Origin: Clostridia bacterium
GTDB lineage: Bacteria; Bacillota; Clostridia; UMGS1840
Reading direction: 5' to 3'
Length of the DNA: 64,000 bases
Assembly: GCA_045638525.1 (NCBI GenBank)
Contig: JAZUBQ010000005.1
Location: 76,989-140,988, forward strand
Made by a program: the position numbers and the translations under genes. This document shows, in pieces, positions 1 to 64,000 of the stretch (position 1 is the first letter of the stretch; each line of letters begins with the position of its first letter). Below the pieces are notes generated by a model. It worked only from the letters and a program-made list of their open reading frames with translations. It had not been told where the DNA came from and did no database searches.

Positions 1-154
1 ATACAGAGTCGCCGTAAACTTGCTGTTTCTTTTCATTTGCTTTTTTACATAAATATGAAAAATCATCGTCATCAGAAATTTCAATCAAAGTAAGTAACTC
101 ATCTTTTGAAAGAATTTCCTCTGTATAGAGTTTATCAATTAGCTGCTTATTCAT
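1..154 (-). CDS. hydE: [FeFe]-hydrogenase maturase HydE, first 51 codons only (gene runs off the left edge)
   Basis: Not in the ORF track because it is truncated. The reverse strand reads ATG(154..152) MNKQLIDKLYTEEILSKDELLTLIEISDDDDFSYLCKKANEKKQQVYGDSV. The start overlaps the hydF stop (TGATG). The N-terminal pattern and the position after hydG-hydF fit HydE. The radical-SAM motif is off-window, so the call rests mostly on synteny. Confidence 0.55.
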   Translation of the reverse strand, partial: MNKQLIDKLYTEEILSKDELLTLIEISDDDDFSYLCKKANEKKQQVYGDSV

Positions 155-1344
155 CACAAAAACACCTCGCTGCAACGTTCCAAAATCCCACTCAAATATG
201 CCAAAAGGACACCGTAATTGGTAATTGGAAGATTTGCATTGCTGCATTTTTCCAAACGGGAGAGCATCGTTTTTTTTGTAATCATGCAACCCCCACAATG
301 AATTGCCAAACGATAGCCGGACAAGTCATCGGGAAAATCGTATCCGACGTAATAATCAAATTCCAAAGAAACTCCCGTTTTTTTCTGCAGAAGTTCCGGA
401 ATTTTCACTCGACCGATATCTTCGTGGGTATGATTGTGAGTACAGGCTTCCAATATCAAAATTTTATCTCCGTCTTTTAAATCGGGAATCACATCACAAG
501 AAGAAAGCATCGTTCTAAGTTTTCCTTTCTGATGTGCAAGAAGCATCGAAAAAGAAGTTAAGGGAATTTCGTTTGGAACAATTTCCGAAACTGATTGAAA
601 AATCTGAGAATCCGTTACTACTAAGTCTACTTTTGGAATTTCACGAAGCGTTTTAGCAAGTGTTTCTTCTTTGGTAACACTGCATACAGCACCCAAATCC
701 AAACAATTCCGTAAAAATGTGACCTGAGGTAGAATCAATCGTCCTTTCGGAGCTGCAGAATCAATGGGCACTACCATTATGATATGCTCACCGGAAGATA
801 CCAAGCCTTTCAGTTGGTTTTCCTCTTCGTTTTCCGATTTCATGAGTTCTGATGCTAAAAATTCTTTGAGGTTAATGATAGAATTATTGTCATTACAATT
901 TACAAATTTTGCAGTTGGATATTTTGTTTTCAATGTTGACAATTCTTCCTCAGCCAGCAAATCAGATTTGGTAAAAACAAGTACATACGGCGTATTTTTG
1001 AAAATTTTTATTTGTTCTTCTATTTGCTTGTCGGACGAGTTTATATAATCTACAGCATAAATAATATAGTCGCATCTGTCAAGGATTTGCATTGTTTTTC
1101 GGATTCGTTTTTCTGAAAGAAGTGAAATATCTCCAAAACCTGCAGTATCGATTAAAGCAATCGGTCCAAAAGGAATCAATTCCATTCCTTTTATAATCGG
1201 GTCTGTTGTTGTGCCTTCCTGCTCTGAAACAATGGCAAGTTCCTGACCAATCAGCCGATTAAACAATATAGATTTTCCTGCATTTGTGTTACCGAATATC
1301 CCAATATGTTTCCGATCTGCCAATGCTGTTTTTGTTTTTTCCAT
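154..1344 (-). CDS. hydF: [FeFe]-hydrogenase maturation GTPase HydF
   Basis: 396-aa ORF. GTPase P-loop GNTNAGKS and DTAGFGD. C-terminal Fe-S ligand pattern CTHNHTHED...HCGGCM is typical of HydF. Flanked by hydG and hydE. Confidence 0.9.
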   Translation of the reverse strand: MEKTKTALADRKHIGIFGNTNAGKSILFNRLIGQELAIVSEQEGTTTDPIIKGMELIPFGPIALIDTAGFGDISLLSEKRIRKTMQILDRCDYIIYAVDYINSSDKQIEEQIKIFKNTPYVLVFTKSDLLAEEELSTLKTKYPTAKFVNCNDNNSIINLKEFLASELMKSENEEENQLKGLVSSGEHIIMVVPIDSAAPKGRLILPQVTFLRNCLDLGAVCSVTKEETLAKTLREIPKVDLVVTDSQIFQSVSEIVPNEIPLTSFSMLLAHQKGKLRTMLSSCDVIPDLKDGDKILILEACTHNHTHEDIGRVKIPELLQKKTGVSLEFDYYVGYDFPDDLSGYRLAIHCGGCMITKKTMLSRLEKCSNANLPITNYGVLLAYLSGILERCSEVFL

Positions 1345-1361
1345 CTGTAAGCACCTCTTTG

Positions 1362-2750
1362 TTACAGGAATAAATCACGCTCACCCTGTTCTAATTTTTG
1401 TAAATTTTCTATTACCAAAGCTCTGACTTTATCATTTTCGATATTGGGAATATGTTTTTTTATCACTTCATCAGCAAGTAAACAAAAAGACTCATCGCCA
1501 TAATCTAATGCATATTCTTTCAGTGTCATTAAACCATTTGGCAAACATACATTTTTGATGTTTCCGGTTTTGGCAAGTTCCATAAAACGGTCCCCTGTTC
1601 GTCCTTTTCTGTAACATGCGGTACAAAAACTCGGAACCATACCTTCTTCCATAATCCAACGAATAATATCTTGTGCACTTCTGTCGTCTGAGGTAACAAA
1701 CTGAGAGCCTTTACTGTGATTGCCTTTGCTGTAACCACCTACATCAACAGAAGAACCGCCACTCATCTGAGATACACCCAAACGAATCAGTTCTTTTCGC
1801 ATTTTGGAATTTTCGCGAGTAGAAATGATAATTCCTGTAAATGGTACTGCCAAACGAATGATAGAAACAATGCGCAGGAAAGTTTCATCATCAATCGGAT
1901 GAAACTCAGATAAATCATTCCCCTCGGCAGGACACATTCTGGGAACAGAAATGGTATGGAATCCAACACCAAATTTTTCTTCCAAATGCTGATTATGAAG
2001 CATCAGTCCCAAAATTTCATACCGCCAGTCATTAGATAATCCAAACAAAACTCCGCCACCTACGTCGTCAATTCCTGCCTCCATTGCACGGTCAAATGCC
2101 GTCAAATGATATTCGTAATTTTTCTTAGGACCTGCAATATGTACTTTTTCGTAAGTTTCTTTATGATAAGTTTCCTGAAACAATATATAAGTACCAATAC
2201 CTACTTCTTTTAACTTTTTATAATTTTCAACAGTAGTGGAAGCAATATTCACATTCACACGACGGATTTCACCACGTTCAGTTTTCATATCGTAAATGGT
2301 TTTCATACAGTCCAGTATATAATCAATGCTACAGTTCACCGGATCCTCCCCTGCTTCCAATGCAAGGCGTTTATGTCCCATTTCTTCTAAGATTTTAACT
2401 TCTGCACGAATTTCTTCCATACTGAGGCGAGTTCTTTTGAATTGATTTTTGCAATTAAATCCGCAATAGCTACAATGATTTACACAGTAGTCACTGACAT
2501 ATAAAGGAGCAAACATCACAATTCTGTCACCATAAATATGTTGTTTTATTTTATCAGCAATTTGGAAAATACGTTCCTGATGTTCTTTTTTATCGCTTCC
2601 AAGAAGCATTGCCACTTCTAAGGGCGTAAGTCCCTCAAAAGATTCTGCTTTATCTAAAATTTTGTTAATTGTTTCATCACTTGCAGTTTTTGCTTGTTGC
2701 AACAATGTTAGTACATATTGATGATCAATAAAATTACCATATTCTTTCAT
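1362..2750 (-). CDS. hydG: [FeFe]-hydrogenase H-cluster radical-SAM maturase HydG
   Basis: Radical-SAM CX3CX2C motif (CVNHCSYCGF), a ThiH/HydG-like body and a C-terminal Cys cluster (FCTACYRKGRTG...NVCLPN). I moved the start to ATG 2750 (MKEYGNF), which is preceded by GGAGG at 2757-2761. The ORF-track start at 2816 lies beyond a terminator hairpin. Confidence 0.9.
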   Translation of the reverse strand: MKEYGNFIDHQYVLTLLQQAKTASDETINKILDKAESFEGLTPLEVAMLLGSDKKEHQERIFQIADKIKQHIYGDRIVMFAPLYVSDYCVNHCSYCGFNCKNQFKRTRLSMEEIRAEVKILEEMGHKRLALEAGEDPVNCSIDYILDCMKTIYDMKTERGEIRRVNVNIASTTVENYKKLKEVGIGTYILFQETYHKETYEKVHIAGPKKNYEYHLTAFDRAMEAGIDDVGGGVLFGLSNDWRYEILGLMLHNQHLEEKFGVGFHTISVPRMCPAEGNDLSEFHPIDDETFLRIVSIIRLAVPFTGIIISTRENSKMRKELIRLGVSQMSGGSSVDVGGYSKGNHSKGSQFVTSDDRSAQDIIRWIMEEGMVPSFCTACYRKGRTGDRFMELAKTGNIKNVCLPNGLMTLKEYALDYGDESFCLLADEVIKKHIPNIENDKVRALVIENLQKLEQGERDLFL

Positions 2751-2767
2751 ACGTTTCCTCCGAATAC

Positions 2768-2804
2768 AAAAAAGCATCTGTTCCGAAATGGACAGATGCT
2801 TTTT
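2768..2804 (-). terminator. Intrinsic-terminator-like hairpin between tkt and hydG, 6 nt upstream of the hydG RBS
   Basis: The minus strand reads AAAAGCATCTGT-CCATTTCGGA-ACAGATGCTTTT followed by TTTTTT(G). This is a 12-bp stem (2770-2781 / 2792-2803) with a U6 tract (2768-2773). GGAGG follows 6 nt later. Confidence 0.65.
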
Positions 2805-2922
2805 ACCGTTTTGCATACACTTCCAAATCAGAATTATCTTTGTGATCTTCTTTGTCAGTTGATTGGAATTGGGTAAGATAAAAGGACTTTCGTGCTGATA
2901 TCAAACGGTTATCTTATTTATT

Positions 2923-3852
2923 TTATTTCACTAATTTTTTGATTTTTGCTATGATGTTTTCTGCATTCAAACCGTACTCTTTCTGTAAGTCAGGACGATT
3001 TCCGGACTGTCCGAAACGGTCTTCTACAGCAACTCTGTCGCTGATTTTCCCACCAAATTCTGCCACCACTTCAGCAACAGCAGAGTACAGTCCGCCAAAC
3101 ACATTGTGATCTTCTGCAGTCATAATATGTTTTGAGGTTTCTAATGCAAGTTTTACAGCTTCTTTGTCAATGGGTTTAATTGTGTGCATATTAATCACGC
3201 CGACAGAAATCCCTTCTTTTGCCAATTCATCCGCAGCAACCATTGCTTCATAAACCATATCTCCCATAGCAATAACAGTTACATCAGTTCCTTGTTTTAA
3301 CACATTCGCTTTGCCAAAGGTAAAAGAATAATCTTCATTTGTATTAAACACCGGCACATCATATCTTCCAAATCTTAAATACACAGGACCGGGTTCATTA
3401 ATTGCAGCCTCTACGGCATATTTGGCTTCGATCGCATCTGAAGCAACAATCACTTTCATATTGGGAATACTGCGCATCAAAGAAACATCTTCGATTGCCT
3501 GATGCGAACCACCGTCTTCCCCGATTAAAATACCACCGTGAGTCCCAACAACTTTAACATCTAAATTATTATAGCAAATTGCATTTCTTACCTGTTCAAA
3601 TGCTCTGCCTGCAGCAAACATTGCAAAGGTGCTGGCAAATACGGTTGCACCGCAAGATGCCAGACCGGCTGCGGTACCCATCATATCACCTTCTGCAATC
3701 CCCATATCAAAGAAACGTTCAGGATATTTTTTTGAAAAATCAATCGTTTTGGTAGCTTCTGCCAAATCAGCATCCAATACATAGTAATTATATTTTTCAG
3801 CAAGTTCAACCAGAGCTTTTCCGTATCCTGCTCTTGTGGACAATTTTTCCAT
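2923..3852 (-). CDS. Transketolase, C-terminal (pyrimidine-binding) subunit
   Basis: 309 aa. Motifs GIAEGDMMGTAAGLA and EDGGSHQAIED are typical of the Pyr/C-terminal half of a split transketolase. Its start codon abuts the stop of the N-terminal subunit gene at 3852. Confidence 0.9.
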   Translation of the reverse strand: MEKLSTRAGYGKALVELAEKYNYYVLDADLAEATKTIDFSKKYPERFFDMGIAEGDMMGTAAGLASCGATVFASTFAMFAAGRAFEQVRNAICYNNLDVKVVGTHGGILIGEDGGSHQAIEDVSLMRSIPNMKVIVASDAIEAKYAVEAAINEPGPVYLRFGRYDVPVFNTNEDYSFTFGKANVLKQGTDVTVIAMGDMVYEAMVAADELAKEGISVGVINMHTIKPIDKEAVKLALETSKHIMTAEDHNVFGGLYSAVAEVVAEFGGKISDRVAVEDRFGQSGNRPDLQKEYGLNAENIIAKIKKLVK

Positions 3853-4676
3853 TATAAGCTACCTCCCGTTAATTCCATAATTGCCTGTTCCGCCTGTTCG
3901 CGATTCGGAGCAGTTCCGTGCCATTTCGCGAGGTTTTCCATAAAGGAAACGCCTTTACCTTTTACGGTTTTAGCAATAATCGCTGTAGGTTTACCTTTTA
4001 CGGTTTTAGCTTCTGCTAACGCATTTTCGATTTCTTCAAAATTATGACCGTCGATATTAATAACGTGAAAACCAAAAGCTTTGAATTTTTCATCGATGGG
4101 ATACGGAGACATTACATTTCCGATTTCGCCGTCGATTTGTAAATTGTTATTGTCAACAATCGCAACCAGATTATCCAGTTTATAATGAGCTGCAGACATT
4201 GCTGCTTCCCAAATCTGGCCTTCCTGGATTTCGCCATCGCCAATCACAGTATAAACTCGATAGGATTTATTATTTGACTTTGCATACAAAGCCATTCCGT
4301 TTGCAATGGATAATCCCTGTCCCAGAGAACCGGAAGACATATCAACACCCGGAATTTTTTTCATATCGGGATGTCCCTGCAAAATGTTACCAAGCTTTCT
4401 CAAATTGACAATTTCCTCCTGCGGGAAAAAGCCTTTTTCTGCTAATGTTGCGTATAACGCCGGCGCAGTGTGTCCTTTCGAAAGCACAAAACGATCTCTG
4501 TCTTCCATTTTGGGATTTTCGGGATTTACATTCATTTCTTCAAAATATAAAACCGTCATAATATCCGCAATGGATAAGGAACCTCCCGGATGACCGGATG
4601 CCGCGTGGTAAGTTCCACGAATGATGTTTGCGCGGATATTTGCCGCATACTGTTTCAACTGTTCTTTTTCTAACAT
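3852..4676 (-). CDS. Transketolase, N-terminal (TPP-binding) subunit
   Basis: Motifs SGHPGGSLS and GDGEIQEGQIWEA. I set the start at ATG 4676 (MLEKEQLKQY). The ORF-track extension to 4784 overlaps the upstream gene and reads as non-protein-like sequence. Confidence 0.88.
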   Translation of the reverse strand: MLEKEQLKQYAANIRANIIRGTYHAASGHPGGSLSIADIMTVLYFEEMNVNPENPKMEDRDRFVLSKGHTAPALYATLAEKGFFPQEEIVNLRKLGNILQGHPDMKKIPGVDMSSGSLGQGLSIANGMALYAKSNNKSYRVYTVIGDGEIQEGQIWEAAMSAAHYKLDNLVAIVDNNNLQIDGEIGNVMSPYPIDEKFKAFGFHVINIDGHNFEEIENALAEAKTVKGKPTAIIAKTVKGKGVSFMENLAKWHGTAPNREQAEQAIMELTGGSL

Positions 4677-4737
4677 TTGAGCAAACCGTACCTTTCTTTT
4701 TGTGTAATATAGCGATAATATAAATAACCTAAAAAAA

Positions 4738-6657
4738 TTATTGGTTAAGTAAAACTGTTCTGGTTGCACCATCCCACGATACATTTAAATCAAACTTTTC
4801 TGCTAAAAATCGTATGGGAACCATAGTGCGTCCTTCAATAATCATAGGAGCGACGTCAATCGTTTCACTCACATCATTTATCATTACATGGGGATAATCA
4901 ATTCCCATCAAAATCGAAATGCCGTCTTTTGAAACCAAAACTTCGCGCCTGTCTCCGTACCATTCAACTGTTGCACCAAGATTTTCTGTAATAATACGTA
5001 CAGGTACTAAAGTTCTTGAGTCGATAATCACGGGTGGAACATCGGAATTCAGTTTTTCACCATTTAAATACAAGTTAATTGCGTGAACAATCTCCACTTG
5101 GCATTTTTTTTCAATTATTCCATCAACAACAATCGTTAACTCATGCATTCCTTCTGACTCATTGGAAAAATCAAGAGTGGCTAAATAATGAGGAGCCGAT
5201 AATCCGGTAATGTAATATCCGTCCATATACACGTCAACCTGAGGTGTTGTGTTTTTATACACATGAGGATACACCCCAAACACAAAAGAATCATCAGTTA
5301 CCTTAACATAGTCATCAATTTTTCGGTAAGTAACTTGAGAAGATTCATCAGAACCATGAATAAAATACGGGTGCGAAATTTCCATCAGATATTCATTTGC
5401 CAACACACTGTTATCGGATAAGGCATAGTCATTCACTTCGCCATACATTGTTTTATCAAAATACATAATGGCTTTGATTTGCGGGTAAACTTTCGGCAAG
5501 TATTCATACATTTGATGCAAATGATCAATCGCCCACTCTGTTTCGTCTTTATGTAAAGAGTTAATATAGTGCGCTACACCGGATTCGGAAAGCATAATGG
5601 GCTTTCTGTCACCATAAGCTAAAACAATCTCTTCTAAAGCCAATACAGCGTCAGCGCTATCGCCGGCAAAGAAAACATTATCATTGAAGCTTTCTTCAGG
5701 AGTCCAGTCATTTCGTCCAAGGAAATAACGGGCAAAATAAGAAGAAACACCAACCCAGTCAACATACTCGTCCCCCGGATAGAAATCGTGCATATTCACG
5801 TTCCAGGTAGATGCCTGATTCACGCTCCAAACAACTGCTGCATTAGGAAGTTCACGATGAATCTTATCAGATACAAAACGAAAACTTTCAATAAATTCCT
5901 GCGGTTGACAAGGAATTGTCCAAATGTTCATTTCAGCTGCAAAACGGATAAACACCGGAACATCCGGGTACTGTTTAAACTGACTGATTAAAGTGTTTAA
6001 GTAATCACCGGTTGATGGAATACGTAGAATATCGTTTCCTTCGTTCTTTAAATTCAAAGCAAACACTACACGGATATTTTTTTGTTGTGCTTGTTTCATA
6101 ATGAAATGGAACCAGTCAAAATTGGTGCTTCCATATTCGTGATACAACAATATTGCCGATTCGTCGTCCAACACGTTACGAATACCACCATCGGACGCTG
6201 CACCAAAGAGTACTCCCATGCGAGGTTCGTTGATAGCGTTATAGAACAGTTGTTCTTGTGCTACCTGTTCGTAAATTTCCAACCGAGGACGATAATGCAG
6301 AACTTTAGCTTTTGCAATTTTTACTGCATCATCCCAATTAAGTGCCTGCGCATAATATACATATCTTTCAAAAAAAGTGGCCGCCATCGGATAGTTCTCT
6401 AATTTTTCATATGCCTTGGCAACCATTTCGGTACGAGAACCAAGAATCTGAAGCACAGTCTGATTTTCAGGTTCATTTTGCATCAGATTAATTTCTTGAC
6501 CTGCATACTCTATGACATCATAATAATTGTTACTGTTGACAGCCTCCTGATACTGTTTATCCATTGCCCAAAAAGCATGTGGGATTTCATAAGCAAATAC
6601 CGGCAATGAACCACAAAGAAATATAAAAATAAAGAAAAATACAAGGAATTTTTTCAT
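4738..6657 (-). CDS. Secreted protein: clan GH-A (GH26-like) glycoside hydrolase domain plus C-terminal copper-amine-oxidase-N-like (stalk) domain
   Basis: Signal peptide MKKFLVFFFIFIFLCGSLPVFA. GH26-like motifs IRFAAEMNIW, DYVDWVGVSSY and LSESG. The C-terminal VPVRIITENLGATVEW...TMVPIRFLAEKFDLNVSWD repeats are typical of the Cu_amine_oxidN1 fold. Start chosen at ATG 6657; alternatives are 6675 and 6684. Confidence 0.6.
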   Translation of the reverse strand: MKKFLVFFFIFIFLCGSLPVFAYEIPHAFWAMDKQYQEAVNSNNYYDVIEYAGQEINLMQNEPENQTVLQILGSRTEMVAKAYEKLENYPMAATFFERYVYYAQALNWDDAVKIAKAKVLHYRPRLEIYEQVAQEQLFYNAINEPRMGVLFGAASDGGIRNVLDDESAILLYHEYGSTNFDWFHFIMKQAQQKNIRVVFALNLKNEGNDILRIPSTGDYLNTLISQFKQYPDVPVFIRFAAEMNIWTIPCQPQEFIESFRFVSDKIHRELPNAAVVWSVNQASTWNVNMHDFYPGDEYVDWVGVSSYFARYFLGRNDWTPEESFNDNVFFAGDSADAVLALEEIVLAYGDRKPIMLSESGVAHYINSLHKDETEWAIDHLHQMYEYLPKVYPQIKAIMYFDKTMYGEVNDYALSDNSVLANEYLMEISHPYFIHGSDESSQVTYRKIDDYVKVTDDSFVFGVYPHVYKNTTPQVDVYMDGYYITGLSAPHYLATLDFSNESEGMHELTIVVDGIIEKKCQVEIVHAINLYLNGEKLNSDVPPVIIDSRTLVPVRIITENLGATVEWYGDRREVLVSKDGISILMGIDYPHVMINDVSETIDVAPMIIEGRTMVPIRFLAEKFDLNVSWDGATRTVLLNQ

Positions 6658-6777
6658 CAAACACAAACCTTTCATTCTAAACATATAGATATATTATACC
6701 AATATTGTTACAAAAAGTCAACAAATTTATCGCAACATGTGTAATAAATATTTAATATATTAAAAGTATCAAAAAAG

Positions 6778-6806
6778 TTGCAAATCATAAACAACTATTG
6801 TATAAT
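6778..6806 (+). promoter_or_regulatory. Sigma-A type promoter candidate for hprK
   Basis: TTGCAA (6778-6783), a 17-nt spacer, then TATAAT (6801-6806). It sits 41 nt upstream of the hprK ATG. Confidence 0.5.
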
Positions 6807-6846
6807 AAGATGAAATAACATAAAAATAAGTCGGAGGGACTCAACA

Positions 6847-7785
6847 ATGGTTTCTTTTTCTGTTACACTAAACCAAATTATTAACGAATGTAACTTAGAA
6901 ATTGTATACGCTGATAAAGATTTAGACAAAGTATTGATTACCACCACCGATGTCAGTCGACCGGGACTTCAGTTTGTTGACTTTTTTGATTATTTTGATC
7001 ATAACAGAATTCAAATTTTCGGAAAAGTTGAACTCACATTTTTAGAGCAAAAAACTTCAGAACAACGACTACATTGTATTCGTGAGTTATGCAGTCGTGA
7101 AATTCCTGCTATTATCATTTCAAGAGATCAGGATGCTTTTCCTGAACTGATATCTGCTGCAAAAGAATTTCATATTCCTGTGTTACGAACCAAACAGACA
7201 ACCTCCAAATTCATGGCAAGACTGATTGCTTTTCTGAATCTGGAATTGGCAGAACGAGTTACTCTGCACGGTGTCTTATGCGAAGTATACGGAGAAGGTG
7301 TTCTGATTATGGGTGAAAGTGGCGTAGGTAAAAGCGAAACAGCCATAGAGCTCGTAAAAAGAGGACATCGTCTGGTTGCAGATGATGCTGTAGAAGTAAA
7401 AAAAGTTTCTGATAAATCATTGGTAGGAACTGCCCCGGAAAACATCCGTCACTACATAGAAATCCGCGGTATCGGTATTATCGATGTAAGACGAATTTTT
7501 GGTATGGGTGCTATTAAAGAAACTGAAAAAATAGACCTCATTATCAAGCTGGAAGCCTGGGATCCTAAAAAACAGTACGACAGACTGGGGCTTGTAACAG
7601 AATATTCTGAACTTTTAGGAAACGACATCCCTACGTTAAATATTCCTGTCAAACCGGGCCGAAACCTTGCGGTGGTTGTTGAGGTTGCTGCGATGAACAA
7701 TCGTCAGAAAAAGCTTGGATATAATGCGGCAGAAGAACTTAACAAACGATTAATGGAACAAATGTCAAAAGATTTACAAATTTAA
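6847..7785 (+). CDS. hprK: HPr kinase/phosphorylase
   Basis: 312 aa. Walker-A GESGVGKSETAIELVKRGHRLVADD and IEIRGIGIIDV are both signature HprK motifs. GGAGGG RBS upstream. Confidence 0.93.
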   Translation: MVSFSVTLNQIINECNLEIVYADKDLDKVLITTTDVSRPGLQFVDFFDYFDHNRIQIFGKVELTFLEQKTSEQRLHCIRELCSREIPAIIISRDQDAFPELISAAKEFHIPVLRTKQTTSKFMARLIAFLNLELAERVTLHGVLCEVYGEGVLIMGESGVGKSETAIELVKRGHRLVADDAVEVKKVSDKSLVGTAPENIRHYIEIRGIGIIDVRRIFGMGAIKETEKIDLIIKLEAWDPKKQYDRLGLVTEYSELLGNDIPTLNIPVKPGRNLAVVVEVAAMNNRQKKLGYNAAEELNKRLMEQMSKDLQI

Positions 7786-7846
7786 TGATATAATATTCTA
7801 TACTACAGAAAGGAAAACAGGTAAATCTTGCCTGTAACTTAAAACA

Positions 7847-8389
7847 ATGACAACAGCAAATATGATTACTATTGCCAGAATCCTTCTGGTTCCCGTTTAT
7901 GTATACTTTGCGCTGGCATTTCCCGGAATGAACCGTGAGCTGATTGCTGCACTGATTTTTTTACTGATTTCCGTAACCGATTTTTTAGATGGCTATATTG
8001 CCAGAAAATATAATCAAATTACCGATTTTGGTAAATTTTTAGACCCTTTGGCTGATAAAATCCTTGTAATTTCCGCATTCATCATTTTTGTAGCTCAGGG
8101 AAAATTAAGTCCTGTTATCACCATTGTTGTAATCACCCGTGAATTTCTTGTAACCTCGATCCGATTGGTTGCTGCAGGAAAAGGTACTGTAATTGCAGCT
8201 TCCATGAGCGGAAAATTAAAAACTGTTTCGCAAATCGCTGCTGTTATCACAATCTTATTGGAAGACTATCTTTGTCAGATATTCTGTCTGCCGTACGGAC
8301 AAATTTTCAGCTGGATTATGTTAATATTCACGGTATACTCCGGATTAGAATATATGATTTTAAACCGTAAATTGATTTCCTTTCAATAA
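7847..8389 (+). CDS. pgsA: CDP-diacylglycerol--glycerol-3-phosphate 3-phosphatidyltransferase
   Basis: 180 aa, multi-TM. CDP-alcohol phosphatidyltransferase motif [27 protein letters not shown]. Confidence 0.85.
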   Translation: MTTANMITIARILLVPVYVYFALAFPGMNRELIAALIFLLISVTDFLDGYIARKYNQITDFGKFLDPLADKILVISAFIIFVAQGKLSPVITIVVITREFLVTSIRLVAAGKGTVIAASMSGKLKTVSQIAAVITILLEDYLCQIFCLPYGQIFSWIMLIFTVYSGLEYMILNRKLISFQ

Positions 8390-8403
8390 GGGAGGAACTG
8401 TAA

Positions 8404-9516
8404 GTGAAAACCGTCGGAATCATTTCGGAATTTAATCCTTTTCACAACGGGCATAAATATTTAATTGATACCGTAAAAAAAGAACTCCGGGCGGAATGTG
8501 TTGTGGCTGTGATGAGCGGCAACTATACGCAACGGGGAGAAATTGCTATTTTTGATATGTATCAAAGAGCTGAAATTGCTTGCAACAACGGTGTTGATGT
8601 TGTTTTTGAGCTTCCGCCCCAATTTGTTTTAAATTCCGCTCAATATTATGCGCTCTACGGTGTATCGTTGTTTCATAATCTGGGTGGGATTGATTACCTT
8701 TGTTTTGGCTCGGAATGCGGAGATATTTCTGCATTGCAATCTGTAATTCCTCAAAACATTACTTCTGCCAAAGAACAAATGAAAAGCGGCATCACATATG
8801 CAAAAGCCATTTCGGATTCAGACATTTTGAGAAAACCCAATAACATTTTAGGGGTAGAATATTTAAGAGCCCTCTCCAATCTTGGCTCAACCATTCAGCC
8901 TTACACCGTAAAACGAAAATCAGTAGAACACGATTCCGACGTAACTTCCGGCAAATTCGCGAGTGCATCTTACTTGCGTAAATTACTAAAAAACGGCAAT
9001 GATGTTTCTGAGTATGTACCCGCAATTCCGGATAGTGTTCCGGTTAACGAAGAAGTTTTAATCAATTTTTTCCGATATCGGTTGCTGACTGCTACCGAAG
9101 AAGATGTATCCAAAATCAACAATATGTCAGAAGGTCTGGAAAACCGGCTGATAAAACATCGGGATAAAACATCAGTTGAAGAAATGGTAAATTCCATCAA
9201 ATGTAAGCGATATCCTGAAACCAGAATTCGCAGAGCTTTGTATTCGGTTTTGTTGAACCTGCATCAGTCAGATGAACTCCCCTGCTACACCAGAGTTCTT
9301 GCACTGACAAAAACAGGACAGCAATATATAAAAAGTATAAAAGACTCTGCTTCGGTAACGATATACAGCAGGATATCAAAAAAAGAGATTTTCCAAAATC
9401 CTCAGTTAAAAAAAGAATTATATTGCAATGAAATATATTCTTTGGCACAAGAACTGTCAAACTATGGAGGCGACTATGGAAATTATGAACATCAGAAAAA
9501 TGACCGAAGAAAATGA
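8404..9516 (+). CDS. tmcAL: tRNA(Met) cytidine acetate ligase TmcAL (UPF0348/YlbM nucleotidyltransferase family)
   Basis: 370 aa with a GTG start after GGGAGGAA. The N-terminal GIISEFNPFHNGHKYLI (HxGH-type) and VMSGNYTQRGE are characteristic of YlbM/TmcAL. Confidence 0.8.
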   Translation: MKTVGIISEFNPFHNGHKYLIDTVKKELRAECVVAVMSGNYTQRGEIAIFDMYQRAEIACNNGVDVVFELPPQFVLNSAQYYALYGVSLFHNLGGIDYLCFGSECGDISALQSVIPQNITSAKEQMKSGITYAKAISDSDILRKPNNILGVEYLRALSNLGSTIQPYTVKRKSVEHDSDVTSGKFASASYLRKLLKNGNDVSEYVPAIPDSVPVNEEVLINFFRYRLLTATEEDVSKINNMSEGLENRLIKHRDKTSVEEMVNSIKCKRYPETRIRRALYSVLLNLHQSDELPCYTRVLALTKTGQQYIKSIKDSASVTIYSRISKKEIFQNPQLKKELYCNEIYSLAQELSNYGGDYGNYEHQKNDRRK

Positions 9517-10441
9517 AAAACGGATACTGAGTCCTTTTGCGTGCTTAAGTATGGATTCACGAGGACGGTTTGAACCAATGGAAGATGACAAACTGAGAAC
9601 CTGTTTTCAAAGAGACCGTGACCGTATTATTCACAGCAAAGAATTTCGCCGTCTGAAGCATAAAACCCAAGTGTTTTCGAGTTTTGAGTATAACGACCAT
9701 ATCAGAACCCGTCTTACCCATACACTGGAAGTGAGCCAAGTTGCGAGAACAATCGCAAAAGCCTTGCGATTGAATGAAGACTTAACCGAAGCAATTGCAT
9801 TGGGACACGATATCGGACACTGTGCATTTTCTCATGCAGGTGAAAATGTGTTGAATGAAATCTTTAACGGTTTTTCTCATAACAAACACAGTGCACATTT
9901 GGCAAAAAAAATGAATCTATCACAAGAAGTAGTTGACGGTATCTTAAAACACAGCAACATAGAAACCGGTGAAGAATCCTACACATTAGAAGGCAGAATT
10001 GTAAAATATGCTGACAAATTTGCTTATTTGAATTCAGATTTAGATGATGGAATTCGTTTGGGTTTAATTTCTGAAAAAGATATTCCCGCCGATGTTCGAA
10101 AAGTTTTAGGCAACACTTCCAATGACAGATTAGATACTATGATTCGTGATATGATTGTCACCAGTCAAGGAAAAAATGAAATTAAGATGTCGGAAGAAAT
10201 TGATGCTCATTTTAAAAAATTGCGTAACTTTATGTTTGAACGCTTGTATTTCAATGAAAAAGTTACAAAAAAAGATGAAACGGTAAAAAAATTTTTTTAT
10301 CACATATACGAAGCACAAAAAGAAGAGAAAAAGTCAGACGAAGAAATTTTAGAGTTTATGGCAGGCATGACCGACTCTTACGCAATCAAATACTTTCTGA
10401 ATTCATATAACATTAACGTACAATTTTTAGAGGTGTTATAA
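9476..10441 (+). CDS. dGTPase-like HD-domain deoxynucleoside triphosphate triphosphohydrolase
   Basis: Motifs RLTHTLEVSQVAR and GHDIGHCAFSH (HD motif). I set the start at ATG 9476, five nt after GGAGG (9466-9470). The ORF-track start at 9428 lies deep inside tmcAL. Confidence 0.8.
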   Translation: MEIMNIRKMTEENEKRILSPFACLSMDSRGRFEPMEDDKLRTCFQRDRDRIIHSKEFRRLKHKTQVFSSFEYNDHIRTRLTHTLEVSQVARTIAKALRLNEDLTEAIALGHDIGHCAFSHAGENVLNEIFNGFSHNKHSAHLAKKMNLSQEVVDGILKHSNIETGEESYTLEGRIVKYADKFAYLNSDLDDGIRLGLISEKDIPADVRKVLGNTSNDRLDTMIRDMIVTSQGKNEIKMSEEIDAHFKKLRNFMFERLYFNEKVTKKDETVKKFFYHIYEAQKEEKKSDEEILEFMAGMTDSYAIKYFLNSYNINVQFLEVL

Positions 10442-10504
10442 CAAATAAGAGTATTTTTTGCATAAAAAAAAACAAAAAATTTCTCAAAAAATGTAAAAAA
10501 AGTG

Positions 10505-10533
10505 TTGATTTTTTTGAAAAGAATGTATATAAT
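10505..10533 (+). promoter_or_regulatory. Sigma-A type promoter candidate for pfkA
   Basis: TTGATT (10505-10510), a 17-nt spacer, then TATAAT (10528-10533). Confidence 0.5.
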
Positions 10534-10613
10534 AGTAAAGTGGCGTTTTTTGATGCCTACATCTAAAATTAGACATCATAGATAACATAATCCCATAAGA
10601 GAGGAAGATAAAA

Positions 10614-11585
10614 ATGGCAAAAGAAATAAAAACAATCGGAGTATTAACCAGCGGCGGCGATGCTCCCGGCATGAACGCAGCGTTAAGAGCCGTTGTCAGA
10701 ACAGGATTACATTACGGTAAAAAAGTAATCGGAATTTACAATGGATATAAAGGTTTGTTGGAAAACGATATGAAAGAACTTACATATCGTGATGTTTCCG
10801 GCATCATCAATCGTGGTGGTACTGTATTAAAAACCGCTCGTTGTAAAGAATTTTTAACCCCCGGCGGTGTACAGAAAGCAGCTGAAAATGCACGTGCAGC
10901 AGGTATTGATGCATTGGTAGTTTTAGGTGGTGACGGAAGTTTCCGTGGTGCATTGGATTTATCTCAGCACGGTTTCCCCGTTGTTGGTATCCCCTGCACT
11001 ATCGATAATGATATTGGTTGTTCTGATTACACCATCGGATTTGACACAGCATTAAACACCGCATGTGATGCAATTGACAAAATCAGAGAAACCTGTTCTT
11101 CTCACGATCGTTGCAGTGTTGTTGAAGTAATGGGCAGAAATGCAGGTTACCTGGCAATCAACGTTGCCGTTGCAACCGGTGCTGAAGTTTGCTTGTTACC
11201 TGAAAAGAAATTCGATTTAAATGATATTGTTGATAAAATCAAAGAAACTACCGAAAAAGGCAAACAACATTTTATCGTTGTTGTAGCCGAAGGCGTTGGT
11301 GGAATTGAATTTATCGCAAAAAATGTTGAAAAACAGACCGGCGTTGAAACCCGTCCTTCCAACTTAGGCTACATCCAAAGAGGTGGTTCTCCTTCTGTAA
11401 AAGACAGAGTCATTGCTTCCAAAATGGGTCTGAAGGCAGTTTCTTTATTACTGGAAGGAATTTCCAATCGTGTTGTAGTATACAAAGACACTAACATTGT
11501 TGATTTGGATATCGTAGAAGCACTGTCTATGAAGAAAGAATTTGATAACGAATTGGTTGATTTAGCAGAAGTTCTTACATACTAA
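10614..11585 (+). CDS. pfkA: ATP-dependent 6-phosphofructokinase
   Basis: 323 aa. Motifs GVLTSGGDAPGMNAA, LGGDGS, PCTIDND, MGRNAG and GYIQRGG. Confidence 0.93.
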   Translation: MAKEIKTIGVLTSGGDAPGMNAALRAVVRTGLHYGKKVIGIYNGYKGLLENDMKELTYRDVSGIINRGGTVLKTARCKEFLTPGGVQKAAENARAAGIDALVVLGGDGSFRGALDLSQHGFPVVGIPCTIDNDIGCSDYTIGFDTALNTACDAIDKIRETCSSHDRCSVVEVMGRNAGYLAINVAVATGAEVCLLPEKKFDLNDIVDKIKETTEKGKQHFIVVVAEGVGGIEFIAKNVEKQTGVETRPSNLGYIQRGGSPSVKDRVIASKMGLKAVSLLLEGISNRVVVYKDTNIVDLDIVEALSMKKEFDNELVDLAEVLTY

Positions 11586-11603
11586 TCAGATTAGGTGAAT
11601 GAT

Positions 11604-12155
11604 ATGATTCGCTTTATACCGAATATTTTAACAATTATACGACTTTTGATGGCGTTTGTCTTTATTCCTGTTTTTTTTCACGAACAACATCACAGCTCAT
11701 GGCATAGCTCATCATTGGCGATTTATACGCTTGCATCCCTCACGGATATTGTTGATGGATACATTGCCAGAAGATATTCTGCAGGTTCCAATATTGGTAA
11801 ATTTTTAGATCCGTTGGCAGATAAACTTCTTCAATTTATAGTTTCGGTATGTATTACCTTTGTAGAACCGATGTTCGCTATCATTCCCATATTTTTGTTT
11901 ATCAAAGAGATTTTAATGCTGATCGGTGCAATACTCCTATATAAGAAAAAAATTGTACTGGGCTCAAATCTTTTTGGAAAATTGGCTTCCTTTGTTTATT
12001 TTTTACTGTTTTTCACGATGATTGGCTTTCGTCCGTTTATTCCGGTTCCCGCCAAAATATGCTTTATTGTTGCGTTTTTAGCGGTATCACTTCTGGCGTT
12101 TGTCAATTATATAAAAACTTATATCAAGATAAAGAAACAACCTGTGTTATCATAG
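11604..12155 (+). CDS. CDP-alcohol phosphatidyltransferase family protein (second PgsA-like paralog)
   Basis: Motif [27 protein letters not shown], multi-TM. Start at ATG 11604 after AGGTGA. The ORF-track GTG at 11595 is also possible. Confidence 0.75.
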
Positions 12156-12156
12156 T

Positions 12157-12191
12157 AAAAAAACGCTTGCAAATTTTGCAAGCGTTTTTTT
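12157..12191. terminator. Bidirectional intrinsic terminator
   Basis: AAAAAAA-CGCTTGCAAA-A-TTTGCAAGCG-TTTTTTT. It lies between the convergent genes ending at 12155 (+) and 12215 (-). Confidence 0.85.
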
Positions 12192-12214
12192 CATCTATTA
12201 AGAATCTATTTCAA

Positions 12215-13258
12215 TTAACGGATATCAAAGGAATAAGTAGTGACTGAATAAAAGCGTTCCCCTGCTTTTAACATACAAGACGGGAAGTTTGGCTGATTGG
12301 GAGTATCCGGTGAATACTGAGTTTCCAGACATAACCCGGTTCTATTAAGGATAGGTTGACCATCCTTGCCGGTAAACGTTCCATCTAAAAAGTTTCCGAT
12401 ATAAAATTGTACAGCAGGCAGGTCGGTTGATACCTTCATCACAATTCCGCTTTTTTCATCGTAAACTTCACAAGCGTTTTCTTTATATTCGTTGGGTTCC
12501 CCTAAAATAAAATTATGGTCGTATCCATTACCGTTTTTCAAATCAGCATCGTCGCAAGCCAGATCCTGACCAACCATTTTTGGTGTTCTGAAATCAAACG
12601 GTGTTCCTGCAACAGAACGAATCTCACCGGTAGGAATCAAATCAGCATCAGTAGGTGTATAATAATCTGCTGCAATTCTTACAAGATGATCTGTGATGGG
12701 ACCTCCCTGATAACCGGACAAATTAAAATAAGAATGATTGGTAGGATTAAAATAAGTGTCTTTATCACTAACAGCTTCATATTCAATTTTCAGTTCATTT
12801 TCATCTGTTAAGGTATAGGTTACTTTAACAGAAACGGTACCGGGATAATTTTCGGTTCCATCTTCATCCAAAAGAGAAATGGTAATACTGTTATCGGTTA
12901 CGGCATCAATGTTCCAAAATCTTCTGGAATAGCCGATATCTCCTCCGTGAAGATGATGGATGTCGTTATTATTCAGTGCAAGTTGATAATCAACTCCATT
13001 TACTGTGATTTTTCCTTTTGCAATACGGTTACCATATCTGCCGATCAAACCGCCGTGATATGCTCCGTCATTAAAATATGTTTCAGATTCATTATGACCA
13101 ATAATCACATCTAAAAACTTGCCATTCTTATCAGGAACTGATAAAGAACGCAGAATTCCTCCGAAGTTCAAAATTTCTGCAGTACAACCATTTTTATTGG
13201 TTAATGTAGTTACAAGAACATCTTTTCCTTGAAATGTGTCGAATTTCTTTTGATTCAT
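12215..13258 (-). CDS. galM: Aldose 1-epimerase (galactose mutarotase)
   Basis: 347 aa. Motifs GRYGNRI, HLHGG, FNPTNHSYFNL and GLCLETQ are typical of GalM. Confidence 0.88.
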   Translation of the reverse strand: MNQKKFDTFQGKDVLVTTLTNKNGCTAEILNFGGILRSLSVPDKNGKFLDVIIGHNESETYFNDGAYHGGLIGRYGNRIAKGKITVNGVDYQLALNNNDIHHLHGGDIGYSRRFWNIDAVTDNSITISLLDEDGTENYPGTVSVKVTYTLTDENELKIEYEAVSDKDTYFNPTNHSYFNLSGYQGGPITDHLVRIAADYYTPTDADLIPTGEIRSVAGTPFDFRTPKMVGQDLACDDADLKNGNGYDHNFILGEPNEYKENACEVYDEKSGIVMKVSTDLPAVQFYIGNFLDGTFTGKDGQPILNRTGLCLETQYSPDTPNQPNFPSCMLKAGERFYSVTTYSFDIR

Positions 13259-13275
13259 TTTCTCTTACTCTCCTT

Positions 13276-14121
13276 TTATAATGTTTCGTTCTCCAATTTA
13301 TTTTGCGATTCATTTTCTAATTTTTGTGCCGGAATCAGCATATGCTTTTCAATCGTCGGATAGACGGAAAATACCACCAAAAATCCGCAAAAAGCGTACA
13401 AAATTACAATATTTAATATAAAACCGATGACCAAATACCGATACGCAAAATAGGAAACCAGACCGACAATAAAAATAATCAATAAGTTAAGCGGTAATTT
13501 TGCCAATGCAAATATAAAGGAATTTTTCATCAGTTGCGAAAATTTCAAGCGAAACATTACCATAATTGAATATGCATAGTAATTGATAAAAACAAGAATC
13601 AAATTCACCATAAAAAGTGGCAATCGCATCACACTTAAAGTGGTTTTCGAATTTCCGACCATAGCCGTATCTCCATGCATTAAGGTGATGGAGAAGGACA
13701 ATAAAAAGAAGCCTGTAATCAATGAACAAAGTGTGCTTTGCTTAAAGTTTTTCTTAAATTGTTCAAAAAATTCCGAAAACTGAAACACAGGAGTTTCTGT
13801 AGCGAAGGATTTCAGAATATATGTCATTCCCGCAGTTGCCGGCCCGATTAAGAACGAAAATATAATAAAAACCAGCGATAACATATACAAAAAGCTTCCC
13901 AGAAATTCTACGGATAAATTCCTAATAAAGCTATCATTAAACACCAAAAGTCCAACAACAACCCAAATCGGTAATGTCATAACGACATAAAGCAGATTCA
14001 TCTGAATCATTTTCCAAAATTTCCGTCCGAAAATCTGGAAAAAATATAACGGTCGGATGGGACGCATAGTTTCTTTATAAACGCCCTTTCCTTCTTTTAG
14101 TTGTGCACGAAATAATCCCAT
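13276..14121 (-). CDS. DUF624 (YesL-like) integral membrane protein
   Basis: 281 aa with about 6 TM segments. The N-terminal pattern FWKMIQMNLLYVVMTLPIW resembles the YesL family. Confidence 0.6.
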   Translation of the reverse strand: MGLFRAQLKEGKGVYKETMRPIRPLYFFQIFGRKFWKMIQMNLLYVVMTLPIWVVVGLLVFNDSFIRNLSVEFLGSFLYMLSLVFIIFSFLIGPATAGMTYILKSFATETPVFQFSEFFEQFKKNFKQSTLCSLITGFFLLSFSITLMHGDTAMVGNSKTTLSVMRLPLFMVNLILVFINYYAYSIMVMFRLKFSQLMKNSFIFALAKLPLNLLIIFIVGLVSYFAYRYLVIGFILNIVILYAFCGFLVVFSVYPTIEKHMLIPAQKLENESQNKLENETL

Positions 14122-14158
14122 AGTCTACCTCTTTCTTAATTTTACTGATAAAATAATC

Positions 14159-14539
14159 TTATTCGCCGAATATCGTATCATAATTCACATATTGGAATTC
14201 AACTAAAAAGCCATCTTCCAACATCACTTGATAAGCACCGGTTTGTGCTACTTCACCATTCACAAATAAAATCCATCCATCTGTTTTTGTTGATGCAATT
14301 CCGCCAAAATTATCAAACAAATTGCTTTCTAATGTATACGGAATTTTCTGCTTTTGACAAGCCTCAATCAAAACATCCTCTGCATTGTTTTTGGAAGTCG
14401 TTACCATTTCAGACAAAACAGTAGTATCCTCTGTATAAATCTTGACTTCTCCTTGAATGGTTTTGCCTTGTTCCCCAACAGAACAAGCTGATAACATCAG
14501 AAAAAGTAATGACAGTATGACTGTAAATGTTTTTTTCAT
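14159..14539 (-). CDS. DUF4430-domain lipoprotein
   Basis: Lipoprotein signal MKKTFTVILSLLFLMLSAC. The C-terminal GGIASTKTDGWILFVNGEVAQTGAYQVMLEDGFLVEFQY matches the DUF4430 (transcobalamin-like) pattern. Confidence 0.65.
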   Translation of the reverse strand: MKKTFTVILSLLFLMLSACSVGEQGKTIQGEVKIYTEDTTVLSEMVTTSKNNAEDVLIEACQKQKIPYTLESNLFDNFGGIASTKTDGWILFVNGEVAQTGAYQVMLEDGFLVEFQYVNYDTIFGE

Positions 14540-14970
14540 ATTGTTTTCTCCTTTTCTACCGAATTTGCCAACATAGTATAAATTTGGGGGAAATGTTTTT
14601 TGATATTAATCGGCTTAAAATTCGAACTTCCAACAAAAACATGGGTTGTACCGGCTGTATGTATCAAAACATTATCTTTCAAAATCCGATATGAAAACTC
14701 TACCCGATATTCCGTTATGTTTTTTATCAGAGCTTCCACAGTGATGATGTCCTCATACCGTGCAGGTGCTTTATATTTCGAATGTATTTCATAGATAGGA
14801 ATCATAAGCCCTGCCTCCTCCATTTTGGAATACGGCATCCCCAGAGCTTTGCAATATTCTGTTCTGGCAACCTCGTACCATACAGGATAAACCGAATGAT
14901 GAACAATCCCCATCTGATCAGTTTCTTGATATCGAACAGTAATTTCGGTTTTGGATATCACAGAAATCAC
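14536..14970 (-). CDS. YbgC/4HBT-family acyl-CoA thioesterase
   Basis: 144 aa. The hot-dog fold signature VRYQETDQMGIVHHSVYPVWYEVARTEY is present. The stop overlaps the downstream lipoprotein start. Confidence 0.8.
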   Translation of the reverse strand: MISVISKTEITVRYQETDQMGIVHHSVYPVWYEVARTEYCKALGMPYSKMEEAGLMIPIYEIHSKYKAPARYEDIITVEALIKNITEYRVEFSYRILKDNVLIHTAGTTHVFVGSSNFKPINIKKHFPQIYTMLANSVEKEKTI

Positions 14971-15081
14971 CTCACAAACGCAAATTAATCTCCTGCATTA
15001 TAACATTTTTTTATGATTTTGTCTACCTTTCTTGCAAATTTTTAGAAAAATAATTTTTTTAAAATTTTTTTATAAAAAAGC

Positions 15082-15110
15082 TTGATTTTTTTCACATATA
15101 ATGTTATAAT
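15082..15110 (+). promoter_or_regulatory. Sigma-A type promoter candidate for the rimP-nusA-infB operon
   Basis: TTGATT (15082-15087), a 17-nt spacer, then TATAAT (15105-15110). Confidence 0.55.
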
Positions 15111-15136
15111 ATAGGCACAGTAGTAATATGGCTATT

Positions 15137-15167
15137 AAAAGAGTGGGTTTCCCACTCTTTTGTTTTT
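15137..15167 (+). terminator. Terminator-like hairpin inside the rimP-nusA leader (candidate attenuator)
   Basis: AAAAGAGTGGG-TTT-CCCACTCTTTTGTTTTT. It lies between the promoter candidate and the rimP RBS (AAAGGAG at about 15182). Confidence 0.6.
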
Positions 15168-15194
15168 AACATCACAATCCGAAAGGAGTAAATT

Positions 15195-15674
15195 ATGGCA
15201 AAAAATATTTTAAGCGCCGTAACAGAACTTGCTCATAAGATTTCTGAAGAAAATGGTTGTTTCCTCTATGATATTGAGTATCAAAAAGAAGGAAAAAATC
15301 AGGTATTGCGCATCTATGTTGACAAAGATGGCGGTATCAATATTGACGAATGTGAAACAATTTCCAGAAGCATATCAGAAGCGTTGGATCAGGAAAATCT
15401 GATTCAGACTGCATACCAACTCGAAGTTTCCTCTCCGGGAGCTGAAAGAAAACTGACCAAAGAGTGGCATTTCGAAAAAGTATTGGGTAAAAAAATTGAA
15501 GTTTCCTTGTACGCACCCATTGACGGAACTAAAAATTTTATCGGTACATTGGAAAAATATGAAAATAACATCATTTATTTATCCTGCAATGAAACATTGT
15601 TAGAATTCACAAAGGATAAAGTTGCATCTTCAAAGCTGTTTTTTGACATTACTGAAGCTTTGAAAGCTAAATAA
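15195..15674 (+). CDS. rimP: Ribosome maturation factor RimP
   Basis: 159 aa. Contains the LEVSSPGAERKL motif. Sits immediately upstream of nusA. Confidence 0.9.
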   Translation: MAKNILSAVTELAHKISEENGCFLYDIEYQKEGKNQVLRIYVDKDGGINIDECETISRSISEALDQENLIQTAYQLEVSSPGAERKLTKEWHFEKVLGKKIEVSLYAPIDGTKNFIGTLEKYENNIIYLSCNETLLEFTKDKVASSKLFFDITEALKAK

Positions 15675-15722
15675 TCGTTTATTAAAATTATATCTTATAC
15701 ATTGGAGGTACAAAAGAAAACT

Positions 15723-16745
15723 ATGAACAAAGAATTTTTATTGGCACTGGATCTTTTGGAAAAAGAAAAAGGTATCGAAAAAGAAATCTTAATCGATGCA
15801 ATGGAAAATGCACTGGTTACCGCTTACAAAAAAGACTATAACCCCATTGCAGAAGTTATTGCAACCGTTTCTCGCGAAACCGGTGATGCTGCTGTGTTTT
15901 TAAGAAAAACTGTAGTAGAAGAAGTTACCAATCCTGAATTGGAAATTGATTTTAAAGCAGCAAAGAAAATTTCAAAAGCTGTTTCCGTTGGTGACACCGT
16001 AAATGTTAATGTTACCCCAAAAACTTTCGGAAGAATTGCAGCCCAGAATGCAAAAGGTATTGTAGTTCAGAAAATCAGAGAAGTTGAACGCGGAATGATG
16101 GTTTCTGAATTTACCGAAAAAACAGGAAGTTTAGTAACCGGTACTGTGGAAAGAATCGAAAAAGGAAATGTTATGGTTTCCATCGGCAGAACCGAAGCTG
16201 TTTTAGCGCCTCAGGAACAAATTCCCGGCGAAACCTACAAACACGGCGACAAAATCAAAATTTATGTTGTTCAGGTGAAAATCGTAGGAAAAGCTCCTCA
16301 GATTGTAATTTCCCGTTCACATCCGATGTTGGTAAAATGTTTATTTGAACAGGAAGTTTCCGAAATTGCTACCGGAGTTGTTCAAATTAAATCCATTGCA
16401 AGAGAAGCAGGCGCAAGAACTAAAATAGCAGTTTACTCTACCGATGAAAACGTTGACTGTATCGGTTCTTGTATCGGTCCGAAAGGAATGCGTGTAGAAA
16501 ACATTTTAGCAGAATTAAAAGGTGAAAAAATCGACATTGTAAAATACAGTGAAAATCCGGAAGAATTTGTTAAAGAAGCACTCTCCCCTGCTGAAATTAT
16601 CAGCTGTACCGTAAATCCTGATGAAAGAATTTGCAATGTTATTGTAGATAAAGATCAGCTTTCCTTGGCAATCGGTAAAGAAGGTCAGAACGCAAGACTG
16701 GCAGCAAAACTGACCGGATATAAAGTGGATATCAAAGCTGTTTAA
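15723..16745 (+). CDS. nusA: Transcription termination/antitermination factor NusA
   Basis: N-terminal MNKEFLLALDLLEKEKGI, an S1 domain, and KH domains (GPKGMRV, AIGKEGQNARLAAKLTG). Start at ATG 15723, because the ORF-track TTG at 15702 is part of the GGAGG RBS. Confidence 0.93.
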   Translation: MNKEFLLALDLLEKEKGIEKEILIDAMENALVTAYKKDYNPIAEVIATVSRETGDAAVFLRKTVVEEVTNPELEIDFKAAKKISKAVSVGDTVNVNVTPKTFGRIAAQNAKGIVVQKIREVERGMMVSEFTEKTGSLVTGTVERIEKGNVMVSIGRTEAVLAPQEQIPGETYKHGDKIKIYVVQVKIVGKAPQIVISRSHPMLVKCLFEQEVSEIATGVVQIKSIAREAGARTKIAVYSTDENVDCIGSCIGPKGMRVENILAELKGEKIDIVKYSENPEEFVKEALSPAEIISCTVNPDERICNVIVDKDQLSLAIGKEGQNARLAAKLTGYKVDIKAV

Positions 16746-16757
16746 GAGGACAAAACA

Positions 16758-17030
16758 ATGAAATATATTCCCACAAGAAAGTGTGTTGCCTGTCAGAAAA
16801 TTCGCCCGAAAAACGAATTGTTGCGAATGGCAAAATTTCAGGATGATACCTACCAACTGGATCATAAACAGCGTTTGGATGGTCGAGGTGCATATGTTTG
16901 CAATGACAAATGTTGTATCGAACAGGTAATGAAAAAAAATGCTTTTCACCGTTCCTATAAAACAAAAGTAACGGAACAGTGTTATGAAGAGCTTAAAAAA
17001 TTTCAAGAGGAATCCTTTCATGCAAAATAA
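16758..17030 (+). CDS. ylxR: YlxR/RnpM family (DUF448) RNA-binding protein
   Basis: 90 aa. Motifs RKCVACQKIRPKNELLR and GRGAYVC. Canonical position after nusA. Confidence 0.85.
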   Translation: MKYIPTRKCVACQKIRPKNELLRMAKFQDDTYQLDHKQRLDGRGAYVCNDKCCIEQVMKKNAFHRSYKTKVTEQCYEELKKFQEESFHAK

Positions 17031-17337
17031 AATTTTAAGCTTACTCGGACTGGCAAGACGTGCCGGATCGCTTACTTACGGACAGACAGCCGTGTTGGAT
17101 GAAATAAAAAAATCCCGTTCCAAACTCATTATATTTTCTTCTGATTTCAACGAAAAAACAAAGCAGAAAATTCGAGAAAACTGCAAAAACGTTAAAGTAA
17201 TAACTATCCCTTGTACCATGGAAGAAATAGCATTTGCAATCGGAACAAAACCAACCGGTGTGTTATCTGTTAATCATGAAAATTTTAAAAAAGGAATATT
17301 AGAGGTGAGTTCATTTGAAGAAAAAGAAAATATCTGA
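17020..17337 (+). CDS. ylxQ: L7Ae/L30e-family RNA-binding protein YlxQ
   Basis: [16 protein letters not shown] at the N-terminus. Start at ATG 17020 after AGAGGA. Canonical position between ylxR and infB. Confidence 0.8.
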
Positions 17338-19585
17338 ATTAGCAAAAGAATTCAATTTACAAAACAAACAAATAATGGAGATCATAAAGAACTTAGGGAT
17401 TGAAGGTAAAAGCAGCGCCAGCAGCTCTTTAGATGAAAAAGAACTGGACCTGGTACTGGATGCAGTAATTTTCTCCAATCAGGTTGAAGATTTTTCTATG
17501 TATGCCGTTGAGAAAAAAGCAGAAGCTAAACCTAAGAAAGATGAAAAATCTATCGAAGAAGAACAGAAAAACGAACAAGAAATCATCGAAGTGATTGAAA
17601 AACCCATCGAAAAGAAAGTTCGTCATATTGATACCCGTCAGAATACCATTGATGAATCCCGTCTGGATGACACCAAAATCGAAGAAATGATGCAGGGTAC
17701 CGACATTTATGCTACCGAAAGCACTTCCAAACAGAAAATCAAAAAAGGTGGCAAAAACCAGCGTTTTGAACGTTCCAATAATAAGTTCAACAAAAACAAC
17801 CAAGAAAAGAAACAGCCGGTTGTAATCAAACCCGAAATTCTGAAAGTAAAAATTCCGGATGAAATTTCTGTCGGTGAATTGGCAGAACGTTTAAAGAAAA
17901 CCGGTACCGAAGTTATCAAAAAACTGATGGGCTTTGGTGTAATGGCATCTTTATCCCAGATTATCGATTATGATACTGCCTATTTAATTGCAGAAGAATT
18001 TGGTGCTCAGGTCGAAAAAATTGTTACCGTTACTTTAGAAGAAGAATTATTCCACGAAGAAGCTGATCGTCCCGAAGATTTAAAACAAAGACCTCCTGTT
18101 GTTGTTGTTATGGGTCACGTTGACCACGGTAAAACTTCTCTGTTGGACACCATCCGTAATACTGATATTACTTCCACAGAAGCAGGCGGTATCACCCAGC
18201 ACATCGGTGCATACAAAGTTAAAATCGGTGATAACGATTTAACATTCCTTGACACTCCCGGTCACGAAGCGTTTACTGCAATGCGTGCCAGAGGTGCAAA
18301 AGCAACTGATATTGCAATTTTAGTTGTTGCTGCCGACGATGGTATTATGCCGCAAACCGTAGAAGCAATCAACCACGCAAAAGCAGCTGATGTTTCTATT
18401 GTTGTTGCAATTAACAAAATGGATAAAGAAACTGCAAATCCCGATAAAATCCGTCAGGAATTAACTGAATACGGTTTGGTTCCCGAAGAATGGGGCGGTG
18501 ACACTATTTGTGTTCCGGTTTCCGCAAAAACCAGAATGAACATTGATAAGCTTTTGGAAACCGTTCTTTTAATCGCTGAATTAAAAGAATTAAAAGCAAA
18601 TCCCGACAAAGCAGCAAGTGGTATTGTTATTGAAGCAAAACTGGATAAAAGCAGAGGTCCCGTTGCAACCATTCTGGTACAAAACGGTACACTCCATGCA
18701 GGTGATATTGTTGTTGCAGGTACCAGTGTTGGTAAAGTAAGAGCAATGAATGACTACCAAGGTAAAGCAATCCGTGTGGCAGGACCTTCTGTTCCGGTAG
18801 AAATCCTCGGTTTGAACGAAGCACCCACTGCAGGGGATGTATTTAAAGTTGTAAACGATGAGAAAAAAGCAAAACAACTGGTAGAAGAAAGAAAATTCAA
18901 TGAAAAAGAAGCAATTTTCAACTCGAGAAAAACCATCACTTTAGACAATTTATTCTCTCAGATTGCAGAAGGCGAAATCAAAGACCTGAATCTGATCGTA
19001 AAAGCAGATGTACAGGGTTCTGTAGAAGCTGTTACCGCTTCTTTGGAAAAACTGTCTAACGATGAAGTTCGTGTTAAAGTAATCCACGGCGGTGTTGGTA
19101 CCGTTACCGAGTCGGACATTATGTTGGCATCTGCATCTAACGCTTTAATCATCGGCTTCAATGTTCGTCCCGATAATAAAACTATGGAATCTGCAAAAAA
19201 TAATGATGTTGATATTCGTTTGTACCGAGTTATTTATCAGGCAATCGAAGAAGTGGAAGCTGCAATGAAGGGTATGCTTGCTCCCAAATTCAGAGAAAAT
19301 ATTTTGGGGCATGCTGAAATCCGTAACACCTTTAAAGTAAGTGGTGTTGGCACCATTGCAGGTTGTTATGTACAAGACGGTAAAATTGTCAGAAACTCTG
19401 AAGTTCGAATTGTTCGTGACGGCGTAGTAATCTACGAAGGTGCATTGAACTCTTTAAAACGTTTCAAAGACGATGCCAAAGAAGTTGCCAGCGGTTATGA
19501 GTGTGGTATGGGCTTTGACCGATACAACGACTTGAAAGAAGGCGACATCATCGAATGTTTCGTGATGGAAGAAATTAAACAATAA
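17315..19585 (+). CDS. infB: Translation initiation factor IF-2
   Basis: 756 aa with a TTG start after AGAGGTGA. G-domain motifs [17 protein letters not shown] and NKMD. Confidence 0.95.
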
Positions 19586-19597
19586 GTTCGGAGGTAT

Positions 19598-19951
19598 ATG
19601 ATGGCAGGTCACAGAGAACAACGTGTGAACGAAGAAGTAAAACGTGAACTGACTGCTGTTTTGCGTCAGTTAAAAGACCCCAGAATCAGTGGGATGGTCA
19701 GCGTTTTGAAAACCAATGTTACCAAAGACTTAAAATTCTGTAAAGTGTATATCAGCGTTTTTGGAGATGAGTCTGCAAAAAAAGATGTATTAAAAGGATT
19801 AAACAGTGCAAAAGGCTTTATCAGAAAAGAAATTGCATCTGCCCTTTCACTTCGGGTAACACCGGAATTTATCTTTGAAATCGACAACTCCTTAGAAGAA
19901 GGTAACAGAATTTTAAAAATGATGGAAAGCTTAGAATATCATGAAGAATAA
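19598..19951 (+). CDS. rbfA: Ribosome-binding factor A
   Basis: 117 aa. The pattern DPRISGMVSVLKTNVTKDLKFCKVYISV is typical of RbfA. Follows infB. Confidence 0.9.
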   Translation: MMAGHREQRVNEEVKRELTAVLRQLKDPRISGMVSVLKTNVTKDLKFCKVYISVFGDESAKKDVLKGLNSAKGFIRKEIASALSLRVTPEFIFEIDNSLEEGNRILKMMESLEYHEE

Positions 19952-20888
19952 TATCGCTTTATTAAAAGATGCAATTCTAACGAGTGACCGTATTTTAATT
20001 TTAACCCATAGTTCCCCTGATGGTGATGCTTTGGGTTCGGTTGCAGCATTAAAACAAATCATTGGAAAATTAGGCAAAGAGGCAGACTGCTTGTTAGAGG
20101 AGCTCTGCCCTGCCCGTTTTCCCCATTTACAAAAATATTTTTCAGTCAAAGAAGCTACGGATGAACAGTATGACCTGGTGATTTTAGCTGATTGTGCCGA
20201 CAAAAAAAGAACCGGTGTTAGGTATCTTCCACCAAAAAATCTTTGTTTTTTTGATCATCACATTTCCAACCCTAAAGAAGGACAAATCAATGTTGTAAAT
20301 CCGGATGCGGCAGCAACCTGTGAAATGGTGTATGACTTGCTGGAAGAATGGAATATCCCCTGCGATTGCGAAATTGCAGCAGCAATTTATACGGGAATTT
20401 TAACTGATACCGGTGGTTTCTTATTCCAGAACACTACAAAAAAAACGCACGAAATTGTCGCTGATTTGCTAAATTATTCTTTTGACAGAAACAGCATTGT
20501 ACGAATTAGCTTCCAGGAAAAATCTTTAACATACAGCAAGCTTTATGCTCACTTGTTTGAAACGTTATCCCACAGCAAGGAATATTCCGCCGTCATCGGT
20601 TTTATTGATTATACAACTTATACAACCCTCGGTGCTACAACAGATGACACAGACGGGTTATCAGCAGCACTCCGAAATATTTCAGAAGTGGAATGTGCAG
20701 TTTTATTGACGGAACGTGAAAAAGGATTTATCAAAGGAAGCGTTCGCTCCAACGACCGATATAACGCTAATGAACTGGCAAATCTGTTTGGTGGTGGCGG
20801 ACATATGAGAGCAGCAGGGTTCAAAACAACACTCTCTTATCAAGAAATTAAGGACAAAATTTATGAATGGTTATCTACTCGTCAATAA
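19941..20888 (+). CDS. nrnA: DHH/DHHA1 phosphoesterase (NrnA-like oligoribonuclease / pAp phosphatase)
   Basis: Motifs THSSPDGDALGS, FFDHH and GGGGHMRAAGF. Confidence 0.8.
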   Translation: MKNNIALLKDAILTSDRILILTHSSPDGDALGSVAALKQIIGKLGKEADCLLEELCPARFPHLQKYFSVKEATDEQYDLVILADCADKKRTGVRYLPPKNLCFFDHHISNPKEGQINVVNPDAAATCEMVYDLLEEWNIPCDCEIAAAIYTGILTDTGGFLFQNTTKKTHEIVADLLNYSFDRNSIVRISFQEKSLTYSKLYAHLFETLSHSKEYSAVIGFIDYTTYTTLGATTDDTDGLSAALRNISEVECAVLLTEREKGFIKGSVRSNDRYNANELANLFGGGGHMRAAGFKTTLSYQEIKDKIYEWLSTRQ

Positions 20889-21771
20889 GCCAAAAGGTCC
20901 AACATCTCACGATGTGATATACCGGGTAAGACGCATTGCAAAAACAAAAAAAGTGGGTCACACCGGAACCCTGGATCCTATGGCAACCGGTTTAATGGTT
21001 GTTTGTATCGGTGATGCAACCAAAGCCGCAGATTACATCACAAACGGAAACAAAGCCTATCTTGCTACGATGAAATTAGGCTTTGTTTCTGATACATTGG
21101 ATAACACAGGGGAAATTACCCCCCTACCCAAAAAAGAAATATCAGAAGATAAAATCCGAGAAGTCTTTTCTTCTTTTATCGGACAATACGCACAAACTCC
21201 TCCGATGTATTCCGCAAAAAAAATTGATGGAAAAAAACTTTATGAATTGGCTCGTAAAGGGGAAACCATTGAAAGAAAATCGGTTATGGTTTCTATTTTA
21301 CAGTTAGAAATCAATTCCATTATGGATGGTACCATTACTTTTTATGTTGAATGTTCCAAAGGAACCTATATTCGTTCCTTAATTGATGATATTGGAAAAA
21401 AATTAAATTATGGTGCCATTATGACAGAATTGCAACGGGTTCAATCCGGGCAGTTTTCAACGGATTCCAATCGTTGTTACACTTTAGAGGAACTGGAAAA
21501 TATGGATTCCATCAAGCCTCTGTTACACCCTATTGATACGGCTTTTGTAGACTATCCCAAGCTAACGGTATCTCCACATTTGGAGAAGTTGATTAAAAAC
21601 GGAATTCGTGTTGATCTGAAGCGATTGGGGTTAGCTGATGAAACCGAAGAAGGCAAACGGTTTCGTGTTTACAATCAAGACGATCATTTTTTTGCAGTAA
21701 TGGAAATTTTCGAGCAAAAATTTTTAAAGCTTAAAACAACATTTTTTCACAACGGAGATACAAGCGAATGA
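20863..21771 (+). CDS. truB: tRNA pseudouridine(55) synthase TruB
   Basis: GHTGTLDPMATGLMVV contains the catalytic Asp. A PUA-like C-terminus is present. Confidence 0.93.
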   Translation: MNGYLLVNKPKGPTSHDVIYRVRRIAKTKKVGHTGTLDPMATGLMVVCIGDATKAADYITNGNKAYLATMKLGFVSDTLDNTGEITPLPKKEISEDKIREVFSSFIGQYAQTPPMYSAKKIDGKKLYELARKGETIERKSVMVSILQLEINSIMDGTITFYVECSKGTYIRSLIDDIGKKLNYGAIMTELQRVQSGQFSTDSNRCYTLEELENMDSIKPLLHPIDTAFVDYPKLTVSPHLEKLIKNGIRVDLKRLGLADETEEGKRFRVYNQDDHFFAVMEIFEQKFLKLKTTFFHNGDTSE

Positions 21772-22658
21772 AACAAATAAAGGTTTCCCAACAAAAAACA
21801 GTTGTAACTATCGGAAACTTTGACGGATTACACACCGGCCATTTACAACTCATAAAAAGAACAAAAGAAATTGCAAAAGTAAACGGGTACAAAAGTTTGA
21901 TTTGTAATTTCAGCTGTAATACCAAAGGTGCATCAGCTATTTCTTCAAAAGCTCAACTAAAAACATCACTAAAAAAATTAGAAGTTGACTTTTTGACCAC
22001 ACTTGACTTTACTGATGCAGTCAAAAACTTAAGTTGCAACGAATTTGTTTATGAGTACTTACACAAAAATTTTCAAGCCAGAGTTGTTGTGATTGGTGAA
22101 AATTTTCGTTTTGGAAAAGAGCAGTCCGGTAATTGTGAAACCTTAGAAATGTTAGGAAAAGAATTTGGCTTTTCAGTCGTAGTTGTAAAAACTGTTTATG
22201 TAGGGAATCTTCCCATTTCTTCAAGCAGAATCCGTCAATGGTTACAAGATGGGAAAATTGAACTTGCAAATAAGTATTTGTTTGAACCATTTTCTGTGAT
22301 TGGCACGGTGCAAAAAGGATACTCCGCCGGAACCAGTTTACTTTCATATCCCACCGCAAACATCAAAGTACCAAAAAACATCCCCCCACTCCCCTTTGGC
22401 GTATATCAAACAACAACTGTGGTTGAAAACGAGCAATATAACAGTATCACCAACATTGGATATGCTCCCACCTTACGAAAAAAATCTCCCGTCATTGAAA
22501 CTCATATCTTGCAATATTCGGGTGATCTCTACCAAAAAAGAATAAAAATTATATTTCACAAATACATTAGAAAAGAACGAAAATTTTCAAGCATTGAAGC
22601 CTTGAAACAACAAATCTCAATCGACCTTTCAAAATGCACTTTTGAAACTGTTGAATAA
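21768..22658 (+). CDS. ribF: Bifunctional riboflavin kinase / FAD synthetase
   Basis: GNFDGLHTGH marks the N-terminal adenylyltransferase. YPTANI and ETHILQYSGDLY mark the kinase domain. ATGA start/stop overlap with truB. Confidence 0.9.
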   Translation: MKQIKVSQQKTVVTIGNFDGLHTGHLQLIKRTKEIAKVNGYKSLICNFSCNTKGASAISSKAQLKTSLKKLEVDFLTTLDFTDAVKNLSCNEFVYEYLHKNFQARVVVIGENFRFGKEQSGNCETLEMLGKEFGFSVVVVKTVYVGNLPISSSRIRQWLQDGKIELANKYLFEPFSVIGTVQKGYSAGTSLLSYPTANIKVPKNIPPLPFGVYQTTTVVENEQYNSITNIGYAPTLRKKSPVIETHILQYSGDLYQKRIKIIFHKYIRKERKFSSIEALKQQISIDLSKCTFETVE

Positions 22659-22664
22659 AAAAGG

Positions 22665-23471
22665 ATGAACAAAATGAAATTCGTTTTCAAAAAACAAAAT
22701 AATATTGAATATTACACTGTCCCCGAACTATACGAGGCAGGTTTTTATAACATTTTCACCACAAAACGTCACGGACACAGTTTCGATACAAAAGAGTTGA
22801 ATTTCGGAACAAATTGTGGCGATAGCGAAAACTCTATTTTAGAAAACTATAAAGATGTTTTAAAGCTTATGGATTCTACTCCGGATATGGCAGTAAAATC
22901 CAGACAAACTCATAGCGACATTACTTTAACCGTTGACGAAACTTATGGCGGCGAAGGAATTTTAAAAGAACAACGATACGAAGAAGCTGATGGTCTGATT
23001 ACAAAAAATAAAGATCTTGCAGTTTTAATTTTCTTTGCAGATTGTGTCCCTGTTTTAATCGCAGACCCCAAGAAAAGAATCTCAGCAGCCATTCATTCCG
23101 GATGGAAAGGAACTCAAAAAAACATTGTTGGAAAAGCTGTGAAACAGTTGATTGATGACCATCAATGTGATCCCAAAGATTTGCTTTGTGCCGTTGGTCC
23201 TTCCATCGGCGTGTGCCATTTTGAGGTCAGTGAAGATTTATTTGTGGATATGACCAATCGCTATGGCAATGAAATCGGAATCATCAAAAACGAAAAATAC
23301 TATCTGGATTTAAAAAAAGCTGTGACTATTCAACTGATGTGTCAAGGTGTGTCAGAACAAAACATTGCTGTTTCCGACCTGTGTACAGTTTGTGAGGAAG
23401 ATTTGTATTCTTTCCGTCGCGAAGGCGAAGCAGCCGGTCGAATGGCGGCTTTTATTAAACAAAGATTTTAA
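22665..23471 (+). CDS. pgeF: PgeF/YfiH family (Cu-oxidase_4, peptidoglycan editing factor / purine nucleoside phosphorylase-like)
   Basis: 268 aa. The motifs FFADCVPVLIADP, IHSGWKGT and CTVCEEDLYSFRREG follow the characteristic His-Cys-His pattern. Confidence 0.85.
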   Translation: MNKMKFVFKKQNNIEYYTVPELYEAGFYNIFTTKRHGHSFDTKELNFGTNCGDSENSILENYKDVLKLMDSTPDMAVKSRQTHSDITLTVDETYGGEGILKEQRYEEADGLITKNKDLAVLIFFADCVPVLIADPKKRISAAIHSGWKGTQKNIVGKAVKQLIDDHQCDPKDLLCAVGPSIGVCHFEVSEDLFVDMTNRYGNEIGIIKNEKYYLDLKKAVTIQLMCQGVSEQNIAVSDLCTVCEEDLYSFRREGEAAGRMAAFIKQRF

Positions 23472-23498
23472 AAGAAAACAGAAAGTTGAGTTAGAAAA

Positions 23499-25052
23499 TT
23501 GAGAAGTCACATCATAAAGAACTGTATCTGCTTTTTTCTTCTCTTATCAATTTTATGCGGATGTCAAAATCAAAACGATACTCCAAACAATGAACCGTTA
23601 TCCGTGACGGATGCGAATGTGAATACATCTAAAATTACCATTGGTGCATATGGAACAGAAGAACAAAATCCTCTGATGATTCGCACCAATTATAACGAAC
23701 AGATGAATCTATTGATTTATGACAGTTTATATACCATAACACCAAAATTTGAGGCAGAAGAAAATTTAGCTGCAGGTTACGAAATTAAAAATGAAGGATA
23801 TTCCGTTCTCCTGTTCATAAAACCCAATGTTGTGTTTCACGACGGTTCCAATCTGAGTGCTCACGATGTGAAAGCAACCATTTCGTTTCTGATGGAAAAT
23901 CCGGGATACTACAGTCACAATATTCGGAACATTCAGGCTGTATCTGTCATTGACGATTACACTTTGCAACTTGATTTAGCATATCTTACCCCAAATTTAA
24001 AACTCCAGCTTACCTTCCCGATTCTTTGCAAAAAACAGTTACTCAGTCAACCGAATTTTGAATTTAACGGAACCGGTCCCTATAAAGTTGCGTCACAAAC
24101 AAAAGGGAAACAAATTATTTTAGAAAAAAACAAAAATTATCATCAGAAATTTTCAACCGATATCAAAACTGTTGAAGTTTCTTTAATTCCTGACCGTGAA
24201 ACTGCACGTTCACTGGCAAGCAGTGGAATGCTTGATATCTTTTATTCTGCGTTCTACGATGAAGGGTTGAAATCAGTTACAAAATATGAATCATTTAAAT
24301 TTGATTATATCACTGATGAATATACCTTTATTTCGCTGAATTACAATTCTCCTCACATTCAGGAAAAAAAATTCCGCAAAGCTTTATACAAAGCAATCGG
24401 CAGAGATAAAATCAAAGACGACATTTTTATGACCCATGCACAAAGCACCTATCTGCCACTCCCACCCGGAAGTTGGGCATATAATGAATCCAAAGATAAC
24501 ATACAAAACATCGAAGAAGCAAAACGCTTACTCAGCGAATTGGGCTATTCCGATGTCGATAATAACAACATCATTGAAATATACGAAAATGATGAAAAAA
24601 AAGAATTGGTGTTTGACCTGTTAACCATTGATGATCTCACCAAAAGAGCCATCTCGGAACAGTTGGTTTCCGATTTTAAAGAAATCGGAATCAGTTTACG
24701 GGTGCACTATGTAACCAAAGAAGAATTTCCGGCAGTTTATGCAGAACAAATCCACAATTTCTATCTTATTACTACCAATATCGGATATGATTTGGATCCC
24801 ACCAATTTCTTTAGTGGAACCTTTGCGGCACCTGTAGAAAATCAATATGAAAACTATCTGAAAAAATTTGGAACCGCTGATAAACTGGAATTAAAACAAC
24901 CGGAATATATGCGTTTATGCGATGAGTTTTATGAAACTATCCCGCATATTCCATTGGTGTTTTTGCAAAACACTATGTTTACCAGTCAGAAAGTCAGTGA
25001 TATTTCAGAGGTATCTCCCTCACATTTATACAGCAATATCATTCAAAAGTAA
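23499..25052 (+). CDS. ABC-transporter family-5 (peptide/nickel type) substrate-binding lipoprotein, orphan
   Basis: 517 aa. Lipoprotein signal LLLSILCGC. The layout is SBP_bac_5-like (FHDGSNLSAHDVKATI, GTGPYKV). No permease or ATPase genes are adjacent. Confidence 0.75.
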   Translation: MRSHIIKNCICFFLLLSILCGCQNQNDTPNNEPLSVTDANVNTSKITIGAYGTEEQNPLMIRTNYNEQMNLLIYDSLYTITPKFEAEENLAAGYEIKNEGYSVLLFIKPNVVFHDGSNLSAHDVKATISFLMENPGYYSHNIRNIQAVSVIDDYTLQLDLAYLTPNLKLQLTFPILCKKQLLSQPNFEFNGTGPYKVASQTKGKQIILEKNKNYHQKFSTDIKTVEVSLIPDRETARSLASSGMLDIFYSAFYDEGLKSVTKYESFKFDYITDEYTFISLNYNSPHIQEKKFRKALYKAIGRDKIKDDIFMTHAQSTYLPLPPGSWAYNESKDNIQNIEEAKRLLSELGYSDVDNNNIIEIYENDEKKELVFDLLTIDDLTKRAISEQLVSDFKEIGISLRVHYVTKEEFPAVYAEQIHNFYLITTNIGYDLDPTNFFSGTFAAPVENQYENYLKKFGTADKLELKQPEYMRLCDEFYETIPHIPLVFLQNTMFTSQKVSDISEVSPSHLYSNIIQK

Positions 25053-25070
25053 CCGGAGGAGGAATTTCTT

Positions 25071-26108
25071 ATGGAAAATGTATTAATTTTATTTGGCGGT
25101 GAATCCCCTGAACATGACGTCTCTAATATTTCTGCCGCTAATATTTTAAATGAAATTGATTCTTCTCGCTATCAGATCACTAAAGTCGGAATCACAAAAG
25201 ACGGAAAATGGTACCTCATTTCCGATGATTGTACAAATGAAGATATCAAAAGCGGAAACTGGATTTCCAAAATTGAAGCAACTGCTGTTATTTCACCCTC
25301 AAAAGAACAACGTGGATTGTTAGTATTGAAAAATGATTCTATCACAACAATTCCCATTGATGTATGCTTCCCTGTCTTACACGGTAGTAACGGAGAAGAC
25401 GGAATGATTCAGGCACTTTTACAGCTTGCCGGAATCAAACGGGTAGGTGCAAACTGTCTTTCCTCTGCGATGGCGATGGATAAAGCAGTCTCCAAAACTA
25501 TATTTGAAAAAGCCGGGATACCGGTTGTACCTGCAATCTATCTTAACAAAAATGATGATTGGGATAAGATAAAAAATGAAATGTCATTACCCTTATTTGT
25601 AAAACCTGCAAATGCAGGTTCTTCGGTTGGTTGTTCTAAAGTATTTAAGGAAGAAGAGTTAAAAGAAGCTTTGGAAAACGCTTTTCGTATTGATAGCAAA
25701 GTTCTGGTGGAACAATACATAGATTGTCGTGAAATCGAGTGTGCTGTTTTGGGAAATGAAACTGTTTTTGTTTCTGCTCCCGGTGAAATTTCAACCGAAA
25801 GTGAATTTTATGATTTTGACAGCAAATATATCAATACCCAATGTAATCATTTGGAAATTCCTGCTAATTTACCTGAAAGCACCAAAGAAATCATCAAAGA
25901 TTATGCTAAAAAAGCGTTTTTAGCGTTAGGATTGAGTGGGTTCTCACGTGTCGACTTTTTCATTGATAAAAATACAGGTGCGATTTATCTGAATGAAATT
26001 AACACCATTCCTGGATTTACTGCACAAAGTATGTATCCCTTACTGATGAAAAACGAGGGCATCTCTTACAGAGATTTGCTGGATAAATTGATTGAATTAG
26101 CTCAATAA
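25071..26108 (+). CDS. ddl: D-alanine--D-alanine ligase
   Basis: 345 aa, ATP-grasp fold. Motifs FGGESPEHDVS, FPVLHGSNGEDG and LNEINTIPGFT. Confidence 0.93.
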   Translation: MENVLILFGGESPEHDVSNISAANILNEIDSSRYQITKVGITKDGKWYLISDDCTNEDIKSGNWISKIEATAVISPSKEQRGLLVLKNDSITTIPIDVCFPVLHGSNGEDGMIQALLQLAGIKRVGANCLSSAMAMDKAVSKTIFEKAGIPVVPAIYLNKNDDWDKIKNEMSLPLFVKPANAGSSVGCSKVFKEEELKEALENAFRIDSKVLVEQYIDCREIECAVLGNETVFVSAPGEISTESEFYDFDSKYINTQCNHLEIPANLPESTKEIIKDYAKKAFLALGLSGFSRVDFFIDKNTGAIYLNEINTIPGFTAQSMYPLLMKNEGISYRDLLDKLIELAQ

Positions 26109-26124
26109 AAAGGAAGTGATTTCA

Positions 26125-26943
26125 ATGCATTCTTTCGACCCCAGACCCATTGGTGTATTTGATTCCGGACTGGGTGGTTTGACCGCTGTAAAAGAATTGG
26201 TAAATATTCTGCCTAATGAAACCATCGTTTATTTTGGGGACACCGGCAGAGTTCCATACGGAACCCGTTCCAACGATACCATCATCAAATATGTCCGTCA
26301 GGATATTCGTTTTTTAGCAACTCATAATGTAAAAGCAATTATTGCTGCCTGCGGAACTGCAAGTTCGGTTGCACTTCCACATTTAAACAACGAATTTGAC
26401 ATTCCCTTAATCGGAGTGTTGGAGCCGGTTTGTCTTGCTGCAACAAAATCATCCAAGAATCAAAAAATCGGTGTATTGGGAACTCCGGGCACCATCCAGA
26501 GTGGTGCTTATAAAAAAGGGATTACCAATATTAACCCGAATTTTACTGTGTTTGAAAAAGCTTGTCCGATGTTTGTTCCCCTAGTGGAAAACGGATACTT
26601 GGAAAGCGAAGCAACCTATATTATCGCCAGAGAATATCTTGCCCCTTTAATGGAAGAAAATGTTGATACCATTATTTTAGGTTGCACCCACTATCCCCTT
26701 TTAACCAAAGTGATTACCGATATTGTGGGAAGCGATGTTGCAATTATCAACGCAGGATACGAGACTGCTCAATATGCAAAAAAAATGTTAGCTGAAAACG
26801 GATTGCTTTCTAACACTGACGTTACGGGAACCTGCAGATATTTTGTAAGTGATGACGTGGAAAAATTTTCGTATCTTGGTGGAATGTTTTTAGAAAAACA
26901 AATTCCATCCGGAGTAACTAAAATCGATATTGAAACTTTTTAA
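26125..26943 (+). CDS. murI: Glutamate racemase
   Basis: Motifs IGVFDSGLGGLT, AACGTAS and LGCTHYPL. Start at ATG 26125 after AAAGGAAG. The ORF-track GTG at 26116 is less likely. Confidence 0.93.
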   Translation: MHSFDPRPIGVFDSGLGGLTAVKELVNILPNETIVYFGDTGRVPYGTRSNDTIIKYVRQDIRFLATHNVKAIIAACGTASSVALPHLNNEFDIPLIGVLEPVCLAATKSSKNQKIGVLGTPGTIQSGAYKKGITNINPNFTVFEKACPMFVPLVENGYLESEATYIIAREYLAPLMEENVDTIILGCTHYPLLTKVITDIVGSDVAIINAGYETAQYAKKMLAENGLLSNTDVTGTCRYFVSDDVEKFSYLGGMFLEKQIPSGVTKIDIETF

Positions 26944-26999
26944 GTTTTTTAATCTTTTTTTAACAGTTAAACACAGTTTTTCAAAAAGGAGGTTTTAGG

Positions 27000-27440
27000 A
27001 TGAAAAAACCTATCAAAAAAAGTATGCTTTTAACCTTTAAAAGCAATATGAAAAATTTAGAAGAAGAGAAAGATCAGATTGAATTTATTACCAATGCAGA
27101 ATTGGTAAAACAAAATGATAAATACTATGTTACTTTTTGTGATACTGAAATGCCGGGCAATGATACACCTTCAAAAACCACTTTAAAAATCGAAAATGAT
27201 AAAGTGACTTTATTGCGATACGGAAGCAGTAACACACAATTTATTTTTGAACAAGGCAAAAAACACACCGGACAATATGAAACTCCCTACGGAGCATTTT
27301 CAGTTGGTGTTTTCGCTGATAATTTGTCAGTAGATATTACCGAAAATGGTGGAAGTTTAGATGTTTCCTATGGGATATATTTAAACGATTTAATCTCACA
27401 ATATAACGAACTTTCCATCCACTTAAAGGAACACAAATAA
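27000..27440 (+). CDS. DUF1934 domain protein
   Basis: 146 aa beta-barrel-like protein immediately upstream of argS. This is a conserved pairing in Firmicutes (established knowledge). Confidence 0.65.
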   Translation: MKKPIKKSMLLTFKSNMKNLEEEKDQIEFITNAELVKQNDKYYVTFCDTEMPGNDTPSKTTLKIENDKVTLLRYGSSNTQFIFEQGKKHTGQYETPYGAFSVGVFADNLSVDITENGGSLDVSYGIYLNDLISQYNELSIHLKEHK

Positions 27441-27460
27441 ACAGAAAGGATAAAAAAACA

Positions 27461-29149
27461 ATGAGAAATTTTTTAAAAGAAATGAAAGAAACCATCAACA
27501 ACATGGTGTTTTGTGCTTATAAAGAAGCATTTATGAACGGAGATCTCCCCAAACTTGGTGAATACATATCCGATATTGAAATTCCGAAAGATCGCAATCA
27601 CGGTGATTTTTCTGTTAATTTTGCAATGAGAAACGCAAAAGCTCTGCAAAATAATCCCAGAAAAATTGCTGAAATTATTATCAGCCATTTGGATATCGAG
27701 GAAACCGATATTGAAAAATGTGAAGTTGCAGGTCCCGGATTCATCAATTTTTATTTAAAAGAAAAATTCTATGCAAACAGTGCAAAAACTGCATTGGAAC
27801 TTGGCGATGACTTCGGGAAAACCAATGTAGGAAACGGTAAAAAAGCAAATGTGGAATACATTTCCGCAAATCCCACCGGTCCGATGCACGTTGGGAATGC
27901 AAGAGGCGGTGCAATCGGCGATTGTATGGCAAATATTCTTTCCTGGGCAAATTATGATGTAACCAAAGAATTCTATGTTAACGATGCCGGCAACCAAATT
28001 GAAAAATTCGGTATTTCTTTGGAAGCAAGATTTATTCAGCTTGTGAAAGGTGAAGATGCCATCGAATTCCCGGAAGATGCATATCACGGAGAAGATATCA
28101 TTGACTCCATGAAAGCTTTTATTGAAGCATATGGCTCTGATGACTATATTGATATGGATTCTACTGAACGCAAAAAGAAATTCGTTGCTTTTGCTTTGGA
28201 AAGAAACTTAAATGCATTGGTTACAGATACAGGAAAATACGGAATTAACTACGATGTATGGTTTAGAGAAAGCAAACTTCATCAGGAAAATAAAGTATTT
28301 GAAGTAATTGCAAAATTAAAAGAAAAAGGTCTTGCATATGATCAGGATAATGCAACCTGGTTTGCATCCACCAAATTCGGTTCCGAAAAAGATGACGTTT
28401 TAATTCGTACCAACGGAATTCCCACTTATTTCGCTGCTGATATTGCATATCACGCCGATAAATTTGAACGCGGAAACGAATTGCTCATCAATGTATGGGG
28501 TGCGGACCATCACGGTCATATCGAACGTTTAAAAGGTGCACTTTCTGCATTGGGGTATGATGGAGACAAGCTTCACATTATTTTAATGCAGTTGGTTCGT
28601 TTGATCAAAGATAATGAACCCTACAGAGTTTCCAAACGAAGTGGGAAAGCAATTTCATTAAACGATTTGATTGATGAAATTGGAAAAGATGCCGCAAGAT
28701 TCTTCTTCAATCTGCGTCAGCCTTCCAGCCACTTTGATTTTGATTTGGACTTAGCTGTATCTCAGAGCAATGAAAACCCTGTGTTCTACTGTCAGTATGC
28801 ACACGCCCGAATTTCCAGTATTTTAAGAGTATTAAAAGAAGAAAATATTTCATACAACAATCAGGGAGACTTTACTTTATTAAAAGAAAAAGAAGAAAAA
28901 ATACTGATGGAAAAACTGATTCAGTTACCCGAAGAAATCGAAGCAGCAGTTGTAAGCTACGACCCCTCAAAAATCACAAAATTTGTATTGGATGTATCTG
29001 CCGATTTTCACTCTTTCTACAATGCTTGCCGTGTTAAAATTGATGATGAAGCTCTCATGCAGGCAAGAATCGGTTTGGTAATGCTTACTAAAAATGTAAT
29101 TAAAAATACATTGACAATTTTAGGAGTTGAAGCTCCTGACTCCATGTAA
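27461..29149 (+). CDS. argS: Arginine--tRNA ligase
   Basis: 562 aa. Class I motifs ANPTGPMHVGNARG (HIGH region) and VSKRSGKA (KMSK-like). The C-terminal DALR anticodon-binding region is present. Confidence 0.95.
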   Translation: MRNFLKEMKETINNMVFCAYKEAFMNGDLPKLGEYISDIEIPKDRNHGDFSVNFAMRNAKALQNNPRKIAEIIISHLDIEETDIEKCEVAGPGFINFYLKEKFYANSAKTALELGDDFGKTNVGNGKKANVEYISANPTGPMHVGNARGGAIGDCMANILSWANYDVTKEFYVNDAGNQIEKFGISLEARFIQLVKGEDAIEFPEDAYHGEDIIDSMKAFIEAYGSDDYIDMDSTERKKKFVAFALERNLNALVTDTGKYGINYDVWFRESKLHQENKVFEVIAKLKEKGLAYDQDNATWFASTKFGSEKDDVLIRTNGIPTYFAADIAYHADKFERGNELLINVWGADHHGHIERLKGALSALGYDGDKLHIILMQLVRLIKDNEPYRVSKRSGKAISLNDLIDEIGKDAARFFFNLRQPSSHFDFDLDLAVSQSNENPVFYCQYAHARISSILRVLKEENISYNNQGDFTLLKEKEEKILMEKLIQLPEEIEAAVVSYDPSKITKFVLDVSADFHSFYNACRVKIDDEALMQARIGLVMLTKNVIKNTLTILGVEAPDSM

Positions 29150-29167
29150 CAGAAAGGAGTTTTCTAA

Positions 29168-30586
29168 ATGAAAAAAAGGCTGACAGCCCTTCTTCTCGCA
29201 TTATGCATTGTATTGGCACTTCCCTTTTCTGCTCATGCAATCAGCATGAACAATAAAAAAGAATTACTGCGCTATATCTATTTTAGTGCAGTAACCAATG
29301 CAAAAGCAGATGTTGATACCGTAGATTTATTCTTAGATACGCTAATGAAGCTGATCGGAGAATCAGACGAAGAATATGAGAAAGCACTAAAATATTTCAC
29401 ACAGTCTATTGATGAATACGGGGACTATATTTCCCCCGAAGAATCAGTGGAAGTGGAAGCCGATTTGATGGGGACTTCCGGCGGTATCGGTTCAACCGTA
29501 GAAATGCGAAATGACAAAATTTATGTAGTGAATATTCTGCCCGGATCTCCATCTGAAAAAATGGGCGTTCAAGTCGGACATGCCATCGTAAAAGTTGACG
29601 GAATATCGTTAGAAGGAATGTCCTTAAATGAAGCTTTAACCTATATTCGTGGGGAAATCGGAACGGAAGTTGTTATTACGTTTGAAGACGTTGCAGGCAA
29701 TCTCTATGATATGATTCTCGTTAGAGATTTGATTGAAATTGCTTCTCTCTCTTATTCCACTTTTACCAATTATCCCAACATCGGCTACATTGAAATCACC
29801 AATTTTTCTACCACCACAGGTGACGAACTGAGAACTGCAATTACAGAGTTGAAAAGTAAGAATGTAGATAAACTGATTTTGGATTTAAGATACAATGGTG
29901 GTGGTGTATTGTCAGGTGCCATTGACGTTGCCGGTGTATTTTTGGAAGAAGGAAAAGAAATTGTTACCGTTGAACCCAAAGATGAAGAATTAAAGGAAAC
30001 TTATTATGCATCCGGACAACTTTTTGACGGAGAAATGATTATTTTAGTTAACGAATATACTGCCAGTGCTTCCGAAGTGGTGACCGGTGCGTTAAAGGAT
30101 CACGGAAGAGCTTACGTTTTCGGTGAGATTACTTATGGAAAAGGGACTGTACAAAACCTCTTTCCCCTTCCCTTCTTTGGTGGATATTTTAAATATACCA
30201 TTGCGGAATATCTAACTCCCAACAAAACATCAATCAACTATATTGGCATCAAGCCGGATTTAACAGTGTTTAATAAAAGCTATCATCTCACAGAGGAAGA
30301 AATCCCCCGGTTTACATTTGCAAGAGTGATGCGTGTGGGTGATACCGGTGAAGATGTTAAAAACATAAAAACAGCATTAAAAACACTAAACTACCAGTTG
30401 AATGATACGGATATCTTTGATACAGATACTTTTAACGCGGTGAAATCATTCCAGAAAAAAACAAATTTATACCCCTATGGTGTCTGTGATTACACAACCC
30501 AGCAAGGAATCAAAAATGCATTATTAGAAACCCTGTTTTTTGAAGATACACAGCTTAATACCGCATTGGAAGAATTAACACAATAA
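29168..30586 (+). CDS. ctpA: S41 carboxy-terminal processing peptidase with PDZ and peptidoglycan-binding domains
   Basis: Signal peptide. PDZ domain (GIGSTVEMRNDKIYVVNILPGSPSEKMG). Motifs LILDLRYNGGG, NEYTASASEV (catalytic Ser) and TYGKG (catalytic Lys). C-terminal PG_binding_1-like GDTGEDVKNIKTALKTL. Confidence 0.85.
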   Translation: MKKRLTALLLALCIVLALPFSAHAISMNNKKELLRYIYFSAVTNAKADVDTVDLFLDTLMKLIGESDEEYEKALKYFTQSIDEYGDYISPEESVEVEADLMGTSGGIGSTVEMRNDKIYVVNILPGSPSEKMGVQVGHAIVKVDGISLEGMSLNEALTYIRGEIGTEVVITFEDVAGNLYDMILVRDLIEIASLSYSTFTNYPNIGYIEITNFSTTTGDELRTAITELKSKNVDKLILDLRYNGGGVLSGAIDVAGVFLEEGKEIVTVEPKDEELKETYYASGQLFDGEMIILVNEYTASASEVVTGALKDHGRAYVFGEITYGKGTVQNLFPLPFFGGYFKYTIAEYLTPNKTSINYIGIKPDLTVFNKSYHLTEEEIPRFTFARVMRVGDTGEDVKNIKTALKTLNYQLNDTDIFDTDTFNAVKSFQKKTNLYPYGVCDYTTQQGIKNALLETLFFEDTQLNTALEELTQ

Positions 30587-30589
30587 TAG

Positions 30590-30624
30590 AATGGCTATAG
30601 CAAATAAATTTTGCTATAGCCATT
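30590..30624. terminator. Bidirectional terminator hairpin between ctpA (+) and glnA (-)
   Basis: AATGGCTATAGCAA-ATAAATT-TTGCTATAGCCATT, a 14-bp stem, followed by a T-rich run. Confidence 0.8.
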
Positions 30625-30632
30625 TCTTATTT

Positions 30633-32057
30633 TTATAAATTATAATATTTTTCAAATTCTGCAGGATGCGGAATTTTTGATAGTTCACTCACCTCTGCAC
30701 GTTTGGATTTAATAAAGTTACAAATGAGTTCTTCCGGGAATACATTGCCTGCAGTCAGATAGTCGTGGTCTTTTTCCAACGCATCCAATGCTTCCTCCAA
30801 AGAAGTGGGCAAATGTTTTAATTTTGCTTTTTCTTCTTCGGGTAAGTGGAATAAATTCATATCATAGGGTCCCCAACCATTTTCATGAGGGTCGATTTTG
30901 TTTTTAATGCCGTCAATGCCTGCCATCAAAATTGCGGCATAACAGAAATAGGGATTGCAGGTTGCATCAGGATTCCGAAGCTCAAATCGACGAAGTTTGG
31001 GTTCCTTTGCATAAGCAGGAATTCTGATAACTGCACTACGGTTGGAAGTTGCATAGCCTACAGTAACCGGTGCTTCAAAGCCGGGAACCAGACGTTTGAA
31101 GGAGTTGGTGCTGGGATTGGTGATGGCACACAAAGATGCTATGTGTTTTAACAAACCACCCATAAAATAATGAGCTTCTTTGCTTAAATGAGAGTAACCG
31201 TTATCGTCGGAGAATACAGGCTCTCCGTCTTTTAACAGCAGCATATGAACATGCATACCATTCCCTGCTTCTCCCATAATGGGCTTCGGCATAAAGGTAG
31301 CTGACATTCCGTATTTTCTTGCTGTATTATGGATGATGTACTTAATCATCATAGTTGCATCTGCCATTTCTGACATTTTACCAAGTTCCGGTTCAATTTC
31401 AAACTGTCCACCGGCACCTACCTCAGGATGATGATAATTTAAACGAATCCCTGCATCTTCCATCAGCATACACATTTCACTTCTTGCTTCGTAAGAAGTA
31501 TCAAAAGGTTTGGCAATGTGATAATTCTTTTGCTTTGCAACCACATTTCCAAGTCCTTCCTGATAACTATTCCAATGTGCCTGAGAAGCATCCACAGAAA
31601 AACCAACTGAATTAGGCGAAACTTCCCAACCTACCTGATCAAACAAATAAAACTCAAATTCAGGAAGAATTAACATCGTATCTGCAATGTCACTGTCTTT
31701 CAAATATTGCTCTGCAGCAAGTACAATATTTCTGGGATATTGTTGTAAGGGACGATTTTTTGGACTATCAATAATCATTGCGTTTCCTGTCATAGATAAT
31801 GTAGGAATCTCACAAAACGGGTCAATCATTGCAGTATCAGGATCAGGAATAAAAACCATATCGCTTTTTTCTACCACAGCATATCCATAGTTGGATGCGT
31901 CAAATCCAATACCGTTTTGTAATGTTTTTTCAGAAAAATTCCTTGCGGGGATAGTCACGTGACGAAACTGCCCGTTGATGTCAACCATTTTAAAGTCCAC
32001 CATTTTAATGTCATTTTCCTGAATCATTTTCACAATGTCTGCAACTGTTTTTTTCAT
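30633..32057 (-). CDS. glnA: Glutamine synthetase, type I
   Basis: 474 aa. Motifs FDASNYGY, HPEVGAGGQFEI, GNGMHVHM and NPSTNSFKRLVPGFEAP. Confidence 0.93.
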   Translation of the reverse strand: MKKTVADIVKMIQENDIKMVDFKMVDINGQFRHVTIPARNFSEKTLQNGIGFDASNYGYAVVEKSDMVFIPDPDTAMIDPFCEIPTLSMTGNAMIIDSPKNRPLQQYPRNIVLAAEQYLKDSDIADTMLILPEFEFYLFDQVGWEVSPNSVGFSVDASQAHWNSYQEGLGNVVAKQKNYHIAKPFDTSYEARSEMCMLMEDAGIRLNYHHPEVGAGGQFEIEPELGKMSEMADATMMIKYIIHNTARKYGMSATFMPKPIMGEAGNGMHVHMLLLKDGEPVFSDDNGYSHLSKEAHYFMGGLLKHIASLCAITNPSTNSFKRLVPGFEAPVTVGYATSNRSAVIRIPAYAKEPKLRRFELRNPDATCNPYFCYAAILMAGIDGIKNKIDPHENGWGPYDMNLFHLPEEEKAKLKHLPTSLEEALDALEKDHDYLTAGNVFPEELICNFIKSKRAEVSELSKIPHPAEFEKYYNL

Positions 32058-32128
32058 TGAAACTTCCTCCTTGGTTAAAAATATTTTATTTAGTTTATTA
32101 TCATTCTAAAATAATATAAAGCTACAAC

Positions 32129-32167
32129 AAACGGAGCAAACAAATCAAAACTTGTTATGCTCCGTTT
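32129..32167 (-). terminator. Intrinsic terminator downstream of the AEC transporter gene
   Basis: AAACGGAGCA-AACAA...TTGTT-A-TGCTCCGTTT, about 15 bp of pairing. It is followed on the minus strand by TTGTTGT. Confidence 0.7.
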
Positions 32168-32186
32168 ATATCAAATTCCTATAAAA

Positions 32187-33155
32187 TTATAGCCAAACCA
32201 CAAACACAAGATACATCAAAGGTAAAGTAATCATAGACAATGTGCTGGAAACCATAACCATAGACGCACCTGTTTTCGGGTCTCCTCCAAAGGCGGTAGG
32301 AAATACAATGGTGTTTAATCCGATGGGAGTTGCGAAAGTAAATAACGCCAAAGTCATAATTTCTTTGGGTGTTCCCAAAAGGGTTAATACCAACATAATT
32401 AATGCAGGCAACAAAATCAATCTGAAGAAAGATAATACATATATTTTTGCATTGGCAAACACCTGTTTAATGTCATAACCTGCAATAATGACCCCTGCCA
32501 AAATCATAGCAAGAGGACCATACACATCCCCTGCACTTTTTAAAGCATTGGACACAAAAGAAGGAATATATTTGGACAATCCGGTTAATCCAAGGAAAAT
32601 CCCAACAAATAACGCAATAATCTGAGGTTTTGTGAGCGCTTTTTTCAAGTTTGTAAAGAACGAATCGTTCTGGTCTTTTGGAACCAAAACATACATTCCC
32701 CACACCAGACACACCATTTCAATCAAAGAAGTAAACAAAGTGTGTTTATACAGCATTGTTTCGCCAAATACAGACTTAATCAAAAACATGCCCATAAACC
32801 CGTAATTACCAAAAGTCAAAGCATATTTATAGATATTACGAGAATATTCTTTCTTAGTATCTCCTTTTGACTTCGGAACAAAAAGACGAGAAAGCGGATA
32901 TGAAAGCAATAACGCACATACAGCAATCCCCAACCCATATAATAAAAGCACATAATCATTTTTAAATGCTTCAATTGTACATTGAGAGGATTGCACATAT
33001 AATAACAAACCGGGACCGAAAACAAAAGTTTCCAATTTTGCAATTACTTTATCAGCATTCTCTGCAAGGTCGGTTTTCTTACGAAGAACATAGCCCACTA
33101 AAATCAAAGTGAACATTGTTAACATTTGTTTGAGTGTTAAACCAAAGACGTCCAT
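32187..33155 (-). CDS. AEC (auxin efflux carrier) family permease
   Basis: 322 aa with about 10 TM segments. Mem_trans-like layout with a central hydrophilic loop. Confidence 0.75.
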   Translation of the reverse strand: MDVFGLTLKQMLTMFTLILVGYVLRKKTDLAENADKVIAKLETFVFGPGLLLYVQSSQCTIEAFKNDYVLLLYGLGIAVCALLLSYPLSRLFVPKSKGDTKKEYSRNIYKYALTFGNYGFMGMFLIKSVFGETMLYKHTLFTSLIEMVCLVWGMYVLVPKDQNDSFFTNLKKALTKPQIIALFVGIFLGLTGLSKYIPSFVSNALKSAGDVYGPLAMILAGVIIAGYDIKQVFANAKIYVLSFFRLILLPALIMLVLTLLGTPKEIMTLALFTFATPIGLNTIVFPTAFGGDPKTGASMVMVSSTLSMITLPLMYLVFVVWL

Positions 33156-33275
33156 TTTTTTCTCCTTAGAATCTATATTTTGCTAAACATTATACCATAA
33201 AAAACACAATTTGACAATAGGTAACAAAAAAAGTTTCCTGATTTTTTTGATTTTTTCATAATTTCATAAAAACTA

Positions 33276-33304
33276 TTGACTAATGTTTTAAAATAGTGTA
33301 AAAT
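33276..33304 (+). promoter_or_regulatory. Sigma-A type promoter candidate for tRNA-Arg
   Basis: TTGACT (33276-33281), a 17-nt spacer, then TAAAAT (33299-33304). It sits about 18 nt upstream of the mature tRNA 5' end. Confidence 0.55.
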
Positions 33305-33321
33305 ATAACAGCTATGAATGA

Positions 33322-33398
33322 GCGCCTGTAGCTCAGTTGGATAGAGTATCAGACTCCGACTCTGAAGGTCGTGCGTTCGAATCGCATCAGGCGTACCA
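33322..33398 (+). tRNA. tRNA-Arg (anticodon CCG), CCA encoded
   Basis: Manual cloverleaf: acceptor GCGCCTG/CAGGCGT (G1-U72 wobble), D arm GCTC-AGTTGGATA-GAGT, anticodon arm TCAGA-CTCCGAC-TCTGA (U33, CCG, A37), variable loop AGGTC, T arm GTGCG-TTCGAAT-CGCAT, then ACCA. 77 nt in total. Confidence 0.9.
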
Positions 33399-33406
33399 TA
33401 ACAAAG

Positions 33407-33437
33407 AAAAAGCTACACCCTAACCGTGTAGCTTTTT
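33407..33437 (+). terminator. Intrinsic terminator after tRNA-Arg
   Basis: AAAAAGCTACAC-CCTAACC-GTGTAGCTTTTT. Confidence 0.8.
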
Positions 33438-33460
33438 CTATCCTAAAAAGAGGAATGATA

Positions 33461-34129
33461 ATGGAAATTATTGCAAAAATCGAAACCAAATATACCGAAA
33501 AATTTGGAATTCCCCGTCAAAGTGGATTGGTGGAAAACGAAGGTCGGATTGTTTTTGAAAAAAAATATCGGGTTCCGGAAGCATTTCGAGGACTGGAAGA
33601 CTTTTCTCACATCTGGATTCTGTGGCAGTTTTCAGAAGCCAAGCAAGATAACTGGTCACCTACCGTACGCCCTCCGCTGTTAGGTGGAAACAAACGAATC
33701 GGAGTCTTTGCAACACGTTCCCCCTATCGCCCTAACTCTATCGGACTATCCTGTGTGAAGTTGGAGAGAATTGAATTTACAAAATCAGATGGACCTGTTT
33801 TATATGTTTGCGGAGCCGATTTATTAAACGGTACGCCTATTTATGATATCAAACCCTATCTTCCCTATGCAGACAGTTTTCCCGATGCTATAGGCGGATT
33901 TACTGAACATTTGGCAGAACGTAAACTTGAAGTAAGAATCCAATCAGAAGAATTTAATAATTTGCCCGAAAGTTTGCAACAAGAAATTGTTTCCGTGTTA
34001 TCTCACGATCCAAGACCCTCTTATCAGGATGATGACAAAGTTTATGGTATTAAATATAGTCAATATGAAATTAAATTTCAAGTAAAAGAGCAAATACTAA
34101 CTGTGATTTCAATCGAATCCCAATTATAA
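33461..34129 (+). CDS. trmO: tRNA (N6-threonylcarbamoyladenosine(37)-N6)-methyltransferase TrmO (TsaA/YaeB family)
   Basis: Motifs FGIPRQSG, RSPYRPNSIGLS and GTPIYDIKPY. Start at ATG 33461 (or 33455) after AAGAGGA. The ORF-track start at 33371 runs through the tRNA and its terminator. Confidence 0.85.
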   Translation: MEIIAKIETKYTEKFGIPRQSGLVENEGRIVFEKKYRVPEAFRGLEDFSHIWILWQFSEAKQDNWSPTVRPPLLGGNKRIGVFATRSPYRPNSIGLSCVKLERIEFTKSDGPVLYVCGADLLNGTPIYDIKPYLPYADSFPDAIGGFTEHLAERKLEVRIQSEEFNNLPESLQQEIVSVLSHDPRPSYQDDDKVYGIKYSQYEIKFQVKEQILTVISIESQL

Positions 34130-34167
34130 AAAATAACTCTTGGTTACAAACCAAGAGTTATTTTTTT
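34128..34167. terminator. Bidirectional intrinsic terminator
   Basis: AAAAAA-TAACTCTTGGTT-ACA-AACCAAGAGTTA-TTTTTTT. It lies between trmO (+) and the oxidoreductase gene (-). Confidence 0.85.
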
Positions 34168-34172
34168 AGGAA

Positions 34173-35192
34173 TTAATAGTCAAAACCGTATTTTTTAGCA
34201 ATTTCACGAATGCTTACTTCTTTGCCCTGAATACCGGCTTCTTTCTGCGCTTCCATCAAAAGTGTGGAAATGATTGCAGATTCCGGTTTGTTTTCAGGTT
34301 CAACTTCACCGCGAGTTGCACGAATGAAGTGATCCAGCTGTGCACGATATACATCTTCAAAAACACGAGTTCCGTCGATAATTTCAGTTTTGCCGTCGAT
34401 GGTTCCAAAGATAATTTCTGCAGTATCAAAGTTTCCTTTTACATAACCTTTGTCCCCAACGATTTCAATCGCATGTACCTGAGGATGCTGAATGTAGTCA
34501 AAATGACAGTTAGCAGCCATACTTCCATCTTCCCAACGATACAGAGTATCAATGGAATTTTGGGGAGATGACAGTGCCATATCACCAAGCTTTGCAGCAT
34601 TGGTATATGCATAATCCGGAACAGAACCGGTGAAATAATGCAATAAATCACTATCGTGAATACAATCCATTGCCAATGAATAAGGAGTATGCTCCTGATG
34701 TTTGGTTACAGAACATAATAAAATGTTATGAGAAGAAAATCTGTTGGTAAAATGAACAATGTTACCAAGTTTTCCTTCATCAACCAATGCTTTCATTTTA
34801 CGGATGAAGGGGTCGAAACGGAACATAAAGCCAACAGAAAATACTTTATCGCTTTCTTTTGCACGATTCAGCATTTTCACACAGTCTTCCATGGTGTCGC
34901 TCATGGGTTTTTCGCAGAATACATGTAAACCTGCATCCAAAGCTTCAATCGCCATTTTAGAATGCATCTGATGCGGAGTTGCAATTAAAGCAGCATCCGG
35001 TTTTTCAGCTGCGATTGCATCCTGCATAGAAGCATACAGATTTAAGTCCGGATAATTTTCTGTCATAAAATCTTTACTTGCCGGGCTGGGGTCAACCACG
35101 CTCAACAAAACATCATCTCTTTCAGCCAGCAGTCTTAAATGACGTCTGCCGATACTACCAATACCTACAACACAAATTTTTGTTTGATTCAT
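34173..35192 (-). CDS. Gfo/Idh/MocA family NAD(P)-dependent oxidoreductase
   Basis: 339 aa. N-terminal Rossmann motif KICVVGIGSIGRRHLRLL. EKP motif (CEKPMS). Confidence 0.8.
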   Translation of the reverse strand: MNQTKICVVGIGSIGRRHLRLLAERDDVLLSVVDPSPASKDFMTENYPDLNLYASMQDAIAAEKPDAALIATPHQMHSKMAIEALDAGLHVFCEKPMSDTMEDCVKMLNRAKESDKVFSVGFMFRFDPFIRKMKALVDEGKLGNIVHFTNRFSSHNILLCSVTKHQEHTPYSLAMDCIHDSDLLHYFTGSVPDYAYTNAAKLGDMALSSPQNSIDTLYRWEDGSMAANCHFDYIQHPQVHAIEIVGDKGYVKGNFDTAEIIFGTIDGKTEIIDGTRVFEDVYRAQLDHFIRATRGEVEPENKPESAIISTLLMEAQKEAGIQGKEVSIREIAKKYGFDY

Positions 35193-35223
35193 TTTCTTAT
35201 CTCCTTGTTGTCTTGTTCTCTTC

Positions 35224-36024
35224 TTACCAGTTGGTTAAACCACCGTCAACCACAATGTTGGTTCCGGTCATATAGGAAGATGCATCTGAACATAACAGAA
35301 CGATACCTCCCTGTAATTCTTCTGGTTTACCGGTACGTTTCAACATAGCTTTTGCACTTAATCTTCCAATAAAGTCCATATCAGTTTTGGGTCCGATATT
35401 GGGGAATGCACCGGGAGTTAAGCTGTTTACTCGGATATTATGACGTGCTAAAGCAGATGCACAATATCTGGTATACTGCAGAATGCCGGCTTTACCGGTG
35501 CTGTATGCAGGATGATTCCAGTCGATATTGTCACCATAAATATCAAAGTCAGGAGCAACAATACCATACATAGAACCGATGTTTACGATGTTACCGCCGC
35601 CGTTTGCTTTAAAGTGCGGAATAATTTCTCTGGTGCAACGGAATACAGAGTGTAAAATACCGTCAATCATACCTTCCCAAATAGGATCGGGAGTGGAATC
35701 CAGACGATATTCAATTTTACCGTCAATGGGTTTCGGCGGATAAACTGCACAGTTAACCAAAACATCAATTCTTTTTAATAAAGAAATTGCTTCTGCAAAC
35801 GATTTTTTGATTGCTTCGGGATCACTTAAATCATAAGAAGAGAAAATCAGTTTCCCGTTTTGTTTATAAACATCAAAAGATTCGTCGTAACGGTCTGTTC
35901 TTGCAGGAACAAAAACGGTTGCGCCGTGATCCAGTAATGCTTTTACCATTGCGCTACCTAAAAATCCGGTACCGCCGGTAAAAATCACATTTTTGTTTTC
36001 CATTGAAAAAAGATTGCTTGCCAT
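35224..36024 (-). CDS. Short-chain dehydrogenase/reductase (SDR)
   Basis: TGGTGFLGSAM (TGxxxGxG) and YSTGKAG (YxxxK). Start at ATG 36024 after AAGGTGA. ATG 36045 is an alternative. Confidence 0.8.
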   Translation of the reverse strand: MASNLFSMENKNVIFTGGTGFLGSAMVKALLDHGATVFVPARTDRYDESFDVYKQNGKLIFSSYDLSDPEAIKKSFAEAISLLKRIDVLVNCAVYPPKPIDGKIEYRLDSTPDPIWEGMIDGILHSVFRCTREIIPHFKANGGGNIVNIGSMYGIVAPDFDIYGDNIDWNHPAYSTGKAGILQYTRYCASALARHNIRVNSLTPGAFPNIGPKTDMDFIGRLSAKAMLKRTGKPEELQGGIVLLCSDASSYMTGTNIVVDGGLTNW

Positions 36025-36130
36025 AGTGTACGTCTCACCTTTCATTTTAAAATTGATATTAAAATTATTGTATCATAATTTATTATAATTAACAAGTGTA
36101 TAAACAGGAAGTATTTAATAAAAAAATGTC

Positions 36131-36922
36131 CTATTTATGTTTTGGGTAATCACCAAAGAAATTTTTATATGCAGTTTTAAACGATGCTACGGAAGTATAT
36201 CCGACAGATTCGGCAATTTCTTCTAATGTAGTGTTTCCGCTCATTAACATCGCCTGCGCCATATTCATTCGTGAGTTTAGAAGTATTGTGGAAAAAGTGC
36301 TGTTATACGTTTCTTTTAAGATTCTGGTTAACTGTCGTTCACAAACACCAATTTTTGCAGCAAGTTGTTGTTTACTGCAATCAGCTGTTCGCGCCTGAAC
36401 ATTGAAAAACTCTTCCAAAAGCGCAATTCGTTCGTCATCTAATGTTTGAACAGATACACCAACAGCATCGCCTTCCGAATAAAACAGCTGAGCCAACTTA
36501 ACAAAAAACAATCGCAACTCTGCTTTTATCTGTTCATCCATCCCAAATCCCTTGTGAGTCAACGCATCTAAAACAGATTCAATTCTTGAAATTCCATCAA
36601 ATGTATCTTTAACTTCAATTTCACGGTTCACTTTTGAAATAATCTGACAAATATCTTTTGTTTCATCTTTCGTAAAACTGAACAAAAACGAGCAAATCCG
36701 ACCACTGACTTTCGTTTTAGAGACATGTTCCGTCAAAGGTGGAGTGATGATAAAATACACTTCTCCATCTCGTCTGGTGCAAACAATCTCATAACATGGA
36801 TGTGTATGCTTTCTTGGGGGACGATGGCTCCCTTGAAAGAAGTGACTTGTCAGATATACTTCTATCCCGGGTAGGAAAATACATATAGGTCTTCGATAGA
36901 AAATTTCCATATCATCAAACAC
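36131..36922 (-). CDS. AraC family transcriptional regulator
   Basis: 263 aa. N-terminal cupin-like sensor region and a C-terminal double-HTH AraC signature (LEEIAESVGYTSVASFKTAYKNFFG). Confidence 0.8.
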   Translation of the reverse strand: MFDDMEIFYRRPICIFLPGIEVYLTSHFFQGSHRPPRKHTHPCYEIVCTRRDGEVYFIITPPLTEHVSKTKVSGRICSFLFSFTKDETKDICQIISKVNREIEVKDTFDGISRIESVLDALTHKGFGMDEQIKAELRLFFVKLAQLFYSEGDAVGVSVQTLDDERIALLEEFFNVQARTADCSKQQLAAKIGVCERQLTRILKETYNSTFSTILLNSRMNMAQAMLMSGNTTLEEIAESVGYTSVASFKTAYKNFFGDYPKHK

Positions 36923-36937
36923 TCCTTTTTTAATTTT

Positions 36938-38305
36938 TTATTTGAAATAATTGATAATACCCAAAACAAAAATTATAAAAATAATTGTGGGTAACACATA
37001 GGTCATATATCCTTTCATCCAATTAGGAAGTTTTAAACCTTTTCCGGTATTTGCTTCTTGGGTCAATTTATCCCAGCCAAATCCCTTCCGGTTAACTGCA
37101 AAGATAATATAAACCAGAGAACCTACCGGCAAGATTATGTTAGAAACCAAGAAATCTTCCAAATCCATCAAATTGGAATTTTGTCCAAAAGGATGAATAA
37201 AACTTAAAAGATTAAATCCTAAAATACAAGGCATTACCAGAACAAACATTAAAATTCCGTTCACAAGACAAGCTTTTTTACGACTCATGTTTGTTAAATC
37301 CAAAGTACAGGAAATAATGTTTTCAAACACTGCAAACACGGTGGAAAGTGCAGCAAAGCTCATAAAGATAAAGAAGAAGCTTCCCCAAATTCTTCCTCCT
37401 GCCATATGATTGAAAATATTAGGTAACGTCACAAAAATGAGCGGAGGTCCACTTTCTACATTCACGTTGTACGCAAAACATGCAGGAAAGATAATCAGCC
37501 CCGACGCAATGGCAACAAAAGTATCAAGTAATGAAATGGTTAATGATTCTCCCATCAAGGATCGGTCTTTTCCGATATAGCTTCCAAAAATCGCCATAGA
37601 ACCCATACCGATACTTAAAGTGAAAAACGCCTGATTCATTGCCGCAACAATAACATTGATAAGACCGTGTTCTTGAATTTTCGATGCATCAGGTAACAGA
37701 TAAAAGGCCAAACCTTCTTGTCCGCCGGCTAAAAAGATGCTGTTAATCGCTAATACAATCATAATACCAAGAAGTGCAAGCATCATCCATTTTGTTACTT
37801 TTTCCAAACCATTCTGAACACCGATGGAACAAACAAAAAATCCGATTATAATGACGATACCGGTGTATATAATCAAAGAAACAGGATCTGCGCAAACCTG
37901 GTTAAAAACGCCTCCGATTGCAGCTGCATCCATTCCCGAAAAAGCACCTTTTGCCGTCAGTACAAAATATTGCAACATCCAGCCGGCAACCACAGTATAA
38001 AACATCATCAACAGGTAATTCCCTGCCATTGCAACATACCCGTGCCAATGCCATTTTTGCCCAGGTTGTTCTAAAGCGTCATATAATTTTACAGGACTTC
38101 TCCCTGCTGCACGCCCCAATGAAAACTCAACGGTCAATGCAGGAACACCCATTAGTAATAAAAAAACAAGATAAATTAAAACAAATAATCCGCCACCATA
38201 CTGTCCGGCAATATACGGGAATTTCCATACATTCCCAATTCCGATAGCACAACCTGCACTAATTAAAATAAATCCAAGTCGACTACCTAATTTTTCTCTC
38301 TGCAT
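36938..38305 (-). CDS. Sodium-dependent transporter, SNF (neurotransmitter:sodium symporter) family
   Basis: 455 aa with about 11-12 TM segments. N-terminal SRLGFILISAGCAIGIGNVWKFPYIAGQYGGG is the NSS signature. Confidence 0.88.
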   Translation of the reverse strand: MQREKLGSRLGFILISAGCAIGIGNVWKFPYIAGQYGGGLFVLIYLVFLLLMGVPALTVEFSLGRAAGRSPVKLYDALEQPGQKWHWHGYVAMAGNYLLMMFYTVVAGWMLQYFVLTAKGAFSGMDAAAIGGVFNQVCADPVSLIIYTGIVIIIGFFVCSIGVQNGLEKVTKWMMLALLGIMIVLAINSIFLAGGQEGLAFYLLPDASKIQEHGLINVIVAAMNQAFFTLSIGMGSMAIFGSYIGKDRSLMGESLTISLLDTFVAIASGLIIFPACFAYNVNVESGPPLIFVTLPNIFNHMAGGRIWGSFFFIFMSFAALSTVFAVFENIISCTLDLTNMSRKKACLVNGILMFVLVMPCILGFNLLSFIHPFGQNSNLMDLEDFLVSNIILPVGSLVYIIFAVNRKGFGWDKLTQEANTGKGLKLPNWMKGYMTYVLPTIIFIIFVLGIINYFK

Positions 38306-38345
38306 AAAATGTTCTCCTTCTTATGTTTGAAATAAAGTCTTACCA

Positions 38346-38873
38346 TCAATTAACGGTTGTGTTAACTTCTTTCTTGCGATAGCGTATCAATCCGATAATT
38401 GCAGAAATAATAGAGATTGTTTCAAAAACGATTCCACCATAAGAATGTTCGATAATATCGTAAATCAAAACCAATGTACAAGTTATCAACACACTTTTTC
38501 TAACATTCTGAACATTCTTAAAGGATAAACACACCGTATTAATAACCAAACCGGAAATAATTAAAACAGATTGTATTCCGTTGGCTGAATAAATCCCCAA
38601 CACAAGCATAATACAAGCAAACAAAATGGGAAACAATCTCGGTTTATAAAAACTTTTATCTTTGTGAAAATAAACAATATTACGAACAACGCCCACACCG
38701 TTTAACACAGCTGCCGGAATTGCTCCCAATAAATAATAGTGTACGGAAAACACTGCACAAATCATCAACTGCACCAACAGTAGTTGTTTATCGTTTTTTA
38801 CCTGATAAGCAATAAAGCCTAAGATAACTGCAACAACTCCAAGCGCTTGTCCTATCATTAATGAAATATCCAT
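38346..38873 (-). CDS. YgjV-family inner membrane protein
   Basis: 175 aa with 5-6 TM segments. The pattern LGFIAYQVKNDKQLLLVQLMICAVFSVHYYLLGA is typical of YgjV-like proteins. Confidence 0.65.
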   Translation of the reverse strand: MDISLMIGQALGVVAVILGFIAYQVKNDKQLLLVQLMICAVFSVHYYLLGAIPAAVLNGVGVVRNIVYFHKDKSFYKPRLFPILFACIMLVLGIYSANGIQSVLIISGLVINTVCLSFKNVQNVRKSVLITCTLVLIYDIIEHSYGGIVFETISIISAIIGLIRYRKKEVNTTVN

Positions 38874-38912
38874 TCAAAACCTCTTTCCCAGGTTATATCT
38901 TCCAACCCAAAA

Positions 38913-40370
38913 CTAAATTATAATTTTTTCAATTGTTTGGCTTTCAAATTTTAAATCCCCGTCAACATAAACTTTAAAACCTGCACCTTTTTGGTATCTG
39001 TCACCGGTTTTATCCCATAAAATCGTCAAATATTTGCCATGATATAAAATTCCGTCAGCACAAAAATAGTCCAGATCAGTTTCCAAAAACAGAGGATTAA
39101 TTTCAATTTTCTCATCATCTCTGGCTCTGACTCCTGCCAGACCATTTAACACCAAATCGCAATAAGTGGAATGATTGTAATGAGCACCTCTGGTTCTTTG
39201 CATTTCATCCCAACCTAATTCTCTGATATTTTTACGAGTCAACCACTCCCCGGTAAAAGGATCCAGATTTTCATCTACATAGGGAACCTTCTCCCCTGCC
39301 TCATTAATGTCGTACTGAGAATTTGCATATAGATGTAATAAATTAAAATAATCTGTTTTAGCTAAAACATCCTGGTTATAATTATTTAAGAAGTTTCCAA
39401 GAGCGGTCAAAGTCTGAGCTGTTGCAAAGGGCCAAGAAGGTCCATTCCATAAGCAAACATGAGGAAACGCTCTCATAAAATCCCGATAGTTCTGTTCTAC
39501 AGTCGTTGGACCATAGGGTGCATAGAAATAATTTTTATCATTTAAAAATTTCCAAGCATCGTTTTTATCTTCGTCCGGCATATTAAAATACCAGGGAAGA
39601 TATCCAATCAGTTCACGAATATCACAAAGCCAATATCCGTTTTTTCTATTTTTATAAAAAGATGCCTCATGATCCCAAAGCAACCAATCCATCTTTTGTT
39701 TTTGCTCTTTTGCTTCGGTTTCAAAATATTCTTTTTCTTCGGTTTTACCAAGTCTGTCCGCAATTTTAGATAAAGCGACCGCATCCCCATAGTGATATGA
39801 GTTAACGGAAGGACGACAACCATTGCCGCTTGCGGAATATTCCATACCATCAAAATCGTCAACCTGATACAAAAGATTTGCACTCTCAGAAAAACTAAGT
39901 CTTTTTTTCCAGTTTTCGTAGTTTTCTTTCAAGGCTTCATAAAGAGATTCCACAAGAGAAAAATCACCTGTTACACTGCACATTCCATAAATTGCATCCG
40001 AAAACCAGGTGCTGTACTGCATCGGACTCGCTTCAGATTTGAACCAAAAACGTGCATAGTCATTCATATGCGTCTGATTATGCAACCATCTGCCTTCATA
40101 CAGATGATGTCCCGCTCCGCAAACAATAGTCCCATAAATACCGCCCCAACAAACCTCCGGTGTAAACTCAGTAACAACATACCCAAGCGGTGTTTGCTTG
40201 ATATGACTACAAAAGCTGTGCCAACGATAATAGTAAACCTCTTCGATTGCTTTATCTGAACTGTCAATCAGAGGAATCCCTACACAAAATGGAGAAATTC
40301 CGCTGATTTCGGACGAATATCTTTCTTTTATATCATTTTCGTTTAAAATTGTATATTTGTAATTTTCCAT
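38913..40370 (-). CDS. (alpha/alpha)6-barrel glycoside hydrolase, GH63 / MGH1-like / trehalase-like superfamily
   Basis: CLWNGPSWPFATAQTLTALG and the DPFTGEW region are typical of this barrel family. No signal peptide. Start at ATG 40370 after GGAG; the ORF-track TTG at 40385 contains that RBS. Confidence 0.6.
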   Translation of the reverse strand: MENYKYTILNENDIKERYSSEISGISPFCVGIPLIDSSDKAIEEVYYYRWHSFCSHIKQTPLGYVVTEFTPEVCWGGIYGTIVCGAGHHLYEGRWLHNQTHMNDYARFWFKSEASPMQYSTWFSDAIYGMCSVTGDFSLVESLYEALKENYENWKKRLSFSESANLLYQVDDFDGMEYSASGNGCRPSVNSYHYGDAVALSKIADRLGKTEEKEYFETEAKEQKQKMDWLLWDHEASFYKNRKNGYWLCDIRELIGYLPWYFNMPDEDKNDAWKFLNDKNYFYAPYGPTTVEQNYRDFMRAFPHVCLWNGPSWPFATAQTLTALGNFLNNYNQDVLAKTDYFNLLHLYANSQYDINEAGEKVPYVDENLDPFTGEWLTRKNIRELGWDEMQRTRGAHYNHSTYCDLVLNGLAGVRARDDEKIEINPLFLETDLDYFCADGILYHGKYLTILWDKTGDRYQKGAGFKVYVDGDLKFESQTIEKIII

Positions 40371-40473
40371 GGTTGTCTGCTCCAATCATTCAGATTAGTA
40401 ACGATAATAATCAAAAGATTTTCCAATAATCTTCTTAGCATATTATAACACAGAAACATTCCATTTGTCAAAT

Positions 40474-40512
40474 AAAAAAACTTTACCAAAGCAGACTTTG
40501 GTAAAGTTTTTT
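40474..40512 (-). terminator. Intrinsic terminator downstream of the lipoprotein protease gene
   Basis: CTTTACCAAAG-CAGA-CTTTGGTAAAG, an 11-bp stem, flanked by A7 and T6 runs. Confidence 0.85.
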
Positions 40513-40557
40513 CTCAAATCATATAAACGAATCTTAATTTTATGGTGCAACAAAATC

Positions 40558-41961
40558 TTATGATTCATACGAAGGAATCATTGAAAAAATCACATCAAGG
40601 AAATTGGTTACATAAGCTACCACTGAACGAACTGTCACCTCAAGAAAATGAATAGGATTACTCTTTTCCGGGGTGCTTTTTGCCTGACCGATTAAAGCAT
40701 CAATATACGGAGTATCAGGATTTGCCTGTTTCACGTTTTCAAAACATTCTAATGCCGATGATCCATAGCCATCTTGCAACAACTGCAGACCTGTTAAAAA
40801 GTTTTTAGAAACGGCATCCTGTCCAACAGAAAACTCATCCGATAAAAATCTTACATACTCAGCAGGAACCATATTCGCAAACCGCATATCGCCGGAAGAA
40901 GCGTATGTATTCAGCCCTTCTACTCTCAAGCAATCATCAACTGACGGTCCCCCACTACTACCGCTTGATATGTTTGTGTCAATACCGATGGCTTGATACT
41001 GGGAGTCTTTGATGGGGGTCAATCTGGAAATTGCACCACTTGAAGTACTCAAAGACAAATTAGCTTCATCACTTCCGGTTGCTTTGAACACTTCATTTGC
41101 CACTCCGGGAAATCCCGCAGAAACAATTTTACTATTGAGAGCCGGATAAGTGTCATCCAATGCCAATGCAACAAGATTGTTTGCTTCAATTTTCAGAATG
41201 GCGGTGTCCTGAGTCAGTCGATCGTCCCCAATCTGAGTACCTTCAGCGACAACGGATGCAACATAATGATTTGCTTCATCTTCAGAAGTGTCCCCTGCAC
41301 AAGTTGGGAAATACACCTCTACCATCGCACTTTCACTGATAACATTCATATCCTTCATAGAAGCTAATGCGATAATCTCAAGCAATTCATCCAAACGTGC
41401 TTCATCCAACTGCATTGAATAGTTTTTAAGAGAAGCAACAATACTTAAAAGATCTTCATAAACGCCTGTTAACAAAGCAGACATATATACTTCGTTTTTT
41501 TCTTCTTCAGTCAGAGAAATCACATGAGAATTGGTTGCAAGATATCCATCTTCACTGATGACAACACCACTACCTGTATACGTCGGTGCAATCTCCACTT
41601 CTTTTTGTCTGCTGAGAACCAAGAAATCAGCAATATTTTCTTCCACCATTGAGATTGCATATTCTAATATTTCGTCGGTGGTATAATGATTTTTGTATTC
41701 ATCCAACACATAAAGGAACCAGGTGGTAACTAAACTTTCATCCAGCGTAACCGGAGAATATCGAACCTTAGCATTATAAGTCATTCTGATTTGTGCCACC
41801 GTAGATTTTAACGCATGACCAATCATCTCATCGTTATAATGAAAGCCGTCATCGTAACCATATTTTTGATACAACTCCACATTGGTGCAACCGGTCATCA
41901 TTGTCAAAAGAATCATAAGTGAGCAGATGATTGCTGTTATCTTAACAAATCGTTTCTTCAT
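40558..41961 (-). CDS. Lipoprotein with trypsin-like (S1/S1C) serine protease domain
   Basis: Lipobox LLTMMTGC. Catalytic-triad contexts LATNSHVI (His), QDTAILKIE (Asp) and ISSGSSGGPS (Ser). Helical C-terminal tail. Confidence 0.7.
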   Translation of the reverse strand: MKKRFVKITAIICSLMILLTMMTGCTNVELYQKYGYDDGFHYNDEMIGHALKSTVAQIRMTYNAKVRYSPVTLDESLVTTWFLYVLDEYKNHYTTDEILEYAISMVEENIADFLVLSRQKEVEIAPTYTGSGVVISEDGYLATNSHVISLTEEEKNEVYMSALLTGVYEDLLSIVASLKNYSMQLDEARLDELLEIIALASMKDMNVISESAMVEVYFPTCAGDTSEDEANHYVASVVAEGTQIGDDRLTQDTAILKIEANNLVALALDDTYPALNSKIVSAGFPGVANEVFKATGSDEANLSLSTSSGAISRLTPIKDSQYQAIGIDTNISSGSSGGPSVDDCLRVEGLNTYASSGDMRFANMVPAEYVRFLSDEFSVGQDAVSKNFLTGLQLLQDGYGSSALECFENVKQANPDTPYIDALIGQAKSTPEKSNPIHFLEVTVRSVVAYVTNFLDVIFSMIPSYES

Positions 41962-42068
41962 TTTCTCCTCTCCCTACAATTTCAAGTCAATGTAATTCGT
42001 AAAAATCTTGCATAAAACTAGATATTACCTTATACATTATTGTAACACATATGGCAACATTTGTCAAA

Positions 42069-42108
42069 TAAAAAAGACTTCATTAAAACTCATTTTAATG
42101 AAGTCTTT
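42069..42108 (-). terminator. Strong intrinsic terminator ending the hdr/flx/frd-like operon
   Basis: AAAGACTTCATTAAAA-CTCA-TTTTAATGAAGTCTTT, a 16-bp stem. On the minus strand it is followed by TTTTTTATTT. It lies 7 nt after the permease stop. Confidence 0.88.
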
Positions 42109-42114
42109 CAGATA

Positions 42115-43371
42115 TTAGAATAAAATAATGATAAACTGAGAAACCAATACAACAGCAATCAATGCAATGGGATAGGTTGCTGCATATGCTGCTGCAACAT
42201 CTTCAGTACCTGCAGTACCGATTAAGGTACCCAGTGCCGGGGTAGAAGTCATACCGCCGGTGATTGCACCTAAATTGTTTAACAGGCTCAATTTCAGCAC
42301 ATATTTTGCAAAAAGATATCCGATAATTAACGGAACTAAGGTCATAATGATACCATATACAAAGTACATTGCATCAAAATATGCAACGAAGTCAGCACCA
42401 CCAGGAACGCCGGCACCTACTAAGAACAGAACCAGACCTAATTCACGGAACAGTTTTAAGGTATGCTGATCGGGCATCATATTTAATTTACCAATTCTGC
42501 CGAAGTGTCCGAATACTAAGGATGCCAGTAAGCAACCGCCGGTAGTAGTCAAAGAGAAACAAGTTCCGGACAGCCCAGCGGAAGACATAGGAATTTTGAT
42601 TCTACCTAAGAATACACCAATCACTGCTGCCAGTGCAAATGCTGCAAAACCGTGACCATCTAAGCTTAATAATTTTCCGGTGAATACTTTTTTCTTACCT
42701 AAATCATCATCGCCCTGCACTAATTTTGCACGTTCTTCGTCCATATTAGCTTTAACCATTTTGGGAATCAGCTGAACGAACAGTACAACACCGATTACGC
42801 CGAAGATGTATGCAATCCCGTGACCAACGGAAACTAAGCTGGTCAGTTCAGGAGCAACGGTTGCTTTTGCTGCAGAGAATGCAGGAGTTGAGGTTAAAGA
42901 ACCGGACAACAGACCAACAATCATTGCAACGAAACCATCTAAAGAATCAATGGTTGCACCAAATCCGATTGCTTTCCCCATAAAAATACATCCAACAGCG
43001 GAAAGTCCACCGGCTAAAATAATGATAAAACCAAGTAACACATAAGATTTAAAGTTTTTCTTCATATTGCCGAAGAATTTGGGACCTGCGATGAAACCAA
43101 CTGAGGTAACAAACAGAATCAAACCTAAACTTTCAACAATTTCCAATGATTTTTCTCCAAAATCAACGCCGTTAAACACTAACTGATGTTCCAATGAGGG
43201 ATAAAAGAATGCACCGAATAACAATGCAATAACGAAAACGCCTGCATCCCCTAAGCAAACGCCTTTGATGGTGATTCTGCCCAATGCGTAACCAACAAAT
43301 AAGATCGCAAAGATACAGAACATTAAGTAGGTGATACCGGTAACAGGAATCACACCGCCGAATAAACTCAT
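42115..43371 (-). CDS. AAE-family (AspT/YidE/YbjL/SucE type, Asp-Al_Ex duplication) permease without TrkA-C domains
   Basis: Two repeats of the predicted-permease membrane region: GYALGRITIKGVCLGDAGVFVIALLFG and FLGRIKIPMSSAGLSGTCFSLTTTGGCLLASLVFG. Start at ATG 43371 after GGAAAGGAAG; ATG 43440 is an alternative. Confidence 0.72.
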   Translation of the reverse strand: MSLFGGVIPVTGITYLMFCIFAILFVGYALGRITIKGVCLGDAGVFVIALLFGAFFYPSLEHQLVFNGVDFGEKSLEIVESLGLILFVTSVGFIAGPKFFGNMKKNFKSYVLLGFIIILAGGLSAVGCIFMGKAIGFGATIDSLDGFVAMIVGLLSGSLTSTPAFSAAKATVAPELTSLVSVGHGIAYIFGVIGVVLFVQLIPKMVKANMDEERAKLVQGDDDLGKKKVFTGKLLSLDGHGFAAFALAAVIGVFLGRIKIPMSSAGLSGTCFSLTTTGGCLLASLVFGHFGRIGKLNMMPDQHTLKLFRELGLVLFLVGAGVPGGADFVAYFDAMYFVYGIIMTLVPLIIGYLFAKYVLKLSLLNNLGAITGGMTSTPALGTLIGTAGTEDVAAAYAATYPIALIAVVLVSQFIIILF

Positions 43372-43449
43372 ATTTTTCTTCCTTTCCGATTGATTCCCCG
43401 AAGCTTCTTTCATAGAATCTCCGGGGAATTTCATATTCATTATTAAATT

Positions 43450-45048
43450 TTATCTTTCGTGACGAGCATACTGAGGCAGTAACATGGGAGATACGCTGTC
43501 AGTAGCAAGACCTGCTGCTTCCAATTCTTTTGCGTAAGCTTGAACATGGTCTAAATTCATAGCACCCAGTTCAACGTCTTTTGCTTTTCTTGCTGCAGCT
43601 TTACCAGCATTTCTACCGAATACGATAATATCCAGTAAAGAGTTACCCATCAGACGGTTTCTGCCGTGGATACCACCAACAGCTTCCCCTGCTACCAACA
43701 GGTTGGGGATGGCTTTGGTATAGCCTTCGCCGCCGATTTCCAGACCGCCGTTCTGGTAGTGGAGAGTGGGATATACCAAGATGGGTTCTTTTCTCATATC
43801 AATGCCGTAGTTTAAGTACATTCTGAGCATTGCGGGAATTCTTTTTTCGATGGTGCCTTCGCCACCTAAAATTTCAATCATAGGAGTATCCAGCCATACA
43901 CCGGAACCTAAGGGAGTATCTACCCCTTTGCCATTTGCACATTCACGGATAATTGCGGATGCAGAAACGTCACGGGTTTCTAAGGGATGAGCGTAAGCTT
44001 CCCCGTCTTTGTTAACCAGCATTGCACCCAGGGAACGAACTTTTTCAGTTACCAATGCACCGAAAATCTGAGAGGGATATGCAACACCGGTAGGATGATA
44101 CTGAATGGTATCCTGATACAGAAGCGGAGCACCTGCACGATAGCCTAAAATCAGACCGTCTGCGGTTGCACCATAGTGGTTAGAGGTGGGGAAATTCTGG
44201 TAGTGAAGTCTTCCTGCACCACCGGTTGCAATAACAACAGTTTTTGCTTTTGCAACTGCGAAATCACCGGTTTCCATATTCAGAAGAACTGCACCTGCAA
44301 CCTGACCTTTGTCATCTTTAATCAGTTCTACTGCGGAAGTAAATTCCACAACAGGAATCTGACGATTGATAACTTCATCACGCAGAGTTCTCATAATTTC
44401 TGCACCGGAGTAGTCTTTACAAGCATGCATTCTCTTACGGGAGGTACCGCCACCGTGGGTAGTAACCATTCTGCCGTCTGCATCTTTATCAAACATAACG
44501 CCTAAATCATTTAACCAACGGATTGCATCAGGAGCTTCCATAACCAGACGTTTTAACAGTTCGGGACGAGCTGCAAAGTGCCCGCCGCCAAATGCATCCA
44601 GGTAATGCTGAACGGGAGAGTCATTTTCTTTGTCTGCTGCCTGAATACCGCCTTCTGCCATCATAGTGTTAGCATCACCGATACGCAGTTTTGTAACGAT
44701 CATAACGTTAGCGCCTGCTTCATGAGCTTCGATTGCTGCAGAAGAACCTGCACCACCGCCACCGATAACCAAAACGTCAACATCATAATCTACTTTGGAT
44801 AAATCAATGTTTTCGTTTAACAAACGGCTGTTGGAGTGAATTAAATCAGTCAGTTCCAGAGGAGCTTTTTCACCTTTGTTGGGACCAATTTTGATTTCAG
44901 CAAAACCTTCCTTACGGTAGTCGGGATGATACTGTTCAAGGAGAGCCTGTTTTTCTTCCGCAGTCATTCTTCTGGGTTCGGTTTTCATACGTTCCGCTCT
45001 GGTAGCTTCTACTTTTTTAATAGATTCACGCATAGATTCTGTAAACAT
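43450..45048 (-). CDS. FrdA/SdhA/TfrA-like FAD flavoprotein (fumarate-reductase-type) with about 85-aa N-terminal extension
   Basis: 532 aa. Motifs VLVIGGGGAGSSAA, AEGGIQAA, IQYHPTG and NRLMGNSLLDIIVFGR. No His at the covalent-FAD position. GGAGGAG RBS. Confidence 0.78.
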   Translation of the reverse strand: MFTESMRESIKKVEATRAERMKTEPRRMTAEEKQALLEQYHPDYRKEGFAEIKIGPNKGEKAPLELTDLIHSNSRLLNENIDLSKVDYDVDVLVIGGGGAGSSAAIEAHEAGANVMIVTKLRIGDANTMMAEGGIQAADKENDSPVQHYLDAFGGGHFAARPELLKRLVMEAPDAIRWLNDLGVMFDKDADGRMVTTHGGGTSRKRMHACKDYSGAEIMRTLRDEVINRQIPVVEFTSAVELIKDDKGQVAGAVLLNMETGDFAVAKAKTVVIATGGAGRLHYQNFPTSNHYGATADGLILGYRAGAPLLYQDTIQYHPTGVAYPSQIFGALVTEKVRSLGAMLVNKDGEAYAHPLETRDVSASAIIRECANGKGVDTPLGSGVWLDTPMIEILGGEGTIEKRIPAMLRMYLNYGIDMRKEPILVYPTLHYQNGGLEIGGEGYTKAIPNLLVAGEAVGGIHGRNRLMGNSLLDIIVFGRNAGKAAARKAKDVELGAMNLDHVQAYAKELEAAGLATDSVSPMLLPQYARHER

Positions 45049-45062
45049 AATTTCTCTCCTCC

Positions 45063-45737
45063 TTACTTCTCAATTTCTCTGGTGTTATAGAGTTCTTTCA
45101 TCTCGGTGATGGGTTTTTGCATAATCTGTTCGATTAACTCATCGTATTCACCTTTATTGATTTCAGCAACACGGCTTTTCAGATGCTCGGTTTCAGGAGC
45201 AATGTATTTACCGGTTAAACGACGAGCCAATACACCAACCAACGGATGAGAAATGCCTGCAGGACATCTGGTGGAACAGCATCCGCAACCTACACAGTCA
45301 AAGGATAATTCAGCACATTTTTCAAATTCGCCTCTCTGTGCATGAGCGATGTACTGCATAACATCTAAGTCCTGAGTACAAGCTTTGGTACAAGCATTAC
45401 AACCGATACAGCTGTAAATTTCAGGATATAATTCCATCATTACCTGCTGATTGGGTTTGATTTCATTGATATCATAAATTCTTTTATCAGTGGGAAAGAA
45501 CGGGATGCTTGCAACATACATTCCTTCCTGCACCTGAGTCTGACAAGCCAGACAGGTTTTTAATTCATTCTGTCCTTTGATACGGTAAATGGTAGCACAA
45601 GCACCACAAAAACCGTGACGGCAGCCGCAACCTCTTTTTAAGGTGTAGCCTGCATATTCCATTGCAGTCATAATAGTTAAATCTGCAGGAACCTGATAGC
45701 GTTTGCCAAAGAAAAATACATTTACTTTATTTTCCAT
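45063..45737 (-). CDS. FrdB/SdhB-like iron-sulfur protein ([2Fe-2S] plus two cubane-cluster motifs)
   Basis: 224 aa. N-terminal plant-type ferredoxin pattern GCGCRHGFCGACATIY...CLAC. Also CIGCNACTKAC and CVGCGCCSTRCP. Confidence 0.72.
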   Translation of the reverse strand: MENKVNVFFFGKRYQVPADLTIMTAMEYAGYTLKRGCGCRHGFCGACATIYRIKGQNELKTCLACQTQVQEGMYVASIPFFPTDKRIYDINEIKPNQQVMMELYPEIYSCIGCNACTKACTQDLDVMQYIAHAQRGEFEKCAELSFDCVGCGCCSTRCPAGISHPLVGVLARRLTGKYIAPETEHLKSRVAEINKGEYDELIEQIMQKPITEMKELYNTREIEK

Positions 45738-45759
45738 AATTTAAACATTCCTTTCTGCA

Positions 45760-46617
45760 TTAGTACTCAGCGGGTAATTCGTCGATTTCATCGCAACGGA
45801 ACACGGGACCGTCTTTACATACGTATTTGGAACCGATATTGCAACGTCCACATTTACCAACACCACATTTCATACGAAGTTCCAAAGTGGTGTACACCTG
45901 TTCTTTGGAAAAGCCCATTTCGATTAATGCTGCCAAAACGAATTTGATCATAATCGGTGGTCCGCATACCAATGCAGTTTTGTTGTTTTCAAAACCGAGT
46001 TCTTTCAAATAAGAAGGAACAAATCCAACATGACCGTCCCAACCGTCCTGTTCACGGTCGATGGTCAGATGTACGTTAATGCCCTCTTCTTTTGCCCAAA
46101 CTTCCTGAATTTCTTTTAAGTATACCAAGTCATCCATACTTCTGGAACCGTATAAAATATCAACGGTACCATAGTTTGCTCTGTTATCAATTACATAGTT
46201 GATAACAGAACGCAGAGGTGCCAAACCAATACCACCTGCAATAAAGAGCAGGTTTTTACCTTTTAATTCGTCGGTTTCTACGGGGAAATTGTTACCATAG
46301 GGACCTCTTACGGTCAGTTCTTCACCTACTTCCATAGTATGAAGATAATCGGTTAACACACCACATCTTTTAATACTGAATTCCTGATATTCTTTATTGG
46401 TGGGAGAAGAAGTGATAGAGAACATTGCTTCCCCAACACCGGGAACGGAAACCATTGCACACTGACCGGGCAGATGTTCAAACAGTTTACCGCCTTCCGG
46501 AGCGTTCACACGGAAAGTTTTAACATCGGGAGTCTGCTGGGTAATGTGAGTAATAATGCCGATTTTCGGAACTAAAGTATCTTCGGTGTAATGTTCGTGA
46601 CAGTTACAATCGCACAT
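45760..46617 (-). CDS. FlxA-like FAD/NAD(P)H-binding oxidoreductase with C-terminal [2Fe-2S] (AsrB / sulfhydrogenase-gamma / PyrK family)
   Basis: 285 aa. Ferredoxin-reductase fold (GEAMFSITSSP, LLFIAGGIGLAPL) and a C-terminal CGVGKCGRCNIGSKYVCKDGPVF. Confidence 0.75.
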   Translation of the reverse strand: MCDCNCHEHYTEDTLVPKIGIITHITQQTPDVKTFRVNAPEGGKLFEHLPGQCAMVSVPGVGEAMFSITSSPTNKEYQEFSIKRCGVLTDYLHTMEVGEELTVRGPYGNNFPVETDELKGKNLLFIAGGIGLAPLRSVINYVIDNRANYGTVDILYGSRSMDDLVYLKEIQEVWAKEEGINVHLTIDREQDGWDGHVGFVPSYLKELGFENNKTALVCGPPIMIKFVLAALIEMGFSKEQVYTTLELRMKCGVGKCGRCNIGSKYVCKDGPVFRCDEIDELPAEY

Positions 46618-47648
46618 TATTTGTCTCCTCCTTCCTTAGCAAATGCTTTGATTACTTTTACAATATTTAATGAGGACGGACATTTGTCAACACATCTGCC
46701 GCAACCTACACAAGAGTACATTCCATTGTTATTTGCAGGGAAATATACTAATTTATGCATAAATCTCTGACGGAAACGCTGCATCTGGCTGTTACGGTTG
46801 TTACCGTGTGCCATCATGGTAAAGTCAGAGTACATGCAGGAATCCCAACAACGATATCTCTGAACGCCGTTTCCGGTGTTATAGTCTTTGATATCGTAAC
46901 ACTGACAAGTGGGGCAAACAAAAGTACAAGTTCCGCAAGCCAGACAAGGTTTGTATAATTCTTCCCAAATGGGAGATTCAAATTTTTCGGTTAATACATC
47001 ACCATTCCAGCCATCCAAAGAAATGTTCATATAAGGAAGTTTTTCTACGATAGCTTTGGTGGTTTCCTGCTGCGCTTTTACAGTGGAATCGTCGGTATCT
47101 TCCAGTAATTCTTTTACAGCTTCGGTGAAAACGTTACCTTTATCGGTTAAAGGATTCCAATACAGATAATCCCCTACCAACCAAGTTGCGACATCTGCTT
47201 TCGGGTCGGTACAGTCAATACCGAATGCTTTACAGAAGCAGCTTTCTTCCGGCTCGTTACAAGCTAATGCAACTAAAATACCATGGTCACGACGTGCTTT
47301 ATAGAAAGTATCAACAGGTTCGGATAAAAATACTTTATCCAAAACCTCAATCCCTTTCACATCACAGCCTTTGATTCCAAACACAACAAATTCCTGACTC
47401 TGCAGTTCTTCGGGGGTAATAGCCCATTTTTTATCTTCTTTATTACAGGTATATAAGGTTTCACTCTGGGGGAAGAATGCATCTTTGGCAGATTTAACGG
47501 TTTTTAAGGTTTCCAAAGCTACATCACAGCCGTCAGTATATACAGCATAGTTTACCTGATCAGCTGCACGAACGGGAAGATATAATTCTCTTTGTTCTTT
47601 GATTTTCCGGAATAATGCCGGTAAGTTATTTTTAGCAATTTTTAACAT
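46617..47648 (-). CDS. FlxB-like 4Fe-4S protein (AsrA / sulfhydrogenase-beta family)
   Basis: 343 aa. Motifs CLACGTCTFVCPTCQCYD and CVGCGRCVDKCP. Start/stop overlap with the downstream gene. Confidence 0.7.
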   Translation of the reverse strand: MLKIAKNNLPALFRKIKEQRELYLPVRAADQVNYAVYTDGCDVALETLKTVKSAKDAFFPQSETLYTCNKEDKKWAITPEELQSQEFVVFGIKGCDVKGIEVLDKVFLSEPVDTFYKARRDHGILVALACNEPEESCFCKAFGIDCTDPKADVATWLVGDYLYWNPLTDKGNVFTEAVKELLEDTDDSTVKAQQETTKAIVEKLPYMNISLDGWNGDVLTEKFESPIWEELYKPCLACGTCTFVCPTCQCYDIKDYNTGNGVQRYRCWDSCMYSDFTMMAHGNNRNSQMQRFRQRFMHKLVYFPANNNGMYSCVGCGRCVDKCPSSLNIVKVIKAFAKEGGDK

Positions 47649-47654
47649 ACTACA

Positions 47655-48620
47655 TTATCCCCTTTCGTTAGGCTCTCTGTCGGTAAACTCGAAATGAGTT
47701 AAGGGAGCTTCTGCATTGATATCTTCTCCGGCAACATAATCACCGTAAAACTCGTTGATATCTTTGATGAATTTTCTATTAAATAAATGAAGCGGGATGC
47801 CCTGGGGACAAACTCTGCTACATTCACCACAGTCAGTACATCTGCCTGCTACGTGGAACGCACGGATAATATGGAACATATTTTCCTGGAAATCATCCAC
47901 ATTTGCTTTTTGTGCAGTATCAAATTTGGTGCTGTCGAACACACATTTTCTGCAGCTGCAAGCAGGACAAACATTTCTGCAGGCATTACAACGGATACAT
48001 TTGGATAATTCCTTACGGAAGAATGCAAATTTTTCTTCAGAAGACATTTTTTCAATTTCTTCTACACCTGCAAAACGGTCTACAGTTGCAGTATCACGGG
48101 ATTCTAACATCTGTTCGTCAAAAATCACGTGTTCTTTTCCTTTACAAGAGTGGCAACGAGATAACATTACATCATCGTAAGAAACAGTTTTGTCACCATA
48201 AACAGTGGAGATTGCCAAAGTATCGCAAGCATCAGTCATTTCGATGCCTTTGATGGTTTCAATCCCTTTAATACCCTGTTTTTTGATTGCTTCAATATCT
48301 AATTTCCCTTTACAGCCAACACCGATGATATATGCTTTATCACGGTCCACACGATGTTCTTTTAACAGCTGATTAAAGCTATAGGAATCACAGGGTTTTA
48401 AAAATACTAAAGTTTTGCCTTCCTTTTTGGAAGCTTCAATCATATATTTGCTTAAGTTTGCACCGCAGAATCCGTTATAAACGAAATCGGATAACGCATC
48501 TTCATTTTCAAAAAATGCCGGTTCAGGATTATATGCTAAATCCCCGATTTTCCATCCCAACACACGGGCAACGGTGCCGTCTTTTAACAGCTCTTTTGCA
48601 CGGGTTACTAATTCTTGCAT
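47655..48620 (-). CDS. FlxC-like 4Fe-4S dicluster protein
   Basis: 321 aa. Motifs CIRCNACRNVCPACSC and CTDCGECSRVCP, plus an extra CHSCKG. The start overlaps the mvhD end by 13 nt. Confidence 0.6.
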   Translation of the reverse strand: MQELVTRAKELLKDGTVARVLGWKIGDLAYNPEPAFFENEDALSDFVYNGFCGANLSKYMIEASKKEGKTLVFLKPCDSYSFNQLLKEHRVDRDKAYIIGVGCKGKLDIEAIKKQGIKGIETIKGIEMTDACDTLAISTVYGDKTVSYDDVMLSRCHSCKGKEHVIFDEQMLESRDTATVDRFAGVEEIEKMSSEEKFAFFRKELSKCIRCNACRNVCPACSCRKCVFDSTKFDTAQKANVDDFQENMFHIIRAFHVAGRCTDCGECSRVCPQGIPLHLFNRKFIKDINEFYGDYVAGEDINAEAPLTHFEFTDREPNERG

Positions 48621-49048
48621 CGTAAATCCCCCAATCTAACGTTTTTGCCTAAAGAACGAATGGTTTCCACAAATTCGTTCATGGTCTGAGAGAATTTCAC
48701 GCCTTCTGCCGCAGATACCCATTCTACACGGGTTCTTCCTTTTTCAATGCCGAGATATTCCAGCATAGAGAAAAGCAGAGTCATACGACGACGTGCATAA
48801 TAGTTACCGGTAGAATAATGACAGTCTCCGGGGTGACATCCACAAAGGATAACACCATCTGCACCTTTTTCAAATGCTCTTAAAATGAACATAGGATTCA
48901 CACGACAAGAGCAAGGCACTTTAATAATTTTTACGTCTGCGGGATAGGAAAGACGGCTGCTGCCTGCTAAATCCGCACCTGCATAACTACACCAGTTACA
49001 ACAAAATGCAACAATTTTCGGTCTGAATTCGTTTTCGTTTAACGGCAT
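48608..49048 (-). CDS. mvhD: MvhD/FlxD (methyl-viologen-reducing hydrogenase delta subunit family) [2Fe-2S] protein
   Basis: 146 aa. Signature IVAFCCNWCSYAGADLAG...KVPCSCRV...CGCHPGDCHY. Confidence 0.88.
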   Translation of the reverse strand: MPLNENEFRPKIVAFCCNWCSYAGADLAGSSRLSYPADVKIIKVPCSCRVNPMFILRAFEKGADGVILCGCHPGDCHYSTGNYYARRRMTLLFSMLEYLGIEKGRTRVEWVSAAEGVKFSQTMNEFVETIRSLGKNVRLGDLRCKN

Positions 49049-51027
49049 ATCGCATCCACCTCCGCAATAATTTGTCTGTTAGAGAAGCCCTGCAGGTCCA
49101 TAGCACCGGAAGGACAGGTAACGGTACAAGCACCACATCCCTGACACAGTGCGCTGTTAACCTGAGCCAGTCTTCTCACTTCACGGATACCGTGATCGTT
49201 TACTTCTTTATCTTCATAGGTAATTGCTCCGTAGGGACAAACATTTGCACACTGAGAGCAACCGTTACAAAGCAGTTCATCGGGTTTTGCAGTACAGGGG
49301 TTGGTAGTCAGTTTATCTTTTGCCAACAAGCCAATCGCTTTTACTGCTGCTGCACCTGCCTGAGCTACCGTTTCGGGAATATCTTTGGGACCCTGACATA
49401 TGCCGGACAGGAATACACCCGCTGTGGGAGATTCCACAGGACGCAGCTTGGGATGTGCTTCGGTTAAGAAGTTATTGGTATCAATACTTGCAGTCAACAT
49501 AGTTGCAATTTTACGAACACCTGCTTCCGGTTCGATTGCAGTTGCCAATACAACCATATCTGCTTCTTTTAAGATCTGTTTGTTATCTAATAAGTCAGAA
49601 CCCTGAACCAACAATTTACCGTTGGGCAGCGGAGCAACTTTACCAACCTGACCTTTTACATAATTTACGCCATATTCTTCCACGGCACGTCTGTAGAATT
49701 CATCAAAGTTCTTACCGGGAGTACGAACGTCGATATAGAACACGGTTACGTTTACATCCGGATATTTATCACGAATCAGCATCGCGTGTTTTGCAGTATA
49801 CATACAACAGATTTTAGAACAGTAGCTTTTACCTCTGTTATCAGAGCAACGGCTACCAACACACTGGATGAATACCATTTCTTTCGGAGCTTTTCCATCA
49901 GATAAACGTTCCAAATGACCTTTGGTAGGACCAGCAGCGTTCATAATACGTTCTAACTCTAAAGAAGTAATAACGTCTTTGCTCTGGTTATATGCATATT
50001 CATCGTAGTTATCTAATTTAATGGTATCAAAACCGGTAGCAACTACGATTGCACCGTATTTTTCGGTTATAATTTCATCCTGCTGGTTGTAATCAATCGC
50101 ACCTGCCTGACAAACTTTTTCACAAACACCGCATTTACCGGTTTTAAACTTGGTACAAGCTTCACGGTCAATTACAGGTACATTGGGAATTGCCTGTGCA
50201 AACGGAGTGTAAATAGCACTTCTGGTATTTAATCCTCTGTTAAATTCGTTTAAGGATTTTTTAGAAGGACATTTTTCCTGACAAACGCCACAACCGGTAC
50301 ATTTATCACTGTTAACACTTCTTGCTTTTTTACGGATATCTACGGTAAAGTCACCAACGAAACCGGTAACTTTGTCTACTTCGGAATAAGTATAGATATT
50401 AATTTTTTCATGTGCAGCTGCTTCTACCATTTTGGGAGTTAAGATACAAGCAGAACAGTCCAATGTGGGGAATGTTTTGTCAAGCTGAGACATTCTTCCA
50501 CCAATGGAAGGAGTTTTTTCTACGATATCTACTTCATATCCTGCATCTGCAATATCAATTGCAGTTTGGATTCCTGCGATACCGCCGCCGATTACCAACG
50601 CACGTTTGGTAACACGGCTTTCCCCTGCCTGTAAGGGAGTGTTTAAGTTAACTTTTGCTACAGCAGCTCTTGCTAAAATAACTGCTTTCTCAGTAGCTTC
50701 TTCCATATCCTTATGAATCCAGGAGCAATGCTCACGAATGTTGGCGATTTCCACCATATAAGGATTGAGTCCTGCACGTTCAGCAGCTTTTCTGAAGGTT
50801 GCTTCGTGCATACGGGGAGAACAAGAACAAACAACAACACCGGTCAGGTTCTTTTCTTTTACCGCTTCCAAAATTTTCATCTGCCCTGCTTCAGAACACA
50901 TGTAAGGATAATCCTCAGCGTGAACAACGCCGGGTTCATTTTTAATAATTTCAACAACTTTTTCTACATTTACCGTTGCGGCGATATTGGAACCGCAATG
51001 ACAAACAAAAACACCGATTCTTTGCAT
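49039..51027 (-). CDS. hdrA: Heterodisulfide reductase subunit A-like flavoprotein (HdrA)
   Basis: N-terminal CHCGSNI. FAD motif LVIGGGIAGIQTA. Ferredoxin motifs CTGCGVCQEKCP, CGVCEKVC, CNGCSQCANVCP and CQGCGACTVTCP. Start at ATG 51027 after AGGTAGGTGA, or GTG 51036. Confidence 0.9.
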   Translation of the reverse strand: MQRIGVFVCHCGSNIAATVNVEKVVEIIKNEPGVVHAEDYPYMCSEAGQMKILEAVKEKNLTGVVVCSCSPRMHEATFRKAAERAGLNPYMVEIANIREHCSWIHKDMEEATEKAVILARAAVAKVNLNTPLQAGESRVTKRALVIGGGIAGIQTAIDIADAGYEVDIVEKTPSIGGRMSQLDKTFPTLDCSACILTPKMVEAAAHEKINIYTYSEVDKVTGFVGDFTVDIRKKARSVNSDKCTGCGVCQEKCPSKKSLNEFNRGLNTRSAIYTPFAQAIPNVPVIDREACTKFKTGKCGVCEKVCQAGAIDYNQQDEIITEKYGAIVVATGFDTIKLDNYDEYAYNQSKDVITSLELERIMNAAGPTKGHLERLSDGKAPKEMVFIQCVGSRCSDNRGKSYCSKICCMYTAKHAMLIRDKYPDVNVTVFYIDVRTPGKNFDEFYRRAVEEYGVNYVKGQVGKVAPLPNGKLLVQGSDLLDNKQILKEADMVVLATAIEPEAGVRKIATMLTASIDTNNFLTEAHPKLRPVESPTAGVFLSGICQGPKDIPETVAQAGAAAVKAIGLLAKDKLTTNPCTAKPDELLCNGCSQCANVCPYGAITYEDKEVNDHGIREVRRLAQVNSALCQGCGACTVTCPSGAMDLQGFSNRQIIAEVDAICR

Positions 51028-51036
51028 TCTACTCAC

Positions 51037-51423
51037 CTACCTTTTATATCTTCTGAAGGCACTTACCAGCAACTGCTGAGGAAGTTCTTCGTCTAATAAC
51101 GCGGGAATTTCGTCGGCAGATAAATAATCTCCGCCACGTTCACGAACAACCAACTGACGTGCTGCGTCAATTAATTTTCCGGGTTTAACATCTCTGGGGC
51201 AACGTTCCACACAAGCAAAGCAGGATAAACATTTCCATAAGGATTTGGATTCCGCCAAAGCTTCGATTTCACCACTCTGCACATAGGATACAAACTGATG
51301 GGGTTTGATGTCCATTTCATTGTATGACGGACAGGTTGCAGAGCATTTGCCGCATTTCATACATTTGTAAGGATTTACACCGCTGATTTCTTTGATTTTT
51401 TCAGCACGATTGTTATGACTCAC
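51037..51423 (-). CDS. hdrC: Heterodisulfide reductase subunit C-like 4Fe-4S dicluster protein (HdrC)
   Basis: 128 aa. Motifs CMKCGKCSATCP and CLSCFACVERCP. Confidence 0.85.
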   Translation of the reverse strand: MSHNNRAEKIKEISGVNPYKCMKCGKCSATCPSYNEMDIKPHQFVSYVQSGEIEALAESKSLWKCLSCFACVERCPRDVKPGKLIDAARQLVVRERGGDYLSADEIPALLDEELPQQLLVSAFRRYKR

Positions 51424-52217
51424 TACTCGCTCGCCTCCTCTTTAATTCCCAGAGCTTCTGCTAACAGCTCGGTGAAATAGTAAACAGGTAACTCTGTCTG
51501 GGAAGATTTATTTAAGTTATACATACAAAGCGGACAAGCGGTAATGAGACAATCTGCCATAAAACCTTTTGCGCTTTCTTTAATAGTATCGCACATATTT
51601 TTTGCCATTTCTTTTTCTTTTAAAGAAATGTATCCGCCGCAACATTCGTTACGGTAGGGATAAATAACAGGCTCAGCGCCAAGTGCACGAATAAAGTCTT
51701 CCATAATTTTCGGATTTTCGGGATTATCAAATGCCATAACGCTTCCGGGACGGAGCAACAAACATCCATAATATGCACCGATTTTTCTACCGGTTAAAGG
51801 ATTGGTTACTTTTTCTTTCAAAGCATCAAATCCGATTTTATCACGAAGAACTTCCAGATAATGAAGCACAGTTGTTTCACCAGCGTATGGTTCATCGAGC
51901 TTCATATAATTGTTGGCACGGTTTCTGATGTCATCCACATTTGCCATATCGTCATTCACGCGTTTTAACACATGATGACAAGCGGAACAAACGGTTACCA
52001 GATCCTGCCCTTTTTCTTTTGCATCATTTAATGCACGAACAGAGGACAATTTGGTTGCGATTTCATCATTGCCTAACGGATAAACACCGCCGCAACATTG
52101 CCAATCTTCAATTTCTTCCAGAGTGAAGCCAAGAGCTTCGGCACACTTTCTGGCATAATCGTCCAGAGTTTTTGCCTTGTTTTTTAAGGTACATCCGGGA
52201 TAGTAACTATACTTCAT
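51423..52217 (-). CDS. hdrB: Heterodisulfide reductase subunit B-like protein (two CCG domains, HdrB)
   Basis: 264 aa. Two CCG motifs: YYPGCT...WQCCGG and YYGCLL...NECCGG...ACPLC. Confidence 0.88.
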   Translation of the reverse strand: MKYSYYPGCTLKNKAKTLDDYARKCAEALGFTLEEIEDWQCCGGVYPLGNDEIATKLSSVRALNDAKEKGQDLVTVCSACHHVLKRVNDDMANVDDIRNRANNYMKLDEPYAGETTVLHYLEVLRDKIGFDALKEKVTNPLTGRKIGAYYGCLLLRPGSVMAFDNPENPKIMEDFIRALGAEPVIYPYRNECCGGYISLKEKEMAKNMCDTIKESAKGFMADCLITACPLCMYNLNKSSQTELPVYYFTELLAEALGIKEEASE

Positions 52218-52345
52218 ACTACAAGATTCCTTTCCTAACGATTGATGGGTAACAGATACTATATCTTATGCTTTTTTCATGCTTTGCTTGTTAAAAAAAT
52301 AACAATAACTGCCATATACAGCCATAATAGCATAATACAGTATCC

Positions 52346-52374
52346 ATTTTATCACATCTTATTGCAATAGACAA
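52346..52374 (-). promoter_or_regulatory. Sigma-A type promoter candidate for the hdr/flx/frd-like operon
   Basis: The minus strand reads TTGTCT (52374-52369), a 17-nt spacer, then TGaTAAAAT (-10 at 52351-52346 with an extended TG). The leader to the hdrB ATG is about 120 nt. Confidence 0.45.
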
Positions 52375-52480
52375 GCTTTTTTTTCAATTTTTTCAAATTT
52401 TTTTTATTTTTTTATATTCTGCACAATTTTTTTACAAGATTCAACAACTTTAGCAACAACATCAATAAGAAACAAACTCA

Positions 52481-52515
52481 GCAAAATACACCCCTCAAAT
52501 TATGAAGGGTGTATT
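52481..52515 (-). terminator. Intrinsic terminator after the SNF transporter gene
   Basis: AATACACCC-loop-GGGTGTATT, a 9-bp stem, followed on the minus strand by TTTTG. It lies 11 nt after the stop at 52526. Confidence 0.7.
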
Positions 52516-52525
52516 CCGTAATCTT

Positions 52526-53884
52526 TTAAATTTTTAAAACTCCAAAAGCTTCTAACAATGAAGAAAGCAAAATTAATAAAATGAAAATAGGCGCAATGTA
52601 TTTAATCATCACAACAAAGATTTTCTTGGATTTGAATTTTGCTGAGCTTTCCACTTCGTCAATGACAGCTTGGGGTTTGATGATATAACCAATGAAGATA
52701 CAGGTTAAAAGTGCAACAATAGGCATTAACACGCTGTTACTGATAAAATCAAAGAAATCAAGGAAAGACATTCCGATGATTTTCACACTATCCCATACTC
52801 CATATCCCAACGCAGAAGGAATACCTAAGACAATGGAAATAAGTAAAACAATTAAGCAAGAAATTGTTCTGTTCAACTTAAATTTATCCCCAACAATAGA
52901 TACCACAGTTTCCATCAGCGAAATAGATGAAGTCAGAGCTGCAAACAACACCAAAATAAAGAACGAAGAACCTATCATAGTTCCTGCCGGCATGGCTTCA
53001 AATACCTTCGGCAAAGTTACAAACATCAAACTGGGACCTTTTCCCAATGCTTCGGGAGTACCACCGGAAAATACAAACACTGCGGGAATAATCATTAATC
53101 CTGCAAAGAAAGCAATACCGGTGTCAAAGAGTTCGATCTGTTTTACAGAGGATTCCAGATTTACTTCTTTTTTCATATAGGAACCATAGGTAATCATAAT
53201 TCCCATTGCCAATGACATTGAATAGAACAACTGCCCCATTGCTGCTAAAACAGTAGTAATGGAAAACTTAGAGAAATCGGGCTTAACATAATAGATTAAA
53301 CCATCGATTGCACCGGGCATAAACAAAGCGTAAATCGCAATAAAAACTGAAAGAACAACCAAAACAGGCATCATAATTTTGCTGACTTTTTCGATACCCT
53401 TTTCAACGCCTAACAACACAACAACAGCTGTAACAAATAAAAACAAGGAAAACCACAAAATAGGACTGAAAGTCTGTGATATGAACGTTCCGAAATATGC
53501 ATCGGTTGCCGCCTCAGCAGCACCACCGGACAAAAATGCATATAAATATTTACTTACCCAACCGCCAATTACACAATAATACGGAAGAATAATCATTGGG
53601 ACAACAGACGCCAGATAACCAATGAAACTATACTTTTTGTTTAAAGAACGAAAAGCTCCGATTGCGCTGAGACCTGTTTTTCTTCCCAAAGAAATCTCTG
53701 CTGTCATCAGGGTAAACCCAAAAGTTACCGCCAAAATAATGTATACTAATAAAAATATGCCACCACCATATTTAGCGGCAAGATACGGAAATCTCCAGAT
53801 ATTGCCAAGTCCAACTGCAGAGCCCGCAGCCGCAAGCACAAATCCGATTTTCCCGGTAAAACTGCTTCTTGTATTATTCTCCAT
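52526..53884 (-). CDS. Sodium-dependent transporter, SNF family (second paralog)
   Basis: 452 aa. NSS signature GFVLAAAGSAVGLGNIWRFPYLAAKYGGG. About 11-12 TM segments. Confidence 0.88.
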   Translation of the reverse strand: MENNTRSSFTGKIGFVLAAAGSAVGLGNIWRFPYLAAKYGGGIFLLVYIILAVTFGFTLMTAEISLGRKTGLSAIGAFRSLNKKYSFIGYLASVVPMIILPYYCVIGGWVSKYLYAFLSGGAAEAATDAYFGTFISQTFSPILWFSLFLFVTAVVVLLGVEKGIEKVSKIMMPVLVVLSVFIAIYALFMPGAIDGLIYYVKPDFSKFSITTVLAAMGQLFYSMSLAMGIMITYGSYMKKEVNLESSVKQIELFDTGIAFFAGLMIIPAVFVFSGGTPEALGKGPSLMFVTLPKVFEAMPAGTMIGSSFFILVLFAALTSSISLMETVVSIVGDKFKLNRTISCLIVLLISIVLGIPSALGYGVWDSVKIIGMSFLDFFDFISNSVLMPIVALLTCIFIGYIIKPQAVIDEVESSAKFKSKKIFVVMIKYIAPIFILLILLSSLLEAFGVLKI

Positions 53885-54018
53885 ATCGTATCCTCCACTG
53901 AAACAATATACATTTCAGAATATTATACACTATTCGACGCTTTTTGTCAAGATTTTGTTTTTTTAACATAGCACAATTAAATGAAATTCTCATATATTAA
54001 AATCGGGAGGTGAATATT

Positions 54019-54426
54019 ATGTTAAACTGTAACTGTAAATGGACCTGTGTTGGTCTCGCGATTATTGCCAGTGTCATCATCGGAATTGTGACTGCTATGC
54101 TTCGCATTACCGCAGTCATCACGGTAACCCCTGCATTTTTATGGGTTTTATTCGGAATTGCAGTAGTTTACCTCGCTGTTATTTTATTATCAGCAACTTT
54201 GCTTCATGATCCCGGACGAAGAGATTGTATTTGTTTCAATCTCCCCACCGTTCTAACCGGAATTTTAGGAACGGTTTTAACCTCAGTGATTCTTTTGGCA
54301 ATCACTTTTGCGGCAACCAGCGTCATTGGTGCAATCATTACAGGCGCATTACTGTTCTTCTTTTCTTTAATTATTACCGCAACGACCTGTCTGGTAAAAT
54401 GCATTGCCGGCTGTCAAAACGACTGA
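54019..54426 (+). CDS. Small Cys-rich 4-TM membrane protein of unknown function
   Basis: GGGAGG RBS 8 nt before ATG 54019. 135 aa with four hydrophobic helices. Cys clusters at the N-terminus (CNCKWTC), the central loop (RRDCICF) and the C-terminus (TTCLVKCIAGC). A strong terminator follows. Confidence 0.55.
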   Translation: MLNCNCKWTCVGLAIIASVIIGIVTAMLRITAVITVTPAFLWVLFGIAVVYLAVILLSATLLHDPGRRDCICFNLPTVLTGILGTVLTSVILLAITFAATSVIGAIITGALLFFFSLIITATTCLVKCIAGCQND

Positions 54427-54433
54427 TATCACT

Positions 54434-54472
54434 AAAAAAATAGAAGCATTCATTTGAATGCTTCTATTTTTT
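54434..54472 (+). terminator. Intrinsic terminator after the Cys-rich membrane protein gene
   Basis: AAAAAAA-TAGAAGCATT-CATTTG-AATGCTTCTA-TTTTTT. Confidence 0.85.
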
Positions 54473-54497
54473 AAAAAACAATGCTTTTACATCTTTG

Positions 54498-55275
54498 TTA
54501 TTTATTCACAACAATGCTTTTTGTTTTAAAACCATAGTACGAAACACTACCGTCAGTTGTGAACAGTATTTTCACAGTATTGCCGGGGATATTAAGGGTA
54601 ACTCCTGCAAGCTGCGCACCGGAATATACCCCTATCAATGTATCGGTTGCATCATAAACGATAATTTTATCATATCCGAATTCCGTATATGTATCCTCTG
54701 TAAATGTGACGTCTATACTTACGCAGTCGCCATCATATGTGTATAAATAGGTTTCAGATGAAGAATCATTATACGGATGTGCCGATTCCAAAATCTCAGT
54801 TATAAAATCTACTTCTGTTACATTGCTTTCAAATGATACTGCGATGGGCTTTATTGTTCCTAATCCATTCCAGAACATCACCTTCACATTGTAATCCAAA
54901 TAATTTTCGTCAGCTTCAAGTCTAACTGTTTTTTGAAAATCATTCAAGCTAACCGGCTCATTGGTAAAACTTACAAGTTTTCCGTCAGTGTTGCAAACTG
55001 CAACTATAAGCACACCTTCTTCAAATATATATTCAAAATTCACCTGAGTTGTCAGCACCTTACTGTCATACCAGGGAACATATTGACCTGGGGACATTCT
55101 ATAATTATACACCCCCTGTACCGCTTATTGTCAGTGTACCGACATCATCCAAATTTCAGAAAACATTTCCCCCGCAGGTTCCGCTTGTTTGTGCCGATGC
55201 ACTTATCGGCGAAATCAGCATGACAGTCATTAGCATCAACGCCGCGATTGTTAAACTAAAGATTCTTTTTGCCAT
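54498..55275 (-). pseudogene. Disrupted secreted surface-protein gene: signal peptide + CG..W.LDD.GTLTISGTG N-terminal motif + conserved beta-module + CUB-like domain
   Basis: GGAGGA RBS, then ATG 55275 MAKRIFSLTIAALMLMTVMLISPISASAQTSGTCGGNVF. An in-frame TGA follows (55158-55156), then NLDDVGTLTISGTGGV and TAA. The 204-aa ORF (55112..54498) continues in another frame from a G5 run (55116-55112). Removing one G restores ...TISGTGVYNYRMSPGQYVPWY. Confidence 0.75.
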
Positions 55276-55437
55276 TTTTTCAGTTCCTCCTCTATGATGT
55301 TAAGCTTCTATAAAGGAACAGAACAGCAGTTTGCTGTTCTGTTGCTGTTATGCAATCTTTTTGCATAAAGTATGAAAGTGAATTGGATTAACTTACTATG
55401 TACGAAGTCCAATTCACTGAGAATGCCGTACATTTCT

Positions 55438-55466
55438 ATTTTACCATATGTAGACAAATAGTTCAA
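55438..55466 (-). promoter_or_regulatory. Sigma-A type promoter candidate upstream of the disrupted surface-protein gene
   Basis: The minus strand reads TTGAAC (55466-55461), a 17-nt spacer, then TGgTAAAAT (-10 at 55443-55438). The structured leader is about 155 nt. Confidence 0.4.
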
Positions 55467-55552
55467 TAGTTTTCAAAGAAAAATGAAGAAAATATCTTAT
55501 CGTGCTTTTATAAGTGATTAAATACTCGATCAAAATACGATCTTTGATGCTG

Positions 55553-56548
55553 TTACTTTCCGCACGCTTTTAGTATAGTTTTATATAACTGAAGTTCATA
55601 ATCATAATCCCATTGATTTTCTTTTTCTCCTCGAACCATTGCACCAAAGTTTCTCATCATAACATCATAACGTTTAAAGCTTGGACTTTGCTCTTTGGTA
55701 GATGCAATATGCCAATTTTCACTGTCATATACAGATTTCGATGTAATATTATCTTCCGAATCATTATTCCATTCCAAAGGTTTTAATTCAACTGTTTTCT
55801 TTGTGCCCGAAACAACCACTTGCCTTCTTTCAAAACCGCCCACTTCCACAGCCGAAGTTTTAGCAAACGATATCCCGTTTTTATATTCAAACACAGCCAT
55901 TCCGAAATCTTTTGCAGTGACACCATCAATACCCGAACACTTATTTAACGGAATGATTTTTTCAGGTTGCCCCTGAATGGAAAGTATCAAATCCACTAAA
56001 TGACATCCTAAGAAAAACATCATTCCACCCGGAAAATTACCCAACCAATCACGCACATTTTTAGGGTGAACACAGTTCATTTGTGCCTCAACACTGATAA
56101 TATCACCCAACTCACCATTTTTTATCTGTTTTTTCAGCTCAATAATACACGGATTGAAGCGATACATATACCCTATCTGAAAAACTGTTTGATTTCGTTT
56201 TACAATCTCAATCAGCTCTTCAAAATCAGAAAGTTCGGTACCTCCCGGTTTTTCCATATGGATATGTTTGTTATGTTCGACTGCCATTTTTGCATATTTC
56301 GTAAGATATACTTCTTCCGTTTCAATCGCTACTGCCTCAATTTCCGGATTGTTTAAGATTTCTTCTACAGTAAGCTCCGGGTATCCTTTGAATATCTCCA
56401 ACCGTTCCGGAAACTTTTCTTTTTCATTTTCAGGCATCGCATATCCACAAATTTCAAACATATCACTTAGTTTGGTTAAAGTTTTAAAAATCTCGCTTCC
56501 ATGACTATTTTTACTTGTCCCTATCTGTGCTATTTTAATTTTTTTCAT
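55553..56548 (-). CDS. Gfo/Idh/MocA family oxidoreductase (second paralog)
   Basis: Rossmann N-terminus MKKIKIAQIGTSKNSHG. EKP motif (MEKPGG). Start at ATG 56548 after GAAAGGAA. The ORF-track start at 56602 adds 18 unlikely residues. Confidence 0.8.
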   Translation of the reverse strand: MKKIKIAQIGTSKNSHGSEIFKTLTKLSDMFEICGYAMPENEKEKFPERLEIFKGYPELTVEEILNNPEIEAVAIETEEVYLTKYAKMAVEHNKHIHMEKPGGTELSDFEELIEIVKRNQTVFQIGYMYRFNPCIIELKKQIKNGELGDIISVEAQMNCVHPKNVRDWLGNFPGGMMFFLGCHLVDLILSIQGQPEKIIPLNKCSGIDGVTAKDFGMAVFEYKNGISFAKTSAVEVGGFERRQVVVSGTKKTVELKPLEWNNDSEDNITSKSVYDSENWHIASTKEQSPSFKRYDVMMRNFGAMVRGEKENQWDYDYELQLYKTILKACGK

Positions 56549-56786
56549 ATTGTTAACCATTCCTTTCACAAAATCACCAAACAGTATAAAATCATTAGGC
56601 ATTGCTGTAGATTACTACATAAACCAATACATGTTAGATTATATCTCGCTATGTCATTTTATTAAAGTGCCCGGATTCTCTTTTTTGTTTTATATTCTCA
56701 TTTTCAGAAGAAAACGCCTGGCAAATCTGGTAAAGATGTTACATATAAACTTCTTTGATTCTTTCACAAAATATTCGAAGAACAGA

Positions 56787-56972
56787 AGAAAAACAAAAAG
56801 CAAGTCATTCTAAAAATGACTTGCTTAATGGTGGCGGAGAAGTAAAGACTTTACTTAATACTCCGTTTTTTAATCACTCAAACCCTTGTAAAATGCACGA
56901 TTTAGTTTGATTGTAATTTCCTTCGTAACGTAAGAATTTATTTATATTCAGCTTATTTTCAATATTTCCTAT
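56787..56972 (-). ncRNA. Candidate small RNA (about 185 nt) delimited by a consensus promoter and an intrinsic terminator
   Basis: The promoter at 57007-56979 points leftward. No ATG-initiated ORF lies in the transcript. The 3' end carries two hairpins: CGGAG...CTCCG at 56865-56835 and AAGCAAGTCATT/AATGACTTGCTT at 56826-56798. TTTTTGTTTTT follows. A CU-rich single-stranded stretch, CTCCGCCACC, lies between the hairpins. Confidence 0.3.
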
Positions 56973-56978
56973 GTGTTT

Positions 56979-57007
56979 ATTATATCATAATGTGGAAGCA
57001 AAATCAA
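56979..57007 (-). promoter_or_regulatory. Near-consensus sigma-A promoter inside the ORF-free gap (leftward)
   Basis: The minus strand reads TTGATT (57007-57002), a 17-nt spacer, then TATAAT (56984-56979). Confidence 0.45.
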
Positions 57008-57236
57008 TTGTTTTGATGAAATTCATTAAGGGTAATTTGGATTAGGTTTGAAAGTAATCTTAGTTGTTGATTAAAACGGTCACAAACGCACTTAAAACGA
57101 CCTGTATCGCATTTTATTTCAATCAAGGTTAATTTGCCTTCCGAAGATTAACAGTGGTCGAAAAAAGCATTTTTTCTCAAATACAGAACTCTATTATTTA
57201 TATTGTGTATCGTGAGTAAATGCGATAAAAAAATAG

Positions 57237-57265
57237 CTGACAAATGCTAAAATATGCGGTATAAT
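57237..57265 (+). promoter_or_regulatory. Near-consensus sigma-A promoter inside the ORF-free gap (rightward)
   Basis: CTGACA (57237-57242), a 17-nt spacer, then TATAAT (57260-57265). Confidence 0.45.
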
Positions 57266-57271
57266 AACATC

Positions 57272-57434
57272 GTCAATTGAACTGACTCGTTTGTCTTTAG
57301 TGGTGTTTGCATTAGAATCATCCTTTCTGTTGTAATGACAAGATGACTATAAGGGGGGCTACTTCTTTGACAAGATTGCCCGCTTATGGCAAAACAGCGA
57401 CTTTGACGTAGAAATCAAAGTCGCTGTTTTCAAA
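57272..57434 (+). ncRNA. Candidate small RNA (about 160 nt) running from the rightward promoter to the 57391-57430 terminator
   Basis: No downstream + strand gene exists, because the next gene is convergent. The only ORF is 22 codons and has no RBS. The transcript ends at a 16-bp hairpin followed by TTTTCAAATTTT. Confidence 0.3.
57391..57430. terminator. Bidirectional intrinsic terminator (ends the 1511-aa gene on the minus strand and the candidate sRNA on the plus strand)
   Basis: AAAACAGCGACTTTGA-CGTAGAAA-TCAAAGTCGCTGTTTT, a 16-bp stem, 28 nt downstream of the stop at 57459. Confidence 0.88.
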
Positions 57435-57458
57435 TTTTGAATATAAATGATTCCAAAA

Positions 57459-60400
57459 CTATTCAATAACAGGTTTTATTAAAACTTTTTCGGTTGCTGT
57501 TGTTAATGGTTTAAGTGAATTTAAGTTACTCCACAAAAATGCTTTTAATGTGCAGAATTCTTCGCCTACATACTGAATATTTATATCATTCACTGTAGCA
57601 ACTATCATATAACTGTTCATATCTACCAGAACAGGGCGAATGCTATCCAATTTACCAGTCTCGTCATACACTGCTAACAAACAGGTTGCAGAATCACCCG
57701 GTGTTCTGGCAACAATCGTTACACAAACATCATCTCCGCCATAGTTATTTGTTTCGTGATAGAATGCATCTTCTTTTAATTCGATGGTTTCATCTAATAA
57801 AACAATATAGTTTTCCGCTACTTCTATATGAATATATGTATCCATCAGCTGAGTTGTTCCGTTCCAATTGGTACCAGCAAAACATATCATCTTAAATTCA
57901 GGAGATGTTCCGTATGCAATCTCAGAGCCTGCAATCAGCGGTTCATCACCAAGAAACACCAGATTTTTCAGATTTTCGCACTCATAAAAAGCACAATTCA
58001 AAACTTTTGCTACGGTTTTTGGAAGAACTACAGTATTCAAATTTTCGCAATAAGCAAATGCATATTTTTCAATATTGGTGACTCCCTCTTGCATATGGAT
58101 ATACTTAATTGCACTATTATAGAATGCATATTCCGGGATCTTTGTAATACAATCCGGAAGTATGACAGATTCTACTTGTGTACCGCTGAAATTAAAGTAA
58201 GAGAGGAAACTAAATCCGCTCAAATCCAATTCTCCGCATACCGGTTTGTCCGATAAATCAACTCTGCTGATGCGGTATTCATCGTCAACCTTTCTCCAGA
58301 TGATACCGTCCCAGGTTCCAGGCCAATCCCAGTCCCAACCTAAAACTTCTGCATTTGCACCGGTACATAAGAACGCAATCAGTTCGTTAACCTCATCCTG
58401 ATTAAACATTTCCGTACCATCTGTGATGTTCTGTGTTGCATAGGTTGCAATTCCGGTGCTTAAACCGGCCTGATTCAACGAAGATTCAACATCCGCAACC
58501 TCCAGGAAGTTCTCATCACAATTCAGATCACTTAAAGAAGAACAATCTGCGATTTCCAAGGATGTTATTCCGGAATTATAACAGTTCACACTGCTAAGAT
58601 TCACACAACCTGATAAATTAAGGGTTGACAAAGAACTGTTCTCGCAGGATACACTTTCAACATATTCTGCCTCAGGTAAGTTGAAATCACCTTCCAGATC
58701 CAGATTGTCGAAATTGATATTGGTAACATGATATTCATCCCCGATAATTTTCCACTCAACGCCCTCCCAGCTGTATGGATCGTCCAAATCCCAACCCAGC
58801 TTTTCAAGATTCAAAGATGTGTTGGCAAATGCACTTAAGCTGGAAAGTTCTGCAGCATTGAAATCGTATCCTTCGTTGTATTTTTGTGTTCCCAACACAG
58901 CAGAACCGCCGTTCAGATTGATAGCATTCATCTGGTTCATCAAATCTGCATTTTGGGATTCCACAATTCTGTTTTCGCTACATAAGAATGTGTTCAGATT
59001 TGTGTTTGTTGAAATATCAATAGAATACAGTTCATTATTTCCGCATCTTACAGTTTGCAATGTTGTTGCACCGCTCATGTCCAAATCATTAATTTGATTT
59101 CCATAGCAATTCAGCTCGGAAAGCTGCGCCATATCAGATACATCCAGCGATGAAATATTGTTGAATGCACAATTTAATGTTTGCAGATTATTGCATTCCT
59201 CAACATACAAGGAACCGATACTATTTGCGATACAGCTTAATGTAACCAGTTCGGTGCACTCAGAAACAACCAGCATAGAAATTGCATTTCCATCTAAATT
59301 CAGATTCTGCAATTTGGGGAAATTGTTTGCATTAAACCATCCGCCTAAGTTCAAATAACTTAAGTCAATATCCACCACATTACCATCCGTGTTCCACTTA
59401 ATTCCTACCCATGTGGAGGAATCCTCAATGTCCCAACCGACAGTTTCCAGCATCAATTCATTATCTCTCTGTTGGAAGAAGGAATTCAATGCATCGAATT
59501 CCTCTTCGTTCAATTCCACAATACCATTGCCGTATAAGGGTTCAGAGAATAAATGTGCTTTCGATGTACTCGGAATTTTTTTGGTTGACATAGCGGCATG
59601 ATAAGTAATCATTGAATGGCAATCACCAAACGCAGCCAACTTCCCAACTGTTCCATTGACACCAAAGAAGCAGGTAAGTCTATTGAACGGACAAACGTGA
59701 AGCAAATGGCTGAGCATATTAGTAATACCACCGGATTTACTCGCTGCAAGTGCCAACCCCTCAGAAAAATAGTGAAACGCTTCTTCTGCACAATATGAAT
59801 ATTTATTTGGATCATGATGATAATATTCATCCAAAGTTCCCCAGGTACCTACAACATAGTCTCTTATATCTGTTGGAGTTCCCGCATTCCAATTATAATC
59901 AGGATCGCCGTATTCTAACGCCATCATATCTGCAAATACGCCATTGGTTCTAAGCAATTCTGCAGAATTGAATGTATAGATTCTGCCATGTTTCTTAAAT
60001 CCCCAATTCGTAGAAAATGGCATATATGTTACAAAGTCTAATTCGTTGCACACATTAATTATATTTTTTAAGCCGGTATCGGGTGACTGTGTTGTATTAG
60101 GAGTTGCAAACAAATATGCATATACTTTGTCATACTTTGAATTGTTTGTAATACTTTCGGCCAACAGATTGCCGGCTGCAGCACCACGGCTGTGACCGGT
60201 GATAACAACCAGAGGATTTTTGATTTTATTTTCATCAAGATAATCTTCTAACTGTTCTTCAGCATCAACCGCTGCTTTATAAAATGAATAGTGCTCATCA
60301 AAGCATGCACTGTTGTCTCCTGATACCATCATATTTCCTTGCCATGCTTCTTTGGTATTGGATCCTTGAATAATAACAAACACCAGATCTTTAGGAACTA

Positions 60401-61994
60401 CTGAATTATTATACCTAACCTTTTTGGATGCAATAACCAGCGGAGATGTATCCTTACTGGGAGCATAATAATTGTTTGAAATTTTGTAATCAAACTGGCG
60501 TTCCTTTAACAAGTCACCCAACGCCAAAGTAATTCCTCTTGCCGATTCCACACTTCCCCGTTTGGTTATAATCACTTTCTGGTCAGTTCCTAATTTATAA
60601 CCATTCTGTTGGTAGGCTAATGCAGAATATTCCGCACACTCCAATGCTAAATCCACATTATATTTCTGATTATCATAGTCCCAAGGGACTAAATCAGCCA
60701 CCTCTGAAACATTGACCTGAAACACTAAATTTACAACTGTTCCCTCTCGGGATTCAACCTTACAAACAGCTTCTGCTTTACCGGAATGTTTAGCGGTTAT
60801 TTTTCCTGTAGATTCATTTATGGTTGCTATGTTTGGATCAGATATTCTCCAAGATGTAGAAACCACTGCATTTGAGGGCTCGCAAATTACCTTGGGTGTA
60901 TATGTTTCATTGATTGAATAAAATGTATAACCGGACATATTCAGCACTGCTCTTTTTAAAGTAACATTTTTTACATTATAAACCCAATATCCATCACTGG
61001 TTTTATACCAAATGTTATGTGCTGAATTTTCAGCTTTTGCAACAACAGGGATAACATCGCCCTTAGTATAAGACTTCTTAGGTTTCCCCTGTTTATAAGG
61101 AATGTCCAATGCATTTACATTGTCATTCGCAATAAAGGTCTCATTTACAGCAATCTCTCTTAATTCCCAGGCTTTACCGCAGTTCACGCATTTGCCAACA
61201 CTCCAGTTGGCGTGAGTACAGGGTTTAGGTGGCAACGGGGAATAATAACCCGTATTGGTTGAGCCACCGGTATTTCCGCTATTTGTGGAACCACTTCCGG
61301 TAGAACCACTTCCGGTAGAACCACTGCCGGAGGAACCACTATTCCCGGTATTGCTATTATTGGTTACATTATTTGATATGGTATCATTTCTTTCACCGGT
61401 CAACTCTTCCACATTTTCGGAATAGATATACCCCTCTTTAAGTTTGTACCAGATATGATTTTTACTGTTTTTCACGGCACCAAATGTAGTAACAGGCGTT
61501 CCTTTACTTAACCGGTCCAGTTCAGTGCCACCTAAATAGGGATATTGGCGCACAGCGGATGTGGAAGTCTTCACCCGGAATTCGCGGCGGATATCATCCT
61601 CGCTTATTATCGGTTCGTAATAATCACATCCAAGCGACTGACAAACGCTATTCTTCATATCATGCTTATGCTTTGTAACATTTCCGTTCCAAAGCCAAAA
61701 CACATTATTTACCCCATTGTTTGTAAGCTCCGGAGAAATTATGATTTTGTGCCAATTGGTCCAAGTAATTAATGTTGTCTTATTTTTCTTTGTTTCTGTA
61801 ACTTTAAAAACTGTACCTTTTTTTGAAACCTTAGAAACTATATCATTGTCTTCTCCAATCCCATATCTTAATGGAACACTATCTTTTGATGTTTCGTAAT
61901 AAGTAACACTTGCAGCGGACGCAGTTATGCTGAAAGTCGGAACTGTTGAAGACAGTATCGAAATCAGCATCAGGATTGCCAGTATTCTTTTCAT
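57459..61994 (-). CDS. Giant secreted multidomain protein: signal peptide, 3 SH3b-like domains, S/G/T/N linker, Big_2, class-3 lipase (alpha/beta hydrolase), three GWD-motif + leucine-rich-repeat modules, BspA-type LRR, conserved C-terminal beta-module
   Basis: 1511 aa. Signal peptide MKRILAILMLISILSSTVPTFSITASA. SH3b-like segments (...NHIWYKLKEGYIY, ...HNIWYKTSDGYWVY). Big_2 (ISDPNIATINESTGKITAKHSGKAEAV). Lipase nucleophile elbow VITGHSRGAA (Ser codon at 60191-60189). LRR runs (LQNLNLDGNAISML...LQTLNCAFNNISSL). BspA-type IPEYAFYNSAIKYIHM...IEKYAFAYCENLNTVVLP. AGGAGA RBS. Confidence 0.85.
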   Translation of the reverse strand: MKRILAILMLISILSSTVPTFSITASAASVTYYETSKDSVPLRYGIGEDNDIVSKVSKKGTVFKVTETKKNKTTLITWTNWHKIIISPELTNNGVNNVFWLWNGNVTKHKHDMKNSVCQSLGCDYYEPIISEDDIRREFRVKTSTSAVRQYPYLGGTELDRLSKGTPVTTFGAVKNSKNHIWYKLKEGYIYSENVEELTGERNDTISNNVTNNSNTGNSGSSGSGSTGSGSTGSGSTNSGNTGGSTNTGYYSPLPPKPCTHANWSVGKCVNCGKAWELREIAVNETFIANDNVNALDIPYKQGKPKKSYTKGDVIPVVAKAENSAHNIWYKTSDGYWVYNVKNVTLKRAVLNMSGYTFYSINETYTPKVICEPSNAVVSTSWRISDPNIATINESTGKITAKHSGKAEAVCKVESREGTVVNLVFQVNVSEVADLVPWDYDNQKYNVDLALECAEYSALAYQQNGYKLGTDQKVIITKRGSVESARGITLALGDLLKERQFDYKISNNYYAPSKDTSPLVIASKKVRYNNSVVPKDLVFVIIQGSNTKEAWQGNMMVSGDNSACFDEHYSFYKAAVDAEEQLEDYLDENKIKNPLVVITGHSRGAAAGNLLAESITNNSKYDKVYAYLFATPNTTQSPDTGLKNIINVCNELDFVTYMPFSTNWGFKKHGRIYTFNSAELLRTNGVFADMMALEYGDPDYNWNAGTPTDIRDYVVGTWGTLDEYYHHDPNKYSYCAEEAFHYFSEGLALAASKSGGITNMLSHLLHVCPFNRLTCFFGVNGTVGKLAAFGDCHSMITYHAAMSTKKIPSTSKAHLFSEPLYGNGIVELNEEEFDALNSFFQQRDNELMLETVGWDIEDSSTWVGIKWNTDGNVVDIDLSYLNLGGWFNANNFPKLQNLNLDGNAISMLVVSECTELVTLSCIANSIGSLYVEECNNLQTLNCAFNNISSLDVSDMAQLSELNCYGNQINDLDMSGATTLQTVRCGNNELYSIDISTNTNLNTFLCSENRIVESQNADLMNQMNAINLNGGSAVLGTQKYNEGYDFNAAELSSLSAFANTSLNLEKLGWDLDDPYSWEGVEWKIIGDEYHVTNINFDNLDLEGDFNLPEAEYVESVSCENSSLSTLNLSGCVNLSSVNCYNSGITSLEIADCSSLSDLNCDENFLEVADVESSLNQAGLSTGIATYATQNITDGTEMFNQDEVNELIAFLCTGANAEVLGWDWDWPGTWDGIIWRKVDDEYRISRVDLSDKPVCGELDLSGFSFLSYFNFSGTQVESVILPDCITKIPEYAFYNSAIKYIHMQEGVTNIEKYAFAYCENLNTVVLPKTVAKVLNCAFYECENLKNLVFLGDEPLIAGSEIAYGTSPEFKMICFAGTNWNGTTQLMDTYIHIEVAENYIVLLDETIELKEDAFYHETNNYGGDDVCVTIVARTPGDSATCLLAVYDETGKLDSIRPVLVDMNSYMIVATVNDINIQYVGEEFCTLKAFLWSNLNSLKPLTTATEKVLIKPVIE
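61288..61340 (-). repeat. 15-bp coding tandem repeat (about 3.5 units) encoding (GSGST)n in the linker of the 1511-aa protein
   Basis: Plus-strand units GAACCACTTCCGGTA (61288-61302) and GAACCACTTCCGGTA (61303-61317) are identical. GAACCACTGCCGGAG (61318-61332) has 2 mismatches. GAACCACT (61333-61340) is a partial unit. Confidence 0.9.
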
Positions 61995-62006
61995 TTGTCT
62001 TATCTC

Positions 62007-64000
62007 CTATTCAACTTCTTCCTCTTTGGAAACAGCCAGAGGTTCCAATTCCGAGAGTTTGTTCCAAACAAATAATTTCACGGTAAATTTCTTGTCGGTC
62101 AATCCGGAAATATAAATATTTTTGAATATAACTTCATTATCGCCAGCCAACAATGTTTTATCCGAAGGCAGCACCTTCACCAACGTTCCGTGAGAATCAA
62201 AAACGGACATCACAACAGATGCATTTTCGATTGTCTTGGAGGTTTTATTGGTGATATTTGCCTCAACGCTTCCAAAAATATTGGTATCATATACTCCTAA
62301 ATTGTTATCAATGATTTCGATATTACAATCAAAACCGTCGTCCACAAAAAGTGTATAGGTATCGCTGACACGTCTGTCTGCTGAATATGCAGTTACTGTA
62401 ACATTACCACCACTTTTTGCCGTCAACAATCCGTATTCATTCACAGATGCCACACTCGGATTATCAACTTCCCAGATAATGGTTTTATCTCCTGCATTTT
62501 CAGGATAAACGCTGTAATCAAGAAGCAGTTTGTTTCCGGCTACCACCTGAGGTTCGGTATTATTTATTGTGACGTTATCCACACTAACCGGTACAGTAAC
62601 GGAAATTGTACACTGTGCAGAAGTTTTTCCGTCTGTTGTGCATACAGTTACAACCGCCTGACCAATACCCAACCCGGTCACAAGACCTCTGGAGGATACC
62701 GACAGAACCTGATTGTTGCTGCTGGTCCATATCAGCTCTGCAGTACTATCCACAGGTTGTAAACTTGCTTTTAACTGATAGGTATTTCCCAAAGCAATTT
62801 TGGTGCCGGAAGTATCCAAATGAATGGAAGAAGCTGCTGAGGTTGACTGATTCAATCCATCGCCTGAGTTACCAATAGAAAGGAAACTTGCTTTTTTCAA
62901 CGAACTTTCCAAAGAAGCATAGGTTGCAAATGCCCAACAACTTCCGATTTCGCCCTGGTTTTTGACAGAAGTCATGCATTCTTCTTCTCTCAAATCATAT
63001 CTGGACGGAAGTTCTGCACCTTCAGCATAATTATGATTGGTATTCAAATCAGGAATAAACGGTGGTGGAATAGAGCCCAGCGTATATTCTGAATCCGTTG
63101 CAAAAAGCTCTACCGAATCTTGGGATTTTATGTAATCCACAAACGCTTCGTTCAGGTCATAGCCTGCCTCCAGCATTTCGTCAATAGAATAAACTTTGTC
63201 GCTTTCATATTCTCTACCGATGTTATCAATTCCTTGCAAGAATACCGAAGTATCATCAGTTTCGGTAAATGCCTTAATACAAAGATTTGTATTCTTCTTG
63301 TGTTCGGTCATATCCATCCATGTTTTTTTGTCCATACCAATGTAGGACTCGTCTTTATTGGCTCTCGCATTAGAAGCATGACCTTCTAAAGGAAACTCCA
63401 TAAACAACATCACATTTCCTGTGTTCGCAGTTGTTTTTACCACAACAGCAAATCTTGTACCCTTCGCCAGCTCAATGGGATTATCCAGATTCACAGTGAG
63501 ATATCCTGCATATTCAGAAACACCTGTTTTCAACACCGGACCAAGATTCTCAAGAGATTTTTGATTCTGGTAATTTGTCACAACATAGACTTCGTATGCC
63601 ATACCGGGCGCATAGTTATAGAAGGAAACCGCCTTCAATAACTCTTTTTCCTGCAAAGCACTTCCTGCCTCAGGAAATACATTGGCAGCATATAATTCTT
63701 TTTCTCCGAATTCATTGGTTGCCAGGGTTGGACCTAAGTAATCGTACTGATAAATTTTATTATAGTTATCCGCACTTTCGGCATGATAGAACACGGCATT
63801 GTAATCATCGTTTTCCGGACGTCCGGTTTTCGGATCCACAACATATTTTCCAAGGTATTTATCGTAGTACGAAATATAAAAATATCCATCTTCCCCGGAA
63901 TTGGTTCCCCAACTGTTTTTACAGATGAAAGCACCATCTCCGGGAGGAGTTGTCTCAAAGTTAGCTCTGGAATAATTATCATCCCAACCAATAATGGCAA
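62007..64000 (-). CDS. Secreted C1 (papain-like) peptidase family protein, 5' end off-window: C-terminal part of the peptidase domain, beta-sandwich domain, orphan second Cys-motif fragment, 2x Big_2, conserved C-terminal beta-module
   Basis: The reading frame of the 610-aa ORF stays open upstream to the window edge: ...AIIGWDDNYSRANFETTPPGDGAFICKNSWGTNSGEDGYFYISYYDKYLGKYVVDPKTGRPE. This is the His/Asn/Trp half of a C1 peptidase, so the ORF-track M at 63839 is an internal GTG. Stop TAG at 62007, 12 nt before the next gene's ATG. Confidence 0.82.
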   Translation of the reverse strand, partial: AIIGWDDNYSRANFETTPPGDGAFICKNSWGTNSGEDGYFYISYYDKYLGKYVVDPKTGRPENDDYNAVFYHAESADNYNKIYQYDYLGPTLATNEFGEKELYAANVFPEAGSALQEKELLKAVSFYNYAPGMAYEVYVVTNYQNQKSLENLGPVLKTGVSEYAGYLTVNLDNPIELAKGTRFAVVVKTTANTGNVMLFMEFPLEGHASNARANKDESYIGMDKKTWMDMTEHKKNTNLCIKAFTETDDTSVFLQGIDNIGREYESDKVYSIDEMLEAGYDLNEAFVDYIKSQDSVELFATDSEYTLGSIPPPFIPDLNTNHNYAEGAELPSRYDLREEECMTSVKNQGEIGSCWAFATYASLESSLKKASFLSIGNSGDGLNQSTSAASSIHLDTSGTKIALGNTYQLKASLQPVDSTAELIWTSSNNQVLSVSSRGLVTGLGIGQAVVTVCTTDGKTSAQCTISVTVPVSVDNVTINNTEPQVVAGNKLLLDYSVYPENAGDKTIIWEVDNPSVASVNEYGLLTAKSGGNVTVTAYSADRRVSDTYTLFVDDGFDCNIEIIDNNLGVYDTNIFGSVEANITNKTSKTIENASVVMSVFDSHGTLVKVLPSDKTLLAGDNEVIFKNIYISGLTDKKFTVKLFVWNKLSELEPLAVSKEEEVE

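Follow-up and report, generated by a model that had tools for sequence, protein, structure and literature searches.

What reaction would be served by an operon that joins Hdr and Flx genes to a fumarate-reductase-like FrdB/FrdA pair and a permease? In the window (i.e., the 64-kb stretch of gut Clostridia DNA analysed here), ten co-directional open reading frames on the minus strand run from 52217 to 42115, and these are the same ten in the program-made list of open reading frames as in an initial annotation of this DNA. Judging from sequence, we consider it rather probable that they specify a cytoplasmic, quinone-independent fumarate reductase system that may also bifurcate electrons to ferredoxin and is accompanied by a C4-dicarboxylate permease. 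As for the parts of this reading, a fumarate reductase dependent on Flx-Hdr is very probable, and the chances that it bifurcates to ferredoxin appear evenly balanced.

Within the operon, hdrB and hdrC overlap by 1 nt, hdrC and hdrA are adjacent, and mvhD is overlapped by hdrA (10 nt) and in turn overlaps flxC (13 nt); gaps of 6, 22 and 14 nt separate flxC from flxB, flxA from frdB and frdB from frdA, respectively. All but one of the junctions had been described as such previously, the trivial exception being that flxB and flxA, listed with a 0-nt gap, have base 46617 in common and thus overlap by 1 nt. The distance from frdA to the permease gene is 78 nt if the latter begins at the ATG at 43371, which is its likely start: A good ribosome-binding site (GGAAAGGAAG) lies directly upstream of this codon, and because the start of the longest open reading frame, at 43440, has none, the earlier choice was reasonable. 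The operon ends at an intrinsic terminator on the minus strand (42109-42072; a 17-bp stem plus a T run), which is the strongest terminator of the region. The promoter-like TTGTCT-17-(TG)TAAAAT previously noted upstream of hdrB is present at 52374-52346 on the same strand (9/12 matches, with a TG-extended -10), but it is a consensus match only and is not evidence by itself because such sites are no commoner in the region than in shuffles (29 found vs. 28.7 expected). The genes flanking the operon bear no relation to it; upstream lies an SNF transporter gene that carries a terminator-like hairpin of its own (52509-52492).

Pfam and NCBIfam profile searches of the operon's proteins confirmed every domain call of the initial annotation, and none of the Fe-S, CCG and FAD motifs is disrupted. 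Because all ten proteins fall below the curated cut-offs of all NCBIfam equivalogs, including those of the HdrB, SdhE, HdrC, ShyB, AsrA and AsrB models cited below, their exact specificities are not assured. HdrB (264 aa; 51423-52217, minus strand, as are all genes of the operon) has two CCG domains (Pfam CCG, 68 bits in two stretches) with both CX31-39CCX33-34CXXC motifs intact, and matches the NCBIfam models HdrB (142 bits) and SdhE (144 bits). Two complete CCG motifs would also fit a real thiol/disulfide intermediate in place of a pure electron relay. HdrC (128 aa, GTG start; 51037-51423) is an HdrC-type dicluster protein with two CxxCxxCxxxCP [4Fe-4S] motifs (NCBIfam HdrC, 65 bits). The FAD/Fe-S subunit HdrA (665 aa; 49039-51036), a candidate for the site of bifurcation, matches HdrA2 of NCBIfam with 792 bits over model positions 1-640 and contains a GGGIAG dinucleotide-binding motif, the CVGSRx8YCSxxCC signature and three CxxCxxCxxxC motifs. 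It is followed by MvhD/FlxD (146 aa; 48608-49048), which matches Pfam FlpD over its full length (187 bits), and by an FlxC-like poly-ferredoxin (321 aa; 47655-48620) with Fer4_8 and related dicluster domains, two CxxCxxCxxxCP motifs and further Cys clusters. The FlxB-like Fe-S protein (343 aa; 46617-47648) is AsrA/ShyB-like (Pfam Fer4_22, 107 bits; NCBIfam ShyB, 195 bits, and AsrA, 155 bits), and the AsrB/HydG-like FlxA (285 aa; 45760-46617) is an NAD(P)H-FAD-[2Fe-2S] protein (Pfam FAD_binding_6, NAD_binding_1 and DHODB_Fe-S_bind; NCBIfam AsrB, 205 bits).

The FrdB-like Fe-S subunit (224 aa; 45063-45737; Fer2_4 and Fer4_7) has one [2Fe-2S] and two complete [4Fe-4S] motifs (C39x4C44x2C47x14C62, CIGCNACTKAC and CVGCGCCSTRCP), and Pfam and motif searches of this protein found no CCG domain. 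Methanogen TfrB is a natural fusion of FrdB-like and HdrB-like parts. The TfrB model is matched by the FrdB-like protein (model positions 19-168), by HdrC (122-219) and by HdrB (263-487), which argues for a direct contact between FrdB and the CCG protein; FrdB and FrdA also occur naturally fused into one protein (P0123). The FrdA/TfrA-like flavoprotein (532 aa; 43450-45048) consists of an 88-residue N-terminal extension, an FAD_binding_2 core (Pfam, 234 bits) and a truncated C-terminus in which Pfam detects no Succ_DH_flav_C; its best NCBIfam match is TfrA (341 bits vs. a cut-off of 718). The question had been raised whether this flavoprotein possesses the residues that bind fumarate and succinate. 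In alignments to SdhA/FrdA structures, all dicarboxylate-binding and catalytic residues are present, i.e., the catalytic His (HPTG), Thr-Glu, Arg (RD), His (HY) and Arg (NRL), and they do not vary among relatives, even at 40% identity. The His that binds FAD covalently is replaced by Asn127, likewise invariant in relatives, and the FAD is predicted to be non-covalent. In that loss of this His in SdhA/FrdA favours the reductase direction, the same direction would be favoured here. The last gene (42115-43371; longest open reading frame to 43440) encodes an AAE-family permease of the AspT/SucE/YidE type (Pfam Asp-Al_Ex, 183 bits in two stretches).

If the FrdAB pair and the Hdr/Flx genes were unrelated, as the initial annotation allowed, they would occur independently elsewhere. 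Among 80 related loci in Clostridia of the gut and rumen (57 complete, 23 cut by contig ends), the order HdrB-HdrC-HdrA-MvhD-FlxC-FlxB-FlxA-FrdB-FrdA is identical in every one of the 57 complete loci. Permease homologues follow frdA in 49 of the 80, and at least 41 have genes for the alpha and beta subunits of a class-I fumarase directly after frdA, on one side or the other of the permease. These fumarase genes, which accompany the permease or take its place in roughly half of these loci, provide independent support for fumarate as the substrate; the 64-kb window itself contains no fumarase gene. A relative at 57% identity has the order HdrA-MvhD-HdrC-HdrB-FrdB-FrdA, without Flx, adjoining a 2-oxoacid:ferredoxin oxidoreductase.

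This type of operon is not new as an idea, and the novelty implied by the initial annotation was overstated. Pseudoclostridium thermosuccinogenes has the same gene set in a co-regulated 7+2+1 gene ‘succinate operon’, for which coupling of fumarate reduction to ferredoxin reduction has been proposed (PMC7282089, which also cites a 2019 preprint for the operon). Tubeworm symbionts carry a tfrAB/flx-hdr/kor cluster, and an electron-bifurcating fumarate reductase has been predicted from the rTCA cluster of Endoriftia/Thioflavicoccus (PMC6315080, PMC11636981). The earlier statement that no complex of such composition has been characterised appears to hold still: Our literature search found no biochemistry of a Flx-Hdr-FrdBA complex, which a survey of April 2026 calls only ‘suggested’ (PMC13147460).

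In the mechanism that we favour, NADH, the presumed donor, would enter at FlxA (FAD, 2Fe-2S). From there, electrons would travel by way of the two poly-ferredoxins, FlxB and FlxC, and of MvhD/FlxD to the FAD of HdrA. The high-potential branch would then lead through HdrC and the CCG clusters of HdrB to the FrdB-like protein, probably directly and without a thiol intermediate, and on to the FrdA-like subunit, whose non-covalent FAD would reduce fumarate to succinate. The low-potential branch would most likely lead to the reduction of ferredoxin, with flavin-based electron bifurcation at HdrA giving 2 NADH + fumarate + Fd(ox) -> 2 NAD+ + succinate + Fd(red). Standard potentials are -320 mV for NADH, +33 mV for fumarate and about -420 to -500 mV for ferredoxin, from which we calculate that the bifurcating reaction is exergonic by ~30-50 kJ/mol. 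Fumarate is so strong an acceptor that simple, non-bifurcating reduction by NADH is feasible as well. Hdr, Flx and FrdBA may form a single physical complex; the structure model was of too poor quality for docking surfaces to be read. The permease could export succinate or exchange it against malate or fumarate. Were this scheme true, succinate formation would be coupled to ferredoxin reduction without a quinone, and succinate would leave through the permease. This analysis observed which genes are present, that their cofactor and active-site motifs are intact, that synteny is strict and that fumarase is linked, and the active-site residues, synteny and fumarase linkage support the hedged proposal made earlier of a soluble, NADH-driven, possibly ferredoxin-coupled system with a fumarate-reductase-type end module and a C4-dicarboxylate carrier.

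An unlikely alternative is a soluble NADH:fumarate oxidoreductase in which Flx, MvhD and HdrABC are a mere Fe-S/flavin wire to FrdBA, with no ferredoxin reduced and no extra energy conserved. The established potential gap between NADH and fumarate is large enough to make coupling unnecessary, and in marine Gammaproteobacteria the relatives of FrdBA have a NuoF-like NADH-binding subunit as their only partner, with no Hdr. However, keeping seven extra redox genes in 57/57 loci would be costly for a simple wire, HdrA is full-length with all bifurcation-associated motifs, and to our knowledge the HdrA-containing complexes studied so far, as known from Mvh-Hdr, are all bifurcating or confurcating. 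The fumarate reductase of Hydrogenobacter thermophilus reportedly has five subunits. Its purification as a soluble, NADH-dependent enzyme (Miura et al. 2008, as cited in PMC13147460) favours the wire, whereas the physiology of P. thermosuccinogenes under H2 has been interpreted as consistent with succinate formation coupled to ferredoxin (PMC7282089).

It is quite doubtful that two enzymes are instead linked by a soluble thiol/disulfide, with Flx-Hdr bifurcating to ferredoxin as it reduces a disulfide, be it a small molecule or a DsrC-like protein, and a thiol:fumarate reductase re-oxidising the thiol as TfrAB does in methanogens. HdrB does share its CCG motifs with disulfide-reducing HdrB, TfrA is the flavoprotein's best curated match, and a thiol or DsrC acceptor is assumed in the Flx-Hdr literature (Ramos et al. 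2015, as cited in PMC7282089). But without a CCG domain in the FrdB-like protein, FrdBA on its own is missing the defining feature of TfrB, the thiol-oxidising site, neither the operon nor any of the 80 related loci has a thiol-carrier or DsrC-like gene, and HdrB, as the only CCG protein, would need to act on the couple in both directions, reducing and oxidising it. Very improbable is a flavoprotein that acts on another substrate (L-aspartate, as a NadB-like oxidase, or another enoate) or runs in reverse, oxidising succinate as a confurcating enzyme. NadB models score well (262 bits), the active-site residues are common to NadB, and the permease's AAE (‘aspartate:alanine exchanger’) family includes AspT, although the NCBIfam AspT model gives 114 bits vs. 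a cut-off of 547. Against this stand the fumarase genes of the relatives, the higher scores of the TfrA and Frd/Sdh models, and, by our reading of the alignments, His or Gly in place of Glu121, whose role is specific to NadB; Asn127 also speaks against efficient succinate oxidation. P. thermosuccinogenes, with the same operon, excretes succinate (PMC7282089).

A possible Rex-like operator in the 5' leader is a lead rather than a finding. Among relatives, the perfect palindrome TTGTTATTTTTTTAACAA (52288-52305) is not a conserved feature of the region ahead of hdrB: 6 of the 57 loci have it with two or fewer mismatches, and about 3 are expected. It lies 88 nt before the start codon of hdrB, is the one perfect match that the 64-kb window contains, against 0.07 expected, and resembles the operator of Rex, the NADH/NAD+-sensing repressor.

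The attachment of the fumarate-reductase-like pair FrdBA to the Flx-Hdr genes is fixed in this clade of gut Clostridia. Loci were drawn from a family-alignment scan with one genome per GTDB species, and because its motifs are superfamily-wide, the 596 relatives that it returned include ordinary FrdA, SdhA and NadB; we examined the best 80 loci, whose flavoproteins are 71-92% identical to that of the window. When these were searched by tblastn with the ten window proteins, 57 of the 80 had enough flanking sequence (the other 23 run into a contig end), and all 57, with 0 exceptions, carry HdrB-HdrC-HdrA-MvhD-FlxC-FlxB-FlxA-FrdB-FrdA in the same order and on the same strand. The refuting case set out in the initial annotation, that the FrdAB-like pair and the hdr/flx genes occur independently of each other, is not borne out in these genomes. 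All 80 loci are labelled Clostridia/Bacillota except L072, a metagenome-assembled genome labelled Treponema, and the samples are mostly of human, mouse, chicken or ruminant gut or faecal origin; isolates among them include Fusicatenibacter faecihominis, Sporofaciens musculi, Ohessyouella blattaphilus and Lachnospiraceae 3-2. The operon proteins are very abundant in gut metagenomes, where thousands of near-identical sequences occur and one cluster holds 1301. Searching proteins again with the family profile gave the same close clade and did not recover Pseudoclostridium thermosuccinogenes.

What varies among the loci is the region 3' of frdA, which holds a permease and then a fumarase in 16, a fumarase and then a permease in 10, a permease only in 15 (plus 8 truncated), a fumarase only in 11 (plus 8 truncated) and neither in 6 (plus 6 truncated). 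A fumarase, of the two-subunit class-I Fe-S type, lies inside the operon in at least 41/80 relatives, and since this enzyme makes fumarate, genomic evidence settles the question of the substrate as far as such evidence can. The window operon has the permease-only form, and there is no fumarase gene elsewhere in the 64-kb window.

All seven subunit types of FlxABCD-HdrABC are present and clustered in the window operon by their domain matches, and the gene identities first proposed from reading the sequence agree with the Pfam and NCBIfam domains when every ORF is assigned by profile HMM. HdrB has two CCG domains, with both CX31-39CCX33-34CXXC motifs complete; HdrC is an HdrC-type dicluster protein with its two [4Fe-4S] motifs intact; and HdrA, which matches the first 640 positions of the HdrA model at 792 bits, contains the CVGSRx8YCSxxCC signature, GGGIAG and three cubane motifs. 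MvhD/FlxD is a FlpD protein (187 bits), the FlxC-like protein a dicluster protein, the FlxB-like an AsrA/ShyB-like Fer4_22 protein, and the FlxA-like an AsrB-like FAD/NAD/2Fe-2S protein. The FrdB-like protein (45063-45737, minus strand; 224 aa) combines Fer2_4 with a dicluster, and motif inspection finds C39x4C44x2C47x14C62 followed by two complete CxxCxxCxxxC motifs, from which its second cubane is expected to be a full [4Fe-4S] cluster and not the [3Fe-4S] of SdhB. Its FrdA-like partner (43450-45048, minus strand; 532 aa) is an FAD_binding_2 flavoprotein (234 bits) whose best curated match is TfrA. The permease has two Asp-Al_Ex repeats (183 bits, in 2 stretches) and belongs to the AAE family by TIGR01625 (124 bits; cut-off 72), and it scores 114 bits against the AspT equivalog, whose cut-off is 547. 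Because no operon protein reaches any equivalog cut-off, these assignments hold at the level of the family.

Alignment of the flavoprotein with solved SdhA/FrdA chains and with members of its family as distant as 40% identity answers the question, left with the original proposal, of whether the fumarate-site residues are kept: the His of HPTG, Thr-Glu, the Arg of RD, the His of HY and the Arg of NRL are all in place. These residues (H318, T334/E335, R359, H430 and R465) match the catalytic residues of SdhA, and all but T334 are invariant in a 10-sequence family alignment. The His that binds FAD covalently in SdhA/FrdA is an invariant Asn127 (GDANT) in the same alignments, and Asn in place of this His goes with fumarate reduction rather than with succinate oxidation. 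Residue by residue, the protein is thus predicted to be a fumarate reductase with non-covalent FAD. A Pfam search finds no match to Succ_DH_flav_C (PF02910) in it, and its residues 1-88 form an N-terminal extension with a conserved HPDY...G.N.G motif. A profile of the extension against PDB sequences returned nothing below E = 0.17, and an AlphaFold2 model built on a shallow alignment (71-93% identity) has a mean pLDDT of 61.6, with 210 residues below 50 and the extension unplaced. The HP...G...G pattern of the extension (HPDY, G55, N57, G59) is invariant from Clostridia to Gammaproteobacteria. Conceivably, the extension might be a Succ_DH_flav_C domain in permuted position.

Scores against curated families place the flavoprotein nearer to TfrA (341 bits, E 1e-101, over model positions 6-426 of 546; cut-off 718 not reached) than to NadB (262 bits; cut-off 453 not reached). 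The position aligned to Glu121 of E. coli NadB, a residue specific to NadB, is His198 or Gly199 and not Glu. A reading of the flavoprotein and permease as an L-aspartate oxidase with AspT was rejected because of this missing NadB-type Glu and the linkage to fumarase.

Under the path that the gene content best supports, NADH would enter at FlxA, and electrons would be carried by FlxB/C and MvhD to the flavin of HdrA, where they would be split between fumarate (by way of HdrC, HdrB, FrdB and the FrdA FAD) and ferredoxin. Three window proteins match the model of methanogen TfrB, namely the FrdB-like protein (19-168), HdrC (122-219) and HdrB (263-487); since TfrB is a natural fusion of an FrdB-like and an HdrB-like part, a Rosetta-stone argument suggests that HdrB and FrdB are in direct contact. 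Electrons might instead travel from Flx-Hdr to FrdBA on a soluble thiol, as the intact disulfide-site motifs of HdrB could allow, but the FrdB-like protein itself lacks a CCG domain and none of the loci compared has a thiol-carrier gene, which disfavours a soluble shuttle.

The bifurcating reaction (2 NADH + fumarate + Fd(ox) -> 2 NAD+ + succinate + Fd(red)) is exergonic by about 30-50 kJ/mol when calculated from standard potentials. A plain NADH:fumarate reductase that does not bifurcate is equally feasible thermodynamically, and the case for bifurcation comes from the strict retention of the complete HdrA module. To our knowledge, an NADH-dependent, ferredoxin-reducing activity has been directly demonstrated for no such system, including the Desulfovibrio Flx-Hdr prototype. 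In its most extended form, the bifurcating path would unite the nine redox proteins in one soluble megacomplex representing a new flavin-based bifurcating class, with fumarate as the high-potential acceptor and electrons passing from the HdrB CCG clusters to FrdB without a thiol, and would also provide quinone-free gut/rumen Clostridia of many species with their main way of forming succinate and reduced ferredoxin; we put this combined proposal forward tentatively, judging it a little short of an even chance. The groups named for the proposed route are Lachnospiraceae, Oscillospiraceae, Acutalibacteraceae, Christensenellaceae and Ruminococcus relatives.

A 2019 preprint by Koendjbiharie and van Kranenburg reportedly describes Flx-Hdr together with a novel fumarate reductase in P. 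thermosuccinogenes. The 'succinate operon' of this species (Pseudoclostridium, or Hungateiclostridium, thermosuccinogenes) contains a fumarate hydratase, a seven-gene Flx-Hdr set, two fumarate reductase genes and a hypothetical protein presumed to be a succinate transporter; its genes are co-induced about 4-fold under CO2 limitation, and the operon has been suggested to link the reduction of fumarate by NADH to that of ferredoxin (PMC7282089). The window operon belongs to this type, by a likeness in gene composition only: both have the 7+2+1 inventory of Flx-Hdr, frd and putative transporter genes, and both hosts are Clostridia, P. thermosuccinogenes being a succinate producer. Unlike it, the window host is a mesophilic gut/rumen bacterium, and the fumarase, a single gene (one locus tag) that comes first in the P. 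thermosuccinogenes operon, is the two-subunit class-I enzyme 3' of frdA in the window's clade and is absent from the window itself.

A second system lies in Gammaproteobacteria. In the reductive TCA cluster of Ca. Endoriftia persephone and Thioflavicoccus mobilis, tfrAB is interspersed with flxABCD-hdrABC and korABCD, and a joint electron-bifurcating TfrAB/Flx-Hdr complex has been hypothesised for the tubeworm symbionts and Thioflavicoccus (PMC6315080, PMC11636981); the Endoriftia tfrAB is not co-expressed with the rest of the cluster (PMC11636981). The combination of a TfrAB-like soluble fumarate reductase with Flx-Hdr genes is shared with the window. These organisms are, however, autotrophs that use the reductive TCA cycle and have ATP-citrate lyase, Rnf and PntAB in the cluster, whereas the window comes from a fermentative Clostridium and lacks kor genes. 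An association of HdrA with Sdh/Frd in Ruminococcus champanellensis was described in a 2024 preprint.

Several better-known enzymes share parts of this composition. Methanogen TfrAB (Heim et al. 1998, as cited in PMC6315080) is soluble and quinone-independent, its TfrA being the curated protein closest to the window flavoprotein, and both systems bring together a flavoprotein of FrdA type, an Fe-S module like FrdB and a CCG module like that of HdrB. The last two form a single polypeptide in TfrB, where the CCG part serves thiol oxidation, whereas in the window they are encoded at opposite ends of the operon, the 224-aa FrdB-like protein having no CCG match and the CCG domains lying on a separate HdrB; the window flavoprotein also has 88 extra N-terminal residues and lacks about 120 C-terminal residues of TfrA, and the TfrAB donor, CoM-SH plus CoB-SH, is missing from Clostridia. 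The FlxABCD-HdrABC of Desulfovibrio vulgaris, proposed to be an NADH-dependent bifurcating complex (Ramos et al. 2015, as cited in PMC7282089), has the same seven protein types (an FAD/NAD/2Fe-2S FlxA, Fe-S proteins FlxB and FlxC, an MvhD-like FlxD, HdrA, HdrB and HdrC), but is linked to ethanol metabolism, with DsrC as its proposed acceptor and no fumarate reductase, in contrast to the FrdBA attached in 57/57 loci here. Classical QFR/SQR enzymes (FrdABCD, SdhABCD) have the flavoprotein fold and full catalytic residue set in common with the window flavoprotein, and their Fe-S partner likewise carries a 2Fe-2S cluster and then cubane clusters; the window differs in having no membrane anchor gene in the operon, no covalent-FAD His and no Succ_DH_flav_C, and its FrdB in the nature of the second cubane ([4Fe-4S], not [3Fe-4S]) and in a Fer2_3 score below threshold. 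For the fumarate reductase of Hydrogenobacter thermophilus, the genes are said to be scattered in the genome and bifurcation is said not to have been reported. As cited in PMC13147460, this enzyme (Miura et al. [quoted passage not shown]

Beyond the close clade, FrdBA occurs in other company. Locus L084 (811-9771; 57% identity) has a four-subunit 2-oxoacid:ferredoxin oxidoreductase followed by HdrA-MvhD-HdrC-HdrB-FrdB-FrdA and no Flx; its layout recalls the Endoriftia reductive TCA arrangement, which likewise has 2-oxoacid:ferredoxin oxidoreductase genes beside hdr and frd/tfr. L085, from marine Gammaproteobacteria (9366-12891; 46%), has FrdB-FrdA and a NuoF-like NADH module only, L087 (5250-7433; 54%) encodes a stand-alone FrdB::FrdA fusion of 727 aa (P0123) on a 7.7-kb contig that carries neither hdr nor flx genes, L088 (42%) has a lone flavoprotein, and L089, of Prochlorococcus type (8001-10357; 44%), has FrdA and then FrdB, in reversed order. 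From these contexts, FrdBA of this type is a soluble catalytic module that has been joined to different electron-input modules. In L085 and L086 (metagenome-assembled genomes of marine Gammaproteobacteria/Thiotrichales), a NuoF-like Complex1_51K/NADH_4Fe-4S gene follows the FrdB-like and FrdA-like genes, and these three genes look like a soluble NADH:fumarate reductase that does without Hdr; the FrdA-like protein there has the same N-terminal extension as the window flavoprotein. The L089 pair sits among tiny unannotated ORFs, and its flavoprotein has an identical-cluster member annotated from Prochlorococcus sp. MIT 1201; in a picocyanobacterium, such a soluble pair resembling fumarate reductase is unexpected.

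Many Clostridia with a strictly fermentative metabolism release succinate, yet have no quinones or membrane-bound fumarate reductase. If the proposed route is correct, it would explain how succinate is formed in such organisms, and the widespread bacterial Flx-Hdr module would gain a defined acceptor; with a megacomplex, an Flx-Hdr system would for the first time have an identified physiological acceptor other than a thiol. Bifurcation, if it occurs, would account for an extra energy gain, the reduced ferredoxin feeding Rnf or hydrogenases. Because the operon is found in at least 80 species-level gut genomes and is abundant in metagenomes, it could matter for succinate pools in the gut, for the balance of hydrogen and methane in the rumen and for the production of bio-succinate, and the enzyme is an attractive candidate to catalyse a new and ecologically important bifurcating reaction.

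The statement in the initial annotation that no characterised complex has such subunits agrees with our literature search; the hypothesis, however, had already been published. A full-text search found no purification, assay or structure of an Flx-Hdr-linked fumarate reductase, and a 2026 survey still has the wording 'it has been suggested' (PMC13147460). The window operon is therefore a further example of a known, so far only predicted kind, whose gene set would not surprise a specialist; the locus is a good target because the enzyme is uncharacterised, and what would be new is proof of the megacomplex and the breadth of its distribution. New here are the 57/57 synteny across gut/rumen Clostridia, the tail with its changing fumarase and permease content, the arguments from the FrdB::FrdA and TfrB-type fusions, the series of relatives that shows modularity and the residue-level case for a fumarate reductase with non-covalent FAD.

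An ORF scan reproduces the ten co-directional minus-strand ORFs (52217-42115) with the junctions originally listed, except that flxB and flxA overlap by 1 base instead of abutting; the Flx-Hdr module genes are contiguous, with overlaps or gaps of at most 6 nt. The permease start chosen earlier (ATG at 43371), which is preceded by GGAAAGGAAG, is a likelier choice than the start of the longest ORF at 43440. The operon ends at a 17-bp hairpin followed by a T tail (42109-42072). The proposed promoter-like element, TTGTCT-17-TGnTAAAAT, is present, but such matches occur in the region at chance frequency (29 observed, 28.7 expected). Between it and hdrB, the leader contains a perfect palindrome, TTGTTATTTTTTTAACAA (52288-52305), resembling the clostridial operator of the NADH/NAD+ sensor Rex, TTGTTAANNNNTTAACAA. 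It is the window's only perfect match to the Rex-type pattern (0.07 expected), but Rex-like sites show no enrichment upstream of hdrB in 57 relatives, and because the palindrome is unconserved there, the idea is kept only as a side remark. An Rfam scan found no riboswitch in the window or operon leader, its sole match at gathering threshold in the 64 kb being a tRNA gene (33322-33395).

The flanks are unrelated to the operon and encode an SNF transporter, GFO/IDH oxidoreductases, a trypsin-like protease, a glycoside hydrolase and large surface proteins. There are two SNF-family (sodium:neurotransmitter symporter) genes in the window (36938-38305 and 52526-53884), one of them directly upstream of the operon with a terminator-like hairpin of its own (52509-52492). 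The surface-type proteins are one of 1511 aa (57459-61994), with BspA-type leucine-rich repeats and a class-3 lipase domain, and one of 610 aa (62007-63839), with Lectin_like, Peptidase_C1 and Big_2 domains.
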